64,000 bases of DNA from the NCBI GenBank assembly GCA_977020255.1, contig CDROCS010000555.1, positions 620,001 to 684,000 of the forward strand, written 5' to 3'. This stretch comes from Obrimoposthia wandeli. Its lineage: Eukaryota. The notes below the pieces were generated by a model that searched no databases, had not been told where the DNA came from, and worked only from the letters and a program-made list of their open reading frames with translations. Position 1 is the first letter of the stretch. Each line of letters begins with the position of its first letter. Below, one piece after another: positions 1 to 64,000 of the stretch. The translations under genes were made by a program, and so were the position numbers.

Positions 1-3000
1 TATATCAGCCAGTGTTTGCAGTTTTTGTTAAGCTGAATATATAGATTTACACTCTCAAACTACATCCATACTCCAATGTTTATTCGTTTGAATACTGAAT
101 TAAAAAATACTTTTACTATGCTATTATGTTCTTTCTATTTAAAGAAGTTCAAAAATGTGTTGATCATATAAAAGATTTGAAAACCAAAATTTAATGCTGA
201 TTAGTTTATAAAGTGTGTGAAAATAAATTTTATATCTTTACTCTTTGTTGGCTGAAGCATTTAAAATTATTAATCAAGGAAAGATAATGAAATGTATAAA
301 TTAATTTATTTTCTATGATTCGTTAATTGTGTAATTATTTTTCATATGTAGTTTGTTAAATCAAATTTTAAAAAGCAAAGGATCAAAATATAGTTCCAGG
401 ATATTTCAAACATTTCGGTGTAAGTTTCATCATTAAATAGATTATTGGAATTTGTATTATGATATTTTTGATTTAGGAATGGTTTAAAACTAAGATAGTT
501 TATTTTATTTCTTTATTATTGAACTAATAATTTTACTGATTTACATATATTGTATTATAAAAGCAGCTTATATTAATATCAACGGATTTTAATTTATATA
601 TCCAAATAAAGAATCTTAAATGACAAAAAAATTACTGAAGGTTTAAAAAATTTATTTCGATTTTCTAAAATTAAAAATATATATTAAACAAAATAATTTA
701 ATTAACTAACTTGATAACAAAATATAGTGATATCGACTAAAAGGAAACTGCTATATTTGGCTATTTAAAACAGAAATCTCCAATTAAAAATTAAGTAAAG
801 TCTTTTCACAATTAATTCAGAATTAAACATTTGTTTATATGATTTACTCAAATTATTAAAACTTTTAATTCTAATTTTTAATCATTTGTATTCATTAACT
901 GTCCTATTTAACCACAGTGTGACATATAAAGTTAATATAGTTAACAATTGGGTTAAATAAAAATACTTTGAATTATACATTACCTAAATAATTCATAATA
1001 GAAAACATTAAATTCAGATTAAATTTATAACTGATTTAATATAAAAAAATATGAAAAACTAATTTTGTTGTAAACTAGGCTTGTCCATTATTGCCCCAGA
1101 AATCACCCTTTTTTATTATTATTTTTTCAATTTTATTTCAATTATTAAAAAACGCTTTTTAAAACAAAATATATTGAAATAGGATTCGCTAAATTTCCTC
1201 AGATTATTAAAATAAGTTAATAATTGAATTATCTGTCAAATAAGGTATACTTTAAATTTGTATATTAGAATTATTGTAATTTTACAAAGAATTATCTTTG
1301 GTATTATATTATTTTGAATATTTCAATGCTGATATAAAATGAAACAACTCTTTGTAAATTTAAGCTTGACCCAAAAAAGAATTTCTCACTAAATAATGAC
1401 AGATATATTAAAATATATTAATTTAAAAAGAATTATTTATGAATAATATATTTATGTATAACTTAAAATTAACTTTTGAATATTTTGTAGAAATTAAAAA
1501 ATCAGTTTTAAATAAATTTAAAAATTTTACTAAATAAATTCTAGTTAAAAAAAATTCTTGTTCAAAAAGGTACAAAAAAATATGAAATAATGCTAAAATA
1601 TTATTTAGAAAATAAAATGACTTTTATCGAGAAAAAAGTTATTATTCGAAGTTATATTTCAAAATTATTTTTATTAGAATTAAAATACAAATACCTCTCT
1701 TGGCATCAGTCAGCGAAGTGCATACCACCGTCTTAATCAAATACTGGCTTCTCTTTGCACGAGGCAGTATTGCAGGTGTTCTCTTCTGTCAGAACAGGAA
1801 ACAGAAATATAATATGCTTCGTTGATCGCAAATTTGACGAATACCATTAGTGTTGCCGTTTCATTATTTATTACTGTAAAAATTTTCCTCCACACCGCAA
1901 AAGTGGGAATATTTCTTCACTATTAGGTGCCCTTTCAAAGTAGCTAAGCTCACATTTGAGAGGTTACATCTATTCATTAGCAAATGGAGCAAACAATTAA
2001 GCTATTTGCCACATATTCTTCGTTTTCACTTCGATGGACGCGTACAAAAATTTACAACTGGGAAAATGGTCAAATTACTGTTGCCTGAATTAACCCATTT
2101 TGTAGGGAAATTTAATAACACGACTTCAATGAAAGCAAAAGCTCTTCCAGAATGGCAGTCTGATAATCAGCATTAGAGGTGATGAGATAATTTTCCTATT
2201 AGCTCAATTTATATTTAGATTTTGAATACAATTTTTACTTTAAAAAACCAAGAGTCACAATATTTTGCATTTTTATTTTTCAACATTTATTTGCAACATT
2301 AAAGAAAATATTTTGTTTATTTTTTAATTGTTTTATTAATTATCAACATGAAAAAATTAGCAAGTAAATATCAATTTAAAAGTATTTAGCTTTTATTTAA
2401 AAGTCGATTGAAAATACTAAAATTAACAATAAAATATTTAATATAGCACTAATATATTATAAATCTATAATTTATTACTCAAAACTGTTTCCTGTTTTTC
2501 ATTAGTCTACGTAATATTTCTGACCAGGGATGTCTTCAATTACTTATTGAAATTTTCAAAATCATTAAACTTTCTTATATTCATCGGTAAATTGTTGCAA
2601 AGATACGGATCATAAATTTCAAATATTTCAACTCTCTGTTTGTTATTTGACAATATGTAGAGTGGGTTAATAAATTCAATATAATCCACCCCTTCACTCG
2701 AGGGGTTACAACTGTCTTTTAAAACTGTTCATGTGTGTATTGAAATTTTGTACATGTGTGTATAAAAATCTATACATGTCCTGAGACATATCTACACTTT
2801 TCAACTGCACAAGAGCCGTTTACTGGAAGGGGATGGTACAGTGGTCAAGGTGGCGAACTGAAAATGGAAGATTAAACACATAGGATACTTGAATTCTATC
2901 AAGAGTGATTTTAAGCAGGTTACTATGATTCTTGGCTTATAATTTAGTTTCTGTAATTCCCAATTTTATCTCACGTGTACCATCTGTACCATACCACTGC

Positions 3001-3212
3001 CACTAAATCACTATAAGTATTGTATACGTGTTTTTTAGCTCTCCCTCCCTCACCCCTTAAAATGCTAATTAACCCATTTAAGTCCCCTTAAAACTGGAAA
3101 TCTCATAGTGCACCCATAGAGTGATCAAGTGCAGGCAGGGCCATATGAGGGCCAACGTGGGGCCTTTGGGACCGCGGTGGCCCTCTGAGCGTAGCGATAT
3201 ACACACACAGAC

Positions 3213-3224
3213 ATATATATATAT

Positions 3225-3256
<32 letters not shown>
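3213..3256. repeat. (AT)n microsatellite
   Basis: direct reading. Confidence 0.95.
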
Positions 3257-4152
3257 GTTGAGAATATATTGTAGACATGCTCACTACATTGGACTCGGAA
3301 AAATCGACCAAGGCATTTACATTGGCTGCAGCGCCTCCCAGAAAGTCGCGGCACATATATCCTACTAATACCGCCTGGGATGGCAATTGTTCCACACCAA
3401 CCAGTAATTCAGCAACCGAAGAAGAAGCCGGGCCGACCGAGAAAGAAGCAGTCTGTACCAATTGAACGTCTCCTTTTATTTTTTTAAAATTTTCGGTAAG
3501 AGTTCATATATTTTGTAATTTTCTTTTCTAATTTCAGTAAATTGATTACTTATTGATTACTTAAATTATACTGGAGATAAAAACATTAATTTTAAAACAA
3601 TTAATTCCTTTTATATAATATAATTGTATTAAAATAATTTCGACGTTTATATAAATAAGTTCAATTTTATTTTTCATTTCGTTATTTTTAAAATAGAATT
3701 CACACAAATGAAGAAGCTCATGACATGGATAGAGGAGAATATCAGGAAGAATGAAAAGAAAGGAGACCTGCGAAAGAAGATTTTAAATTAGAATTTATAT
3801 GCTGCGGTCGCGACGGAGTGAAATAAAAAGGTAAAGATAAAATACAGACAACAAGCTGAAAGAAGAAGAATCCAGCAGCATCAACTGGACTAAGGCCCTT
3901 CTACTATTTTTGGTTATTGTAATGAAATGAGTCAACTAGAAAGTTCTTATTTTGGGGAAATGGTTGTTTGCCACGAAATCTACAATTGTTTGATATCTCA
4001 GATTTTTAAAAATACTAAGTAATGTACATTAGGATTTTTTGTTCTATGATGACCTCCTTGTTGAAAAAGATTTTGAGTGATAAATATAACTATTACTTTC
4101 AGATTTCTTACAATTTTTGTAAATAAATTATCAACGTCCGATTCCAGTTAAC

Positions 4153-4437
4153 TTACTGATATAAATCATTAATAATTTTTACATTTACTCTTTTCAATCT
4201 TTTGTACCAATTCACATCAAATCCTTCAACAAATTTTATTTCCTTCAACTTGCAAACTTCTGTTTGTGTTACTCCACTTTCTCCTTCTCCACCATGATGA
4301 AAATAAATATTTTTGAAACTGGAATGGAAAATAGCTTTATTTCGTAACAATTTACATACGAAATGTGTCTTTCTACTTCCATTGGGGCCAACAACTTGAA
4401 ATACGACATCTTTATTCAGCTACATATACTCTTTCAT
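4153..4437 (-). pseudogene. FtsK/HerA-like packaging ATPase, N-terminal fragment (copy C)
   Basis: decayed Walker A GPNGSRKT; ends near Walker B region IINDLY. Confidence 0.8.
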
Positions 4438-4444
4438 TTTAATT

Positions 4445-4453
4445 TTGTTTATA
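4445..4453 (-). promoter_or_regulatory. TATAAACAA motif upstream of ATPase (C)
   Basis: 28 nt before ATG 4425 (16 before ATG 4437). Confidence 0.65.
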
Positions 4454-4757
4454 TTATCATAGAAGTTTCCTTATTGAATAACATAAAGCTAGAGCTACTG
4501 ATGATGAAATCTAAAAATTAATTAATGAATATTTGGATATAATTTTATTTATTTGTGTTCGATTTATAAATTATCTAATAACATGTGATCTAACTAATAT
4601 TTTAATATTATCTCTTGTAGTATTATTATTTTTTATGCAGATAAAATTTGTTTACACTTTATTTTTTTAACAAATAAATATCGTCATTAAGACAATTCAC
4701 ATCATTAACAGTAATTATAGTATTATTCATTTGAAAAAACTATTAATTTAATTGGGT

Positions 4758-4766
4758 TTGTTTATA
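4758..4766 (-). promoter_or_regulatory. TATAAACAA motif upstream of small ORF (C)
   Basis: 36 nt before ATG 4730. Confidence 0.7.
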
Positions 4767-4809
4767 GTTTATAAAATAAAGATAACAAAATGTAATAAAA
4801 TAAATTTTC

Positions 4810-5102
4810 TCAAATCGATTCAACAGTGTATGGATAATACGAATTTCTCAACACCAAAATCATAACTTTACCACTGGAAAATGTATTTACACATAGCGGT
4901 ATAAACTACAAATATCTAAGTACCGGAAAAATCTCAGGTTCAAATATGCATTCTTCTTTAATTTTTTCAGCAATTTTATAAATATTTATTGGTTTCCCGA
5001 CATTGCCTGAGACTGTAATTGATTGTATGGTGCTGATTTGAATTCCAAGTGGTAAATTGGTATCATTCAAAGGTGTTTTGCATCCTATAACACGACAACT
5101 TC
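4810..5102 (-). pseudogene. TBP-like gene, exon 2 (copy C)
   Basis: GSCRVIGCKTP...ECIFEPEIFPVLRYL*FIPLCVNTFSSGKVMIL; preceded by a 31-nt GTTAGT...TTTAG intron at 5133-5103; exon 1 not recognisable. Confidence 0.8.
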
Positions 5103-6583
5103 CTAAAATATTCAATATGAAAAAAAAACTAACTTTAAACAGATGTTCAACATCTTAAACAGAAAGTTTAAAAAGTAGTTCCAAATTTTATATTCAATAA
5201 GAACAAATATTCAAAAATATCCGAGGAGCTGATGCAATATTTTTGATGAATATAGAAGAGATATAGATGTTCATACGTTTCCGAAAAAAGTAGCAATGAA
5301 CAATGAACAGTAAAAATTCGACTGTATGGTAGCAAGAAGGATGGAATGGGAACAAAGCTACTCATGTGGGTAATTGAACGTGCTCATATCCCTATGTGTT
5401 GATAATTTCTTTTTTCTATTTACTTTTTGTTTACCATGTCTCTTTCATTTGTATATTCCTGCATGTAATAAATTGTAATCAGTTTTAATTTTTTTATTTC
5501 ATAATATTTTAATCTTATTTAAATATATATTTTTATAAACATTTGTTTTTTTATCAGATTATTTATTCTAGAATGGACCCTCTTCTGAGTTATGAACGGA
5601 ATTTCTATTAACCGGAAATAATTTCAAAAGGAAAATCGGGTTATATATTAAAGATGCATCAAATTATACGAGTTATGAATCCTGGGAAAATATCAAAAGT
5701 GGAAAATAAATATCTAATTGAAATTTTAACATCTGATGTACAGAATTTCTATTGATCAATTCAAAAATATTTTAGAATTTTACATACCTGGTTATGCATG
5801 CATCAACTTTTCAGGTTGAAAGTGATCCCAGTTTGGCTTTTAGAGATGACCTTGGATATTTGTTTGATCCACTTTAGATGAATAAATATGGAATATTTCA
5901 ATATGACTTAATGAATTTTATGCTGATGCCGATGAAAAATACAGCCTCTTTATTACATAATCACTGCATTAGGCGCTAGAAGATCATATGAATACATTTT
6001 TAGATAAAAACTAAGATCTTGTATTCACTTATATAAGTAGCCACTAGACTTTCATTTAGTGTTCACTTGAACTAACAGTTTTCTTTAATTTGAATATAAT
6101 TCTGACGTTTTAATTAAATTTTTTTACAAGTGATTTAATTAATAAGCTTTATTAAAATTAATTACTTTTATTTTCATAAAACATTTTCTTGAGTATATTC
6201 ACGAAAAATGTGGAAATTTTTACAGCTTTCGTCAAGAACATAATAAGTATTCGCATAAAATACAAATAATATTTTCTGTAAAAAAACAATAAGCGTTCTC
6301 TCTATTTTATGTAAATAAATATTTTTGCTTAACTAACTTAATTTCCTCATTGTTAACATAGGTGTGGGAGATACATCCTTCCCAACCATTAACTCTGTAA
6401 ACCGAGTATCCAAAAAACAAATTTGAAAGGACATTATTAGTGTTTACTAATATTCGATTGTTGTAAGTTCTCGTTTGAATAATCATTAATTATTAAGAGA
6501 AAACAATCATAAAAATCTGACAATTATAAGTGCATAATCTGCATTCAAGAATTCTTAGCTTGGCTATCGGGGAAAATTTCGAG

Positions 6584-6660
6584 TCGCAATAGTTAAATTA
6601 TATAATGTGCAACGTGCAAGTAGTGAGGCCTGGGGTTCAATTTCCAGTTGCAGTGACGAA
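6584..6660 (+). other. degenerate tRNA-like / SINE head
   Basis: B-box-like GGTTCAATTTCC and weak A-box; no convincing cloverleaf. Confidence 0.25.
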
Positions 6661-7028
6661 TTTTCTCCCGAACCTAACATATTCAATATAATTTTATGCT
6701 TTTACACTGAACTGCTTATTAATTGATTATAAAGCTATTTTATTATGTTTGCATTTATTTAAATTAAAAAAAACAATGGTAAAATTAAAATGTTTAATCA
6801 ATTAATTTCAAAGTTTCTGTTTATTAATTGTATAGGAATATTTATTGCAGAAAATTATTGATTAGGTCTTGTTGCACAGCTAAAGTCAGATTAAAATTAA
6901 AAATACTTTAAGGTTAAAAAAAAAAAATTCTGAAAGAAGCCTTTGTCAACAATAGTTGAACTAAGTAACGTTACAAATGTTTAACATTAACAAAATCAAG
7001 CATGGCGTACGAAACGATATCTCTAGAC

Positions 7029-7320
7029 CATGGGTTCTAAAGATTTTTAGCCGTGGAACCCTTAAAAGGTTTTCCATAGTTTGCAGTACCCCTTTTTATT
7101 TTTTATGAATGAACCCATTTTTATCAAACTTTAATGAGACATTAAATATTGTTTTCGAACATAGGACTTTATTTACTTTCATGGAACTTTAAAAAACATC
7201 GTATACATTGAAAAATACGTAAATCATATAATAGAACAAACAAAATGTTAGATACAGAAAGAAATAAAAAGCCGACGGAACCCATTATTTTTTTGGCGGA
7301 ACACACTTTGTGAACCTCTG
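7029..7320. mobile_element. hAT-family MITE
   Basis: imperfect TIRs (catgggttctaaag / ctttgtgaacctctg) flanked by a perfect 8-bp TSD CTCTAGAC at 7021-7028 and 7321-7328. Confidence 0.75.
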
Positions 7321-8362
7321 CTCTAGACAGTTTCCAATTGAATTGTCATTTGATAATAACATCTAATCACATTTAAGTACTATATAATATGACGTTATGT
7401 TGAAGGTCATATGCTTTATATGTCATACCAATCTCATGTCAAACGTTGCTTTAAGTGTAAAAACATGAATTCTTTTGTAATGTGTAATACTTTCTCGTTA
7501 TACTTTTGGCTAATATCTAGTAAAATTTGCATTTTTTGATGCTCATTAATAAATTTAGAAATATGATGCATTTTTTGGAATTGTTTTATTAAAAACTTTT
7601 AAGTTGGACGATTGTTACACATATGTAACATTTCATATTTTATCATTGATAAAATAGAAAAATAACAATTTAAACAAGAAAACTACTTATTTATTCAATA
7701 TTAATTAAATATTCATAAAAGTCATGTAACTTTTGTTTTCTTATATAAGTCTTACTTGTACTTTATTATTAGTTTTGATTAGGTTAAACTTGCAACTCTA
7801 ACCAGCAGATTTTTTATGATTTCCAATTCAAGTTTTATTACAGTGCCATTACAGTTGACTGACTAAAACAAATATGTCTCCGATATTCAATATCCCTAAA
7901 AGTAGGAGTCATTATCCAGTAAAATACTCCTGAGATTTGACAGACTTTCTGTTAATTTCCATAATTCCTAATTCAATTATGATACGACAAAAAATTCAAA
8001 ATCCAACATCGACAGTTACATAACTCAACTTCATTGACTTGGTTTTGCAACTCATGTTTATGTACGTAACAAAAGATTGAAAGGTAAAATAAAATGTATA
8101 TCCAATAAATATTTTTGTTTAGAATTTAACCCCTGAACGTGCAACTATGCCCACATTGGCCACCCAAATAAGAAACCCTAATATCTTGTAGAGTAATAAA
8201 CTAAAATCATTAATAATTGGTGAAAGTTTCTTTTAACAAGTCTACTAACGGAGGAAGGAGATTGTAGAATACTATAATAACGTTAGGATAAAGAATAAAC
8301 TCTCATTGTTAATTACTGTTAATTACTGTTAAGAAGAATTTAAATAATACAATTTTATTCTA

Positions 8363-8852
8363 ATGAAACTCGTAAATATAAATTATAAAGGTAGAATAGA
8401 AGATGATGTTTCGTACTTACCATTCAATGAATGGAAGCCGAGACAATATGTGAAAAAGTTTAATTATTTCACAGTTGTTATTTTTCCCACAGGTTAGTTT
8501 TTTATTTTATTTTCATATTGATTTTTTTTAAGAAATTGTCGTGTTATGGGATGCAAAATACCTTTGCTTGAGATCAATTTATCATTTGGAATTCGAATTA
8601 CTGCAATACAATCAATCACAATTTCAGCTAATCTCGGGAAACAAATAAATCTTTATTAAATTGCAGAGAAAATGAAAGAAGAATGCATGTTTGAACCGGA
8701 AATTTTCCCTGCTCTCATTTATTTGAAGTTTAAACCCCTATGTGTAAATATATTTTCCAGTGGTAAAGTTATGATATTGGGATTGAAATATTTTGATTAT
8801 CCAGACATTGTTGATTTGATTTTAGAAAATATATCTTATTACATCTTGTTAT
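8363..8852 (+). pseudogene. TBP-like (TATA-binding protein fold) gene, 2 exons (copy A)
   Basis: MKLVNINYKG...TVVIFPTG/NCRVMGCK...IQSITISANLG...FEPEIFPALIY...VNIFSSGKVMILG aligns to both TBP core repeats; intron 8493-8531 (acceptor decayed to AA); internal stop 8657; 3' end approximate. Confidence 0.85.
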
Positions 8853-8860
8853 CTTTTTTC

Positions 8861-8869
8861 TATAAACAA
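8861..8869 (+). promoter_or_regulatory. TATAAACAA motif upstream of small ORF (A)
   Basis: 33 nt before ATG 8894. Confidence 0.7.
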
Positions 8870-8893
8870 ACCCGTTTAAACCTATTGTTTCAA

Positions 8894-9170
8894 ATGAATA
8901 ATACTATAAATACAGACAATGAAGTGGATCGTCTTGTCAAAGAAATATTTTCAGGAAAAATTAAGGGTAAACAAATTTTATCAGAATTAAAAAATAATGA
9001 TATAACAAGAGATAACATTAGAAATATTGGTTAGATCACATGTTATTCGAAAATTTAGAAATCGAACACAAATAAATAAAATTATAGCCAAATATTCATT
9101 AATTAATTTTTGTATTTCATCTACAATAGCTCTAACATTATACATTTCAATAAGGAAACTTCTATTATAA
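8894..9170 (+). pseudogene. small conserved element ORF with C-terminal hydrophobic helix (copy A)
   Basis: MNNTINTDNEVDRLVKEIF...TRDNIRNI, frameshift, then VRSHV...LINFCISSTIALTLYISIRKLLL*; similar to 53673-53939. Confidence 0.65.
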
Positions 9171-9179
9171 TATAAACAA
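9171..9179 (+). promoter_or_regulatory. TATAAACAA motif upstream of ATPase (A)
   Basis: 28 nt before ATG 9199 (16 before ATG 9187). Confidence 0.65.
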
Positions 9180-9186
9180 TATTAAA

Positions 9187-9833
9187 ATGAAAGAGTTTAT
9201 GTAATAGAGCTAAATAATAATGCTGTATTTCAAATAGTTGGTCCCAGTGGAAGTGGAAAGACACACTTCGTATGTAAATTGTTGCATAATGAATCTCTTT
9301 TCAATTCTAGTTTCAAAAATATTTATTAGCATCATGGTGGAGGAGGGAAAGTGGACTAACAAGTTGAAGGGAATAAAATTTATTGAAGAATTTGATGCGA
9401 ATTGGTGTGAAATATTGATAAAAAAGATTTAATAATAATTGATGTTTTGTATCAGGAAGCTAACAAGGAATCGAACTTTAATAATTTATTTACAATGATT
9501 GCAAGACATTGTGAAGTAACAGTTATATTTATCACTCAAAATCCTTTTCACCAAGGAAGTCACCATAGAACAAGAAATCTTAATGTGCATTAGTTAGTTT
9601 TATTTAAAAATCCTAGAGATCAAACAGTTGTTGATTTCGTGGCCAGGCAGGCGTTTCCTCAAAATAAGAACTTTCTAGTTGATTCATTCCATGATGCTGC
9701 TAAACAAGCACATAAGTATATATTTATTGACTTTACACAAGCTTGCCCAGATGATTTACGTGTTTTAACAGACATATTTAATTCTAAAGCAGTGACTGTT
9801 TATAAACAATTAGAGAACAAATATAAAAAATAA
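9187..9833 (+). pseudogene. FtsK/HerA-like packaging ATPase (copy A)
   Basis: Walker A GPSGSGKT, FITQN, RTRNLN, FKNPRD, YIFIDF motifs; stops and frameshifts. Confidence 0.9.
9801..9809 (+). promoter_or_regulatory. TATAAACAA motif upstream of basic ORF (A)
   Basis: 40 nt before ATG 9841. Confidence 0.7.
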
Positions 9834-9840
9834 ATTTGCA

Positions 9841-9990
9841 ATGAATTTTAAAAAGTTGATAGTAAAACGTAAACATAAAGTAAAGGCAAAGCCTAAGAAA
9901 TTTAAAAAAAGAATCATTAAGAAAAAGAGAAGTGATAAATTAATCAAGTCTGTTCGAAGTAAAAGAAAACTTAAATGGCTTCGAATATAA
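9841..9990 (+). CDS. 49-aa highly basic protein (candidate DNA-condensing core protein)
   Basis: intact MNFKKLIVKRKHKVKAKPKKFKKRIIKKKRSDKLIKSVRSKRKLKWLRI; syntenic with Lys-rich ORF 54566-54874 sharing MNF and KLIK(S/T)V. Confidence 0.55.
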   Translation: MNFKKLIVKRKHKVKAKPKKFKKRIIKKKRSDKLIKSVRSKRKLKWLRI

Positions 9991-9994
9991 ACAA
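9986..9994 (+). promoter_or_regulatory. TATAAACAA motif upstream of cupiennin-like ORF (A)
   Basis: 31 nt before ATG 10017. Confidence 0.7.
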
Positions 9995-10016
9995 TATTAA
10001 ACATTAACTTTTTATA

Positions 10017-10346
10017 ATGAAGAAAATACAAAGAAGCATACCCTATTTTACAGCTTTGGTCAAAGCCTCTTCTCATAAGAAAATGAGTATTCTTAAAGCA
10101 TTTTCATCTTTTGTTGTAGATGATTTATAGGAAGTTTTGTATAATATAGTTTTGGGTGGAGTAAAAATGGGAAAATGGAGAAATGTATTAAAGAAGTATA
10201 GAAAAATTCTTCTAGATATTGCTAATGTAAAAAGTAAAAAGGAAAACAAAATATTATTCTTAAACAGAAAGGCGTTTTCATATGGGGCTGTTATACCAGT
10301 TGTTGCTTCAATTATCAGTAGTATTATAGCTGCGACACGTACATAA
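10017..10346 (+). pseudogene. small conserved Maverick/adintovirus protein with amphipathic C-terminus (cupiennin-like class), copy A
   Basis: homologous to 54913-55233 (PYF..L.KA.S...ILLDI.N); one internal TAG. Confidence 0.7.
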
Positions 10347-10350
10347 ACAA
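10342..10350 (+). promoter_or_regulatory. CATAAACAA variant upstream of micro-ORF/integrase (A)
   Basis: 33 nt before ATG 10375. Confidence 0.5.
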
Positions 10351-10374
10351 TTATTTCAAAAATCACTTAAAGAT

Positions 10375-10452
10375 ATGGGTGCTAACCCTTCTTTACCTAA
10401 ATTTAAAATTTCTATACATTCAAATTGTTGTAATGGAGAAGTTATGATTTAA
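10375..10452 (+). CDS. 25-aa micro-ORF MGANPSLPKFKISIHSNCCNGEVMI overlapping the integrase start
   Basis: read from sequence; homolog at 55239-55322 in diverged element B. Confidence 0.6.
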   Translation: MGANPSLPKFKISIHSNCCNGEVMI

Positions 10453-11450
10453 TCCAAAAGATCCACAGGAGTTTCAAAATTGACAAAAAGAACAAAACAG
10501 AATTACAAGAAAACGCCGAAATGGCTGAGCGATCAGTTAGCTTACAGTCTGAACAAGCCGATGAGAAGAAGGTTTCCAACTAGAGCTTTCAAAACCAGTA
10601 GTCCTAATAATTTATGGCAAATGGATTTGATGGAGATTATTCAATATTCTTCCATTAATAAAGGATACCGATATATTTTAACATGTATTGGTGTATTTAG
10701 CAGGTTTGCTCGTGCAATTCCAGTTAAAGCAAAGTCTTCAATAGCTATGCTTGAAGCCATCAAAGAAATATTAAAAGAGGACATTCCGAAAAATGTGCAA
10801 ACTGATTTAGGAAAAGAATTTTATAATCAGCAAATTCAATCATTATTTATGCAAAATAATATAAATCACTACTCGGTGTTTTCGCAGTACAAAGCAGCAG
10901 TAGTAGAAAGATTTAATCGTACTTTAAGGGATCGAATAAAAAGGTATTTCGCAAAAAATGGAAATAAAAAATGGATCCAAGTTTTACCTAAAATAATACA
11001 TGCATATAATCACTCTGAACATAGAAGTCTCAAAGGAATGAGACCTGTTGATGTTACTAATAAAAACTCTATGGATATTTGGATAGACAGGAATAAAAAA
11101 GAAAATATTAAAAAAATATATATAAGAAAAACGAATATGTTCGATTTTCTAAAATTAGCTCTACTCCATTTATTAAAAGTTTTGATCAGAATTGGAGCGA
11201 TGAAATATTTTGTAAAAGTAACATTGATCAAAAGAGTAATCCAATAATGTATACTATTAAAGATGCTAACAATAATATCGTTCACGGTAAATTTTACGAG
11301 CAAGAACTACAAGTACTATCAAATAAACCTAGCGTTTTCCGTATTCAAAAAATATTAAAATCTAAGGGTACCGGTAAACATAAACAATACTTTGTTAACT
11401 GGCATGGTTATTCAGACCCAACTTGGATATCAGCATCTAATATAATATGA
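10433..11450 (+). pseudogene. retroviral-like DDE integrase with C-terminal chromodomain (copy A)
   Basis: WQMD, QTDLGKEF and VVERFNRT catalytic motifs; QYFVNWHGY chromodomain; early TGA and frameshift near 11110. Confidence 0.93.
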
Positions 11451-12494
11451 AGTCTATGTATATGGTTTTACCTAGTAACGGATGCCCGAAGACTCAGTCG
11501 GGTAATGACGCTAGTAGCTTTATTATCGATTGGGAAAATCCTATAAATCTCCAAGGATAATGGGAAGCGGCTTTAACAGAATTTTCCTTTTATTATTCTC
11601 CAATTACTATCAGAAAAAACTCACATATTTCGTTTACAAAAGAAAATAATATTGAAAAAACAAAATGAAATTGTGATTAGGTTTGATAGTAAATGAAAAT
11701 TCTTTTACAATTGTATAGATAAAAAAGTGAAAGTAATATATGAAAATAACAAAGTCAGATTTAAAAATGGATTAAAATTTATTCAATTTATTCAAATTAC
11801 ATTTGAATCTGAAAAAGAAACTCTTTGATTGTAAACAAACAGTAGCTCGTAATAGACGGGATATAGTCTCATCTAAATCGGTTAGAAATGTTCCTGGTAG
11901 AGTATCAAGAGTGTTGTTATTTGAAACGAGAGTAAAGGATGTTGTGGAACTGAAAAAGATTTTAAAAGATTATAAAATAGACAGTGAAGTGAATTTATGT
12001 AAATTTATACAGAAGAAATTTAGTGAATATTTGAATAGTGAACATTAAAAAATGGTAAATTGACGTTAACAGTAAAGAACAATGTAAAACGGGTTTCATT
12101 TGATGATAAACTCGCTAAAAACCTCGGTTTAAACAGAAATACCTTTAAAACCCGTACAATAAAAACCATTAAAGCTAAAAATAATGCAACAATTTTAAAT
12201 ACTATAAATCATTTATATATTTATACTAATTTAATAGATCCAACGCTTGTAGGAAGACTACGAGTTCTACTTTTGAGAAAAATATGGATATCTCAAAGTC
12301 AAATCAAAGTTGGGGACGTTATCGGTATTCGTATAGATAAACTAATGTATCTTCCAGTTGTTCTCTATTCTATAAACAATATTGAAGTAAATATTAAAGA
12401 TAATTCCGGACAACTAATAGATTTCACGTACGGAGTCAAGATAAGTTTAACAATACATTTAAGAAAACAAAATGACGAATCCAGCAATAATTGA
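11447..12494 (+). pseudogene. minor capsid (penton) protein (copy A)
   Basis: MVLPSN...WENPI...WEAALTEF N-terminus; LYIYTNLI...VG...LLR...YLPV...IEVNIKD.SG C-terminus. Confidence 0.85.
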
Positions 12495-12849
12495 AGCTTA
12501 TAGTCAAATCCAACAAGGTGGAGAATTACAATATTTTGTTGGTAAACAATATGGATTCGGCTGGCTTAGAACATTAAGTAGATTTGTCTGTCTTCTTTTG
12601 AAGAGACTCGGGTGATTTGTATCAAATTTATGAAAGGAAATACCTTTCATCTAAGGATAATAAATAAATTCCAAATTTTTAGAAGCATGCACTCAATGAA
12701 CTTAATAATGTTTTACCTGACGTTGCTAATTTCATTAGAAAAGGTTATTCAAATGAAAGCCAAGAAAGTAGTGGATTTAAACGTAAAAAGAAGCAAAAAT
12801 TAATATAAACAAACGTAAGAAAGTTGAAGGAACAATATTTGCAAAATGA
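12472..12849 (+). pseudogene. conserved Maverick ORF preceding MCP (Q-x-G-x-G motifs, amphipathic helix), copy A
   Basis: QQGGELQYFVGKQYGFGWLRTL...INKRKKVEGTIF; homologous to 57425-57807. Confidence 0.75.
12804..12812 (+). promoter_or_regulatory. TATAAACAA motif upstream of MCP (A)
   Basis: 42 nt before ATG 12846, same spacing as in B. Confidence 0.75.
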
Positions 12850-14047
12850 GTTGAGCCAAAACCGAATTGTGTATTTTTGATAAACCTCTTCCGCAATTTG
12901 TTGTAGATAATGCTTCCTTTGAAGCAATATTTCTAGTTAACTCAATTTCAGGAACCACTTTAACCGATTAAGAATTTAATATTAATGGTTCCAATAGTGA
13001 GTATTTAGATTTGAATGATACTTTGCTTTATGTTCAAATAAAAGTATTAAAACGAGATGTAACACCTGTTAATTATCTATTTAATTCTTTATTTGGTGAT
13101 GCCATTATTACTCTTAATAATGTCAAAAATTGAAGGTGGAAATTCTTCCTATGCTCATAAAGCTTTGGTTGAAAGTCTATTGAATTATAGCACTGATACT
13201 CAAAATTCTAATTTGGCAATCATTGGTTATGATAAAAAGGCTGCAACTCGCAAAGAATGGATTTCAGAATCTGAAGCTTACGAAATGTTTGGGTCTATGA
13301 GATTGAACTTCTTTGAACAACCAAAATATTTTATTCCCGGTGTTAATGTACATCTTCATTTGAAAAGTAATAAATGGAATTTTTCTTTGATAAGCACGGA
13401 CATTCTAAAACCTAGACTTGATATTTTGGATACAAAATTGTATGTTCGAAGAGTTAAAACCGAGCAATCAGTTTTAATGGCACATAATATAGGAATGGGA
13501 AAAAACAATGCTTGTTATCCTATTAGAGAAACTAAACTTATAACATACTCTTTGGGAACGGGTACGCAACCTTTTGATAAGGATCAAAATTTTGGTGATG
13601 AAAGATTAACGAAATTCGTTTTAATTTCATTTCAATATACTGCAAAGTTTCTAGGAAATTATTCGACAGATGTAACTCAATTTGACAATCTTAATGTAGG
13701 TTCAGTGACACTTTCAAGAAATACTGATTATCGCGAAACATATAAAACAGATTTTGAAGGTAACGCTTATGCTTTGGCTTATACGCAATATATTATTTGG
13801 AATTTGGGTCAACGATAAAAATATAAACAATGGTATTTCTTTCACTGAGTTTAAAAGCAGCTGTCCATTCTTCGCATTTGTTGTGGCACCTGACTTTGAT
13901 ATAAACCAATGCCAACTACCAAAGGATGGAAATTTACGACTAGAAATTAAGTTCAATGCAGCTTTAACACATCCTACAACGGTGCTTATTTACGGAGTAT
14001 TTGATTTGGAAATACAAATCAATTAAAGCAGAACTGTCATATTATAA
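12846..14047 (+). pseudogene. double jelly-roll major capsid protein (copy A)
   Basis: KTELCIFD...EYLDLNDTLLY...YAHKALVESLLNY...GNLRLEIKF...TVLIYG; several stops and frameshifts. Confidence 0.9.
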
Positions 14048-14048
14048 A

Positions 14049-14428
14049 ATGAAGAATGACATTTTTAAATTTATATTTATTATTTTTAATTTAGTTCAGT
14101 ACAAGTACAAGAATCAGCAGAGAAGGTCTTGGGTGATAAATTAAATGGAGTTTATCCTATTGATATGATTCCATTTTTTCAATCTGGAGGATACATTATC
14201 AATACTCATAATTCAAATTTACCAGGAGAACATTGTATAGCTATTTATGTTAGATAGTGGACAATACATGTATTTGATCCACTTGCAACGTATTATCCAC
14301 ACAAGCTTGTTTCTACTATTCAAAAAGGATGAAGAAGAGTATTTTACAACAAGAAACATTACCCGGATCCAGCAACAACAAACTGTGGACATTTATGTAT
14401 TTTATGGTTATCGTTGCAAAACGAATAA
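14049..14428 (+). pseudogene. adenain-like cysteine protease
   Basis: GVYPID...YIINT...PGEHCIAI...VFD...CGHLC (His/Asp/Cys catalytic motifs); two stops; possible 41-nt intron 14054-14094. Confidence 0.88.
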
Positions 14429-14660
14429 TGAGTTCTAATAATATATATATTTTTAAAAACATGTTTTATTTTTTAATACCCTACAAGATTAAAATATAAG
14501 GGTAAGATAATAAAAGACATAAGACAAAATTATTTTAATACATTTATTCAGCAAAATATCACATGGAGATCTGTCAGCAAAGATAAGGCCCAACCTAAAA
14601 AAGTATCGAAATAACAAAAAGTTAGAGTCATGGTGCCATTGAGATTTAAAATTTTAAAAA

Positions 14661-16688
14661 TTAAACAAAACAAATCAAAAATGATAAATAAATTCGGAAG
14701 TGTCCATAAGCCAGACTAGCGTTCTTTTCTACCCAAAAGCGCTTGTCGTCATTACTACTCAATGCGATTTTTGTTGACTTGTGGGAATACAGTTGGTGGG
14801 CTCTTGAAATAAATCTAGTTTGCTCAATGCTTTCAATACACCCAGTATCATAAACTTTCCGGTAAGCCTCATGTGTAAGATTGCTTTTCCCACACACTTT
14901 GCTCTCATTGAACATGTATTATTATATGCATGTAAGCTGTAGCATTTAGAGTGTAGGAAAATACAATCATCATACAAAACCTGTCTCTCGCTTTCATCCT
15001 TAAATTTCCCTATAATATCCTCTAAACTGATAGAGTGTAGAGAATGGTTAACGGGATATGTATGGGTATCACAGAAGTGATCCCTAAACATTGCCAGTAA
15101 TAATTGATTATCTAAACTAACATGCTTACATTCTAAAAAGAAAGAATCAGTGTCCCTAGCTGCGATTTTGATCTCACAATTGAATTCTTGGCGATATTTA
15201 TCTAATTCTGTATATTGAAGCTCGTACATTCTGAGTTTGGAAATGTCTAAAATCGTTTGACCAATATAATACGGTCGATCGAGACAAATACTCTGTTTTC
15301 CTAATAACACTGCTACCAAGTCATCTGCAATTGTAAAACTACGCTTGAAGTTGTACTTGATAGTATATGTTATTAGTTTACGCTCATTATTGCAAAACCG
15401 TAGACAAATACGCTGCAGTTTTTCCAAAGGGACTATTACGTTTATACTGGTAAAAATCTCGATAAAATTAGATAGGGGCCAAATTATGTTTTCTAGATTT
15501 CTTTTCAATATAGTCTTTAAACACATAGTTTTGACTAAAGCTTATAGCACGATGAATTCGAGTGATTGTCGCTCCCAACTTTAAGTAAAATGGAAGAAGT
15601 CGCCAATCCATTACATAGTTCAACTACTCTTATTGTGTTAACAACATTTTTTTAACCTTTGAATTAGGTCGACATTGATGAACAGGTGCTACTGTAAGAT
15701 CATCTAATTTATCATGCACATTGGGAGGGATTGTTAAGTCAACCTCAATTAAATAGCCGACGTCTGATGAAACTGTATCAACAGTAGTCAAATCTGTCAT
15801 CAACCTATTCAACTCTTCCTCATAATAAATCCACTTAAAGTTGGCATGTGGTAGATGTTGAGTAAGCCCCCACCCATACACATTATTAATGTCGGTGTAC
15901 AGAATCTCCATGGATTGATTTTTGACAACAAGATGTTTGTTGAAAAAAGTCATTCCACCGCGTATACAATAATCCTACATATGATACATCGCGGGATCTT
16001 GCAGTAATTCAATATTAATATAAAGAGTTTTTATTGCCGTTGCCCACGAAAGACCAGGTAAACTAAAGAACTGCATAGGATCTAGCCTATCTTCTGCTAA
16101 AGATTTTACACGAAAGGACTCAAACACATCAGCTAAAAGATAAATGTCTAACTTCATATATAAAAGCATATAATCTAGAAGATTTTGAAAATTATTCTCC
16201 CATAATGTACGAGCCTTATTATAGTCTTGAAGACTTACACCCTCAAATTCGGTTATGGGGAGATTTCTGTAATATTTTGTAAATCTGCGAAGGTTTTCGC
16301 AAATTTATATGAAAAATTCCCCTTATCATTAACCACACAAATAACATGATATACTAGAATTATCTATAGGCATGTTATATAGCGTCTTGTCATCAGGATT
16401 CAGTGTACATAATGTCAAATGTTTGCTGTAAGAGAGTTCGTATCGGAATACATGCAAATATCTATGACATCACTTACACCTTATCCTAACAGTTTAGGCT
16501 CTATTATCTAAATTTAGAAAGTGATCTAAATTGAGAATTGCAGCATAGTGGAATTTCTTATTATGTTTGAGCAAAATTAAGTCCCCTAATTTTTACTCCT
16601 TAAAATTACATCTACAAAAAAAAATTTAAATGTCTTTATCTATTACATTAGCTGGGATATTAGTAATATATTTGTCTCATGCATTTTC
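14661..16688 (-). pseudogene. protein-primed family B DNA polymerase (pPolB)
   Basis: DIYLLADVFE, IRGG, LYTDINNVYG, NSPFGKT, RDTDS, GKFKDE, DDKR...LAYGH motifs; fragmented; 5' limit approximate. Confidence 0.93.
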
Positions 16689-16775
16689 CTGATTAAAAAT
16701 AAAAAATTAAATAAAACATATGACATATTTAATTACAATTTCAAAAAATCATCAGAAAAATCGTAATAAAAAAAC

Positions 16776-16997
16776 CTGATCTAGGCAATCCAACTGTTGG
16801 AAGCTAGTTGGAAGTATTTTTCATTGACAGCATCCATTCAGCTGTCGTCAGTTAACTCAACGAAATTGGATTCCTCGATGTCCTCCAACCAGCTGTTGTC
16901 GCTCTACTGAGGCTGCTCCAACTCGAAATCTGACAGGGTGATATTTTCCATCCAGTCATTTTTTTTAAAGTCGTATACTTTTTTCGATCCAATTCAT
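16776..16997 (-). pseudogene. acidic Trp-repeat segment of element A (unknown product)
   Basis: NWIEK...NDWMENI...NSWLEDI...DS*MDAV...NSWIA; needs one frameshift in a poly-A run. Confidence 0.4.
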
Positions 16998-17059
16998 CTA
17001 AAACATAAAAAAATTCAATATCAAAAATAGATTTAATTGTATCGAAAATACGTATTTCA

Positions 17060-17286
17060 CAAAAAACATTATGTCATTATATCCATTTTAATAAATGAAA
17101 ATAATTAATGAGCTATAAATTAGTAAATATTTTCTTATAATCTAAACTCCTAAACGGGATATCTACATGAAAATATGAAATGTAAAGGATGAAAAACTTC
17201 ACTATATCCATAATACATAAATCTTTTATAATATAATTTCTATTTTTATTAATTAAAGCCTCAAAGTCTATGATATATTCTTGCAT
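17060..17286 (-). pseudogene. DEDD-like exonuclease-family accessory ORF of element A
   Basis: MQEYIIDFEA...YIIKDLCI...L.NY.HLLKW pattern as in Maverick-associated exonuclease-like ORFs (recognised by eye). Confidence 0.55.
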
Positions 17287-17313
17287 AATTACCCAAATAT
17301 TTAGCAAATCCCT

Positions 17314-17322
17314 TTGTTTATA
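17314..17322 (-). promoter_or_regulatory. TATAAACAA motif upstream of DEDD-like ORF (A)
   Basis: 36 nt before ATG 17286. Confidence 0.7.
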
Positions 17323-17379
17323 ACGAATAAAAATTAAAAAAACATTAATCAAAATATATTAAAATATCAAAGTACTCCA

Positions 17380-18354
17380 GATTCATTTTTTTCGTTAAGA
17401 TTGGTACATATTTTCAATTCTCCTATGAATATTAAAATAAATTATATTAAATGTAAACCTACCTAAATATTTTGAAAGTCCTGCTGCCTTCGCGAATCTG
17501 GAAGCATTGCCGGTTGCAGGGTCTCCAGTTCCGCCAGCAATTCGTCCAATCCAGCTTCATCCCAGGCCCTCTTCAAGTTCTGGCTGGTAGATGCTGTTGG
17601 CAGAGGAGAAGCAGTTTCCAAGCTCTGGCCAAATTGTGGCTGATGCTTAACGGACCTGGTGCCATCGAAGTCTCCTGCAGGCGTCGTTGACTGGGAGGCG
17701 GATTAATCTCGATCGGAGATACTGGTATCCTCTTCTATAAAATTGGCCCGTCGTCCACGGGAGATGTGATAATCTCCTGTCGGCCAATCACCGCCTCAGA
17801 AGAATTGAGCTTTGCGGTACTACATTTTCTGTAGCGCTTCGTCTTCCGCACAGCTGCTCGCTTCATTTGTCTCTGTGGGAAAGGATAAATTTCCCCCACT
17901 TCTCTCCTGTTAATTGTATTGGTTCCTGCAGAAAACATCAATAAAATTTAAACATTTAAATTATTTACCTCAATAACATACAGGTTTGCCTGTTTCTCCA
18001 ACTTAACCTTCTTCCGGTGGACTGTTTGGGTTTTGACCCGATGTCTTCGGGGATTTCTAACCACCACATGCTTCCTATCCACGGGTAGTTTGAGAGTTGA
18101 CTCCTCCATAACTTCCTCCATCAAGTCGGCTTCCTATGTGAATAATTAAAATTATTATCTAATTTAAAATAATTTACCTTGATATTATCCAGAGTCGTTA
18201 TGTATTGATGCTTACTCTTTGGCTCCTCCTGACTGCATTGACTCGCCAAGTACTGCGGTTCTATCAGCCTCTCCACCGTGGTCACTGACGGTGTCAAATT
18301 GAGTTGAAGTTTCTGAAAATGAAATTAAAAAACATGTGAAATAAATTAACGCAC
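17380..18354 (-). pseudogene. multi-exon low-complexity orphan gene with four 40-44 nt introns
   Basis: GT-AG introns at 18354-18313, 18177-18134, 17968-17926 and 17462-17423; spliced frame open across the 18177 and 17968 introns. Confidence 0.6.
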
Positions 18355-18399
18355 ATTGTCTACATTATTAAATCCAAGCTCTTTCCCGATCTGAACAAT

Positions 18400-19350
18400 A
18401 TTTTCTACAACAGTTTGAACTTTTCCAATACAGTTATCATGTTGCTAACAGTAACTTCACACCATGCTTAATAAATATTTTTAATTGCAATTTTGATAGT
18501 ATAGTTCTTCAAAAATCAGTTAATGGAATGGCATTTTCTCCTGTCGTAACTTTAATTGCTTGAAAAAAGCTTGTCTCAAATAATAAGTCTTGAATGTTGC
18601 GATCACTTCTCGGTCTATCAGCTATAATAACGAAGTTGTGCTCGGCTGTAAAAATACAATTTTAACATTGTAGTTAAAATCCTTAAGAGCAAGTGAATGT
18701 TCTGGTGCGTTATCTAATAAAGAAAGAATTTTAAATTCAATGTCATTTTCTTTGCAATATCGTTCAGTTGCGGGACAAAAGTAATTTGTGAACCAGTCTT
18801 CAAATAAATCTCTCGTAACCTACACCTTTCGATTCGATCGCCAAAATACTGGGAGAGTATTTTTGACATATCCTTTTAGAGCTCATGGATTGTTTGTCCG
18901 GTTAACAAGTATAGGCTTCAATTTAAATTCACCAGATGCATTGCCACCTAACTAGAGTCAGACGAATTTTTGCAATTTTATACCGTGGTTGTGCTTTTTC
19001 TTTTTCAGTTAAATATGTTCGAGTAGGCATTTTCTTCTCAAACAATCCTGTTTCATCCATATTAAATATTTGATGATAACTATAATTACCATCTTCAATA
19101 ATCTTTTTTAATTCATCAGGATATTTTGCGGCTGCTTCTACATCGGCACCAGCACTTTCACCAACAATTCTAACATTTTTAATTTTTGTACGTTCTTCAA
19201 AGCGATTGAACCAACCGCGGCTCGCATTAAAATATTTATCTTCATTTGTAGTCGTAGAGGTCTCCCCTTCATTTTCATTTTGAGTGGTAACTGCACTAAA
19301 AAGACTTCGATTTTTTTCTTGAATAATACATTGACTCAGTGGAATTCTTT
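18400..19350 (-). mobile_element. Tigger/pogo DDE transposase remnant
   Basis: ASRGWFNRF...IFNMDETGLF...VTRDLFEDWF...LLDNAPEH. Confidence 0.85.
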
Positions 19351-22300
19351 ACTGCAGTGTGAAAACTTAATTTGCGTAAAGAAATATTTTTGAAATTAGT
19401 TATGGTTGTTAAAGAGTTTTAGAGTATTGCTGTTTCAAACTAATTGTAACCGTTTTTAGATTTGGTGTTGTAGGAATAAATATTTACTAAAACTTAAACG
19501 CGTAAGGATATTATAATTTTCGTTCTCGTGTCGTCCTACGAATTAAATAAACTCTAATTTGATAGCGACTAACCCACAGTCTAAGGCCGCGACATAATCC
19601 AGTTAGACAGAAACTTGCATATCCGTTATAATAAATGTTTAAAACAGAACATAGTTGCCCAGCTTAATTTTGAACAATTTCTTGGTCTTGGCTTAGAAAT
19701 AAAATCACATTCGACCTAACCGGCTCATTGTTGCAAACCCACGTTACATTACAATAGTTTCTAGGGATAATACCGTTAATTGCACACAGCACATTTACAT
19801 ACTACAAAACACCTCCAGAAACTCTATCAGGTAGGTCAAGTCCATCTTTAAGCCCATTCACTACAGGACTCACGTTGGGGGTCTCTACGAGGATTCTAGT
19901 AAGAAATCCCCAACAATATCGCGTAAATTGTGATAAAAGTACTTAGTGAACGAAAGTCAATATGAAAAAAACACCAATAATAAAAGAGTTTCTGAGTACC
20001 TTGGAAACCCCTCTATCTGTATGCATGTATTTTTTTTAAACAATTCTTTCTGTTACATCAACGACTCTAAATGGATCATTAAAAGTTTAGTCATTTCTGT
20101 AGCCCAGAACATAACACCACATCTTGGGGTCTATACCGACCAGAAACATCTCCATTCTCTTTTAATTCAATCTGGACCATTAATGGTCCATCTACACTAT
20201 CATTTTCCAAAGTGGGCGACTGATTTTTCAAAGAGTCGCGTTAAAAATATTTCGATACTTCAAATAAAATTATTGAACACTACCATGAAAAAGTAATCTT
20301 CAATAATTTTACGAGGCTGTTTTTCAAGTTAGAAATTTGTTTATTATAAAAATATATATAATTTTAAAACTAATTTTTTAAAGGGGGCGCGAAAGTTTTC
20401 CTTTTTTTACTGAGGCGCCTTCTAAAATGTTTTGAGACTGCTGCTCTAGACTCTTCGCTGCTTATAATAAACAAAAATCGATCATCATGTTTTCATTTCC
20501 CAATCTACAAGTTGCTCTATGTTATTCTTAGGCTATGTTATTTAAACTCCTTCAAAAGTAGATAATATTATTGGCTACAGCAATTTTCCTCAAAACAGGC
20601 TATTGTATTCGCTCCCGATATTCATATCTTAAATTCCTCCCTTAGTAACAGCATTCTAAGTATCATTACTTTATGGCTTCTATAAATTCGAAAAGATTCT
20701 TTGATTTTTTAAAATATAAAAACAATATCCATTTATGAACTTGTTAGATTTTTAGTAAGACTTGCTTGGCTTTTACCAACTTCACAATCTGGCTGAATCT
20801 GTGAGGGTGCGGCTGAGATATCGTATTAAACATCCACCTGATTCTTGTACTTGTTCTTCGTAACATTCATTTGGCTGAGTTGTAGGAAACTGCTTCTTTG
20901 TCAGGAAAGGATATATTGTGAAACATTAAATCCAGAATTGATGTATTTCTTTATAATAATTTTTTCTTGTAATGAGACATCGTTTCTCAAAGAGATTAAT
21001 TTATCCAGTTTCTCCAGTTCATTGATACATTTGACACCGAAATTCGAGAATGGATGAGTAACAGTAAGATAATGGCTTATATTTTCTATAATATTACAAT
21101 GTTTCCAAAGATTACATTTTGTTTTTGTCGCCACTGCGAATTCAAAATTCATGGAATAAATATTTTTCATTATAATAGTTAAATTGCTATTTGGAAATTA
21201 AATTTATTATTTTAAAAATCCAAACAAATATTAAAGAAAAATTATGAATGATAAATAATATTTATAATGAATAATTATATAACTATATTTAGTCACGGTG
21301 TAACGAACAAAATTTTGTTCAAACTAGTCAATAAGTTAATAAATAAAGCCATTGGTAAATTTAATTCCCATCCGTAACATGAGTTCCATTAACTATTAAC
21401 GGAATTTATAAGCTAAACAAAAACAAAAAATTAATACATTTATTAACAGCAGAAAACAAATATAATCAATAAAAACAAAACAAAAAACAAATATAACACT
21501 GTTTGAAAGGTTACATAAAATCTGACTTACAAATGACAAATTGACCTATTACTTTCAATCATACAAACATCATAATCATTCTTACACCGCATACAATATG
21601 CTCATAAAATTACTCTTGACATTCATCAAAAATCCACAATTACAAATGAGCGAAAGTAGTAATTGATTTTGTAATAAATTTAATGTGCGCAGAGTTATAT
21701 TATCAGATACACATTTATCTAAGCCGTATCACAATTATCTTTGGCACGCGTGGTCACATGTAGGAATATGACTGCTATCATCTCTGTTGTATGGTGTTAC
21801 ATCCATTAATTCATTAAGTTTTTGTGAGAAAATATAAACTATAATCTAGTATTTTAATTCAATAGAAAAAAAGTACTGACAAAGAAATTATCTACATTCA
21901 GTCGTATTATTTCTCTTTGACATTTTGGCTTAGTTTAATAACTACTATTTGGTTGCTGATATTTTACTCAATTTTGCGCTATTATATTTATCAAAAAAGT
22001 CATCAACGTGAATTTTAAATGACAAAACTAGATGCAAATAAAATAAACTTAAAATAAATTTTATGATTTCATTTCTGATTAAAAATTAATTTATAATGAT
22101 GTTGTTTAAATAAAGTGGAATAATATATTTATTTTATGACTCATATTTGAAGACGAACAAAATGATTAATACATCCAAGCATAAATGTCAACAATTCGGC
22201 TTAATTTTATAGATTTTGAATCAATTTACAATTAATCTCTCTAGAATACATAGCCATTCCGAAAAAATCGTTAAATTACAGAAAGGTTTATGAATATTTG

Positions 22301-22839
22301 GAAGAATATAAAAAATGGAAATGAACCTAACTCTTCAGTATAGATATCATAAGTAGTATTCAATGTAAAATGTCTTAAAATCAAGTTAGCATCAAATACA
22401 TATTTTTTCAGTCGACATTCAAACCCATAAAATGAATTTACAATACAACTGTCTGGAATCTCACATTATGTGTGAGGATATTATAGAATTGTATATCAAA
22501 TATTTGAATCTAAAGAATTTTTAAATATAATAACAGTTATAAATATTAGATAAACCTTTTCCTGGAATTGTGAATTTATTTTTGAACATTTTTCAAACCT
22601 AAATTTAATTGTTAATATATCGATATTAATATGAATTAATGTTCAAATTTTAACGTATTTGGTAATCATTTTGAATAACTAATTTAATTAATTAATATAT
22701 TGATTTCTAGATATTTAAATTCATTTTTTGTCTGTTCTGAAGCTTACAGTTAATTTGGTATTGTAAAATTTATTCACTGAATGTCGACCGGTTTAACATG
22801 TAGGTAGGGAAGCAGACAAACGTATGTACAGGCGGGCAG

Positions 22840-23202
22840 TCACTGTGAGTCGACAGAAGAAGGTTGCAGACTGAGATAGGCCACGACCTGGCTGAAGCTT
22901 GGTCGCTGGACGAGATGCCGATGCCAACAGTCTCTGATGAGCTCCGTCAGGGCAGGAACGCCTATCGGCAACGGTGTTATACCGTATTCAAACGTGACAC
23001 CACTCGGCAATAGAGACTGCGGCTCCGACTGCAGTAGCAAACTGGCGTTGTGCAAAAACCACTCTGAGCTGAAGCTGGGTCTCGCCATAGGCTGCTGGGT
23101 CGGCTGTACGGTGGTCTCGTAGGGCAAGCGTTCGCAGAAACTCAGGATCTCCCACATTGTCACGCCGAATGACCAGACATCAGTCTTGGAGCTGTAAATT
23201 CC
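22840..23202 (-). CDS. DDR-like RTK terminal exon g (subdomains IX-XI, stop)
   Basis: GIYSSKTDVWSFGVTMWEILSFCERLPY...DCWHRHLVQRPSFSQVVAYL; acceptor cttcag; TGA at 22842-22840. Confidence 0.9.
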   Translation of the reverse strand, partial: GIYSSKTDVWSFGVTMWEILSFCERLPYETTVQPTQQPMARPSFSSEWFLHNASLLLQSEPQSLLPSGVTFEYGITPLPIGVPALTELIRDCWHRHLVQRPSFSQVVAYLSLQPSSVDSQ

Positions 23203-23469
23203 CTGAAGTAGAGTGCATTTCATTACGGCTTTTACAAATGATATGATTATTTTCATCAATATTAACATGTATAAGTTAATTTTTACATGTTTTAATTTGA
23301 AAGATTATGACCTTGATGTCTGCATGTCGAAGCCAAAAGACACTGTTAGACAACAGTAGCGGTTCTGACGTGCAATTTAATCATCAGTCCAACATAAAGG
23401 AGCAGAAGACTAATCGAACAACTTAGTATCTGGTTCCATTCGATGATTCTATTCGGAAAGCTCGCAGTT

Positions 23470-23650
23470 TGATTAGTAATTTCGGAGAAGTTCTAGTGAG
23501 TTTCGACATGCTGACCAATTAAACCATGGAATTCAAAGTCAAGGAAGACATTAAAGTTATCACAACGGATTCTGAAAGATTCAAATTTACAGTTAATATT
23601 TGTGTGATTGCATAAGGGTAAAAAATGCCTTGAATTGTTATTCTCAGAAG
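23470..23650 (+). mobile_element. pogo-like transposase fragment
   Basis: decayed FDM..N.T.E.K....I.VITT.SE...FTV...IA.G.KMP. Confidence 0.55.
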
Positions 23651-25339
23651 GGCATTATTATTCTCAATAATTATCAGAGTTTAATGAGAAATGAGGATGA
23701 TTAGTGGCTTCAAAGTGTACGACATACGAGGCTCGGTGCATTTATAAAATAAAGCATCTTCTTATTTATTATAATAAACCATCACATTTAACGAAACAAG
23801 GACAAAAATAGTGCAAAATCGCATTCCTTTATTGTAGTCATATATGAGGCCTACCAAGATATTACAGTCATTGCACATATCTGCCAAAGAAAGTTCCAAA
23901 GCGAACATTCGAAACAAGGGGGAATTTTTTTTTAAAAATTCTGCGAATGAATTGTTGGTGAATGGGAAAATGTGTCGGCTACCTGCATTATTAATGACTA
24001 TCAAAAGGATAAGACCATTGATAGTTCAAACAACCATGTTGATGACGATTATGAGATAACGATGAAATGGATATTTGGGGAAACCATCTGCATTTTTAGA
24101 CGTACTGAAGTAATTATACAGATGCGACATAGAGGAAGTTGTTAAAGTCTCATGTGCGTAATCATGTGCACATCACCTATTTAAATATATTTTCAATTTG
24201 AGCTCTGTTTTAATAAAATGAGCGCCACATAGTTTGTATTTTAGGGTAGTTGTATCTGATAAAGCAAATGATACAAGTACTGGAATGTAAGCAAAATTTA
24301 AATGGTTCGGATGTGTGACTTTCTTCAGTGAACTGGTACGATTTAAAAATAACACTTAGTGGAGCATTTTAGTATGCAGAACTGGCTATTTACTTAAATC
24401 AAACATTTACTTAAGGTGCTAAATGCTTCACTCAATGATATTTGATTTATTATATCTCGGTGCTATTTAAAAAATCATTTAAACTGAAAACCAAAGAATA
24501 TTAAAATTAGGTACAAAATAAAAGTTATACGTAAAAAGAACAGGTTAAATTACATTTAAATGACAAATATGAAATAGGTGATAAAACAATCCCGGGCAAA
24601 CGGATTTTAAGGCAAATCAAACTAATTACTTTCATTATAGGTTTGGATACAACATGTTAGTCAACAGACAGCTCCTATATCTGTTTCCATTCCTGTAAAA
24701 TACCATAATTTTTCAAATTTATTTTTCTAAAATTGCTTGTATTAAATGATTTTTTTCCTTATAATTATTTGAAATTAAAATTTATTTCAAGAATAACAGA
24801 AATATATTAGAATAAACCTCATTTTGTATCGGAGATTTTAAAGAAATAATAAGAACATTTTAGGTGGTCAATTTAAGAAGAAAAACGTTTGTAGAAAAAT
24901 GTAGGGAGCCCTAAAATAATTAATTACAATCAAAACTTATTGAGATCATAGACAATCATTGTTCATATTTTTCTAAAAAGTTTCATAAAACAGTTATTTT
25001 AATATGTTTTCTTAAATATGATAAAGATAAGGTAGGCTGACTTATTTACAGTCTACTTTTAAGCAAAATATTGATTTTTTTTGACAACTTACTTCCATAA
25101 AAACATATCTGAAATTGAACATAAATCAATCCAATAAATATTTATCACGAAATATTGTAAAATGCGCTTTTAGTAATGTATACTTACTCAGGTTTTTATT
25201 AAAAGAAACGAGGTGTATAATCCTGATTTTTTTATTCCACAAAAAATAAATTGCATCTTTGAACAATTTATTTGTAATTTTATTTACTAATTAAATTATC
25301 GGATCTAATGAGTGAAATAAGAGCTAGTCGTCGTCATAC

Positions 25340-25643
25340 CTGCATAATGGTCTCTGGTGCCATCCAGCGCAGCGGTAGCCGGTAGCGGTGTATGGCCAAC
25401 TGACCAGGGCACTGCTGCTGCTGCTGCTCAGAGGTCTGGATGTGCCAGGAGATGCACTCGGTATATTGTGCCTGGAATATCTGTGTCGTTATGGCAACAT
25501 CCGTGACTTTGATGCTGGCGGTCTTTTGGTGTGAGGCGATCAGGCAGTTGCGAGTTGCCAGGTCGCGATGCACGATGCCCTGGCACTCCAGGTAGCGCAT
25601 CGCAACTGCGATCTCTCGACAGATGTGCAGCAACCACTGGTGA
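25340..25643 (-). CDS. DDR-like RTK exon f (catalytic loop to APE)
   Basis: HQWLLHICREIAVAMRYLECQGIVHRDLATRNCLI...IKVTDVA...LPLRWMAPE; acceptor ctacag, donor CAG/GTATGA; 304 nt, phase 2 to 0. Confidence 0.9.
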
Positions 25644-25689
25644 CTGTAGAAGATTCAATGTGAGCATATGTCTTTTGTGTTGCTCCCCC

Positions 25690-25830
25690 TTAGTGCTTTG
25701 AGGCATTCGATTACAATCAAAGATGCATCACAATGTTTGTTTCAACCACCTAGAACAGTTGTAATATGTGCTTTGAAGGGGGTTGTTAGCGTCTACTGTC
25801 CCACAGACAGCACGAATTTGGGATTTTAAT
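25690..25830 (-). mobile_element. Tc1/mariner C-terminal fragment
   Basis: decayed LKAxIxxV...C...RxxxC....G pattern. Confidence 0.35.
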
Positions 25831-28558
25831 CAATTTTTTACAATTTATTTATATAATTTTATTCCTATAATTTCCAATTGATCCATACTTACCTCAGAAT
25901 GAACCCAACCGCCTTCAACCTTGTATTTGGGGTTCTGCCTTTCGTGGACAGAAAATTGAAATGTATGCCACACGCCCGCCTTTCAGAAATATGCGTTTTA
26001 AGATGGCTTTGATTCAACAATATTTGCCTTTTTGCTCATCGGGTTTTATTTCGTAGAAGTCACTCCATAAAGTCGAGAATTAACACATAAACATAATACT
26101 GCAACAGGCAACACCGATGAATTTGTAGTATTTAATATATTTTTAACTGTCTTTTAATATTTATATAGTCTTATATTTGTTGAAGTTATACTAAAGAACT
26201 GAATAAGTTTAAATTGATTTGATGTAATTTAATTTTTAGATTTTTTCATTTTACGCAATAATTACATACGTATCCAACAATAAAATGAACAAATACTAAA
26301 AAAAGTATATGAATATAGTTTAAGGCGATTCAAAACGTTTTTATAAATTACATATAATTTGATATGTAACCTTTTTAAATGACCTATAAATACGAACTTA
26401 TTTGGATCCCCATATATATGAAATGAATTACTGATACTCGAGGCGTCACTGGTGATTTGTATTTTTCTAAGTTTCCTGTTTGTTATTCAATTTCAAAGCT
26501 TGAAAAGTAAAATGTTTTAGTTTTTGATAAATATTATTTTTTTTTAAATTAGTTTAATTTTTTTGAATTACTTCAATCAGTTAAATTAGTTCAACAAAAG
26601 TTTTGTTTTGAACTGAAATACGTAAAAAATATATTTAACATAATAATACGGTTAACAAAGTGTAATTTGTTTTTATTGTCATTTATCCATCATAAAAATT
26701 TAAATGTTTTGAGTTTTAGCGAGGTTATATAATACGATGTTTAATCAAATAATAACAACTTCATTTTACTCTGCAACTGGCACGTAAAACTCGTTTACTG
26801 CCAAGGGCCACATTAAGTAAAAAACTTCAAGCCACGGGCTGAATTACAACAAAAAATAGTATTTGTTCAGAGATACATATAAAGTGCGAAAGCTGTTTTT
26901 TCAAATTGAAATTAATTTAATAAAAGTATATAATTTATCTTTAAATTTTGATTAATTTATTAGAGCTGCATTTATTTCTTAAATTGATTGAACATGTTGT
27001 TCTGTTAATCCTTATCTTTCAACAGTTATTTTAGTTTTAGCATTGAAATGATTATTTCCTAATTGCTATCAAAATTCCGGTTTGAATAGTTTTAAATTTG
27101 TCGGAAATATAAAATAGGGAATCTCTTAAGATTTCATCAATGATCCTCCGTGTTTACATACTGTCAAATCCGCTTAAAGCGTATCACATTTCGTACACGA
27201 ACTATTTTTCTTATCTTTCTGCTTACATTTTCTTCATTTATTGTACACTGTATATTAAAATAATTTAAAAATACAATACATATTTTATTTAATAGTTTAA
27301 ATTTCCCATTCGATATCGCTTCTATCATAAGCAAATAATCAATCAAAACAAGCTGGTTGCTACGAGGATTGGATTTTGAGTCGATTCGTTTCTGATTAAT
27401 CTCTAGTCATGACCACGCCCGATTTTATCTTCAACTGTTCTCCTCTGAATATTCTAGTATAGTTTTAATATTTTCCAAATTTGTACAAAGCACTTACAAA
27501 GCGTAAATATAATAACGACTGATACAAAACTATCCCAATTGCATGTAGTAAGTGATTTTGACTAGTAATTCCAGAAGTAGGGAAGAAATAATGATCAATC
27601 AGGACAATAAAATAGCAACAGCGATACATTAGCGTCACATTTTTATGTCTATCACACCAAATCTTGGTGTTTATACATCATTTTTGTCCGATTTAATATA
27701 ATACATAATATGAATGTGATTTTGAAGGTTCAAAGTTTTCTCAGACAACAGACCGATTCGTGAAAGACATTTTGCCCATGCTTATGGACCTCGTAAAAGC
27801 TTTTCTATTTCCTGTCACTATCCCTGTGGAATCAGAGGATGTTGAATGCTTGTTATCTAACTATGTTTTGAAATTGTCACCATTGCGCTTTTCTTTCAAT
27901 GAACTACTTTTTATTTTACAAAAATAGCTAGTAATACTTTTATTGTAAATAAATCTCTATTCTAGGATAATGTTTGTTTGTCTAAAATTGAAACATATAG
28001 TTGCAGCAGAAAGTCCTGATTCCCAACAACATATAGTAAATGTTTTCACACATGTAAACAAGAGCTCAAGTTCTGATCGAGGTATTCAATTTCGTACTCA
28101 ACTTGAAAATGCTTTGCAAACTTTCAGACGACTCTTAGTTTTGAGGAAATGCGTCTTATTCAAGACAATGCAAGACCCATGTATCCAAAGCCACGTTAGT
28201 GTACCCATAAGAAAAGATATTCCGACTCATTAAACAACCAGCAACTTCTTAAGACTGCAACTTTGTCTACCGATACATCTTTGGAAGACTTAGAGTCAAT
28301 GGAATAGGTCAAATGTCGAATAAGACTTTGAACATGCAGTAGTTGCCTCTGTTTACTGATAATAGAATACACAATAGCTTTGCAAAAATTATAGGAAAAC
28401 TTTCCAAAGATTTTTTGATAATATATCAAACATTTTTGTGGCAATAAAAAGTACACAGTTTTTTGCAAAATAACCTATAATTTGAAATTGTTCATTTTTT
28501 CTCTCTAGTGGCTTCACTTAACATATGAATGGATTATTTTATATTCATAGTAGATGAC

Positions 28559-28807
28559 CTTGGGAATTCTGGTTGTGTGGGACAAGAACGATTGCAGTTG
28601 GTCAAGGTCATTGCGGCCTCACGGTCCAGCTGTGGAACCCGGCTTAGGAAGGAATGGAGGTTTTCATAGCCTTCATGGAGCTCGAACAGAAATGAGAGAT
28701 GTGCTTGGAGCCAGGTGCGTCCGGGATCGAGGGTGTAGGCCACAAGTGGCAAAAATGACGGGTGCTGCAGACGACCTAGCACTGACAGCTCCTGGACCAG
28801 CTCCTGT
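28559..28807 (-). CDS. DDR-like RTK exon e (subdomains III-V)
   Basis: acceptor gtacag, donor AG/GTCATC; 249 nt, phase 2 to 2; QELVQELSVLGRLQHPSFL...ENLHSFL. Confidence 0.75.
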
Positions 28808-29609
28808 CTGTACACAACAACTAACAAGTTATCTCTAGGGCAATTATTTTTCATTTATTTGTAAGTTATAAAAAGTTTAAAATTTTCATTGAATTTGTTA
28901 CTACGCTTGTGCTTAAAATCTTTATAAGTGTTTAATGGCATTGTGCTTAAACCATGTAGGTGTGTATTATGACCCTGTGCTTAAAATCTGTTCAAATATT
29001 TATCATGGTTTCTTATACATTCCTTGGTGGATCGTCGTATGATGATCATATTGACACGCGACAATGGATCTTTCAGGGGTTCTTCTCTGATCCACTATCT
29101 CTTCTAAATGTTATATACAGTATTGAAGAATTTTTCATGTGAATCTTACAACCCTTCAAAGGTGGATAGTTCAACGGTTACTATTGGATGTAGTTCTTTC
29201 AAGTTGAATCTTTCAATTTCAAAAATATTTAGTGAATTTTTGAAAAAAACGTGAAAATTCAAAATTTTATATAATACCTGTTGACGTTGTTACTATGCGT
29301 GTATAATGACCTGGTACTTAAATTCTGTAGCTGTAGCTGTATGTACATTGTTCTTAATATTTCAAAATTATGTAAAACTCAAAATTGTTATCAGGCCTCT
29401 TAAAATTATTTTCCCATCATTTTCAATCTGGAGATGACTCTGCTAAAATCGCCCTAGCAGCAAGTTATTAGTTTCTAAAGTTCTTGATTGAAATAAAAAA
29501 GTATATTTCAATAAAACACCTTATCAAAGCGCTTTAACACAGTCATGTGGACAACTCAGCTTATTATGGCTTACATTTAAACATGAATGACTAATTATTA
29601 ATTCAAATC

Positions 29610-30039
29610 ATGTCTATCTATTTTAGTGATTTGAGGTTTTACTGAAAATAATATAGAATTTATAATAACGAAGTTACGTATAATAGATGTGAACAAAATC
29701 TTGAATTCTTAACATTACTTGTTAAAGTGCAGTATGTAAGGGAGTAAAATGAATCTAAAATCCCTAATAATCTTATAAATCATTACCATATATTAAAACT
29801 AGTTGATGGAAGTAGTTTCTTTAACCCACGAAATAAATAAATTATTTAAATATGAATTATCTGAGTTAATTTCTTATGTTATTGATGCAGGCAACGGGTT
29901 TAAAATTGAAGCAATTAAGAAACAATTCCCAGAATTTAGAACCATTAATTACTCTAAAATGGTGAACAGTCTTTCACCTGTCTCATTTAATATAAGTTGT
30001 CCATATAATGATCATGGTCATCAGTGTGCATACATATAA
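29610..30039 (+). pseudogene. isolated Maverick-type DEDD-like exonuclease remnant in an RTK intron
   Basis: SDFEVF...EFII..L.I.D...NLINHYHIL..DG and C-terminal CPYNDHGHQCAY; resembles 17060-17286. Confidence 0.5.
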
Positions 30040-32399
30040 ATGTCTTGCGGCTAGTTTGGATTGCATAAAAGTTATTTAAAAAAGATAATTTAAAATGCAT
30101 TTTAGCTCAATTAAGTTTGCAATTCATTTATCCACTATTTTTATTTTAACTTGAATTAAAAAAGATAAAAATGGTAAGAATTATTTTTTAATGTACATTT
30201 ATTATTATTTAGTGTAACATAAACAAGGTTCAATGTTTAGATATCCGATATAGGAAGGCATAATATCGAGTTTTATTTTATCGAAGTTCTTTGTCTACCC
30301 CCAATGTGATTCAGTTCGAGATCGAGTGGAGAAACATTCTGGATTAACATCAAGAATATCTTGGCTACCTCCAGGCTCGAGAGAAGAAATAGTGTCAGAT
30401 GGATTCAGCTGCACATTGGCGGAAGAAAAATGTTGTGCCCACTTCAGGTGTTACAAAATGAAATTTTATTAAAAGAAAAAGAGGATTAAGGAGAACAATA
30501 GACTTTATCAATTGATATTTCTATTGATCATCTCATGGATTTAGCTTCAAATTTTTTATTTTCAAACTTTCTTAAGGCTGTGTTTGAAACCATTTTCGTT
30601 CATCAAGCCTTTCTGGTGTAAATACATCAGAAGCAAGGCTACATGTACATATAGGCTAGTATGGGCTGCAGCTCAGGGACCTCTAGACAAGAGGGACCAA
30701 ATTATCTAAACTAATCTGGAAGCTCTAATAAAAATGAAGATATGAGAGCTGTTGAGATTTATTTATTTTCAAATTTAATCGTTTTTTAAAACTAATTTGA
30801 CAAATATTAAGGGCCCTCAATTTGTATTAGTTCATATTATAGCTATAAATTGAGCCCAGATTAGGTATAACATATTTAGGAAGTGCATTGGGTTTTAATA
30901 TCAAAACAAGTGTCAATGTTGTACCATCAGCCATCTTTTGTTCAACTGCGGCCACAGTTTATGTCTTCTAATTCATAAAACACCCGACATGAACTCATTT
31001 CAGAACGAGTAGAAAGTGCTCAGTACACATTAGGAACCCTCAATAGCAAACACTAGTCACAATATAAATAAAATCTTAAACATTGATTTAAAAAGAGATA
31101 GAAAATTATTATTATCTTTTACAGAAAAAAATATTGCCGAACTACTTTTCTCTTTTAATCGAACCTAACTTTCCTAGAACCACAGTGAATCAAAAATGAC
31201 CGTTAATTATCAATCAGTAAAGTCCTGCATAAGCAGCCTTATTTCCCTGGAACCCTCAAATATAGCGCTATATTAATGAACCAACCCATGATAAAAGAAA
31301 TTTACTTATTCAAGCGATAAAATGGAATTTTATACATCTAGTTAAAAATAAAAATCCAATTATACCGCTTTTTATTAAATATATTAATAAATAATTTATT
31401 TAATGTTATTTATAATTCAGATCTAATATTTTTCTTTCCATTTAGAATTACACAAAAAATTATCATATTTCAGTTACTATATTGATAAAATTTAGCTTAA
31501 ATCTTTTTGAATTACTTTGACAATTTTTTTTCTTGATATCTTTAAAAATGAATATATTCATATGACATAAATTTATATTTATTTCTTTATTGTCAAAAAG
31601 AAGGTTACTTGGTTTTACAGTTTATTTACAGATCAAAGAGTTTTACAGATAATTCAGAGCTAATCAAATAATCTGTTTCAAAATTTGCCAAATTCATAAA
31701 CCAAAGCAGATAATACAATTTTACTGCTAGGACTCGATAAATTAATAAAATTAGCAACAAAATACAATTTTAAAAATGAGTTAGAAAATTAATACAAACC
31801 AAATTATCAAATTAATTATCTACAAAATCATTATTAAAAAGCTGTGTATTTATCTACACAAAAAAAACTGGTAGTTTAAAAATAATAAATAATATTGTAT
31901 ACAAATTCTTTATTTTGTTATTAACATTTTGAATATATTTGAGAATCCAAACTATACAAAGATGGATTATTAAATACACCTTCGTATCAATTTTTATTGA
32001 ATGTTTTTCACATTCTGTGTTAGAAATAATTCATGTAAATGTCATTTATGTTAATTAAAACGTTAATTAATAAAACTTTATAGATGGATTTTTATAAAAT
32101 AAATGCAGTACATTAATAAACCAAACATGATTTTAAAGTTTAAATAAATTCCAACTGAATAAGGTGTAATTTTTTCAAAGTTTACCTTTTTTACCTTTGG
32201 TCCAAACTTTCATATAGTAAAGGAAGTACATAAAACTTTACAATACAAACATGCACAAACATACATCCAGAGAATTTCCCGTAGTTCCTTAATCGTGATA
32301 GTTAATCTTCTTCAAAGACCTACCATATAGACACTGGCATCCTACGTTGAGAATGACTGTATTAAACCACTTTTTTAATGAATGATCTGGACGAGACTA

Positions 32400-32640
32400 A
32401 TAAAAACTGGGCCATACACACTTTAACTAAATTCTTTAATCTCATTCAAATTCCTTCCGTTATGTCGGTATACAATTCTGCATTTGGGGTACATATGATT
32501 AACCGTGGCATGTTGAAAAGCTTCATTTCTAACCTGACGGCGAAGTCTCCTAATGTCAATAATATTAACGTTGTTTTGGGAAATTAATTCAGGTGGAGAT
32601 GGATGACATCGAACTCTTTTTACATTCATTGATTTCAAAA
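32400..32640 (-). mobile_element. possible Merlin/ISXO2-like transposase fragment
   Basis: FQHATVNH plus downstream NLNEIKE resemble HxTVNH...HTNxIE. Confidence 0.35.
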
Positions 32641-33076
32641 TCAATTTTTACTAACATAATCTTCCTTATAACCCTTAGTGCTATCAATTGGAACATAGCA
32701 AAATAAATCTTCATAATGTAGAAAATACATGTGCAATATATCTCATTTTTATACGGGTGAGTTATTTTATTATTTATACCATATTTCAAAATTTCACTGG
32801 ATTGAATATATTTTTACAAAATTACGTCACTGTTTTAGCATAATTAGTTGTATTTTACATACATTAGAGTCAAAGAAGTATATTTAAGTCTATTTTTCGA
32901 AGTCTATCCATATTCCATATGTAGGCTAGTAAATATTTTAACGATGAAAATTAATCAATCAAGATGTTAAAATTTCTAAAAGCGTGTAAAGTTGTTATAA
33001 ACGAAGAATATGACAAAATTCTTTATATTGAAGGTGATGGATAATCTGGAATAAACAATTTTGCAAAAAATATAAC

Positions 33077-33240
33077 CTGATGTGGCTTGTTACCCTTGAA
33101 TTGAGCGATTTGAAAAGGAAAGTAGCGTGTCTGGGAGCATTGACTTCGGGCTTCCGTTCACCATAAATCATTTTACTATCTGAACTCTGCAGCTTCATAT
33201 CTTCAATTTTAGGACTACCTTGTTTGTTGTCTAAGGATAC
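33077..33240 (-). CDS. DDR-like RTK exon d (beta2-beta3 insert and subdomain II Lys)
   Basis: acceptor ccccttccag, donor AG/GTTATA; 164 nt, phase 0 to 2; ATFLFKSLNSRVTSHIR matches VLVAVKxLxxxAxxxxR. Confidence 0.75.
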
Positions 33241-33649
33241 CTGGAAGGGGAACGCATCATATGAGAGACTTTTTTTTTAAATAATATCTTTTCGACGAGT
33301 ACTAACAGTACAGAGTGAATAAAAACTTTAATACTATAATCCAATAGTCGTTATATTTTCTGGAACATTTGTTTAAGAAAAAAAATGAAAACTCTTTATA
33401 TTTAATATTTATTTTCTTGATTTTCACATAACTTCTCTTTTGTTTGTTGAATATTTTAACTGTTTAAAAACTCTTAAACCATGTATTTTATATTCTACAT
33501 TAATCAATTAAGTAAAATAAAAAATAACCACACATCTTCCTTTTTTATTAAAATATATAACTAAACATTTGTTTAAATAATCAAACATTTGAAATTAAAT
33601 GTTCCATTGCATTTTTCAAATAATTTTAAAAATTGTAATTTTAGTAAGT

Positions 33650-34982
33650 TTTATTGTGCCATATTATTATGTAAACTATTGTTTAGGTTAAAAAATGATA
33701 TTAATAATAAAGAAAAGGATGATATTTTAAAGTTAAAGAGCAAAAAAAATGTACTCTGCAAATTTCGAATATTTTTAAACAAGACCATCGTAGTATCGAA
33801 CGGTAAATAGTGCAACCTGCAAATATCAGATGTAGAACCACTAAATATACGATTAAAGGGGTAACACGAAAAGATATGACAATACTTAAGAAGGAAGTAA
33901 GTAAAGCGCTATTAAGCACGTCAAAGAATATTTTTGAAGCCGCGGGACTATATAGTATTCCAAGATCTACACTATGCGGGGTATTAAGGTCTGTCGGAAC
34001 AGTAGTTAAAGCAAAGAAAATCCTCAGCTTTCGAAGAAACAGAAGTAGCAGAGACTAAATGGGTGTCTTTCGTATGTCAAAACAGATTTTAAAATTTACA
34101 GACGAGTGTAGGGCATCGTTAGATGGCCCTGACGGTTGGGCTAGAGGCTGGATATTAAATGGGGCTGATACACCAAGACATATTAATCGACAACATGGTG
34201 GTGTGATGTAATGATATGGGCGGGAATACTTAATAACACTTTAGTGGGACATTTTAGGATACCCCATGGCATAAAATTAATTCAGAGTCATATACGCAAT
34301 TATGGGATACGTGCTTTATACCTGGGTATAATAGGGAAGAAGATGAGCTTAGAAATAAGCTAATTTTTATGCAGGACAACGAACCAAGTCCTGCATTTAA
34401 ATTTTCTAAAAACTATTTAGAAGATCATGGATTTACGGAGAAAAAATTATGAATTGGCCACCGAATTCCTGTGATTTAATAAATAAAACATACGATAATA
34501 ATAAGCCATTTGCGAATTACAATTAATTATGGAATGCAATTTGCAATGTATCTGCTTCAATTAAACCAAATATAATCGAATCATTAATTTCGTCGATGGA
34601 AGATAGACTGTTTAATGCATTACACAGCAAAGAAAAGCTATATAGGTAAATAAAACGATTTATTATACTTTGTGGATGTGGAATTTATTTGAATTTTATT
34701 ATTAATTTATATATATTAATTGTATATATTTATTTTATTGAAATTTATACCTTTCATATCTTTAAAAACGCTTTATAATATAACATTGCATAATAATTTG
34801 GCACATCAAAATATACTATTTTTACCTTATTAACATTAAAGGAAGACAAAAATTTGTATATTTTTGTATAGAGTGATTACGTAGTTGATTTCACCTATAC
34901 TTTATTACAAATTTTGGCCTTTAAAAAATGACGATATACCATTAAAAAGTTACACTTGCATAATAAGTTGGCACAGGGTATA
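33650..34982 (+). mobile_element. Tc1-like element, decayed, with inner/outer terminal repeats
   Basis: FTDECRASLDGPDGW, FMQDN and NWPPNS motifs; repeat gtgccaaattattatgcaa near 33656 and inverted near 34785 and 34956. Confidence 0.8.
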
Positions 34983-36143
34983 GTTGTCAATTCGCTTTGC
35001 TAATATTATTTAAACGTCTTCAATCATATTTAAATCTGGGGATTTAGTAGGCCATTCCAAAAATCATGGCAATATTTATTATATAATTATTAAATGTATT
35101 ATGCATTTATACATAATAAACATATACAATGTATAAATGTATAATAAACATGTACATATATATATGTCATTATTGAGCTATGCAAACACACCACACAATC
35201 ACACATCCACCAGCATAAAAATAGAGCCGTAGATCCATAAACAACAGTGTATACAATCTATTACATTTATGATTATTATGAATATGCGTGACATAGAAAA
35301 TTTAATTTAAAAAACTGAAGCTAGAAATGACCATATCTCAAATTTCAAAAATATTCAATATATAACAACATAAACTCATACTTCTTTTTAAAACTTTATT
35401 CATAAATTGACAATAACTCTTTGCAGAAAAAAAATTATTCACAAGAAACTTGTACTGAGCAAAGATTAATGTAATCCTAAATATCCATACAGGGTCGCCT
35501 GGATCTTTCCTTGTCACATACTTCAAAATCGTTTGAACTATTTTAATGTATGTATTAATGATATTTTTAGAATGTTTGATTAATTTCCTTATGATATTGA
35601 ATCTCCTTTTCCCAAACAATATATAATCATACGTAAGCCTTATTTTGTTAAATCCATTACAAACTCCAAAATCACATATCGTGTGAAATGATTAAGCTAA
35701 TGAAAATATTTAATTTTTTTCTTTTTTGGTAATAATTATTTTATTTGCCAAATACATTGTATTTTTCGTTATCATACAGAAAGCTTATTATTTTTTCATT
35801 TAGTGCGAAAACTTAAAGTATTTATTCCGTTAACTTTATTTCTCTTTTTGTGTATCAAATTATATATATTTAAAAAGTTGAAACTAAGTTATTCATAAAT
35901 ATATTATTTACAAATAAAAACAGTACTTCATACATCAGCAATATTTTAATTTTAAAAATTTATATCAATCGTTAGTTGCTATTTTTGGCCCGGCCTTGGT
36001 ATTTCGGACCGCTTTCAAAAATTGGTCAATACTCTTTCATGAGATAGTGGTCATTAATATTGTATAAGTTGGTTGAACAGTGTATTACAAGTTTAAATAA
36101 AATGTTAAGAAATTGAGTACGTGAAATAAGGGATAAAAATGAC

Positions 36144-36364
36144 CTTCATGAAGCCAATGGATCCGTTTTGGGCGCAGCCGATCATCGATATCTTATCAAT
36201 TCTTGAAGGGTCGATCTCCGACAGAGCGCTGAGAACAGGACCCAAAGTCATCGAATAGGACGAGAAGGGCAACCCGGATTCGTCCATTCCTCTCCCAGCT
36301 GTGGGAGTCTCGAGGCGATTTCCAGCCGAATCCATCAAAAGCATGGCCGAGCTCCCAAATATAC
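36144..36364 (-). CDS. DDR-like RTK exon c (kinase subdomain I, degenerate Gly loop)
   Basis: acceptor cccag, donor AAG/GTCATT; 221 nt, phase 1 to 0; EIDPSRIDKISMIGCAQNGSIGFMK aligns by eye with EFPRxxLxxxExLGEGQFG. Confidence 0.75.
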
Positions 36365-38977
36365 CTGGGCATCAGGACAGAGATTTCAGTAGTTTAGAAA
36401 CCAAACGTGAATTTGCTTTGGAAAGAGAACTGTGCTTAACTTCGCTATTTTTACAGGTGTTTTACAGATCATTATTTCTTGGTGCGACATTTGTAATGGA
36501 TTTCTGATCTGTTAGTCAACGTACAAGCACCAAGATTAGATCGGTGTCACCGGACTAGACCTGCTCTATTATCCAAGTGGGGGTGGGCGGAATTTATTCA
36601 GTTTTTGGATGTAATATATTTATATAATTTGAGTTGTGAAAATCTAGGTATGAAGGAGTTAAACTTGGTAAACTTAGACACAAAAACTAGAAGGGATTTT
36701 CAACAGTTGAAATGTTAAGTTTGTGAGAAATTTAGTTGCCGTGACCGAGAGTTGAATCAGATGTAGCGCATTCTACAACTGATCTATCTCAGCTCATTAT
36801 TTCTCTAGATAAATCAACTAATAATTCGGAATGTAGATTCTAGATTGTCAAAAATTGTCTAAATATTTAACAGAAATTAAAAAATATTTCTGGACGCAAA
36901 ATTGACAGTGGATATATCATATTTATTGGTTACAACATAAGATCTTGAAACAGTTTTAAAATTAACAGATAATCACTCAATAATTTGAAATTTAAAACAT
37001 ATAATTATTAAAATTTTTGAAAACTTTAATATAGTTTATTGACGCAAGTAAATTTTAAGAAAAGATAAATTAATTTTTTTAGTAAATATATCTGTTAATT
37101 TTGATATAGCACTAACCCTTGAATACCTCATGTAAATGTGATAACAAACTAAATTTATAATTCATATTGATCAATTTAAGCTTATTTGATTGTAATTAAT
37201 TTAAGAAAACTTAAATATCCCTTAATTATAAAAGTTAAAAAAATTAATTGTATTTCATTTTAACTGATAATTTTACATAGTTTTACTGGAAAATTTACAG
37301 ATTAATTATATACATAATGTGATGTAAGCTAAATACAAATAATTCTACTATTTCTTCAATTGTGAAGTTTGTTATAATTATCTTAAATAATAAGACATTA
37401 AAATATTTTAAATCTCAATTTGGTTTATAACAGATAAATGAAAAACTGATGTAAAAAATTAGACATATTTTCATATGTTTTAAATATTCTTTCACTTTAG
37501 TTTATTTGTTTCTTGATAAAAACAACAAATGGAAGAAATCTTCGAAATAATTTTAAATTAAATTTTATTTATGAGCACACACATCTTTATCAAAAGTCAC
37601 AATAGAGAAGGCTTCCTTGTTAGTAACAACATTCGAGTCTTAGACATACAATTCAAATATCTAATTATACTCTTAATCATTATGAAAATGTGTATTAGGA
37701 AACAAAGTTGCATATGCAGAAAATCTTCAATAGTAAATGACGTTTTTAAGACCCTGGAAAAATTTTAAAATACGGTTTTCACTAACCTCAAAACAAATTC
37801 ATAATATTTTACTATTTAATAAAGCTGGAATTGACAAGCAAGTTCTACACCTCTAAAAACTCAAGAACTCGAGGCTTCTTTAAGAAGTGAAACAACTCTA
37901 ATCTCAACACTTTGGCCGGAGTAGCCACAAGTTGTACTAACCATATCCAACGGTACCGGTGCCTTTTTGTTCTCATGAATGCAACAGAATCTGCAAGGCA
38001 CTCGCAAACCTATGATAAAAGACGTGGTCAGAACAATTTACGAATTTCGCAACAAATTTTGGTTTGGCATTTTTAGTGTCAATTTATAATTAGAGCTGCA
38101 AATTTCTGTGATTTACAATTAAAGTTTTGAAAATTTTAGATCGTTCTTTTTCACCGACTTGCCACATTTAATAATCAGATTGGTTGACATCTCAACATCT
38201 CAGCCCATTGCACCCAATCATTATACCCTAATACAGCTACAGCAGACCAAGTGCTTGAAATCGTTTGACGCATATCAAATAAAATTATAAAGATCATACT
38301 TCGAATAAATATGCGACTGTTTTCAATTGTACTATGTCTTTGTTTTTCTCTTCAAATAGTTATTCAGGAAAAGTAACTCATTTAAAAGCTCCCTTGACTT
38401 GAATCTTATATAATATTTATTGAGGCAGCTATAAGCTGGCCATAGGGTCGATTTTGAATAAGATGACGATATATTCTTGAAGTATTTCAAAATGATTTGC
38501 TTGCTTTCTGGTAATTCCACAAATTGAATAAAAATAACAAAGCGTTCTTGACATTTGATATATATATCAGAAGATTTGCAGATGAATATGGAATTCTGAT
38601 TTTCTTCGGATACAGAAATTGACGAATCCATCAGTAAAAAAAGGAAAACGCTGGTTTGAAATAAAATAGAAGAATAAAATAAATTATAATCAAATACAAT
38701 TTTTATCAATATTCATCACATTGTGTTGGTTGTATATTTATTACTAGCGTTGTTTAATAGTATAAAATACAATTTTTCACAGTACTGCACATTTAACTAC
38801 ATTAATGAATTTCTTTTGATATGACTAAACTGCTTCGGTCTGCGAGCTCGTCAATTTATATGTTGAATTTCAAACAATGCAAAACTGTTGTATTTAAACT
38901 ATTTTGAAGTATTGAAATTTTACAAGAAAGAATGGCTATTTAGAATAATAGATTTGATATAGAGCTACCGGTCTAAC

Positions 38978-39355
38978 CATCAATGGGGGTCAGATTGTCG
39001 GCTGCTGCTGAGGCAGCAGCGGAGGCAGCAGTGCTGGCCACAGAGTTGCACATGTCCCCATTGTAGAGGAACCGTGAGGGTGGCTGCTGGCACGGAATAC
39101 GGAAAGGAGATGGTGTGGGGCTGTGGTTGGTGCCCCCTCGCAAGGACGGAGAGCAAGACGAGGCCGGCAAGCTAGTTGTCGCCGTATTTGTTGACAGTCG
39201 ATGCAATGCCTTGTTGTAGGCCTGCTGCTGCTGTTGATGATGATGATGTTGCAGGTGCTGTTGGGGGTAGTAGTGCAGAGGAGTGTCTGTATCCATGACG
39301 ACCGTGGGGAGGTGATACAGTGAGGCTGATGCGTAGTCCGTATTTGAGCTACCAC
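38978..39355 (-). CDS. DDR-like RTK exon b (Tyr/His/Gln/Ala-rich juxtamembrane region)
   Basis: acceptor ctgcag, donor G/GTTAGA; 378 nt, phase 1 to 1; reads GSSNTDYASASLYHLP...HHHHQQQQQ...DNLTPID. Confidence 0.8.
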
Positions 39356-42300
39356 CTGCAGTCCATACTTGTGTATTATCAAAGTTCCATATTCAGAAGA
39401 ATTTCATAAATTAAAGGGGACTATTCAAATATATTAGCAAGTATTTCCAAATTGAGGAAAATTAAAACTGCTGTTAAAATGACGACTACCAATTTCCAAT
39501 TAAATGAGAGAAACCAAACTCAGTAGATTGAGTGTGCTAGTGAATACGTTGAAAGTATGCACAAAAGATTTTCCATTTCCAGAAAATGTGATTTTATTGT
39601 CATTTGAATCAAAATTAGCATTATGTTGTTCGAATAAATTAAATAATAGAGAAAATTACTAATAAATTTCTTAATAATTATTATGAATTTGTTTCAAAAT
39701 ATCAATATATAAGAACTATTTTGTTTTTTACACAATATGCACAATTGTAAATAATGTTCACCCAGGATGTTTTTTAAATAAACTAATGTTTGTTTTATTA
39801 TATTATTTTTTAAATTTCAACCAAAACATTTTAAATTTTCCACGATTTACTAACATCCAAATCTTTAATTTACACATCAATAATATATTGATCTAGGCGA
39901 GTGCTTGCTGACAATAATTTAGTGTCCATAAACTAATAATAAAATAGCAAACAAAACTTATTTAGAAATTAAAAATACCTTACAAACAAAAATAAAAGTT
40001 ATCAAGCAACCAAATAAAAAATAAACGCAAATGGTAAAATACGTTTTTTTTGTAACAATAATAATTTAAAAGATATACCCAACTTTGTTTAATCAATTCT
40101 ATATTTAGATATCTTGAAAGTTTTTTTTTAAATTTGGAGAAATAAACAAAAATTTCAAACTTGTAAACTTAAAAATTGATTGAGAATGATAGAAAATACA
40201 ATCTATACTATCGTTTATTTGAGGGTGGGTAGTTTTGAATATTTGGTAAAATATCTTATCGCGAGAAAACTTATTGACAATGAAGCTCGACGTTGCAAGG
40301 AAAATCTGTTGTAGCAATCTGTTGATGTTAAAACATACTCAAAATATCCTCACCCTGTAATTTCAATTATGGTGTTGCAGATAGAGACATGAAGATTAAT
40401 TCTAGAAACTAAATTGAACTTCTTAGAAAGGTTTAGAAGGAAATAATACAGCCGAGTAGTAGGGGATGTGTTTTTGTATAATCCATCTCACTTCGCGACT
40501 CACTAGTCACACTATATTAATAGAGCCTACTGAGTCCGCGGGGAGCTTCACAGTTCTAAAAGCCTATGTGACTCTCCGACGCGCTCAGATTCCATTCCAC
40601 GCTCTGCGGTTGGGGAGGAACTCGACGATCCCATGTGTTTTTTAGTATTTGTAAAATACGTAAACTGCATAGACGTAAGAACTGATACTCTATCAGTAAT
40701 TTCAGTAGAATATATTTCTGAAATTTAAATTTGAAGCTATTCGAACCTAAGAGGTTGGCAAATAAGTGCAATCACCTGCTTGTACTCACTTTTAATAGAA
40801 CTCAAGTATCTCATTTGCTTAATCTGTCAGTTATAGTCTATGGACCTGACTGCCTTTGTAGATTTTTCACTTCAAATACAAACACGAAATTTCATTTCAG
40901 GGTGAATTAGACTGAACACATCTATCTACTCCTAGTTTATTATCAATTTAGCTAACATAATTCCCGAATGTGTTCACTAACTGAGTTCTGGTTATATTTT
41001 TTAATAAATTACTGAAATAAATTGACTAAAAATCATTACAAACTCAAAAATGTGAAATAACGTATGAATGAAATAAAAAGGAAATATTGCAACAATATTC
41101 GATTTACATTATGTGAATTGAAATCTGTTCATAATTATAATGTAATTTTAGAACAGTTTGTGAAATTAATTATTTCTACCGTACTTCTTAGGTTATGAAC
41201 TGAAAATGAAGATAAAAATAAAATAATTTGACCTAACGGGGGTTGAAGTAATTTTCTCAAACTTAATAGAACACATGTTATTTTCATTTCTGTTTTTTTA
41301 CAAAATATGATAAGATAATTTTAATTTAACACTATAAAGAAACACAAATATTAGAAAGTTTTAGAAAAATCCGTTGAACTTCTATAATTAATTTCGAATA
41401 ATAGTTAATATTTAGACTTTAGTGAGAGCAAACATTTTTGATGATAAGTAGATTCTTGAATTCAAATCTGCCATTGATCGATATTCAATGGAGTCTCATT
41501 AAATGATCACTTGTCAAGCTATGTTTTTCAATTTGAATTTAATTCTCACAGCTTTGATCATTTTTTTGAAAGGATCTTAATTGATAGGCTGGATTATTAA
41601 ACAGTAAAGAATTTCGAAAATCAAGTCTTGATGTAATAATCGCTTGCGTTAGCATTGTTGATATCTCAGCAAATGTGATTTCATAGCCAATAGAATCAAA
41701 ATCAACATAAAATGGTCAGAAAAAATTAAAAAAGGAGAAATTAATAATTATTTTGAATTTATTTTAAAGACACCAGAAAAATAAAACAATCTTGTTTTAT
41801 AAAAATTTAAAAAAAAAACATAATCGAAATATATATTTAATTATCCATTTTATATACGAAATTAAAGTCGAACTGAACTAATTGAATTGATCGTGAATCA
41901 GATAAATGTATTCAAAATTTATTTGGTTTTTAAAAAGTGAACAATTCTCAGCATTTCTATGGAATAAATTACAGCTAAACTAAAACTCAAACCCTCCATC
42001 TTAGAAGTTCCTTTAATATGTGCTGATTCAAAGTAACTGTTTTAAATTCAATTCTTACTGTTTACGAAATATAACAACAAAAATATTTCAAAATGTAATA
42101 ATTTTTGTTTCGATGGATACTTTTATTGATCTATGATGTGAATGTATTTTGTATGGGTAAAACAAGATAACTGCCAAAATGTTAAATGATGTTGTGAAAA
42201 TCATGTTCCCATTTCAATATATCCTCAACGTTGCTTAAACACCAAAAATGACACCAAATAATTTTGACTTTGAAGTTCAACATTACAATCTAAGGGTATA

Positions 42301-43147
42301 ATTTATACATTAGGACTTGATACAAAAATCTTCTCTAAAATTAAATTTGAAAAAATATAAAATATCCCATTGAAAACCTTTCTGGGTCAGATGGATATTT
42401 ACTGGCTCTACCGAGGTATTTTCGGTGCAGAGCTAAAGTAAACAATTCCGATGTTTGGGTCTATAACTGGGTTTGTCACATTCACAAATCGGTACAATAC
42501 ATTTCACCGCTCCTACACAACTTTTTGTGATAAAATTTAATTGAAGAATTTTAAAATTTTAATTTTTTTGATAAGTTTGAGTTTACCTTTCCAATTTGAT
42601 GTCGGATATAAAATTAAGAGAAGATAAACGGTACGGCCTGATAACTTTAAAGTCTTAATATATTTCAGGTTAGTTTTTTTGTTTTATATTTTGTTTGTTA
42701 GTTTTATATCTTTATATCTATTTAATAATTTTAGTTCTGATTACATACACTACAATAACCCATTATTATATCATTAAATGCCTTAAAATCAGGTTTAAAA
42801 CCTATACAGAGTATGTATTTTTCTTAGGTTTGTTGCTAAATGGTATCAGGGCTCTACATTTCTTCAAGCTGGGGTCTGTGTGGACCTTTACACTTGAACA
42901 TAGACGATGACAGAAGCGCTTCTAAGATAAATGCAAAAGTTGAAGTGGCTTTTATTAAATTAAAATAAATATACATCTTTAATTAAATTGTCTCGGAATT
43001 TATGTTGCCTATCATGTTTTCTTACAAATGAAAAATAATGTGCATTCTGTGTTGTTTTTTCATTTTCTTCTTTTTAAAGTTTCAGAGCGTACAAACAATC
43101 GGGCCAAGCTTCAAGAATATTTCCCAGGTATAGAATGTAAATCTCAC

Positions 43148-43482
43148 CTATGCTACCATCGATGCTGTTGCGTGTGTAAGGGTTGGTGGTGTAGGGCTGG
43201 TCGGTGGTGGTGGCAGCGTGCTGCGATAAGCGCTTGCTGGTGGTAGCGGGGCCACACGGAGCCACTGTTGCCTGGAGGAGGCCATCGACGCTGCTGCTGC
43301 CGATACCCAGCCTCAGACCAGCCCCTGCCACGTCATAGTCGGCACCCACTCCGTACCCAGACCGGCTCGACACGGTTGTCGTGTAGTCCCGGCCCGGTGG
43401 GGGCCCACACACGGTCCCCGGGGGGTGTCCCATCACGGGGTAGTTCAGGAAGGCATCTGGTGGGTGTCCAGTACATGAGTAT
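43148..43482 (-). CDS. DDR-like receptor tyrosine (pseudo)kinase, juxtamembrane exon a (most 5' exon confidently placed)
   Basis: GC-rich open frame YSCTGHPPDAFLNYPVMGHPP...NSIDGSI; acceptor tgacag, donor G/GTGAGA; 335 nt, phase 2 to 1, compatible with the next exon. Confidence 0.8.
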
Positions 43483-44619
43483 CTGTCACTTTATATTACC
43501 GAAAATGTTAATGCACCTTATTTTCTGAGGAATTCTATTCTTTGATTAAACATATTTCTATGTAATTTGGAATTAAATTTCATTTTCTATACGTTGATTT
43601 TAGAATCTATTAGAAAACAATCCTTACAAGAATGGTTACAGAACATTCAACTTCATCCCATTTTCCTTCTGTGAACAAAAAATAACTGTGTGTTAATGTT
43701 TTTCTTAGTTGCTGGTTTTTGTTCAATATTAGTTACTTGAAATATTACTTTTAGTTATTTGTGGAAATAAAGTAAATTAATGAAATAAATCATTTACATT
43801 CAACAGCAATACAAGTCAAAATTTTCTCCTTGTCTTAGATATCTTTCGCAGAAAAAATGTTTAACTATTTTATACACTACATGATTCTGTAATTGGAAAG
43901 GATTTTGAAAGACTTGATATTTATCTCCGAAGCCGGTAAGTTTAACGTCGAAGTAATACGAGAACTTAATTGACTTAATTTTTGATTTTCAATTACGAGC
44001 AAAGTTCAAAGAACTTTCATTTAATGAATTCTGGTGTAACTTTTTGAAGGAGTGCCGACGTATTTAAGTGACAGCATTTTCGCATTTTACTGTAATTAAA
44101 ACAAAATGTCGACGTAAGCTTGGCGTTGCATCAGATCTTTGATGATTCATTTATCAAGTTTGGTTCCGTAATATCTCACCAGGATTCATAATACAAAAAC
44201 ACAGACTCATACATCCCATTAGATCTTGAAAGTAGTATTAGCTAAAGCTAAATGTTTTTACGTATATTTTGGTTAATTTGACAATTTTTCTTCTCCTTTT
44301 ATGAAAATGTTATTATTAAAAAACACCAATAACTTCTTTCCGAATTAAAAAAGCCATTTCCTATTTGAAAACGTATGCACTTATTTTAAGAATTCCGTAG
44401 AAAGTCAATTAGATTAAACGTGTACCGTGAGAAAAATGGTTTGGTAATTAATGTCTTATAGAGATGGTGAAAATTTAACAAAAGTACATATATTAGTCTA
44501 TTAGATAAGTCTTTACGATTATTTATCAAAATGAAACAAATAAAAAAATCATCATCATTATATAAATAACTCAAATGATCTTCTAGATATGCACTTGTTC
44601 TAACGTTTTGGATGTTTCA

Positions 44620-45330
44620 AAAATCCATTTTGATAGAAATCCGAAGGTTTTAAAGGGAATCCATTGTGTAGTATATCCATTGCATTTTTGACATACGTTA
44701 AATCTTGCCTCTCAGGGCTGATTTATTTGGCAAAATGGGTAGACATTGTTCCGTATTAAATCAGAACGTAGGTGGGACGAGATACAGTGTCAAACACTAG
44801 CTCTCCCATAATTTGATAAGTTGAAGTTGCTGCATGTGGTCGAGCGTTGTCGTGAAGGTAAAATTTATTACTCACTGAATTGCTTCTACCGATATAACTA
44901 CAATGTTTCACAAATATTGCAGTTTTAATTTATCTAGTTTATGGATGATTTCGAGATATTAACAAAATACGCAGTGCATCCAATAAAACCGTCGCTTTTT
45001 GATTGTCATGTTTCTTAATGGAACAGTAGACGGTTTTTGTACTAATCTAGACCTCGGCACATATACTGCACCAGTAAATGATCGTTGTACATATGAAAGA
45101 GTTGTTGACAAACATCAACTTGTTGCTTGTTTACGGGTGACAGTTTATGAGAGACCTGTACATTTGCCAAATACCACTTTCTCATTGACAAGTAATTTCC
45201 CTATTCCGTGTTGCTAGATAAATAAAATGCCTGACTTATCTGTATTACATGGTGTATGTCATTACCACGTTTTTTGTCTTCCAAATCCATATTTGATCGT
45301 CTACGGCGATTTTTGTCACTCACATAAAAA
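44620..45330 (-). mobile_element. mariner transposase remnant
   Basis: LSMRK...HKLSPVNKQQ.VDVCQQL and HDNARPHAA. Confidence 0.75.
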
Positions 45331-48300
45331 TCACGGTTCTGGAATATGTTAATTCATTTCCTGTATGTACTCCAGCTCACAGTGCCTTTTCCTATCATGT
45401 TTTTCACTTTTTTCTCGGTTTCAATTTGTGTGGGTGATATTTTCAGCAAAAGTTATTTTTTATATTTCTTGTAAACATAGGAATCTATCTTTTGCCAATA
45501 ATTATTTGATGTCATTCAGTATGTAAAACAATGGATTATCTTTCATAAACAACTATCATAGATGTTATGTAGAAAATGGGATTTTTGAATCCATTGAAAA
45601 AAGATTATCCCTTGATTGCACAAAAATACTTTTGGAACGAAACTATAACTGTTAACCAAGCATTTGTTGAAAAAACTTTCAAATGTTGATACTCCTTCCA
45701 ACTAAACAGTGTAAACTATATACAAGAAATTTCAAGAATCCGGTATGAAAGACTTGAATCTAAAATTGAAGACTAAATTGATTTTATCATTGAGTTGTTG
45801 CTGCCTGTGACCAAGACCACATCCCATTCCACAATCTTGCTTAATGTTCAAATTAATGTTCCATATTTAAAATCCTAAAATTTCAAATACAACTTAGAAT
45901 TTTTTTATTATCCTTTTAAAAAATGTTTAAGCAGTAAAATTTAGGAATAGTAATGTTAAAACAATTAAAAGTAATTAATTAGCTAAATTAAAAAGTTGAA
46001 TAACTTTAATTAGAAAGATCGCGCACACACACAGAATTAATATTAACATAATTGATTAAAATTTCTAATTTATATTTTCTGACTTGTACATCAATATCTT
46101 TAGGTTGCGTGAATTTAAGGACAATCAATAGAATCTGTCAATGTGAATGGCAGGAAGTTTTTCAGTAAACAAAGGTTTGCCGCTAGGTTATACATATTAA
46201 ATCACATGTAAAATCTAAGGACATGCTTCAGGTTTCAGCTCAAGAACGGTAAACTGACTAGGTACTAGAAGAAGCCTTACCTTCCATTTTCAACACATCA
46301 CATCTCGTGTCAATGGCTCTAAGCAATATTCAAATATAATTGTGTTATTTTAATTTTGAACTCCAATACATAAAATTATGCTTTTTGTTTGTTTTATAAG
46401 TAAAATAATAAGTAGTTGGGCAAATAAATCTATGTGAATATAGAACACTTTGTACAGCCTTTTAAGTGTGTTTTGGTTTTTTTCTATTTTTGAAGTGTAA
46501 ATTTACAGTTAATTCAATACATTTCAAAATTACAAAAAATCATTAAAAGGTTGTTTTTATAAAGTTGTTATAAAAATCATCCTGTTCATCAGATTGAAAC
46601 AATGTCACAAATAAATCGATGAGCCAAATTTCCTGGCCGATATCAGCAAATTATGGAAACGAAACAAAATAGAATCCTGTTTAATAAAATAAGGTTGTGA
46701 ATTTAATGTAAAAATGTGGTATTGTTATAAAATATTATGAAACGCAAAAATTACAACCCTGACAAAGTAATGCCGAGCTTTCTGACGGCAAAGTTAATTC
46801 AATCGGATTCTGCAACGAAGAACAAACTAGAGCATTTTAGAATGCACAGAGTTTCTCTATATCGCAATTATTCCATAAGTAAAATTTCGCTAATCGAGTT
46901 TCGAGTGCTGAGTAAGAAACCATTAAACTTATCAGATGTGTAACAATTAAAAAGAAACCTTATTACTCACAATGGGATCAGAATTGACATTAGGAGAACC
47001 ATTTGTCAACAATCTTTGACAAGAATAAATAGTGTTTATTAATTCAAACTTATTTTACTTGACTTGCTTTACTTGAATTAATATTTTCTACAAATTTATG
47101 AAAAGTCAAACTCAAGTTTTACTTAAACGTACTACTTAAAAATGAAAGTGGTAAATCACGTAATATAATAAAATAATAAACCTTTTCCAAATATATCAAT
47201 AAGAAATGAGATTATTTTTGTACTTTTACTACTTATCGAATTGTATTTCCTTGATAAAGTGGCTCATTCAAATTGTAGATTTTGAGAAATCACTTATTCC
47301 AACAAATATGGCTTATTTTACATATCAGGTATGCACAAAATGGGAAATACGATTTTTCATTTTTATAATTTTTTTCGCTAGTGCACATTTCGTTATGAAA
47401 TGAAAGGAAATTATTTCAGAAAAGTGGCTAAGATTTCTTGTTGCTGTTGCTGTCGGCTAATTGGCTCCTTATATTGCTGATCGAATTCCTCTTATGAATC
47501 AGTAGCAGACTCCGATGCACCGCTTCAGTTGTGGTCTCGGAACGATTATCCGCAGAAAGTTTCCACAAAAACTAAATTGAATGTCTAATAATCCATGTAA
47601 GCCTAATGGATGCAAATTCTTCATCTGTACTCTCAGGCTCATGTAGCTCCTATCTTATATTTCTTTCATCGTTTCTCGACTCAACTGCTGCCCAGTAACT
47701 TGTCCTCAATACGTTATGCCATACGCATGTTTATGAAAATTTAAAACCCTGCTTAATTGGAACTTCTTATTCCCATTTCAAAGACTTATTCCAATTAGTA
47801 AAAAAATTAAAAAATATGCCATTTTCAGATATGAAAACCCACCATCAATTCTTTATTAACTTAAAATGTTTGTCATTAAGTCCAGAACAGTCAAGAAAAA
47901 TGTTTCGATATGCAGTCAAGTTCAGTTTATAATTTTTATTCGTTTTAGTCCATTCATAAATAAAGAGTATGAATATTGGTATAAATTAGTAACTTAAACA
48001 CGTTCATCAAATTTTTCACTGGTCAATTGACCGGTATGGCTGTTCTTGGTGTAATTAAAATTTGGTCGTCGTTGTGTTAAATATGTAGACAAAAGCATTA
48101 CACAACATTTATTCAAATAATTTGATTGTGTATTACTGTTAAAGTATTTTTAAAGGTTGTGTTCACTTTTGAAAACATAATGTACTCTAATTATAATTCT
48201 ATTACGTTTTTTATTGAATTATCTCTATAAACACTTATTGAACAGGTAACTTCAAATAATTTATCATATTATAAAGTGTATTTTTTGAAAAAAACCCTAT

Positions 48301-51034
48301 CGAAGTTATAAGCATATAAGCACTTTTTAAAACCCCTACACTATTCGCTTGATAAATATGCCTGCAACAAACTCCAACAAAGTACATATATACTGTTTAT
48401 CTTGTTTTTTAGCTTTTTGAGTAGGCTTTTCGCAAGCCATATTCAGTTAAGAACTCATCAGTCAAAAGCAAAGTTAAATTATGAAATAACTTCGAAATAA
48501 ACACTAATAATAATAATAATAATGTAGCCATGTTCGAAGTTGTATGGTTCTACAGTTTGTAAAGTGATCATTCGTACTGTATTTCAGTGGATTGACCAAT
48601 ATTCGACTAATTCTCCCGCAAATGTTGTGCATTATTATTTTTGTTCAAATTTACGGTTTGATTACTTTCTTTTGTAACCATGTAGTTAAATTTATATAAG
48701 TTTAAGACTTAGACCCAAATGTATGCATTAAAATCTCATTAAGGAAAGCTAAATTCCAAAACTGCTCATATTATGAACAATGAGCTACTAGGGTTTATTC
48801 TAATAATTTTAATAAGGTTCGGTCATTTACACACGATTTTCGTTTGCGTGAAGTGATCGTTTGGAATCATCCTTCGAATCATTATTTGATAGAGGAAAAT
48901 AAATTTGCAAATATTGATATTATTTCCACCTCTCTAAATCAATAATAATTAGTCAGCTATAAAATTTTTATATTCAAGTTTTTAGTTTTCCTTTCTTTTT
49001 ATTAATGTACTTCAAGACCAATCAACAACGACACCATTGAAGTATAAGAAAAGAAGCTGTGCATTCACAACAAATTTGAAGAAGGTTTATAGAATGTTAT
49101 GGAAATACAACGACATCAAATTCAATGTTCACTAAAAAAGCAACAGGGAATTTTTAATCTCTTTTGGTGGCAGAAGAGACATAGCGAGTGAAAAACACAA
49201 ATCAGATTAAAAAAACATATTTTAAATTGATTATGAAGTTAGAACAATGGTCAACACATTTTGAGGACATTTCAGGTTTCAGTTGAAAGTAGTTCGAAAT
49301 ATATCTCCAAATTTTCCAAATTATTCAATGATAGAAAAAAATTTATTTAATGAAATTCATTCATTTTTTAAAAATGCATGTGAAAGTAAAATTCCCCAAT
49401 GGGACCAAAATAAAACAAGTGACGATCTACGTTGGTTAGAGATTTTAAAGCATTTTAAAATCGAGGATATCCTTGCGAAAATCTAGAAATTGCAAAGTTT
49501 GTTTTGTGGGCCAGGATCAAATACCGCATGCGAAAGAAAAATTTAGAATAATTTGAACGCAATTGTAAGTTGATACTTTAAAAGCTATGGTGATGATGAA
49601 AGGAAATTATATGCATATATACTGAATAAGAAAGAAATTCTTAAGAGTATACTGTAGTGAAAAATAGTGAAAGGGTAAAGTAGAAACCGAATTCATTGAT
49701 TATTGATTTAATATCGATCATGAATGTAATTATTTGTGGAAATATGAGCAATGGAAATAAATTTTAAGGTATTTATGTCGGATTACATATATTTTTTTGT
49801 TTATCATGCAAGGTATATTTTTGGTTTCGTCCTTTTTCAGTTGTATAAATACATGTATCTAAACATTGTATAAATTTGAAATTTTTATGGAAAGTATATT
49901 AGGTAGCAAAAAACCCAGTAAATTCGTCGGTCATTCACTCGATTTTAATATTATATCTAAATGATCGTATCATGAACTTAGATGTTTTAGAGTTGTTTTC
50001 CAAAATTATTAAATTCACAGATAAATTAATGAAATTATGATGATTAAACCGCTAAACTCGTGTGTAAAATGTATGTGTAATTTTTTCTTAATGCAACTGT
50101 TAATTAATTTTCGTGAAACCATATATGTGGTGGATATTTTGTCAAAATTAAGAAGCCAAATAAAATATTAATCTTTGCAATTTTGTAATATCAGAATTAT
50201 TTGCTCTGATTTTGCAATTTACAGTATTTTTTCATTTACCACTGCACAAAAATTAGGGTTTTCTCGCGATTTTTAAGTCGCAATGTTAGATTATATATTA
50301 AATAGGTCTCAAGAAAGATTCGTTCATTAGGTTGCACTACCAACAAAACATTTGCTACTGAAATAAAATATAAATTTCTAAAATAATTTGATAGTTCTGA
50401 AAATAAATCTGGCATTTATTTTTGCCTAGCATATCCAGTCCTTCAATCAAATCCAATTATAACCACTACAAAATAAATTATTGGCTTCTACAATCCACAA
50501 TGGCAACATGTATCCTTATATTCCACTAACGCGTGTTGTTTCAATGAACATATCGTGGGGTACACAAAACTCGAGTGATTTTTGTTTGTTAGTGTCAGCG
50601 GAGATGATGCCAGTTACTTCACCGATAAAATAGGGCTTATCTGACATAAATTATGCATCTACCCTTAGTGAAGATAGGTAAATTCATCTTACCCCTCTTC
50701 AAATTAAAGCCCCTGAAAAATCGCTACAGTTTTTAGTATCTTAACAAAAATCAACGGTCCATTGATCAGGGATATTTTCAATAACAAAAATTCGACAACA
50801 GTTTCATTGAGTAAGATCTGGCTGTGTGGCGATCATTTAATGTGGTAGTTACAACATAATTCAGCTGACTTCATTGGAATTGTTACAGCACACTGACCCA
50901 AATGACAAAATTGAAGTATGCTAAATTTCGTATTTTTCTGCATATCTTCGCACAGATGACCCGACAATATCAAATAGGCACCAAATAAAAAATGTGAACC
51001 CCAAATCATAGTCTAGGTAGCTATAAGAGTAGTA

Positions 51035-51111
51035 TATAGTGTCGGTACTAAACCAAAGGAACCTAACCTCCCCGGGGGGGTAGGTTCCTTTGGTTTAGTA
51101 CCAACACTATA
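51035..51111. repeat. 31-bp-arm inverted repeat (hairpin) with G/C-rich centre
   Basis: 51035-51065 tatagtgtcggtactaaaccaaaggaaccta pairs with 51081-51111, one mismatch. Confidence 0.95.
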
Positions 51112-51602
51112 GTCGTCTAAAAAATTCTGTATACTGTCATTTTTAGACAGAATGTCGTTAAAATGTCTAAATTTTAGACAGAATGTCATTTTTTTATAAA
51201 ATTAGCTTAAAATGACTCAAAAAAAAATTCTACAACTCATGTCTGGTGTTGTATGCAGGATTTTGAGACTTGACTAAAAAGTCTCGAAATCACGCATACT
51301 GAACCAATGGTAATAGGTCCCCCTCAGGGGGGTACCTTTTACTGCAAAACCATTTTTGGCGTTGTATGCATGATTTCAAGAACATTTTCAAATATAGCGC
51401 TAAATATCTTTCCATTTAAAACAAAAGGTGATTTTAAGTAGATTTTAAGTGACCAAAGTCTCCCTTACGGAGCCTCCTAAGAGGGAAGCCCTTCATCCGA
51501 AGACCGGGCAGCACCTTTGGCAAAGTTTATATTTATATTACTTTTGTTTATAGTTAAAGAATAATAAAATCAATTAATCATGTATTCATATGATAAATTA
51601 CA

Positions 51603-52112
51603 TTAAACTTTCTTATGTCCTTCAGTAATTCTCCAAATAGGCTTCTGTCTCCCGAGTCTATCGACTTTGAATCCTTGAATTTGAATAAATAAAATCCAAT
51701 AATTGCTTTTGGGAAATTCTTCTTCATAGTAAGTATATATTCCTTCAAACAGATGTTCATCAGCTTTAATAAAAGCACTAAAGTTTTCAATTTTGATATA
51801 TAATTTCATTCTTCTGAAAATAGCATTGATATTGTTAATATCATTTTGATGGATCCTTGAGATGACATAATCAAACTTGGACTTTGTTAGCATAACAGGG
51901 TATTTTAATCCAAAGGTAACAGACATCTTGAGAAAATTCATTGTATAACTGAAATAAGGTACAGATTCTTTGAATAGGTCTTCTGTTTCTCCATTAAAAA
52001 TATCCTCTAATTCTGTATCATCAGAATCTATCTGTACAACTTTGCTTGTATTTAAAATTTCATAATTCTTCTTCTTTGTGCTCTTCAAAATCGGTTTTTG
52101 TAAATTGAACAT
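51603..52112 (-). CDS. hypothetical protein of element B, divergent from the TBP-like gene
   Basis: 169-aa ORF in very AT-rich DNA; no family recognised; may be frameshifted near the 3' end. Confidence 0.55.
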   Translation of the reverse strand: MFNLQKPILKSTKKKNYEILNTSKVVQIDSDDTELEDIFNGETEDLFKESVPYFSYTMNFLKMSVTFGLKYPVMLTKSKFDYVISRIHQNDINNINAIFRRMKLYIKIENFSAFIKADEHLFEGIYTYYEEEFPKSNYWILFIQIQGFKVDRLGRQKPIWRITEGHKKV

Positions 52113-52168
52113 AATGAATGAGAGTAAACTGAAATGTTTCGATAGTTATAGTTGACTACTTGAATCTG

Positions 52169-52205
52169 ATTGGTTGATTCTCATTGGATAATATGAAACT
52201 ATATA
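52169..52205 (+). promoter_or_regulatory. host-type promoter candidate: two ATTGG (reverse CCAAT) boxes and TATATA upstream of the TBP-like gene
   Basis: ATTGG at 52169 and 52183, TATATA at 52200, ATG at 52237; lies in the 124-nt divergent intergenic gap. Confidence 0.4.
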
Positions 52206-52236
52206 TGTTTGTGACATTATCAATTATTATCACATA

Positions 52237-52716
52237 ATGAAAATAATCAATATAAATTATAAAGGTAAATTTAAGGGAAGTGTTAGTCACTTACCTTTTC
52301 GATCAAAGAAACCTATACAATATGTTGAAAAGTTAAAGGATTATACTATAGTTATATTTCCAACAGGTATTATTATTATTATTATTATTATTACTTCTAC
52401 TATTTAGGTTCATGTAGAATTATGGGTTGCAAACAACCAATCAAACATGCTCAAAATATAGAAATTGAATGTATTCAATCTCTAAGTATCCTAGTGAATA
52501 TCAATAAGAAGGTTAATTTGTATAAGATATCTATGAAAATGGGAATAAATTGTATGTTTGAACCAGAATTGTTTCCAGCACTCAGAATTTTAAAATATAA
52601 TCCTCTATGTGTTAATGTGTGTTGCTAGCGGAAAAGTGTTTATTCATGGTATTAAAGATTTTTATTATCATTGTCAAGTCGAGTTTATTGTATTTTTTCT
52701 TGAGAGTTTCTTATGA
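52237..52716 (+). pseudogene. TBP-like gene, 2 exons (copy B)
   Basis: exon 1 52237-52366 MKIININYKG...TIVIFPTG; 41-nt GT-AG intron 52367-52407; exon 2 SCRIMGCK...FEPELFPALR...VNV(fs)FASGKVFIHG; single +1 frameshift near 52620. Confidence 0.88.
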
Positions 52717-52720
52717 ACAA
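52712..52720 (+). promoter_or_regulatory. TATGAACAA variant upstream of IAP (B)
   Basis: 35 nt before ATG 52747. Confidence 0.5.
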
Positions 52721-52746
52721 ATATATGATTTTTTGATTTTTTAAAA

Positions 52747-53649
52747 ATGCTTGTTGATTATATACTTCATTATATAACTGTTGATGATGATGTTTTAGTT
52801 AGACGAAAAGTAGATTATTCTAGAATGAAAGTTTTACACTGGAAATATAGACGTGAAAGTGAAAGATTAAAATCTTTAATTATACATTTTAAAGTGAAAC
52901 AATCTGTATATAATTTAGCTAAAGCTGGATTTTATAAACATTATGATGATTCAACTGATAAAGTAAAATGTATATACAGTCAAGGTGCAATATCCGAATG
53001 GGAATGGTATCTTAAACCAATGAAACAACATATGAAATTTTTTCATACATGTCCATTTCTTTTAAAGTTAAATGTTTCAAATGTACCAATAATTGAAACT
53101 ATAGTCAAGAAAATTGATTTTGATACATCACCATTGATTGGAAAAGTATATGTATCAGATATTGTTCTAAAATTACCTGATACATGTTATTCAAAAAGTT
53201 TAGGACCCTATAATGATGCTAATGTTATTGAGAAAAACGAATCAGATTGTATAATTGAATATCCTTTAACTACGGAAAAATTCGACATGTTGATGGATAC
53301 CAACAACATCAGATATTTGAAAAGGTTTTTCACGAAAGATAGAATAAAATCTGTTTTAAAATATAAAATGATGCGATATGGAGAATACAATTCACTCTTT
53401 GAAATGATTTGTGATTTAAATAATTTAGAAATAAACCCTGAAAAACAATACATAAATATACTTTCATACATGTTAAAAGAACCTAAATGTGTAGTATGTT
53501 TGAATAATCATATTGAATTAGTATTTTTACCATGTGGACATGTAAAAACATGTAATTCATGTTCCATAAGGTTACATTCATGTTCAGTATATAGACATAT
53601 AATTGAAAGGAGAGTAAGAAATGTAAAATTTCATGGTATAAACAATTGA
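52747..53649 (+). CDS. inhibitor-of-apoptosis-like protein (one BIR + C-terminal RING)
   Basis: RLKS...LAKAGFY...DKVKCIYS...W...P..QH....TCPFL; CVVCL...FLPCGH..TC..C....CSVYR; one Zn ligand altered in each domain. Confidence 0.85.
   Translation: MLVDYILHYITVDDDVLVRRKVDYSRMKVLHWKYRRESERLKSLIIHFKVKQSVYNLAKAGFYKHYDDSTDKVKCIYSQGAISEWEWYLKPMKQHMKFFHTCPFLLKLNVSNVPIIETIVKKIDFDTSPLIGKVYVSDIVLKLPDTCYSKSLGPYNDANVIEKNESDCIIEYPLTTEKFDMLMDTNNIRYLKRFFTKDRIKSVLKYKMMRYGEYNSLFEMICDLNNLEINPEKQYINILSYMLKEPKCVVCLNNHIELVFLPCGHVKTCNSCSIRLHSCSVYRHIIERRVRNVKFHGINN
53637..53645 (+). promoter_or_regulatory. TATAAACAA motif upstream of small ORF (B)
   Basis: 36 nt before ATG 53673. Confidence 0.7.
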
Positions 53650-53672
53650 AATTTGATGATATGTATATAAGA

Positions 53673-53939
53673 ATGGAGAAAAACGATAAATTAGTTGATA
53701 AAACTGTTGATGAAATTATAAAAGGAACAGTAAATGGTGTTCAATACTTTTCTAGTTTTAATGGACTTTCTCGTGATAATATAAAGGAAATTGTTCGCAC
53801 CCATGTCTACAGAGATCTCAAATGGAAAAAGGATTTTGAAAATTTCATTCAGATTAATCTTTCAAATATGATGTATATAACCTTTCCTGTATCAATTTTT
53901 AATTCGTTTTTGATGTATATATTAATAAAATGCCTATAA
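53673..53939 (+). CDS. small conserved element ORF with C-terminal hydrophobic helix (copy B)
   Basis: MEKNDKLVDKTVDEII...SRDNIKEIVRTHV...MMYITFPVSIFNSFLMYILIKCL; similar to 8894-9170. Confidence 0.65.
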   Translation: MEKNDKLVDKTVDEIIKGTVNGVQYFSSFNGLSRDNIKEIVRTHVYRDLKWKKDFENFIQINLSNMMYITFPVSIFNSFLMYILIKCL

Positions 53940-53943
53940 ACAA
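53935..53943 (+). promoter_or_regulatory. TATAAACAA motif upstream of ATPase (B)
   Basis: 45 nt before ATG 53980. Confidence 0.7.
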
Positions 53944-53979
53944 TATTCTTATTCTTATCTTCTTGTTCTTATTATTATT

Positions 53980-54553
53980 ATGAAACTTAAAACTAAATTA
54001 TTACAAAACAATCAAATTTTTAATAATCGATTTAATAAAATTTATTGGCATTATGGTGATGTTTGCGAATCCGGGTTAACTAAAAGTGAATTATGTAAAC
54101 TTAAAAAACATTAAATTTATCAATGGTTTTGATCAAAACTGGTTAAAACGGTTAAAACGTGATGGTGTTATAGTAATTGATGACTTGTATGATGAAGCAA
54201 ATAAAGAGTCAAACTTTAATAATTTATTCACAAAAATAGCAAGACACAACTGTGTTACCGTAATTTTCATTACTCAAAACCTATTTCATCAAGGCGATAA
54301 ACATAGAACACGTAATTTAAACGTACATTACTTGGTTTTGTTTAAGAATCCTCGTGATCAAACGGTTATTGACTATTTTTCACGTCAAGCATTTCCTAAT
54401 AACAGGCAATATTTGATAAATTCATTTCAAGATGCAACTAAAAATCCTCATGGTTACTTGTTTCTTGATTTTACTCAATCATGTCCTAATGAATTGAGAA
54501 TAAGAACCGATATATTCAACAAATGTATAGTGTATAAACAAAAACAAAAATAA
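53980..54553 (+). pseudogene. packaging ATPase (copy B), Walker A region deleted, frameshifted
   Basis: VIVIDDL Walker B, FITQNLF, RTRNLN, FKNPRD; MKLKT joins directly to KLLQN with no GxxGxGKT. Confidence 0.88.
54533..54541 (+). promoter_or_regulatory. TATAAACAA motif upstream of basic ORF (B)
   Basis: 33 nt before ATG 54566. Confidence 0.7.
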
Positions 54554-54565
54554 TATTTCTTAAAA

Positions 54566-54751
54566 ATGAATTTCGAAAAAATAGAAATACCTAATTATGT
54601 TGATACAAATTGGAAACCTGGTGATGATATCAAAACTAATCGAGTAAAGAAATTGATAAAAACGGTTTTGAAAGAAAGGCAAAATTCTGATCGGATTTTT
54701 AAAAAGAAGACAAAACCGACAAAGAAACGTGTTAGAAAGAAGAAGAAGAAG

Positions 54752-54782
<31 letters not shown>

Positions 54783-54874
54783 GTGTTAAAAAATGTGTTA
54801 AAAAGACAAAGAATTGGATTGTAATTGATAAAAAGGGAAAACAAAAAGAAAGTTTTAATCCATTTTCTCAATAA
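54566..54874 (+). CDS. Lys-rich basic protein (candidate core protein)
   Basis: 102 aa, syntenic with 9841-9990; contains an (AAG)15-encoded poly-Lys run. Confidence 0.55.
54737..54781 (+). repeat. (AAG)15 microsatellite
   Basis: direct reading. Confidence 0.95.
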
Positions 54875-54877
54875 GAC

Positions 54878-54886
54878 TATAAACAA
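54878..54886 (+). promoter_or_regulatory. TATAAACAA motif upstream of cupiennin-like ORF (B)
   Basis: 35 nt before ATG 54913. Confidence 0.7.
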
Positions 54887-54912
54887 TATATGTACTTTCA
54901 GTTTAAATAATA

Positions 54913-55233
54913 ATGAAAAACGTTTTACCTTACTTTCAAACGCTTTTAAAGGCACCTAGTTCACATAGAGCTCGAATTCTCAATTCATTTCCACCTTTTG
55001 TTATTGATAAATTGGTTGAAATTCTGTTTAATATAGTTAAAGGAAAAGTAAATATCGGTAAACATAAATCGAAAGTTACAAAACACAAGAAAGTATTACT
55101 TGATATTGTTAATACAAAAAGTTGTTCTGGTCGAAGGAAAATAGTATTACGTCAAAAAGGAGGATTTATTGGTGCACTTTTACCAATACTTGCAATTTTA
55201 ATCGGTCCCCTACTTGCTAGAGCTGTTGCCTAA
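54913..55233 (+). CDS. small conserved Maverick/adintovirus protein ending QKGG-FIGALLPIL (cupiennin-like class)
   Basis: characteristic QxGGF motif followed by a hydrophobic/amphipathic helix. Confidence 0.8.
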   Translation: MKNVLPYFQTLLKAPSSHRARILNSFPPFVIDKLVEILFNIVKGKVNIGKHKSKVTKHKKVLLDIVNTKSCSGRRKIVLRQKGGFIGALLPILAILIGPLLARAVA

Positions 55234-55238
55234 AGTAT

Positions 55239-55322
55239 ATGGGAAACAACTTACCTAATTTTGATTTAAAAATAAATTGTTGTAATGGAAACGATATGGT
55301 ACGATCCCGAAGACCCAGTTAG
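55239..55322 (+). CDS. 27-aa micro-ORF MGNNLPNFDLKINCCNGNDMVRSRRPS overlapping the integrase start
   Basis: read from sequence; homolog at 10375-10452. Confidence 0.6.
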   Translation: MGNNLPNFDLKINCCNGNDMVRSRRPS

Positions 55323-56295
55323 ATACAGTGGCGTTGGAACTCTATCATCAAACACCAAGTCGAGCCAAAAGAAAACTCAAACATGGTTGAGCAATCAACT
55401 GGCGTACAGTCTGAACAAACCGATGTGAAAAAGGTTCCCGACACGATCGTACAAGACTAGTGGCCCTAATAATCTATGGCAGATGGATTTGATGGAAATG
55501 ATACCTTATGCGCGTATAAATAGCGGTTACAAATATATATTAACATGTATTGATGTATTTACCAGATTTGGGCGTGCTGAACCAGTAAAATCAAAATCCA
55601 GTAAAGATATAGATGCTGCCAGCAAAAATATGATTGATGTTGTACCCGATAATGTACAAACAGATGCTGGAAAAGAGTTTTATAACAAACATGTTAAAGC
55701 AACTTTTGATATATTAGGAGTAAATCATTACTCTGTGTTTTCACACTTTAAAGCGGCCTTGGTTGAACGATTTAATAGAACATTAAGAGATAAATTAAAG
55801 AAACATTTTGTTGTAATTGGATCAAAGAAATGGGTAACGGTACTAAATAAACTGTTAATTTCATATAATCACTCACCACATCGCGGTTTAGGTGGTAAGA
55901 AACCTATTGATATTTCATTTGATGATTGGTTTTCTCGTAATAAAAAATCAATAATAAAGAAACCCAAATACAAAGTTGGAGATTTTGTTCGCATATCACG
56001 ACTAAGTACAACACCTTTTATTAAAAATTTCGATAATAATTGGAGTGATGAAGTATTTGAAATAGCAAACATCAATTTACGGTCAAATCCCGTAATGTAT
56101 AACATCATAGATGATGATAAAAGTCCGATAGAAGGAAAGTTTTATGAGCAAGAATTACAAGTTATTGATAAACCAAAAGTACATAGGATACAAGAATTCA
56201 TTAAATCTAAAGGTCGAGGTAAGAATAAACAATATTACGTAAAGTGGCATGGGTATAAAACACCAACATGGATAAAAGCGAACCAGATAGAGTAA
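55285..56295 (+). pseudogene. retroviral-like DDE integrase with chromodomain (copy B), one internal stop
   Basis: METIWYDP...; TGA at 55426; WQMD, QTDAGKEF, LVERFNRT; QYYVKWHGY. Confidence 0.93.
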
Positions 56296-57405
56296 AATAT
56301 TTCTATATTATGTTACCATCTAATAGTTGTCCAAACACTCAACCTGATAATACCGGATCGAAATTTATTGTTAATTGGGAAAATCCGATAGAAATACAAG
56401 GTGAATGGGAAGTTGCATTGACAGAATTTACTTATAGTAATACACCCGTTATTTTACACAAGGGTGGTGAAATAAATTATAAGGAATCGGTTAGTGCTAA
56501 GAAAACCGATACTGTCTCATTAAATGTTGAATTTAAAGATGTGGAAATTCATAATGATAAGCATAAACCTGTCAAATTTAATATAAAGAAAATTTCAAAA
56601 GTAGAAATAAAATCATCAAAGCGCATTGCTAATCTTTATTGTGAGTTTGGTACATATGGAAAAGATAAAATGAAAAATGTACTTGTTATAAAATCTTTAA
56701 ATAAACAGAAATTATGTATAAAACTATCGAAAAATCAATTGGGTTTCCTAAATAATCAATTAAACCATGGAAATTACTTAGCATCTGATGATAATGGTAT
56801 TTTAACTGCGCAAAAACCATACATCATAAATATGTATCTACAAAATACGAATATTATAAATTAGGAGAGAAAAATATCAATTCAAAAATCGTGTTTGACA
56901 ACGATTTCAATAGTACAGATTTGAATGCATTAGTTAAATACGTTATATCTAAATGTAATCATATTTTTAGCATGTTTTACATTGAAAAAGATAAATTCAT
57001 TAAATTCAAGTTAAAATCTAATATTTCAAGTACAATGTTTAATAATCGTATGGCATTTGTACTGGGTCTTAATAAAACAGAATTTACGGGTGACGGTAAA
57101 GGCATTCCTCAATTAATATGTAAGTTTGATCACATGTACCTGTATACAAATTTGATAGAGTCTATAAATGTTGGTGGTGTAAAAATACCATTGTTAAAAT
57201 CAATTTGGTTAGATAAAAACAAAAAATATGGTGATATCGCAAATATTACAATCATTAGACCAATGTATCTTCCGTAATATCAACATATATTTCCAATATT
57301 GAAGTAAATATTTGTAATGATAGTGGAATACCGATAAACTTTACTCATAACGAAAAAACTAGTTTAACACTACATTTCCGAAAAGTTATCTATAAACAAA
57401 ATTAA
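56268..57405 (+). pseudogene. minor capsid (penton) protein (copy B)
   Basis: MLPSNS...WENPI...WEVALTEF; YLYTNLIE...VGG...PLLK...MYLP*...IEVNI...LTLHFRK; breaks near 56865 and 57275. Confidence 0.85.
57391..57399 (+). promoter_or_regulatory. TATAAACAA motif upstream of pre-MCP ORF (B)
   Basis: 34 nt before ATG 57425. Confidence 0.7.
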
Positions 57406-57424
57406 ACAATGTTAATCGTTAATA

Positions 57425-57807
57425 ATGTCTCTATTTGATGTGTATAGTACAACCCAAACTGGTAGTGAACTACCTTACCTTGTTGGAAAACAATATGGCT
57501 CAGGTTGGTTAAAAGTTTTGGGACGAATTGCGTTTCCTATACTATCACGTTTAGGACGAATTGGTGCAAAAATACTTACAAATGTAGTAATGAACGATAA
57601 ACCAATTTTGAGTGAACTAAAATCAAATGCAATGAGTGAAGTACCAGGTTTGTTGCCTGAAGCAACAAAAGCTGCTACTCAACTAATGACCGCAATAAAG
57701 AAAAGTCGAAAACGACCATCACAAATTCATGTTGAAATGAAAGAAGAAGTACAGAAAGGTAGAGGTAGTATAAACAAACGTAGAAAAATAGGACCATATT
57801 TGAGTAA
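57425..57807 (+). CDS. conserved Maverick ORF preceding MCP (copy B)
   Basis: QTGSELPYLVGKQYGSGWLKVLGRIAFPIL...QKGRGSINKRRK; comparison with A suggests a late frameshift and original end TIFE*. Confidence 0.75.
57769..57777 (+). promoter_or_regulatory. TATAAACAA motif upstream of MCP (B)
   Basis: 42 nt before ATG 57811. Confidence 0.75.
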
Positions 57808-57810
57808 GAA

Positions 57811-58453
57811 ATGGCATGTGCAAAATCTGAACTGTGTTTATTTGATCGTCCACTACCTCAAATTGCTATAGAAAATGGATGTTTTGAGAATATTTTCCAG
57901 GTTAATAATATTACCGGTAGTAATATTAATACATCGAGTTTAATATCTATTCGAGTGAAACAGAATATTTAGATTTGAATGATTCTCTTTTATATTTGAA
58001 AATTAAAGTTTTAAAAAATAATGGAACAAACAGTTATATTGACATGGTGGAAGCAGATAAATTTGTACCAACAAATTTCTTTTTTCATACACTATTTAAA
58101 GATGTGCAAATTCACCTGAATAATACTTGTATTGAAGGAGGAAATGGTAATTATGCTCACAAGCTTTGATTGAATGTATGCTTAATTATAGCAAAGATAC
58201 GAAAAGTGGTTCATTAGATGGAATTGATTATGATAGTAATGAGAATGTACGAAAAGGGTGGATTGAAAAATCTAGTGAATTTGAGTTGTGCGGTTCAATT
58301 CGATCTGATTTTCTTGAACAACCCAAATATCTGCTTTCCGGTATGAATATCGGTATAAAATTGATTATTTCCAATGCAAACATGTCATTAAAAACAGGTA
58401 CAACTCATTGTAGAATATTAAATCACATTTTGATGTGGAACCAATCTTTATAA
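57811..58453 (+). pseudogene. major capsid protein N-terminal part (copy B), truncated
   Basis: MACAKSELCLFD...YLDLNDSLLY...YAHK..IECMLNY...FLEQPKYL; similarity lost after about 58400. Confidence 0.85.
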
Positions 58454-58979
58454 TCAGGCAATAAAGAAAAGTGAGAGATTAGGCGCGATGGGAATAGGTT
58501 CATACCATTATTATAAAAAAGGTATAGGCATTGTGCATGTAATTATTACAAATATAAATATGTGTCCTTTGTTTATTCAGAGTAATTTAAATTATTGTAT
58601 TTTCTACAGTCTACGCGCCACGTCTAAAATCAAAGTGTGGCTCTGTGAAAAAACATATTTTGATCTACCAACTGGATATCCTGTACAGGATGTGAATATG
58701 TCAACCATGAATATTGAACTCTTTTTGTTCCCAAAGCTGCTATTCTGCTTATACTTATGATTTTTGTCGTTAAATAAATAATTATGCTGCTATTCTATTT
58801 ATTCTGAAAGTTTTAATGACTGGGCTTATTTAACCACCAATTAATGCCTTGTTTAACTTGTTTGAATATTTTTAAACATTATTAAGCATAAACTATTGGA
58901 AACTGGGACAACTTTTGATAACTGGAAGACCTAACAAAAGAGGTCATCATGCTGACTTGGCCAATGAACCTATTACAAC

Positions 58980-59350
58980 TGAGCCCACGCCCTATGCACG
59001 AAGATTGTTAGAAAGATGAGATATTCCTAGAACAACGGTACGCAGAAGTTTGAAAGTAGACCTGCAGCTAAAACCCTGGAAATAGATCACAGCCCAATTT
59101 GACCAAGATTTGGGCTGACACTGTGTCATCCAGGAGCCTAGACTGAATATCGGGAGACAACGCGATCTGGGATATTGTCAAGCGAAGCGTACGTCAAGAA
59201 CAACCGATTTCTGTTAATGTCATGAAACAAGATGTATACATGGCTCTTGCAGAAATCAATCCTAAGATGCTTTGAAATATTTCTAATCGATCAATTCAAC
59301 GGTTTCAGATGTGCATGGACAATGGTGGTGTTCATGTAGATCCATATGAT
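58980..59350 (+). mobile_element. Tc1/mariner-family transposase remnant, internally deleted
   Basis: RTTVRRSLKVDL.LKPWK and SRSLD...IWDIVK...RFQMCMDNGGVH. Confidence 0.7.
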
Positions 59351-60096
59351 GACTAATTATTGTCTCACTTTATTGTCAAATTCACAGACTTTTATAAGTG
59401 TTGTGACCTATCGTTCTATATATAAATACATGTGAATTTCTGTAAGCATTTCTGTAGGCATTTTAAAAACGTTTGGTGATAAGAATCAAATATGACAATT
59501 TTAAAATAGATTGTAACGATTATTTATCTTACAAAAATCGTGAGTTTAGGCAGTTAATATTGCATATCTCGAATGACTTCATCCACGGATGTCGTTAGAA
59601 TTTTATTAGGATGGATTTTTGATTTTGAAGGAAAATTTAAAATGCATGGATTTAAAACATGAAAACATCAACACAATTCAGCGAAAACTTCGATTAGAAA
59701 ATAAAATTAATATTTGAAGTTTACGCGTCAATGTTACATAATAAATTATCGTTATGTATATGCAATAATTTCAAAATAATACCGAAGACTTTCCTATTAA
59801 AGAAGCAATATGAAGAGTTTCTGTGACATGTAGTTCAAGTGACAATAAATTATGTGCCATTAATTTCCCGTCTCAAATATTCTGGACAATCATGTTTGAT
59901 ACACTTTTGAAAAATTCTGTTGTAAATCTGTATTATCTTACATAGTTCTTGAATAATCTCAGGGTTGTAAATAATCGCCAATCTTGATTTCTTTTTGAAG
60001 CAAGCCTGATAACGATAACAACCATTAACCCATCTGCTTTTTAATAAATAACCACAACTGCAGTACCAATTGGTTTTGTCCCCAAAGCAAATTTAC

Positions 60097-60254
60097 CGAG
60101 AATGACAATTAGAAGCAGGCAATTCGCAGCTGTAAGCTCACATCCCATACTGTGCGATGATCTCCCACCAGAACCCTCCTGTCTCTCTCCAAGGTGACCC
60201 CATTGGCTAACTGTCTCAACCGCACGATAGCCACAAGCAGCGAAATGTGGCATG
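60097..60254 (-). other. possible further upstream exon of the RTK gene (frame unresolved)
   Basis: GC-rich island with acceptor ttttag and donors GTGAGC (60141) or GTAAAT (60096); no direct phase match to exon a. Confidence 0.25.
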
Positions 60255-61819
60255 CTAAAAGATAATAATTTTAATTACTGTATTTTAATTATCCTGGCTC
60301 TATTTCAGCTGATACTGAATTACTAATTAGGTTACCTTAGGTTATCAAACAGAAAAAATCTATCTGCTTTGGTTACATTCTACGCATACAATGTACACTG
60401 ATCAGTCAGTATTTCTAATCAAATATCAGCTCTACAAAAGAATTCACTTTCCTAACCCTTTCACCAATTATATTGTACAGATTTCGACAAATTTATTTTA
60501 GGAATTTTAATTTTGTTTTTACTTTCTCCATTTAGTATTTTTGAACATCATTTCGATGAATAGTCATTTTAAATATTAATTTTATTCCCAAATCTGAACT
60601 TCGAATTTCTGTTCATACATCAAATCCCAGATTAGATTTTCTTATTTCACTTTTAGAATTAACAAATTAAACCTAAGGATTTTCTAAATATACTAAAATT
60701 TATTCTGTTCTCTGTATTCTTTAGGCCGCGTTTAAATAGTTTTAGAAATAAAATTTAAAATAAAATACAACTTCTTCATCAAACTCAACATTATCTGCTT
60801 CATAAATGTGATATTATTGTTCTTCTTCAGTCATTAATATATTGTTCATCACGATCTTTATACTCATTATCACATTCTAGAAAATCCATTGTAATCTATT
60901 TTTATACTTACTTTGCTTCCTCAATTCATATTTTCATACATTTTCCTTTTCCATATCACAAATAATTACCTAAATCTAACCATATAAACCTAATTCAGAC
61001 ACACACACAACATCAAAATGTGCAATCAAAATCAAAGAGGCCATTTTGCCAAACAAATTTAACAAAATCTTACAAACTCTAGTGCATTTAAACATATTTG
61101 CCATAATTGACCTAGTGAAATTTCAAATTATTGTGATGCCGCAAATGTAGATTCATTGAAATCAATTTCTTGTTTTACAAATTTGACACGGTATTTCGCA
61201 AGTTGTCTAAAAGGTTGTTGTAGGACGTCGAAGGGTAAGGGCAAGTCAAAGACGGCAACACATTTATTTAATTATAGATCATTCTACTTAATTTATATTT
61301 TCAAATTTTTGTAGCTAAGCTACTAAATGAATTATTAAATTCAACTATTTATTAGATTATCATCGATCTATGATAATATTATACAACAAACATTATTAAT
61401 AAAACATATAACCACAGGTAACACAAAAATGAAAGAAAGGATGCAAGAGAGAAAGGGGTCACAATATATCTATATTTTTTTATTTATATAAAAGTTTATG
61501 ATAAAATGCAATTTCGGTTGCAAATCACGTTCTGTTTATGCTATATCAATACAAATATACGCAAAAGATAGCTTTAACGGAAGTTTTATGTTACTGGTCT
61601 AATTTTGAAAACAAATATCAGTTATAAATATTACCCTATGGAATTCAAGATTGAGAAAACGCTGATTTTTCCTTCGCCAAATAAACACATATTTTTTGTA
61701 CAACAACTTAAATGAGAATAAAAGAATACATACTGCACATAAAGTTCACAATAAGCAGCCTAAGCTAAGTAAAAGAGTTCATTATGTTAATATTTGGTGG
61801 GATAATCTTTGTTTTTTTA

Positions 61820-62250
61820 TCACAGAAGCGATATGTCGAGGTATTTATTTCACCAGGCGTTGGCACTCTATTGGAGTCACCTCTAAGCACCAGCAGCGAG
61901 TAAAATCATTCTTTAGATATTGTAATTCTATGATAGTGCCTTTATTTTCCACTTCGTCGAATTCCAGAGAATTTCTATATGGTTGATGTCCGGACTGTTT
62001 CCAGGCCAGTTCAAAGCTTCAATCCTGTTATCACGAAACCAATTCTTGTTGTGTTTTAATATGTGACATGGCGCACTGTAATGTTAGAAGATTGCATTAG
62101 GGATAATTGCATGCCCTGGAGGTAGCTTCTCCCTCAAGATCATCATGTAAAGGGCAGAATTTATTTTTTGATTCTTGTCGAGAAAGTGAAGTGTCCCTCG
62201 ACTATGGTATAAAAAGCAGCCCCATACCATTGTTAGGTTTAGGAATTGAT
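61820..62250 (-). mobile_element. Tc1 (DD34E-type) transposase remnant
   Basis: IF*HYSAPCH...WF...LNWPGNSPDINHIEILW. Confidence 0.8.
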
Positions 62251-62698
62251 AAAAATAAAATAATTAATCGAATTTATAGTGAAATAAGAATCCTTGAAAG
62301 CAAGGTTATAAATTAAATAAAATTAAATATTAGAATTAAATTGTTAAAATTAAAAGGTAAATTGAATATTAAGAACCACAAAGGTCGTGTGTAATGCGCT
62401 GTATGTATAGGAGGTTAAATTATTATTAAGGGCCCCTAAAAACAAGAATCAATTAAGAAAAACGAAAATCTAATTAAGAAGATTATTGCGAAAAGTTTAT
62501 TTAGAAAAAAGGACGAAGAGAAAATCCAATTAGTCATCCATTAGAGTCCATTAGCGACCGAGCAGACAGAGTCCATTAGCGACCGACGAGAACCGAGCAG
62601 AACACGGACGGGAGAAACAACAGCTTTAGCCAGCAACGTAAGTGCACTTATTTTCAGTGCAAGTTGAATTCCCTAATTGCAGGATCGACAACAGAGAA

Positions 62699-62855
62699 TT
62701 GTCACAGACTAAATCAATTTGGAACACTTAGGAGAATTGTCGCGGACTCGGAGAGTTGTCGCGGACTAAGTCAATTTGGAGCACTTAGGAGAATTGTCGC
62801 GGACTCGGAGAGTTGTCGCGGACTAAGTCAATTTGAAGCACTTAGCGTTGGGAGG
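62699..62855. repeat. 57-bp tandem repeat, about 2.6 copies
   Basis: unit ttgtcgcggactaagtcaatttggagcacttaggagaattgtcgcggactcggagag. Confidence 0.9.
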
Positions 62856-62983
62856 TAAAATTTATATAAATAGAGACAACTTTAACCGCTCGTTCAGTAC
62901 GATTGCACGACAGGGAGAAAACTCATTCTCGCAACATAAATCCAAGAGGCCAGAAAAACGGGATAAACCAGAATATTGAAAGT

Positions 62984-63247
62984 GAAATATAACCGAATTG
63001 ATAACAGAATTGCAGAATATTGCACGTGAAATATAACCGAATTGATAACAGAATTGCAGAATATTGTACGTGAAATATAACCGAATTGATAACAGAATTG
63101 CAGAATATTGCACGTGAAATATAACCGAATTAATAACAGAATTGCAGAATATTGCACGTGAAATATAACCGAATTGATAACAGAATTGCAGAATATTACA
63201 CGCCAAATATAACCGAATTGATAACAGAATTGCAGAATATTGCACAC
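62984..63247. repeat. 44-bp tandem repeat, 6 copies
   Basis: unit gaaatataaccgaattgataacagaattgcagaatattgcacgt at 62984, 63028, 63072, 63116, 63160, 63204. Confidence 0.95.
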
Positions 63248-63594
63248 GACTCTCACAATCTTCAGAAAATTCGGGACCCAATAAATCCAGAAGCACCTCA
63301 ACTAGCGATCGAAACCGGACGCCAAGCCGATCATCAAATTAGGTAAGAGCACAGCTGGATAAAGAGCTATCTAAATTCAGACGTGCAGAACTCGAAAAAG
63401 AAAACGAAGCGCGCCAATTTTCCAAGAGATCAAGCATAGGACGTGGACGACAAACTATCGGACTAAAGGCCACTGTCCCAAAATCGAAACGAGAGCCGAG
63501 AGACCAAGAGAGGTCTTACCAGCGTCTGAACCAGGAATCGTACGAGCCGGAATCAGCTTATACTGGAAAAGGAGGTGAGCCGAAGCAATTTGAA

Positions 63595-64000
63595 TTCATA
63601 TTTTAAGTGAAAAGTTTGGAATAAAGTATTCGTCTATTTTTAAGTACGAAGTTTGAAATAAAGTATTCATTGATTTTAAATAAAAAGTTTGAAATAAAGT
63701 AATTCATATTTTAAGTGACAAGTTTGGAATAAAGTATTCGTCTATTTTTAAGTACGAAGTTTGAAATAAAGTATTCATTGATTTTAAGCAAAAGTTTGAA
63801 ATAAAGTAATTCATATTTTAAGTGAAAAGTTTGGAATAAAGTATTCGTCTATTTTTAAGTACGAAGTTTGAAATAAAGTATTCATTGATTTTAAGCAAAA
63901 AGTTTGAAATAAAGTAATTCATATTTTAAGTGAAAAGTTTGAAATAAAGTAATTCCATTTTAAGTGAAAAGTTCGGAATAAAGCATTTATCAATTAAAGT
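63595..64000. repeat. about 108-bp higher-order repeat made of three about 36-bp related monomers
   Basis: ttcatattttaagtga recurs at 63595, 63703, 63810, 63918; each monomer contains aagttt(g/gg)aataaagta. Confidence 0.9.

Follow-up and report, generated by a model that had tools for sequence, protein, structure and literature searches.

The heptamer YATAAAC is probably (at a rough probability of 0.7) an element-specific late promoter of Maverick/Polinton elements that is read by the elements' own TBP, an arrangement convergent with the TATT/vTBP system of herpesviruses. The box precedes the packaging gene and most capsid genes by ~35 nt and never the gene for the element's own short TBP, which makes it likely that this short TBP reads the box and activates late genes. 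The original prediction described the motif and left out its link to the TBP-like gene, the key to the motif's identity.

Polinton elements in the window

The window (the whole 64-kb stretch of DNA analysed) contains three elements, whose limits were set by blastn matches to family copies; the copies within it are decayed. Element A (8331..18346, +), a decayed Maverick/Polinton copy with Pfam matches to rve, Chromo and TBP, is ~90% identical to copies of its family, which is very high-copy (150 scored MCP matches in genome G000). Remnant C (3623..5949, −; blastn, Pfam) retains remnants of TBP-like, X and ATPase genes and shares 81% identity with A across 1.2 kb. Element B (51028..58424, +; blastn to family copies, Pfam) is truncated; its family is diverged and has an IAP gene.

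A and B both encode a retroviral-type integrase (PF00665 above cut-off, plus Chromo), and an A32-like packaging ATPase was recognised in one A copy (PF04665, E = 4.4e-6, above cut-off). The candidate double jelly-roll major capsid protein scored below cut-off (PF21738, E = 0.002–0.013); its position and size fit. A copies also match a 1089-aa ORF of locus L045, whose only Pfam match is Endonuclease_7 and which is, on the basis of a DTDS motif, a putative protein-primed family B polymerase; polymerase is absent from most fetched B copies. The candidate protease ORF had no Pfam match and is presumably adenain-like, judged by position and motifs. Terminal inverted repeats (546 nt, 88%) were found in one B copy. 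Published accounts of Mavericks/Polintons and adintoviruses (Starrett et al. 2021, PMC8502044; 10.1101/697771) likewise list chromodomain integrase, A32-like ATPase, jelly-roll capsid, protease and pPolB-like genes together with terminal inverted repeats.

YATAAAC is enriched in element DNA

TATAAACAA occurs 17 times in 19,740 nt of element DNA and once in the other 44,260 nt of the window (Fisher 2.6e-8). Markov models of orders 0–4 trained on the elements predict 1.25–1.9 copies (~1.7; order 3: P = 4e-12), and a chance origin was rejected. Among the 9-mers of the elements it ranks first apart from a GAA microsatellite, and it leads its 252 anagrams, whose mean is 1.7. An unbiased 7-mer scan placed ATAAACA (61 vs. 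3.0 expected) and TATAAAC at the top. The core is YATAAAC, with the longer form YATAAAC(RW), on the sense strand only: no substitution is tolerated at positions 2–6, C is strictly preferred at position 7, and position 1 is T or C. TATAAAT is enriched too (15 vs. 2.3 expected), and TATTAAC, of the herpesvirus TATT type, showed no enrichment.

The original prediction staked the motif on k-mer counts against a Markov background, inside versus outside the elements, and on positional bias relative to start codons; both enrichment and bias were found, and the motif is strand-specific. All of its exact copies are present (+ strand: 8861, 9171, 9801, 9986, 12371, 12804 and 13822; − strand: 17322, 4766 and 4453), as is the variant before the micro-ORF (CATAAACAA at 10342). 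Its picture of a real, enriched, strand-specific and positioned motif stands; its term 'independent replicate' was too strong. C, being an older copy of family A, is no independent replicate, and most A and B motif sites are homologous by descent, because of which the P values overstate independence. Independent support lies instead in other lineages, in synonymous-codon choice and in flank divergence.

The motif is positioned upstream of gene starts

Fourteen of the 17 element copies of TATAAACAA sit 31–45 nt upstream of a gene start, where the start codons of the A and C ATPase genes and of B gene X were taken from family copies or homology, the copy in the window having decayed or offering another ATG closer to the motif. 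The first copy on the + strand of A (8861..8869), intact in 12/12 aligned copies and 33 nt before the small gene X, contains the family stop codon of the TBP-like gene. At 9171..9179 (+), TATAAACAA precedes the packaging ATPase gene by 34 nt in family copies (core intact in 12/12), and at 9801..9809 (+) it lies within the 3′ end of that gene, in a Y-K-Q frame, 40 nt before a lysine-rich ORF (13/13). The copy at 9986..9994 (+; 11/13) stands 31 nt before a small ORF for which no family match was found, and for which we use the label 'cupiennin-like', presumably the name given in the adintovirus literature. CATAAACAA at 10342..10350 (+; 11/13) contains the upstream stop codon and lies 33 nt before an ORF that begins with MG and runs across the start of the integrase; CATAAACAA recurs within the integrase chromodomain at 11379..11387 (+; 12/14), 69 nt before the putative penton gene. 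Further TATAAACAA copies lie in I-N frames within the 3′ ends of penton (12371..12379, +; 13/14), 101 nt before PZ, and of PZ (12804..12812, +; 14/14), 42 nt before the major capsid gene. On the opposite strand, TATAAACAA at 17314..17322 (−; 9/9 aligned copies) precedes by 36 nt an ORF with an exonuclease-like start and no Pfam match. Remnant C has motifs at 4766 and 4453. The B copies at 53637, 53935, 54533, 54878, 57391 and 57769 (+) are 33–45 nt before genes, and the copy at 51552 (−) is located in the B terminal inverted repeat. With the genes lying end to end, the last part of one gene holds the putative promoter of the next.

Some of the earlier spacings changed when family starts were used. 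Positioning as such held, and the short distances given for the ATPase did not, having been counted to ATGs that the family does not use. The copy at 12371, which had been set apart as an outlier, occupies a conserved far position, as a copy lies 96–107 nt before the PZ gene in 7/9 lineages; these sites, like integrase sites at 53–93 nt, are farther upstream than a TATA box with a short leader. The other distant copy (13822..13830, +), rightly described as far from the next ATG, lies within the capsid gene, with 227 nt separating it from the protease start, and is present in 14/14 aligned A copies. The reported absence of the motif just before protease, pPolB and the B integrase was confirmed.

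Beyond the window, we compiled 37 non-redundant metagenome loci with a short TBP, after removing 20 of 57 as redundant and excluding five weak TBP matches (L098–L102, 25–27% identity). YATAAAC was found 28–50 nt before 60 of their 218 ORF starts (2.6 expected), and its reverse complement before none. When families A, B, D and E of the genome were each represented by a single copy, the motif was positioned before 15/49 starts (0.7 expected). ATGs at +10 to +26 from the motif are tolerated (28 vs. 18 expected); few occur from +27 onward (4 vs. 10.7), a modest deficit that low G content could produce.

Two putative promoter classes

The box was found upstream of 16/22 ATPase ORFs, 11/14 ORFs of the cupiennin-like/K-rich cluster, 7/13 capsid and 8/19 penton ORFs, and 6/11 homologues of the ORF with the exonuclease-like start. 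By contrast, none of 40 TBP-like ORFs scanned 9–130 nt upstream had it, canonical TATA boxes being present in 16, and it was absent upstream of the 10 pPolB ORFs scanned. A TCAKT initiator lies downstream of 12/31 canonical TATA boxes vs. 2/79 YATAAAC boxes (chance 4.5%). In three of four inspected A-family TBP genes, TATATAAAG is followed by TCAGT ~30 nt on and by the ATG a few nucleotides later. These patterns indicate two classes of putative promoter, canonical TATA often with TCAKT, and YATAAAC without initiator.

A short TBP with a remodelled DNA face

The TBP-like gene of A (8363..8865, +) is interrupted in the window copy, has uninterrupted homologues and matches PF00352 above cut-off (E = 1.5e-7). 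Its GT-AG intron starts at 8493 and measures 38 nt in A copies; the B gene (52237..52716, +; PF00352, E = 4.9e-4) carries a GT-AG intron (52367–52407) at the same position. Introns of this type, which the protease gene also has, suggest that the transcripts are made by Pol II in the nucleus.

The protein of ~150 aa, above cut-off for PF00352, was modelled with a pLDDT of 88.5 and no helices in its first 90 residues; all 44 Foldseek matches at E ≤ 1e-3 are TBPs (TM 0.6–0.7). Four intercalating phenylalanines and two complete lobes, as in the TBP family, are not found: across 40 non-cellular alignment rows, three of the four phenylalanines are kept and the first-lobe Phe loop is missing throughout. 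The EPE-F motif is retained (first E in 37/40, second in 40/40), and residues that are hydrophobic in cellular TBP have become polar (V>N in 37/40, V>R in 39/40, L>N in 40/40), with an additional N>S in 38/40. The C-lobe glutamates of TBP bind TFIIB, according to PMC7221094 and PMC12529657. As judged from model and alignment, the protein folds as a TBP, keeps these glutamates and has a remodelled DNA face. A TFIIB family match was sought in 45 window pieces and 29 further ORFs, and none was found.

The likeness to cellular TBP covers the fold, the EPE-F stirrup, three phenylalanines and a box ~30 nt upstream of the putative start; the Polinton protein differs in lacking first-lobe helices and one Phe and in its polar DNA-facing residues, and its box in the C at position 7. 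The TBPs of large dsDNA viruses, as portrayed by Ravarani et al. 2020 (PMC7221094), likewise have a diverged N-lobe, proposed to allow escape from host regulators, but mostly lose the C-lobe glutamates, which the Polinton TBP keeps, and are accompanied by a virus-encoded TFIIB.

Box and short TBP occur together

With L041 and L143 added to the metagenome set for this comparison, a positioned motif was found one or more times in 19 of the 20 loci that encode both short TBP and ATPase; these loci are scattered over a TBP tree that is poorly resolved and in which the L067 row is a wrong ORF. In a second capsid group of the same host without its own TBP-like gene, the motif was found at 0/79 starts; this control comprises eight copies of one family with hand-drawn limits, L123 and L135 having been left out of ten as fragmentary or nested. 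Five related contigs without short TBP, four of them incomplete, gave 0/39. One of these five, L144, encodes a full two-lobed TBP and has canonical TATA-type boxes. Six fragments with a short TBP and no ATPase or capsid gene (L041, L042, L044, L047, L052 and L065) had no positioned motif at 33 ORFs. TBP-less controls are few because scans of viral contigs with TBP, capsid and ATPase alignments, and of a phage set with the capsid, gave no relatives; the co-occurrence rests on few contrasts.

Alternative readings of the box

Among alternatives, an unlikely one is that host TBP/TFIID reads the box as a weak TATA variant, perhaps with an element activator, while the TBP-like protein is engaged elsewhere, e.g. 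as a TFIIB decoy or in host shut-off. TATAAAC presumably corresponds, by the usual numbering, to the C(−25) TATA variant. The box has TATA-like spacing, the TBP-like protein is without one intercalating Phe and its first-lobe helices, and wild-type TBP has been crystallised on the C(−25) variant, as the entry PDB 1qn3 records, which leaves room for use of the box by host TBP. The strict C7, the T/C at position 1 and the near absence of an initiator speak against this reading, as do the exclusion of the box from the TBP-like gene, its absence in Polintons without short TBP, and the near-invariance of the remodelled DNA face, which suits sequence reading.

That the machinery of a large helper virus reads the box, much as virophage promoters match those of giant viruses, is very improbable. 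Shared promoter motifs have been reported for virophages and PLVs, and family B, mostly without polymerase, needs help in trans; against this stand spliceosomal-type introns, an element-encoded TBP and one motif common to distant lineages and habitats.

Slightly less probable still is that the motif merely reflects coding constraint (YKQ, INK) or marks the 3′ end of the upstream gene. Many sites do lie in conserved C-termini, and 27/236 motifs fall 0–9 nt ahead of a stop codon. Yet all three reading frames are used (of 76 sites, 13 in stop, 12 in Y/H-K and 12 in I-N frames, with 39 outside called ORFs), and motif codons serve 27/49 I-N dipeptides near a downstream start vs. 32/296 elsewhere (P = 2e-11), on which grounds a coding by-product was rejected. 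The distance to the next start (73/236 motifs at 30–49 nt) peaks more sharply than that to stops, and a poly(A) signal was rejected because position 1 avoids A, the letter that would make AATAAA. While the motif itself is identical at 9/9 positions between A and B, its flanks agree at 11–21 of 40 positions, mostly near chance. The X-gene site lies inside TBP in A and inside IAP in B, where TBP and X are separated by a BIR+RING (IAP-like) gene (52747..53649, +; Pfam BIR, zf-C3HC4_3) whose 3′ end contains the 53637 copy.

A host forkhead site acting as an upstream activator (consensus RYAAAYA, orientation-independent and including GTAAACA) is the least probable reading and was rejected: the top-ranked ATAAACA fits, but GTAAACA shows no enrichment (2 vs. 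0.7), nor does the reverse orientation (1 vs. 6.6), and the spacing is fixed.

A putative early-to-late switch

Under the element-TBP reading, expression would begin with host TBP driving the TBP-like gene through an ordinary TATA promoter, in many cases equipped with a TCAKT initiator. The short TBP made in this way would then dock in the minor groove of YATAAAC and bring in host TFIIB and RNA polymerase II, and transcription would start ~30 nt downstream of the box, giving 5′ leaders of a few nucleotides. We infer where transcription starts, that the short TBP binds the box and recruits TFIIB, and that the genes are expressed late.

The late system of beta- and gammaherpesviruses, as presented in PMC12529657, appears analogous in pairing a viral TBP-like protein with a non-canonical TATA-like box on structural genes. 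It is alike in its ordinary promoters on early genes, in relying on the host's Pol II and in the increased polarity of the DNA face. There, the late promoter is TATTWAA and the TBP mimic, e.g. KSHV ORF24 with its polar DNA face, acts as part of a complex of six proteins, contacts Pol II with an additional domain, and has four Phe and no TFIIB glutamates; the Polinton protein has ~150 aa, three Phe and the glutamates, and its box is YATAAAC. Partners of the six-member complex type and a Pol II-binding extension were sought among the scanned ORFs, and no such families were found.

No description of the motif or of its pairing with a TBP was found in the literature searched, which comprised main texts and few subscription papers. 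The main texts of two adintovirus papers (PMC8502044; 10.1101/697771) do not contain the word 'promoter' and give no such motif, gene-class split or regulatory role.

On balance, though with less assurance than for the promoter itself, we favour the view that a widespread Polinton clade has a one-protein early-to-late switch, in which a TBP of ~150 residues, its DNA face reprogrammed, recognises YATAAAC and works with host TFIIB and Pol II. This would be the smallest known orthogonal TBP/promoter pair, independent of the herpesvirus and poxvirus solutions. A 7–9 nt promoter with a candidate reader is testable by binding assay (YATAAAC vs. TATAAAAG) and reporter, and offers a natural altered-specificity TBP candidate for studying TATA recognition; the motif also helps annotate gene starts in compact, overlapping Polinton genomes. 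If true, Polinton 'transposons' keep a virus-like temporal programme, which bears on gene expression in Mavericks/Polintons and on the question of a viral life cycle for these elements.

A positioned motif shared by Polinton families

Blastn to family copies delimited three pieces of Maverick/Polinton DNA, elements A (8331–18346), B (51028–58424) and C (3623–5949), in this window of a 1.35 Gb, AT-rich eukaryotic assembly. The 9-mer TATAAACAA occurs 17 times within the 19,740 nt of these elements and once in the remaining 44,260 nt. All exact copies named in the original prediction were recovered in place, and the enrichment it proposed held against Markov backgrounds of orders 0–4, which give 1.25–1.9 expected copies inside the elements (P 4e-12 at order 3; like all P values here an upper limit on the evidence, because the sites are related by descent). 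Among 9-mers, TATAAACAA ranks behind only a GAA microsatellite, and it is the commonest of its 252 anagrams. The proposed placement before gene starts was borne out as well, with 14 of the 17 copies lying 31–45 nt upstream (exceptions: 12371, 13822 and 51552). Element C, put forward as an independent replicate, is 81% identical to A and therefore is none. A and B are alignable only in patches (67–74%); at five homologous sites the 9-mer is unchanged and 11–21 of 40 flanking bases are identical. Its core, YATAAAC, is intact across the 9–14 aligned A copies per site (worst site 11/13) and in 6–9 of 7–10 copies at the seven exact B sites. The motif is a real feature, and its sites belong to the families, not just to the window copies.

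A TBP-alignment scan yielded 62 metagenome loci, of which 37 (171.7 kb) remained after removal of 5 weak matches and 20 redundant loci. Counting ORFs of at least 80 aa from their first ATG, YATAAAC lies 28–50 nt upstream of 60/218 starts (2.6 expected) and its reverse complement upstream of 0/218; in families A, B, D and E of the O. wandeli genome, one copy each, 15 of 49 starts are preceded by it (0.7 expected). Unbiased 7-mer ranking placed ATAAACA and TATAAAC first in both sets, and spacing peaks at 36 nt. Position 1 accepts T or C, any substitution at positions 2–6 removes the enrichment, position 7 is C in 54, T in 15 and A in 8 cases (2.3 expected for each), and R and W are preferred at positions 8–9. 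A forkhead site was considered and rejected, neither the variant GTAAACA nor the reverse orientation being enriched.

Element anatomy

On its plus strand, A encodes TBP-like, X, ATPase, lysine-rich, cupiennin-like, overlapping MG-starting, integrase-chromodomain, putative penton, PZ, capsid and protease ORFs, and on its minus strand a polymerase and an exonuclease-like ORF; most genes are interrupted in the window copies. TBP, integrase, chromodomain, ATPase and IAP are Pfam names; presumptive labels, some of them positional, are penton, PZ, cupiennin-like, protease, exonuclease-like and pPolB. The putative protease opens with a first exon of 5 nt, followed by a GT-AG intron of ~40 nt, overlapping or adjoining the capsid stop codon in all six lineages displayed (window ~14045–14100; L005:7487–7535; equivalent places in B, D, E, L045 and L062), mostly lacks a box at the usual distance, and may be translated from capsid mRNA via reinitiation. 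The Met-Gly-starting ORF (10375–10450 and 55240–55330; 72 aa in A copies), which has a Cys-Cys pair, runs across the start of the integrase in a different frame, is conserved in related elements and possibly encodes a lipid-modified virion protein. Family B (51028–58424; L033/L034), TIR-bounded and ~9.8 kb long, gave no polymerase match in 7/10 copies compared and has retained genes for the TBP-like protein, IAP, integrase and capsid; it is likely a non-autonomous Polinton. Elsewhere, a Tc5/DDE_1 (pogo-like) transposase remnant adjoins A (18625–19348), 62694–64000 is tandemly repetitive (44 nt, 57 nt and ~35/108 nt), and minus-strand exons at 22840–43433, with HRDLA and DVWSFGV motifs, look like those of a putative host receptor tyrosine kinase.

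A signal at the DNA level

Of the 76 positioned sites, 39 lie outside called ORFs; the others fall within an upstream ORF, divided 13, 12 and 12 among its reading frames. Motif codons encode 27/49 I-N dipeptides near a downstream start vs. 32/296 elsewhere, the distance peak is sharper relative to starts than to stops, and the site of X, the small gene that follows the TBP-like gene in A, lies within the TBP gene in A and within the IAP gene in B. The motif is a DNA signal linked to the downstream start. The copy at 12371, 101 nt from the next ATG, occupies a conserved position, since the site of PZ (the gene between putative penton and capsid) is 96–107 nt from the start in 7/9 lineages and 33–34 nt in 2/9. 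ATGs are tolerated at +10 to +26 after the box (28 vs. 18 expected) and scarce from +27 (4 vs. 10.7 expected), a modest effect, as would be expected if RNA began ~30 nt past the box.

Two probable promoter classes

With gene classes defined by protein cluster, YATAAAC precedes ATPase (16/22), cupiennin-like/K-rich (11/14), capsid (7/13), penton (8/19), phospholipase (5/6) and exonuclease-like (6/11) ORFs, but 0/7 protease ORFs and 0/10 polymerase ORFs, several of the latter being fragments with uncertain starts. Integrase ORFs have it at 28–50 nt in 0/15 and at 53–93 nt in 9/15 cases. TBP-like ORFs have YATAAAC within 130 nt upstream in 0/40 cases and a canonical TATA in 16/40; TCAKT follows 12/31 canonical boxes vs. 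2/79 YATAAAC boxes. For the A-family TBP genes, three of the four copies displayed have TATATAAAG followed by TCAGT ~30 nt on, at a distance from the ATG resembling that of YATAAAC. The motif is very probably a core promoter; late timing is suggested solely by gene class.

Loci with both a short TBP and an ATPase gene have a positioned motif in 19/20 cases. Counter-evidence comes from six TBP loci, fragments lacking packaging and capsid genes, with 0/33 positioned motifs. L143, which has the short TBP, shows 1/7 plus two AATAAAC variants. In five related contigs that lack the short TBP, four of them incomplete, the count is 0/39, and the host's other capsid group, without its own TBP-like gene, gave 0/79 (eight of its ten loci used, all from one family), the single TBP-like match there belonging to a nested A copy. 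This second Polinton group of the genome (L123–L142; PF21738 capsid) has a T-run and TAAAAA directly at the ATG of many genes, reminiscent of cytoplasmic large-virus promoters. Among the five related contigs, L144, a Polinton sequence from a bacterial MAG bin that bears TATAAAAG-type boxes, encodes a full two-lobed TBP (PF00352 E 1e-36; 11568–12122) in place of the short one, probably a separate TBP capture.

The TBP-like protein and a proposed circuit

A PF00352 gene is present in each of the three elements, and in A (8493–8530) and B (52367–52407) it is split at the same position by a very short (32–41 nt) GT-AG intron; many metagenome homologues (144–181 aa) are uninterrupted, and a profile search returned 331 clusters at E ≤ 1e-10, cellular TBPs included. 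In the model of one short TBP-like protein (P0002; pLDDT 88.5), the TBP sheet and the helices of the second lobe are present and those of the first lobe are absent; all 44 Foldseek matches at E ≤ 1e-3 are TBPs. The 40 non-cellular rows, compared with 8 cellular ones, retain the EPE-F stirrup as well as three Phe, and the first-lobe Phe loop is absent (40/40). Residues that are hydrophobic in the cellular rows are replaced near-invariantly by polar ones (V>N, V>R, L>N); N>S is near-invariant too. Going by TBP structures, these positions would face DNA. No TFIIB match was found among the ORFs scanned. According to PMC7221094, the glutamates of cellular TBP bind TFIIB, and large-virus TBPs have mostly lost them and come with their own TFIIB.

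No published account of YATAAAC in these elements was found in the literature searched; in the available text of Starrett et al., a figure legend is the one place that lists ‘TBP’, and the main text does not use the word ‘promoter’. That the TBP-like protein reads the box is a weaker step than the core-promoter role, because wild-type TBP has been crystallised bound to a C(-25) variant, going by the title of PDB 1qn3. The Polinton system would work like the herpesvirus TATTWAA/ORF24 system (PMC12529657) but is not a member of it, differing in its box, in having no six-protein complex and in keeping the glutamates. Taken as a whole, we give a probability of about 0.7 to a circuit in which host TBP would transcribe the TBP-like gene off an ordinary promoter, and its product would bind YATAAAC and recruit host TFIIB and Pol II, thereby activating the packaging and structural genes, whose leaders would be very short.

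Follow-up and report, generated by a model that had tools for sequence, protein, structure and literature searches.

Introduction

Viruses that redirect host transcription with their own TATA-binding protein (TBP) have been described. In beta- and gamma-herpesviruses, a virus-encoded protein with a TBP-like fold (EBV BcRF1, KSHV ORF24, HCMV UL87) is paired with a fixed TATA variant, TATT, at the TATA position of late promoters transcribed by host RNA polymerase II (PMC4893493). This large vTBP acts with five viral partners (PMC12197705). Cellular and archaeal TBPs recognize the canonical TATA box (TATAWAWR), recruit TFIIB, and form a saddle from two tandem repeats, each with an S1-H1-S2-S3-S4-S5-H2 layout; four conserved phenylalanines intercalate into DNA. 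Giant viruses (Nucleocytoviricota) also encode TBP-like proteins, which work with a viral RNA polymerase in the cytoplasm. Virophages and some Polinton-like viruses carry one short motif before most of their genes, which copies the promoters of a helper giant virus and is read by its polymerase. Finally, a "TBP" gene is labelled on the map of a MELD-virus, a midsize linear dsDNA virus with adintovirus-like polymerase genes (Starrett et al. 2021, Fig. 5 legend, PMC8502044).

We analyzed a 64,000-nt stretch of Obrimoposthia wandeli DNA (the window; GCA_977020255.1, contig CDROCS010000555.1, positions 620,001 to 684,000, forward strand). The window contains three decayed copies of one Polinton/adintovirus-like family, which we call A', A, and B. 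They carry the same TATA-like nonamer at a fixed distance before most of their genes and also encode a trimmed TBP-like protein. These features suggest, without proving, a virus-owned switch for host RNA polymerase II.

Results

A nonamer precedes genes in three copies of one element family

The first-pass annotation reported six exact copies of TATAAACAA in copy B, lying 36, 45, 33, 35, 34, and 42 nt before the ATGs of six genes. We confirmed all six coordinates and distances, as well as a one-mismatch copy at 52712, 35 nt before the IAP ATG at 52747. The motif overlaps upstream reading frames in different phases or falls at or after a stop. The observation holds, and it is stronger than first reported. 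Copies A and A' carry the same nonamer at the same gene junctions, which had been missed. The features of the three copies are as follows.

Copy B
51544..51552 (-), exact nonamer facing the truncated left end of the copy; the sequence turns GC-rich about 25 nt further on
51603..52112 (-), open 169-aa ORF of unknown function, divergent from the TBP-like gene; no Pfam hit, no counterpart in A, and a single-sequence structural model was unusable
52113..52236, divergent intergenic region with two CCAAT/ATTGG boxes and a TATATAT; no nonamer
52237..52716 (+), TBP-like gene, broken once by a frameshift; exon 1 at 52237-52366, a 41-nt GT..AG intron at 52367-52407, exon 2 from 52408
52712..53649 (+), one-mismatch nonamer (52712-52720) and IAP gene (52747-53649, BIR + RING, open); no IAP in copy A
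53637..53939 (+), nonamer (first 9 nt) and small ORF, ATG at +36
53935..54553 (+), nonamer and A32-like packaging ATPase gene, ATG at +45; at least one frameshift, and the P-loop stretch seen in copy A has no counterpart
54533..54874 (+), nonamer and 102-aa basic ORF, ATG at +33; contains an (AAG)15 run
54878..55233 (+), nonamer and 106-aa ORF, ATG at +35
55285..56295 (+), rve integrase with chromodomain; one in-frame stop; no nonamer upstream
56310..57405 (+), penton-like gene with at least two breaks; no nonamer upstream
57391..57871 (+), nonamer and 148-aa ORF, ATG at +34
57769..58453 (+), nonamer and 5' part of the major capsid gene, ATG at +42; at least two frameshifts, then truncated

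Copy A
8363..8860 (+), TBP-like gene with an intervening stretch at the same site as in B; broken by in-frame stop(s) and a non-consensus splice acceptor
8861..9034 (+), nonamer and small ORF, ATG at +33
9171..9833 (+), nonamer and ATPase gene with P-loop; several breaks
9801..9990 (+), nonamer and basic ORF, ATG at +40
9986..10346 (+), nonamer and homologue of the 106-aa ORF, ATG at +31
10433..11450 (+), integrase with one frameshift; the nearest motif-like site is a one-mismatch copy 91 nt upstream
11465..12494 (+), penton-like gene, broken; holds an unassigned exact nonamer at 12371
12472..12803 (+), homologue of the 148-aa ORF, broken; no nonamer at the usual distance
12804..14026 (+), nonamer and major capsid gene, ATG at +42, broken; holds an unassigned exact nonamer at 13822
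14664..17322 (-), protein-primed family B polymerase gene (ATG 17286, many breaks) with the nonamer at 17314-17322, 36 nt upstream

Copy A'
3891..5115 (-), truncated inverted copy (TBP-like exon 2, small ORF, ATPase start), about 81% identical to A; nonamers at 4758 and 4445 sit at the same two junctions

We compared the frequency of the nonamer with shuffled sequence. The window contains 18 exact matches against 3.84 expected (sd 1.95, maximum 9 in 100 shuffles), which excludes chance. Seventeen lie in or at the edge of the three element copies, and none lie in the 34 kb between them (17.3-51.5 kb). The nonamer is the top non-low-complexity 9-mer on the coding strand of A and B. Fourteen of the 17 element-linked copies sit 31-49 nt upstream of an ATG on the coding strand. 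At five orthologous junctions of A and B the nonamer is 9/9 identical, although the proteins are only 33-67% identical and the flanks are at random identity. Information content ends sharply at the nine positions, and one-mismatch variants occur at chance levels. Position 7 is C in every copy, which departs from the A or T of the canonical TATA box. These results support the view that the motif is a selected, strand- and distance-fixed signal before genes.

We also examined the genes that lack the nonamer. The TBP-like gene of copy B has no match closer than 3 mismatches within 80 nt upstream. Instead, as the first-pass annotation had noted, it has two ATTGG (reverse CCAAT) boxes and a TATATAT about 35 nt before the ATG. 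This host-type promoter is seen only in B; the upstream region of A differs. The first-pass annotation described the nonamer as a signal for most late genes, but this label is not supported: the motif also precedes the polymerase gene of copy A, and it is absent before the penton-like and integrase genes.

The gene content relates the copies to Polinton/Maverick and adintovirus-like elements. The minus-strand gene of copy A has relatives 47-61% identical, many of which carry PF03175, although the window's own pieces give no Pfam hit. The integrase ORF gives rve, rve_3, and Chromo hits, each below the cutoff, and has 1351 relatives at E<=1e-5 with PF00665 and PF00385 recorded. For the virion genes we obtained only weak hits, both below cutoff: a DJR-like match for the major capsid gene of A (E 0.011) and Pox_A32 for the ATPase of B (E 0.0044). 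The P-loop in copy A and the gene order fit. No convincing terminal inverted repeat flanks copy A, and B and A' are truncated. We found no hit to a maturation cysteine protease among the ORFs scanned in these decayed and truncated copies.

The element encodes a trimmed TBP-like protein

The exon-2 piece of copy B scores 20.0 bits on Pfam TBP (PF00352), just below the 22.9 cutoff. We turned to an intact 160-aa metagenomic relative, P0001, to which the window exons, compared separately, are 53% and 51% identical. P0001 scores 59.1 bits on the same profile and matches PDB TBPs at 1e-13. Its AF2 model is confident (pLDDT 94, pTM 0.84), and the top 44 Foldseek PDB hits are all TBP, with about 170 aligned columns and TM 0.64-0.74. 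The TBP-like exons of A and B are 54% identical, and the intron is at the same site in all three copies. The protein belongs to a wide, almost undescribed family of 150-170-aa mini-TBPs, with 112 cluster representatives at E<=1e-10.

The C-terminal repeat is canonical, whereas the N-terminal repeat is trimmed, as the first-pass annotation had proposed. An hhalign comparison with canonical TBPs gave 99.6% probability with a 13-column gap where helix H2 of the N-terminal repeat should be. This repeat has a short H1 and no H2, and its stirrup is about five residues shorter. Three of the four intercalating phenylalanines are conserved: F50 in at least 90% of members, and F111 and F127 in all. The first Phe of the N-terminal repeat is variable, and in copies A and B it is Tyr. 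E107/E109 are also kept. One detail of the first-pass annotation was only partly right: the F.SGKV stretch of the C-terminal repeat is out of frame with the rest in copy B, whose gene has one frameshift, but it is intact in copy A.

Discussion

The first-pass annotation proposed that host machinery makes the TBP-like factor early and that this factor then drives structural and packaging genes from a TATA variant. We find this interpretation partly supported. Our preferred, still tentative, model is that TATAAACAA is the core-promoter element of a Polinton/adintovirus-like family, present as a single sense-oriented copy before the polymerase, packaging ATPase, major capsid, and several small genes. 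The mini-TBP gene lacks the nonamer, has a CCAAT/TATA-type promoter in copy B, and contains a spliceosomal intron, so host nuclear machinery would make its product first. The mini-TBP would then bind the nonamer as a TATA variant, with the C-terminal repeat reading the TATA half and offering its conserved E-P-E-x-F-P stirrup to host TFIIB, and the trimmed N-terminal repeat reading the unusual C-A-A end. This would switch host RNA polymerase II onto the replication and virion genes. The sequence data and structure prediction establish the selection and geometry of the motif, the TBP fold and what has been trimmed from it, and the existence of two promoter classes. In contrast, the identity of the factor that binds the motif, DNA binding and TFIIB recruitment by the mini-TBP, and the temporal order of expression are inferences made in the absence of binding, TSS, or expression data, and all three copies are dead relics. 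The invariance of the nine positions and the lack of enriched one-mismatch forms imply, in this view, that every position is read. However, if the TSS lies 28-33 nt from the first T, leaders would be only about 1-20 nt, which is unusually short, and we saw no initiator-like signal downstream.

It remains possible, though less likely, that the nonamer is an ordinary host-TBP TATA box whose three extra bases are fixed for another reason, such as a flanking contact of the host initiation complex. It has a perfect TATAAA core at a TATA-like distance from the genes. Wild-type TBP has been crystallized on an adenovirus major late promoter TATA variant with C at -25 (1qn3), the seventh TATA position, so host TBP may suffice. 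The mini-TBP would then do something else, for example compete with or divert host TBP partners. Its lack of helix H2 and of a full N-terminal stirrup, surfaces that TBP regulators use, would fit a decoy. Against this reading, host TATA boxes are degenerate, but 15 of 15 placed copies are identical across element copies otherwise at random identity, and there is no exact copy in 33 kb of non-element sequence.

A host Forkhead-family factor that binds the embedded ATAAACA core and activates the element's genes, perhaps in a particular tissue, is unlikely. The core fits RYAAAYA, and the exact nonamer lies inside a Biniou/FoxF site used in band shifts in Drosophila (PMC1891290) and inside a LET-381/FoxF motif in C. 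elegans (PMC10943081). Forkhead sites act in either orientation and at variable distance, however, and the single sense-oriented copy per gene at 31-49 nt from the ATG is core-promoter geometry rather than enhancer behavior. The first two bases, which complete TATA, are also as invariant as the Forkhead core.

Reading of the nonamer by foreign machinery, either that of a helper large DNA virus or another element-encoded factor, is more doubtful still. In the helper case the element would be a hyperparasite. The uniform motifs of virophages, the abundance of TBP-like proteins in giant viruses, and the presence of an IAP gene, which is typical of large insect DNA viruses, are consistent with this idea. 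The spliceosomal intron and the integrase chromodomain instead point to a nuclear life, the mini-TBP is nearer to cellular and archaeal TBPs (22-30% identity) than to giant-virus ones (9-22%), and no helper is known. Lastly, a polyadenylation or termination signal (a TATAAA variant of AATAAA) is very unlikely: although the nonamer lies at or near the 3' end of the preceding gene, it also precedes the polymerase gene, where only about 140 nt of non-coding element sequence lies upstream, no copy follows the last plus-strand gene of A, and in B one copy lies about 100 nt inside the preceding ORF.

Comparison with known systems

The first-pass annotation knew of no description of such a switch, which is only half right. 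The principle of a virus-encoded TBP-like factor with a cognate TATA variant is already established in herpesviruses, whereas we found no paper on a Polinton nonamer promoter. The "TBP" on the MELD-virus map is only a label in a figure legend, with no analysis of the protein or of promoters.

We compared the locus with each of the other systems in turn. In virophages and Polinton-like viruses the uniform motif copies a helper's promoters; here the motif is TATA-like and the element brings its own TBP-like factor. The giant-virus TBP-like proteins, also found by fold search, are longer than the mini-TBP, and this element encodes no polymerase subunits in the parts seen. The mini-TBP shares the predicted saddle fold, three intercalating phenylalanines, and the C-terminal stirrup with cellular and archaeal TBPs, but it differs from them in its N-terminal repeat, and the associated DNA signal has C at position 7 and is invariant over nine positions. 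BcRF1, U58, and UL87 relatives appear among the Foldseek hits of the mini-TBP model, but they match only weakly (E 4e-4 and worse, TM 0.39-0.42) and are several times longer (577 to about 1000 aa among the matches). No homologues of the herpesvirus partner proteins turned up in our family scans. Where the herpesvirus proteins read TATT, the element described here encodes a bare two-repeat TBP clearly homologous to cellular TBP, its motif is a nonamer with a canonical TATAAA half, and the polymerase gene is among those that carry it.

Three element copies in the window

We compared the window with itself and mapped its genes at the protein level. This analysis identified three copies of one element family. 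The window contains no N.

Copy B, 51544-58453: the copy in which the nonamer was first recorded.
Copy A, plus-strand genes at 8363-14026 and a minus-strand polymerase gene at 14664-17286.
Copy A', 3891-5115, minus strand: a truncated inverted fragment about 81% identical to A.

A and B share one gene order: TBP-like, small ORF, A32-like ATPase, basic ORF, 106-aa ORF, rve/chromodomain integrase, penton-like, 148-aa ORF and major capsid. Their proteins are only 33-67% identical, so they are old, separate lineages. B has an extra IAP gene (BIR + RING) and a divergent 169-aa ORF, for which a single-sequence AF2 model reached a pLDDT of only 37. A keeps the polymerase gene. The integrase has 1351 relatives at E<=1e-5, some on contigs of 18-20 kb. 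Pfam, PHROGs and PDB sequence searches with the polymerase, capsid, penton-like, 148-aa, 106-aa and 169-aa pieces gave nothing usable, and the polymerase was identified only through its metagenomic relatives, many of which carry PF03175. One integrase relative (protein P0069) and one polymerase relative (protein P0315) are each recorded on an ENA contig of 20,066 bp, and near-complete relatives of this element probably exist in metagenomes. The element is a Polinton/Maverick element of the adintovirus-like kind, although we found no convincing terminal inverted repeats around copy A.

None of the copies can be active. In B, the TBP-like gene has one frameshift and the integrase has one in-frame stop. 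The ATPase of B has at least one frameshift and lacks the P-loop stretch seen in A, the penton-like gene has at least two breaks, and the capsid gene has at least two frameshifts and is then cut off. The IAP, small, basic, 106-aa, 148-aa and 169-aa ORFs of B are open. In A, nearly every gene is broken. The polymerase has at least three stops and one frameshift in its last 430 codons alone, and the TBP-like gene has stop(s) and a non-consensus acceptor. A' lacks exon 1 of the TBP-like gene and has at least one stop.

A' and A lie head to head about 3.2 kb apart and are 81% identical over 1.2 kb (3922-5128 versus 8505-9692), which could reflect two nested or neighbouring insertions or an old inverted duplication. 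The basic ORF of B contains a perfect (AAG)15 microsatellite (54737-54781) that encodes a lysine run. The homologue in A is basic but has no such run. Rfam and tRNA scans of the window returned nothing. The surrounding sequence showed the following features.

17463-18300: GC-richer block that starts where copy A ends.
3078-3461: GC-richer block abutting an element copy and holding an (AT)22 run; like the first, it may be another repeat or insertion.
22840-23268, minus strand: open stretch matching the tyrosine/serine-threonine kinase domain (Pfam E 2.6e-13), probably an exon of a host gene. Together with the BIR/RING gene, it hints at an animal host.
62694-63951: three tandem-repeat arrays with periods of 57, 44 and 108 nt, 93-97% matching.

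Distribution and conservation of the nonamer

The exact nonamer occurs 18 times in the window against 3.84 expected, and no shuffle reached 18. Seventeen copies lie in or at the edge of the three element copies, and there are none in the 34 kb between A and B or after B. An unbiased k-mer count ranked the nonamer as the most frequent non-low-complexity 9-mer on the coding strand of A and B (13 copies), with none in 18-51 kb on either strand. The shuffles and the k-mer ranking led us to reject chance or low complexity as the source of the motif. Fourteen copies lie 31-49 nt before the ATG of a gene on the same strand, and one faces the truncated end of B. The remaining three exact copies have no gene start at the usual distance, which is about the number expected by chance in 64 kb.

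831-839, minus strand: the one copy outside the element copies.
12371-12379, plus strand: inside the penton-like gene of A.
13822-13830, plus strand: inside the capsid gene of A.

We next examined the sequence around the motif. At the five junctions shared by A and B the nonamer is 9/9 identical, while the 40 nt before it and the 30 nt after it are at random identity (25-47% ungapped). Information content drops to background on both sides of the nine positions, and we found no additional signals around the motif and no initiator-like signal downstream. Because this profile rests on exact matches, the sharper point is that one-mismatch variants are not enriched (94 against 90.9 expected). The one-mismatch copy at -35 of the IAP gene is suggestive only because of its position. 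One-mismatch nonamers also lie at the same place in the chromodomain coding sequence of A and B (11379-11387 and 56224-56232), 86-87 nt before the penton-like ATG, but coding constraint (a conserved K-Q-Y) may explain them. The exact motif crosses upstream coding frames in different phases. It is therefore a selected DNA signal with the geometry of a core promoter. A five-codon upstream ORF lies between the nonamer and the ATPase start in A (9187-9204) and A' (4420-4437, minus strand), though these two copies are too similar to tell whether it is selected.

The nonamer precedes the small ORF, ATPase, basic ORF, 106-aa ORF, 148-aa ORF (B only) and capsid genes, as well as the polymerase gene of A. 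It is absent before the TBP-like gene, the 169-aa ORF of B, the integrase and the penton-like gene. The first-pass annotation described a nonamer before most late genes of an element that also encodes a TBP-like protein, and the observation of the motif held. Its interpretation was partly supported. The class carrying the motif is "most replication and virion genes" and not "late genes". In B, the TBP-like gene and the 169-aa ORF share a 124-nt divergent region with two CCAAT boxes and TATA-like runs. The upstream region of A is different, so this second promoter type rests on one copy.

The TBP-like protein

The TBP-like gene of B contains a 41-nt GT..AG intervening stretch (52367-52407) filled by an (ATT)n run. 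A similar stretch occupies the same codon position in A (about 8493-8531) and A' (just above 5103). We treated this stretch as an intron shared by relatives and searched the exons separately. A search with the open frame of copy A identified P0001, an intact 160-aa metagenomic protein that has no intron at this site. The intervening stretch looks like an intron gained in a gene of a virus-like element, and it argues for nuclear expression. The two exons of B are 53% and 51% identical to P0001. P0001 passes the Pfam TBP threshold (59 bits) and matches solved TBPs, archaeal ones best (1e-13).

An exhaustive search returned 734 relatives at E<=1e-3 and 112 at E<=1e-10. About a hundred cluster representatives of 140-180 aa match over the full length. 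Ten sampled representatives and their cluster members come only from metagenome-derived sources, and JGI names some of them TBP. We used an alignment of 41 members to generate an AF2 model, which was confident (pLDDT 94), and its top 44 PDB matches are all TBP. The C-terminal repeat is complete, and its two Phe and the E-P-E-x-F-P stirrup are invariant or nearly so. The N-terminal repeat has a short H1, a stirrup about five residues shorter and no H2, which appears as a 13-column gap in hhalign at 99.6% probability. It keeps only the second Phe. In TBP-DNA-TFIIB structures, the C-terminal repeat sits on the 5' TATA half and holds TFIIB, while the N-terminal repeat sits on the 3' half. The trimming therefore falls where the motif departs from the canonical box, which is a correlation and not a test.

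Possible readers of the nonamer

The reading we consider most likely, though only tentatively, is that the mini-TBP, made from a host-type promoter and spliced in the nucleus, binds the nonamer and nucleates host RNA polymerase II initiation on the other genes. Our analysis demonstrates the selection and geometry of the motif, the relationship of the protein to TBP and the trimming of its N-terminal repeat. Binding of the nonamer by the mini-TBP, recruitment of host factors and the order of expression are inferred. A problem for any TATA reading is that leaders would be only about 1-20 nt.

Host TBP acting alone remains credible, though less likely. The core is TATAAA, and wild-type TBP has been crystallised on a C(-25) variant (1qn3). 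Position -25 is the seventh TATA position. A Forkhead factor is credible because the nonamer occurs in tested FoxF sites, but the fixed orientation and distance argue against it and we regard it as unlikely. Helper-virus machinery is unlikely. A polyadenylation signal is more unlikely still and was rejected mainly on the evidence of the polymerase promoter.

A broader possibility, which is doubtful on present evidence but not excluded, is that mini-TBPs are a widespread, unstudied class of virus-encoded general transcription factors. In this view, a bare, regulator-blind TBP would retarget host RNA polymerase II to a 9-bp viral core promoter and act as a sigma-like switch in small Polinton/adintovirus-type dsDNA viruses, having evolved independently of the herpesvirus vTBP system. 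How Polintons and adintovirus-like viruses control their genes is essentially unknown, and a sharply defined nonamer promoter together with an element-encoded minimal TBP would give these viruses a simple two-tier programme that descriptive data can test. It would also offer a natural example of how far TBP can be trimmed and still work, and the motif plus the mini-TBP gene would provide a compact sequence signature for finding and classifying such elements in genomes and metagenomes.

Comparison with known systems

We searched the literature for related systems. We found no description of the mini-TBP family, of a characterised Polinton or adintovirus TBP, or of a Polinton or adintovirus promoter motif, and the paper on an entomopoxvirus-associated PLV contains no promoter data. 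A 'TBP' label sits on a MELD-virus map in Starrett et al. 2021. The principle of a virus-encoded factor paired with its own promoter element is established for beta/gamma-herpesviruses, where a viral TBP-like protein reads TATT; the system proposed here would differ in pairing a mini-TBP with a nonamer in a Polinton. Relatives of the herpesvirus proteins appear among the fold matches of the mini-TBP model.
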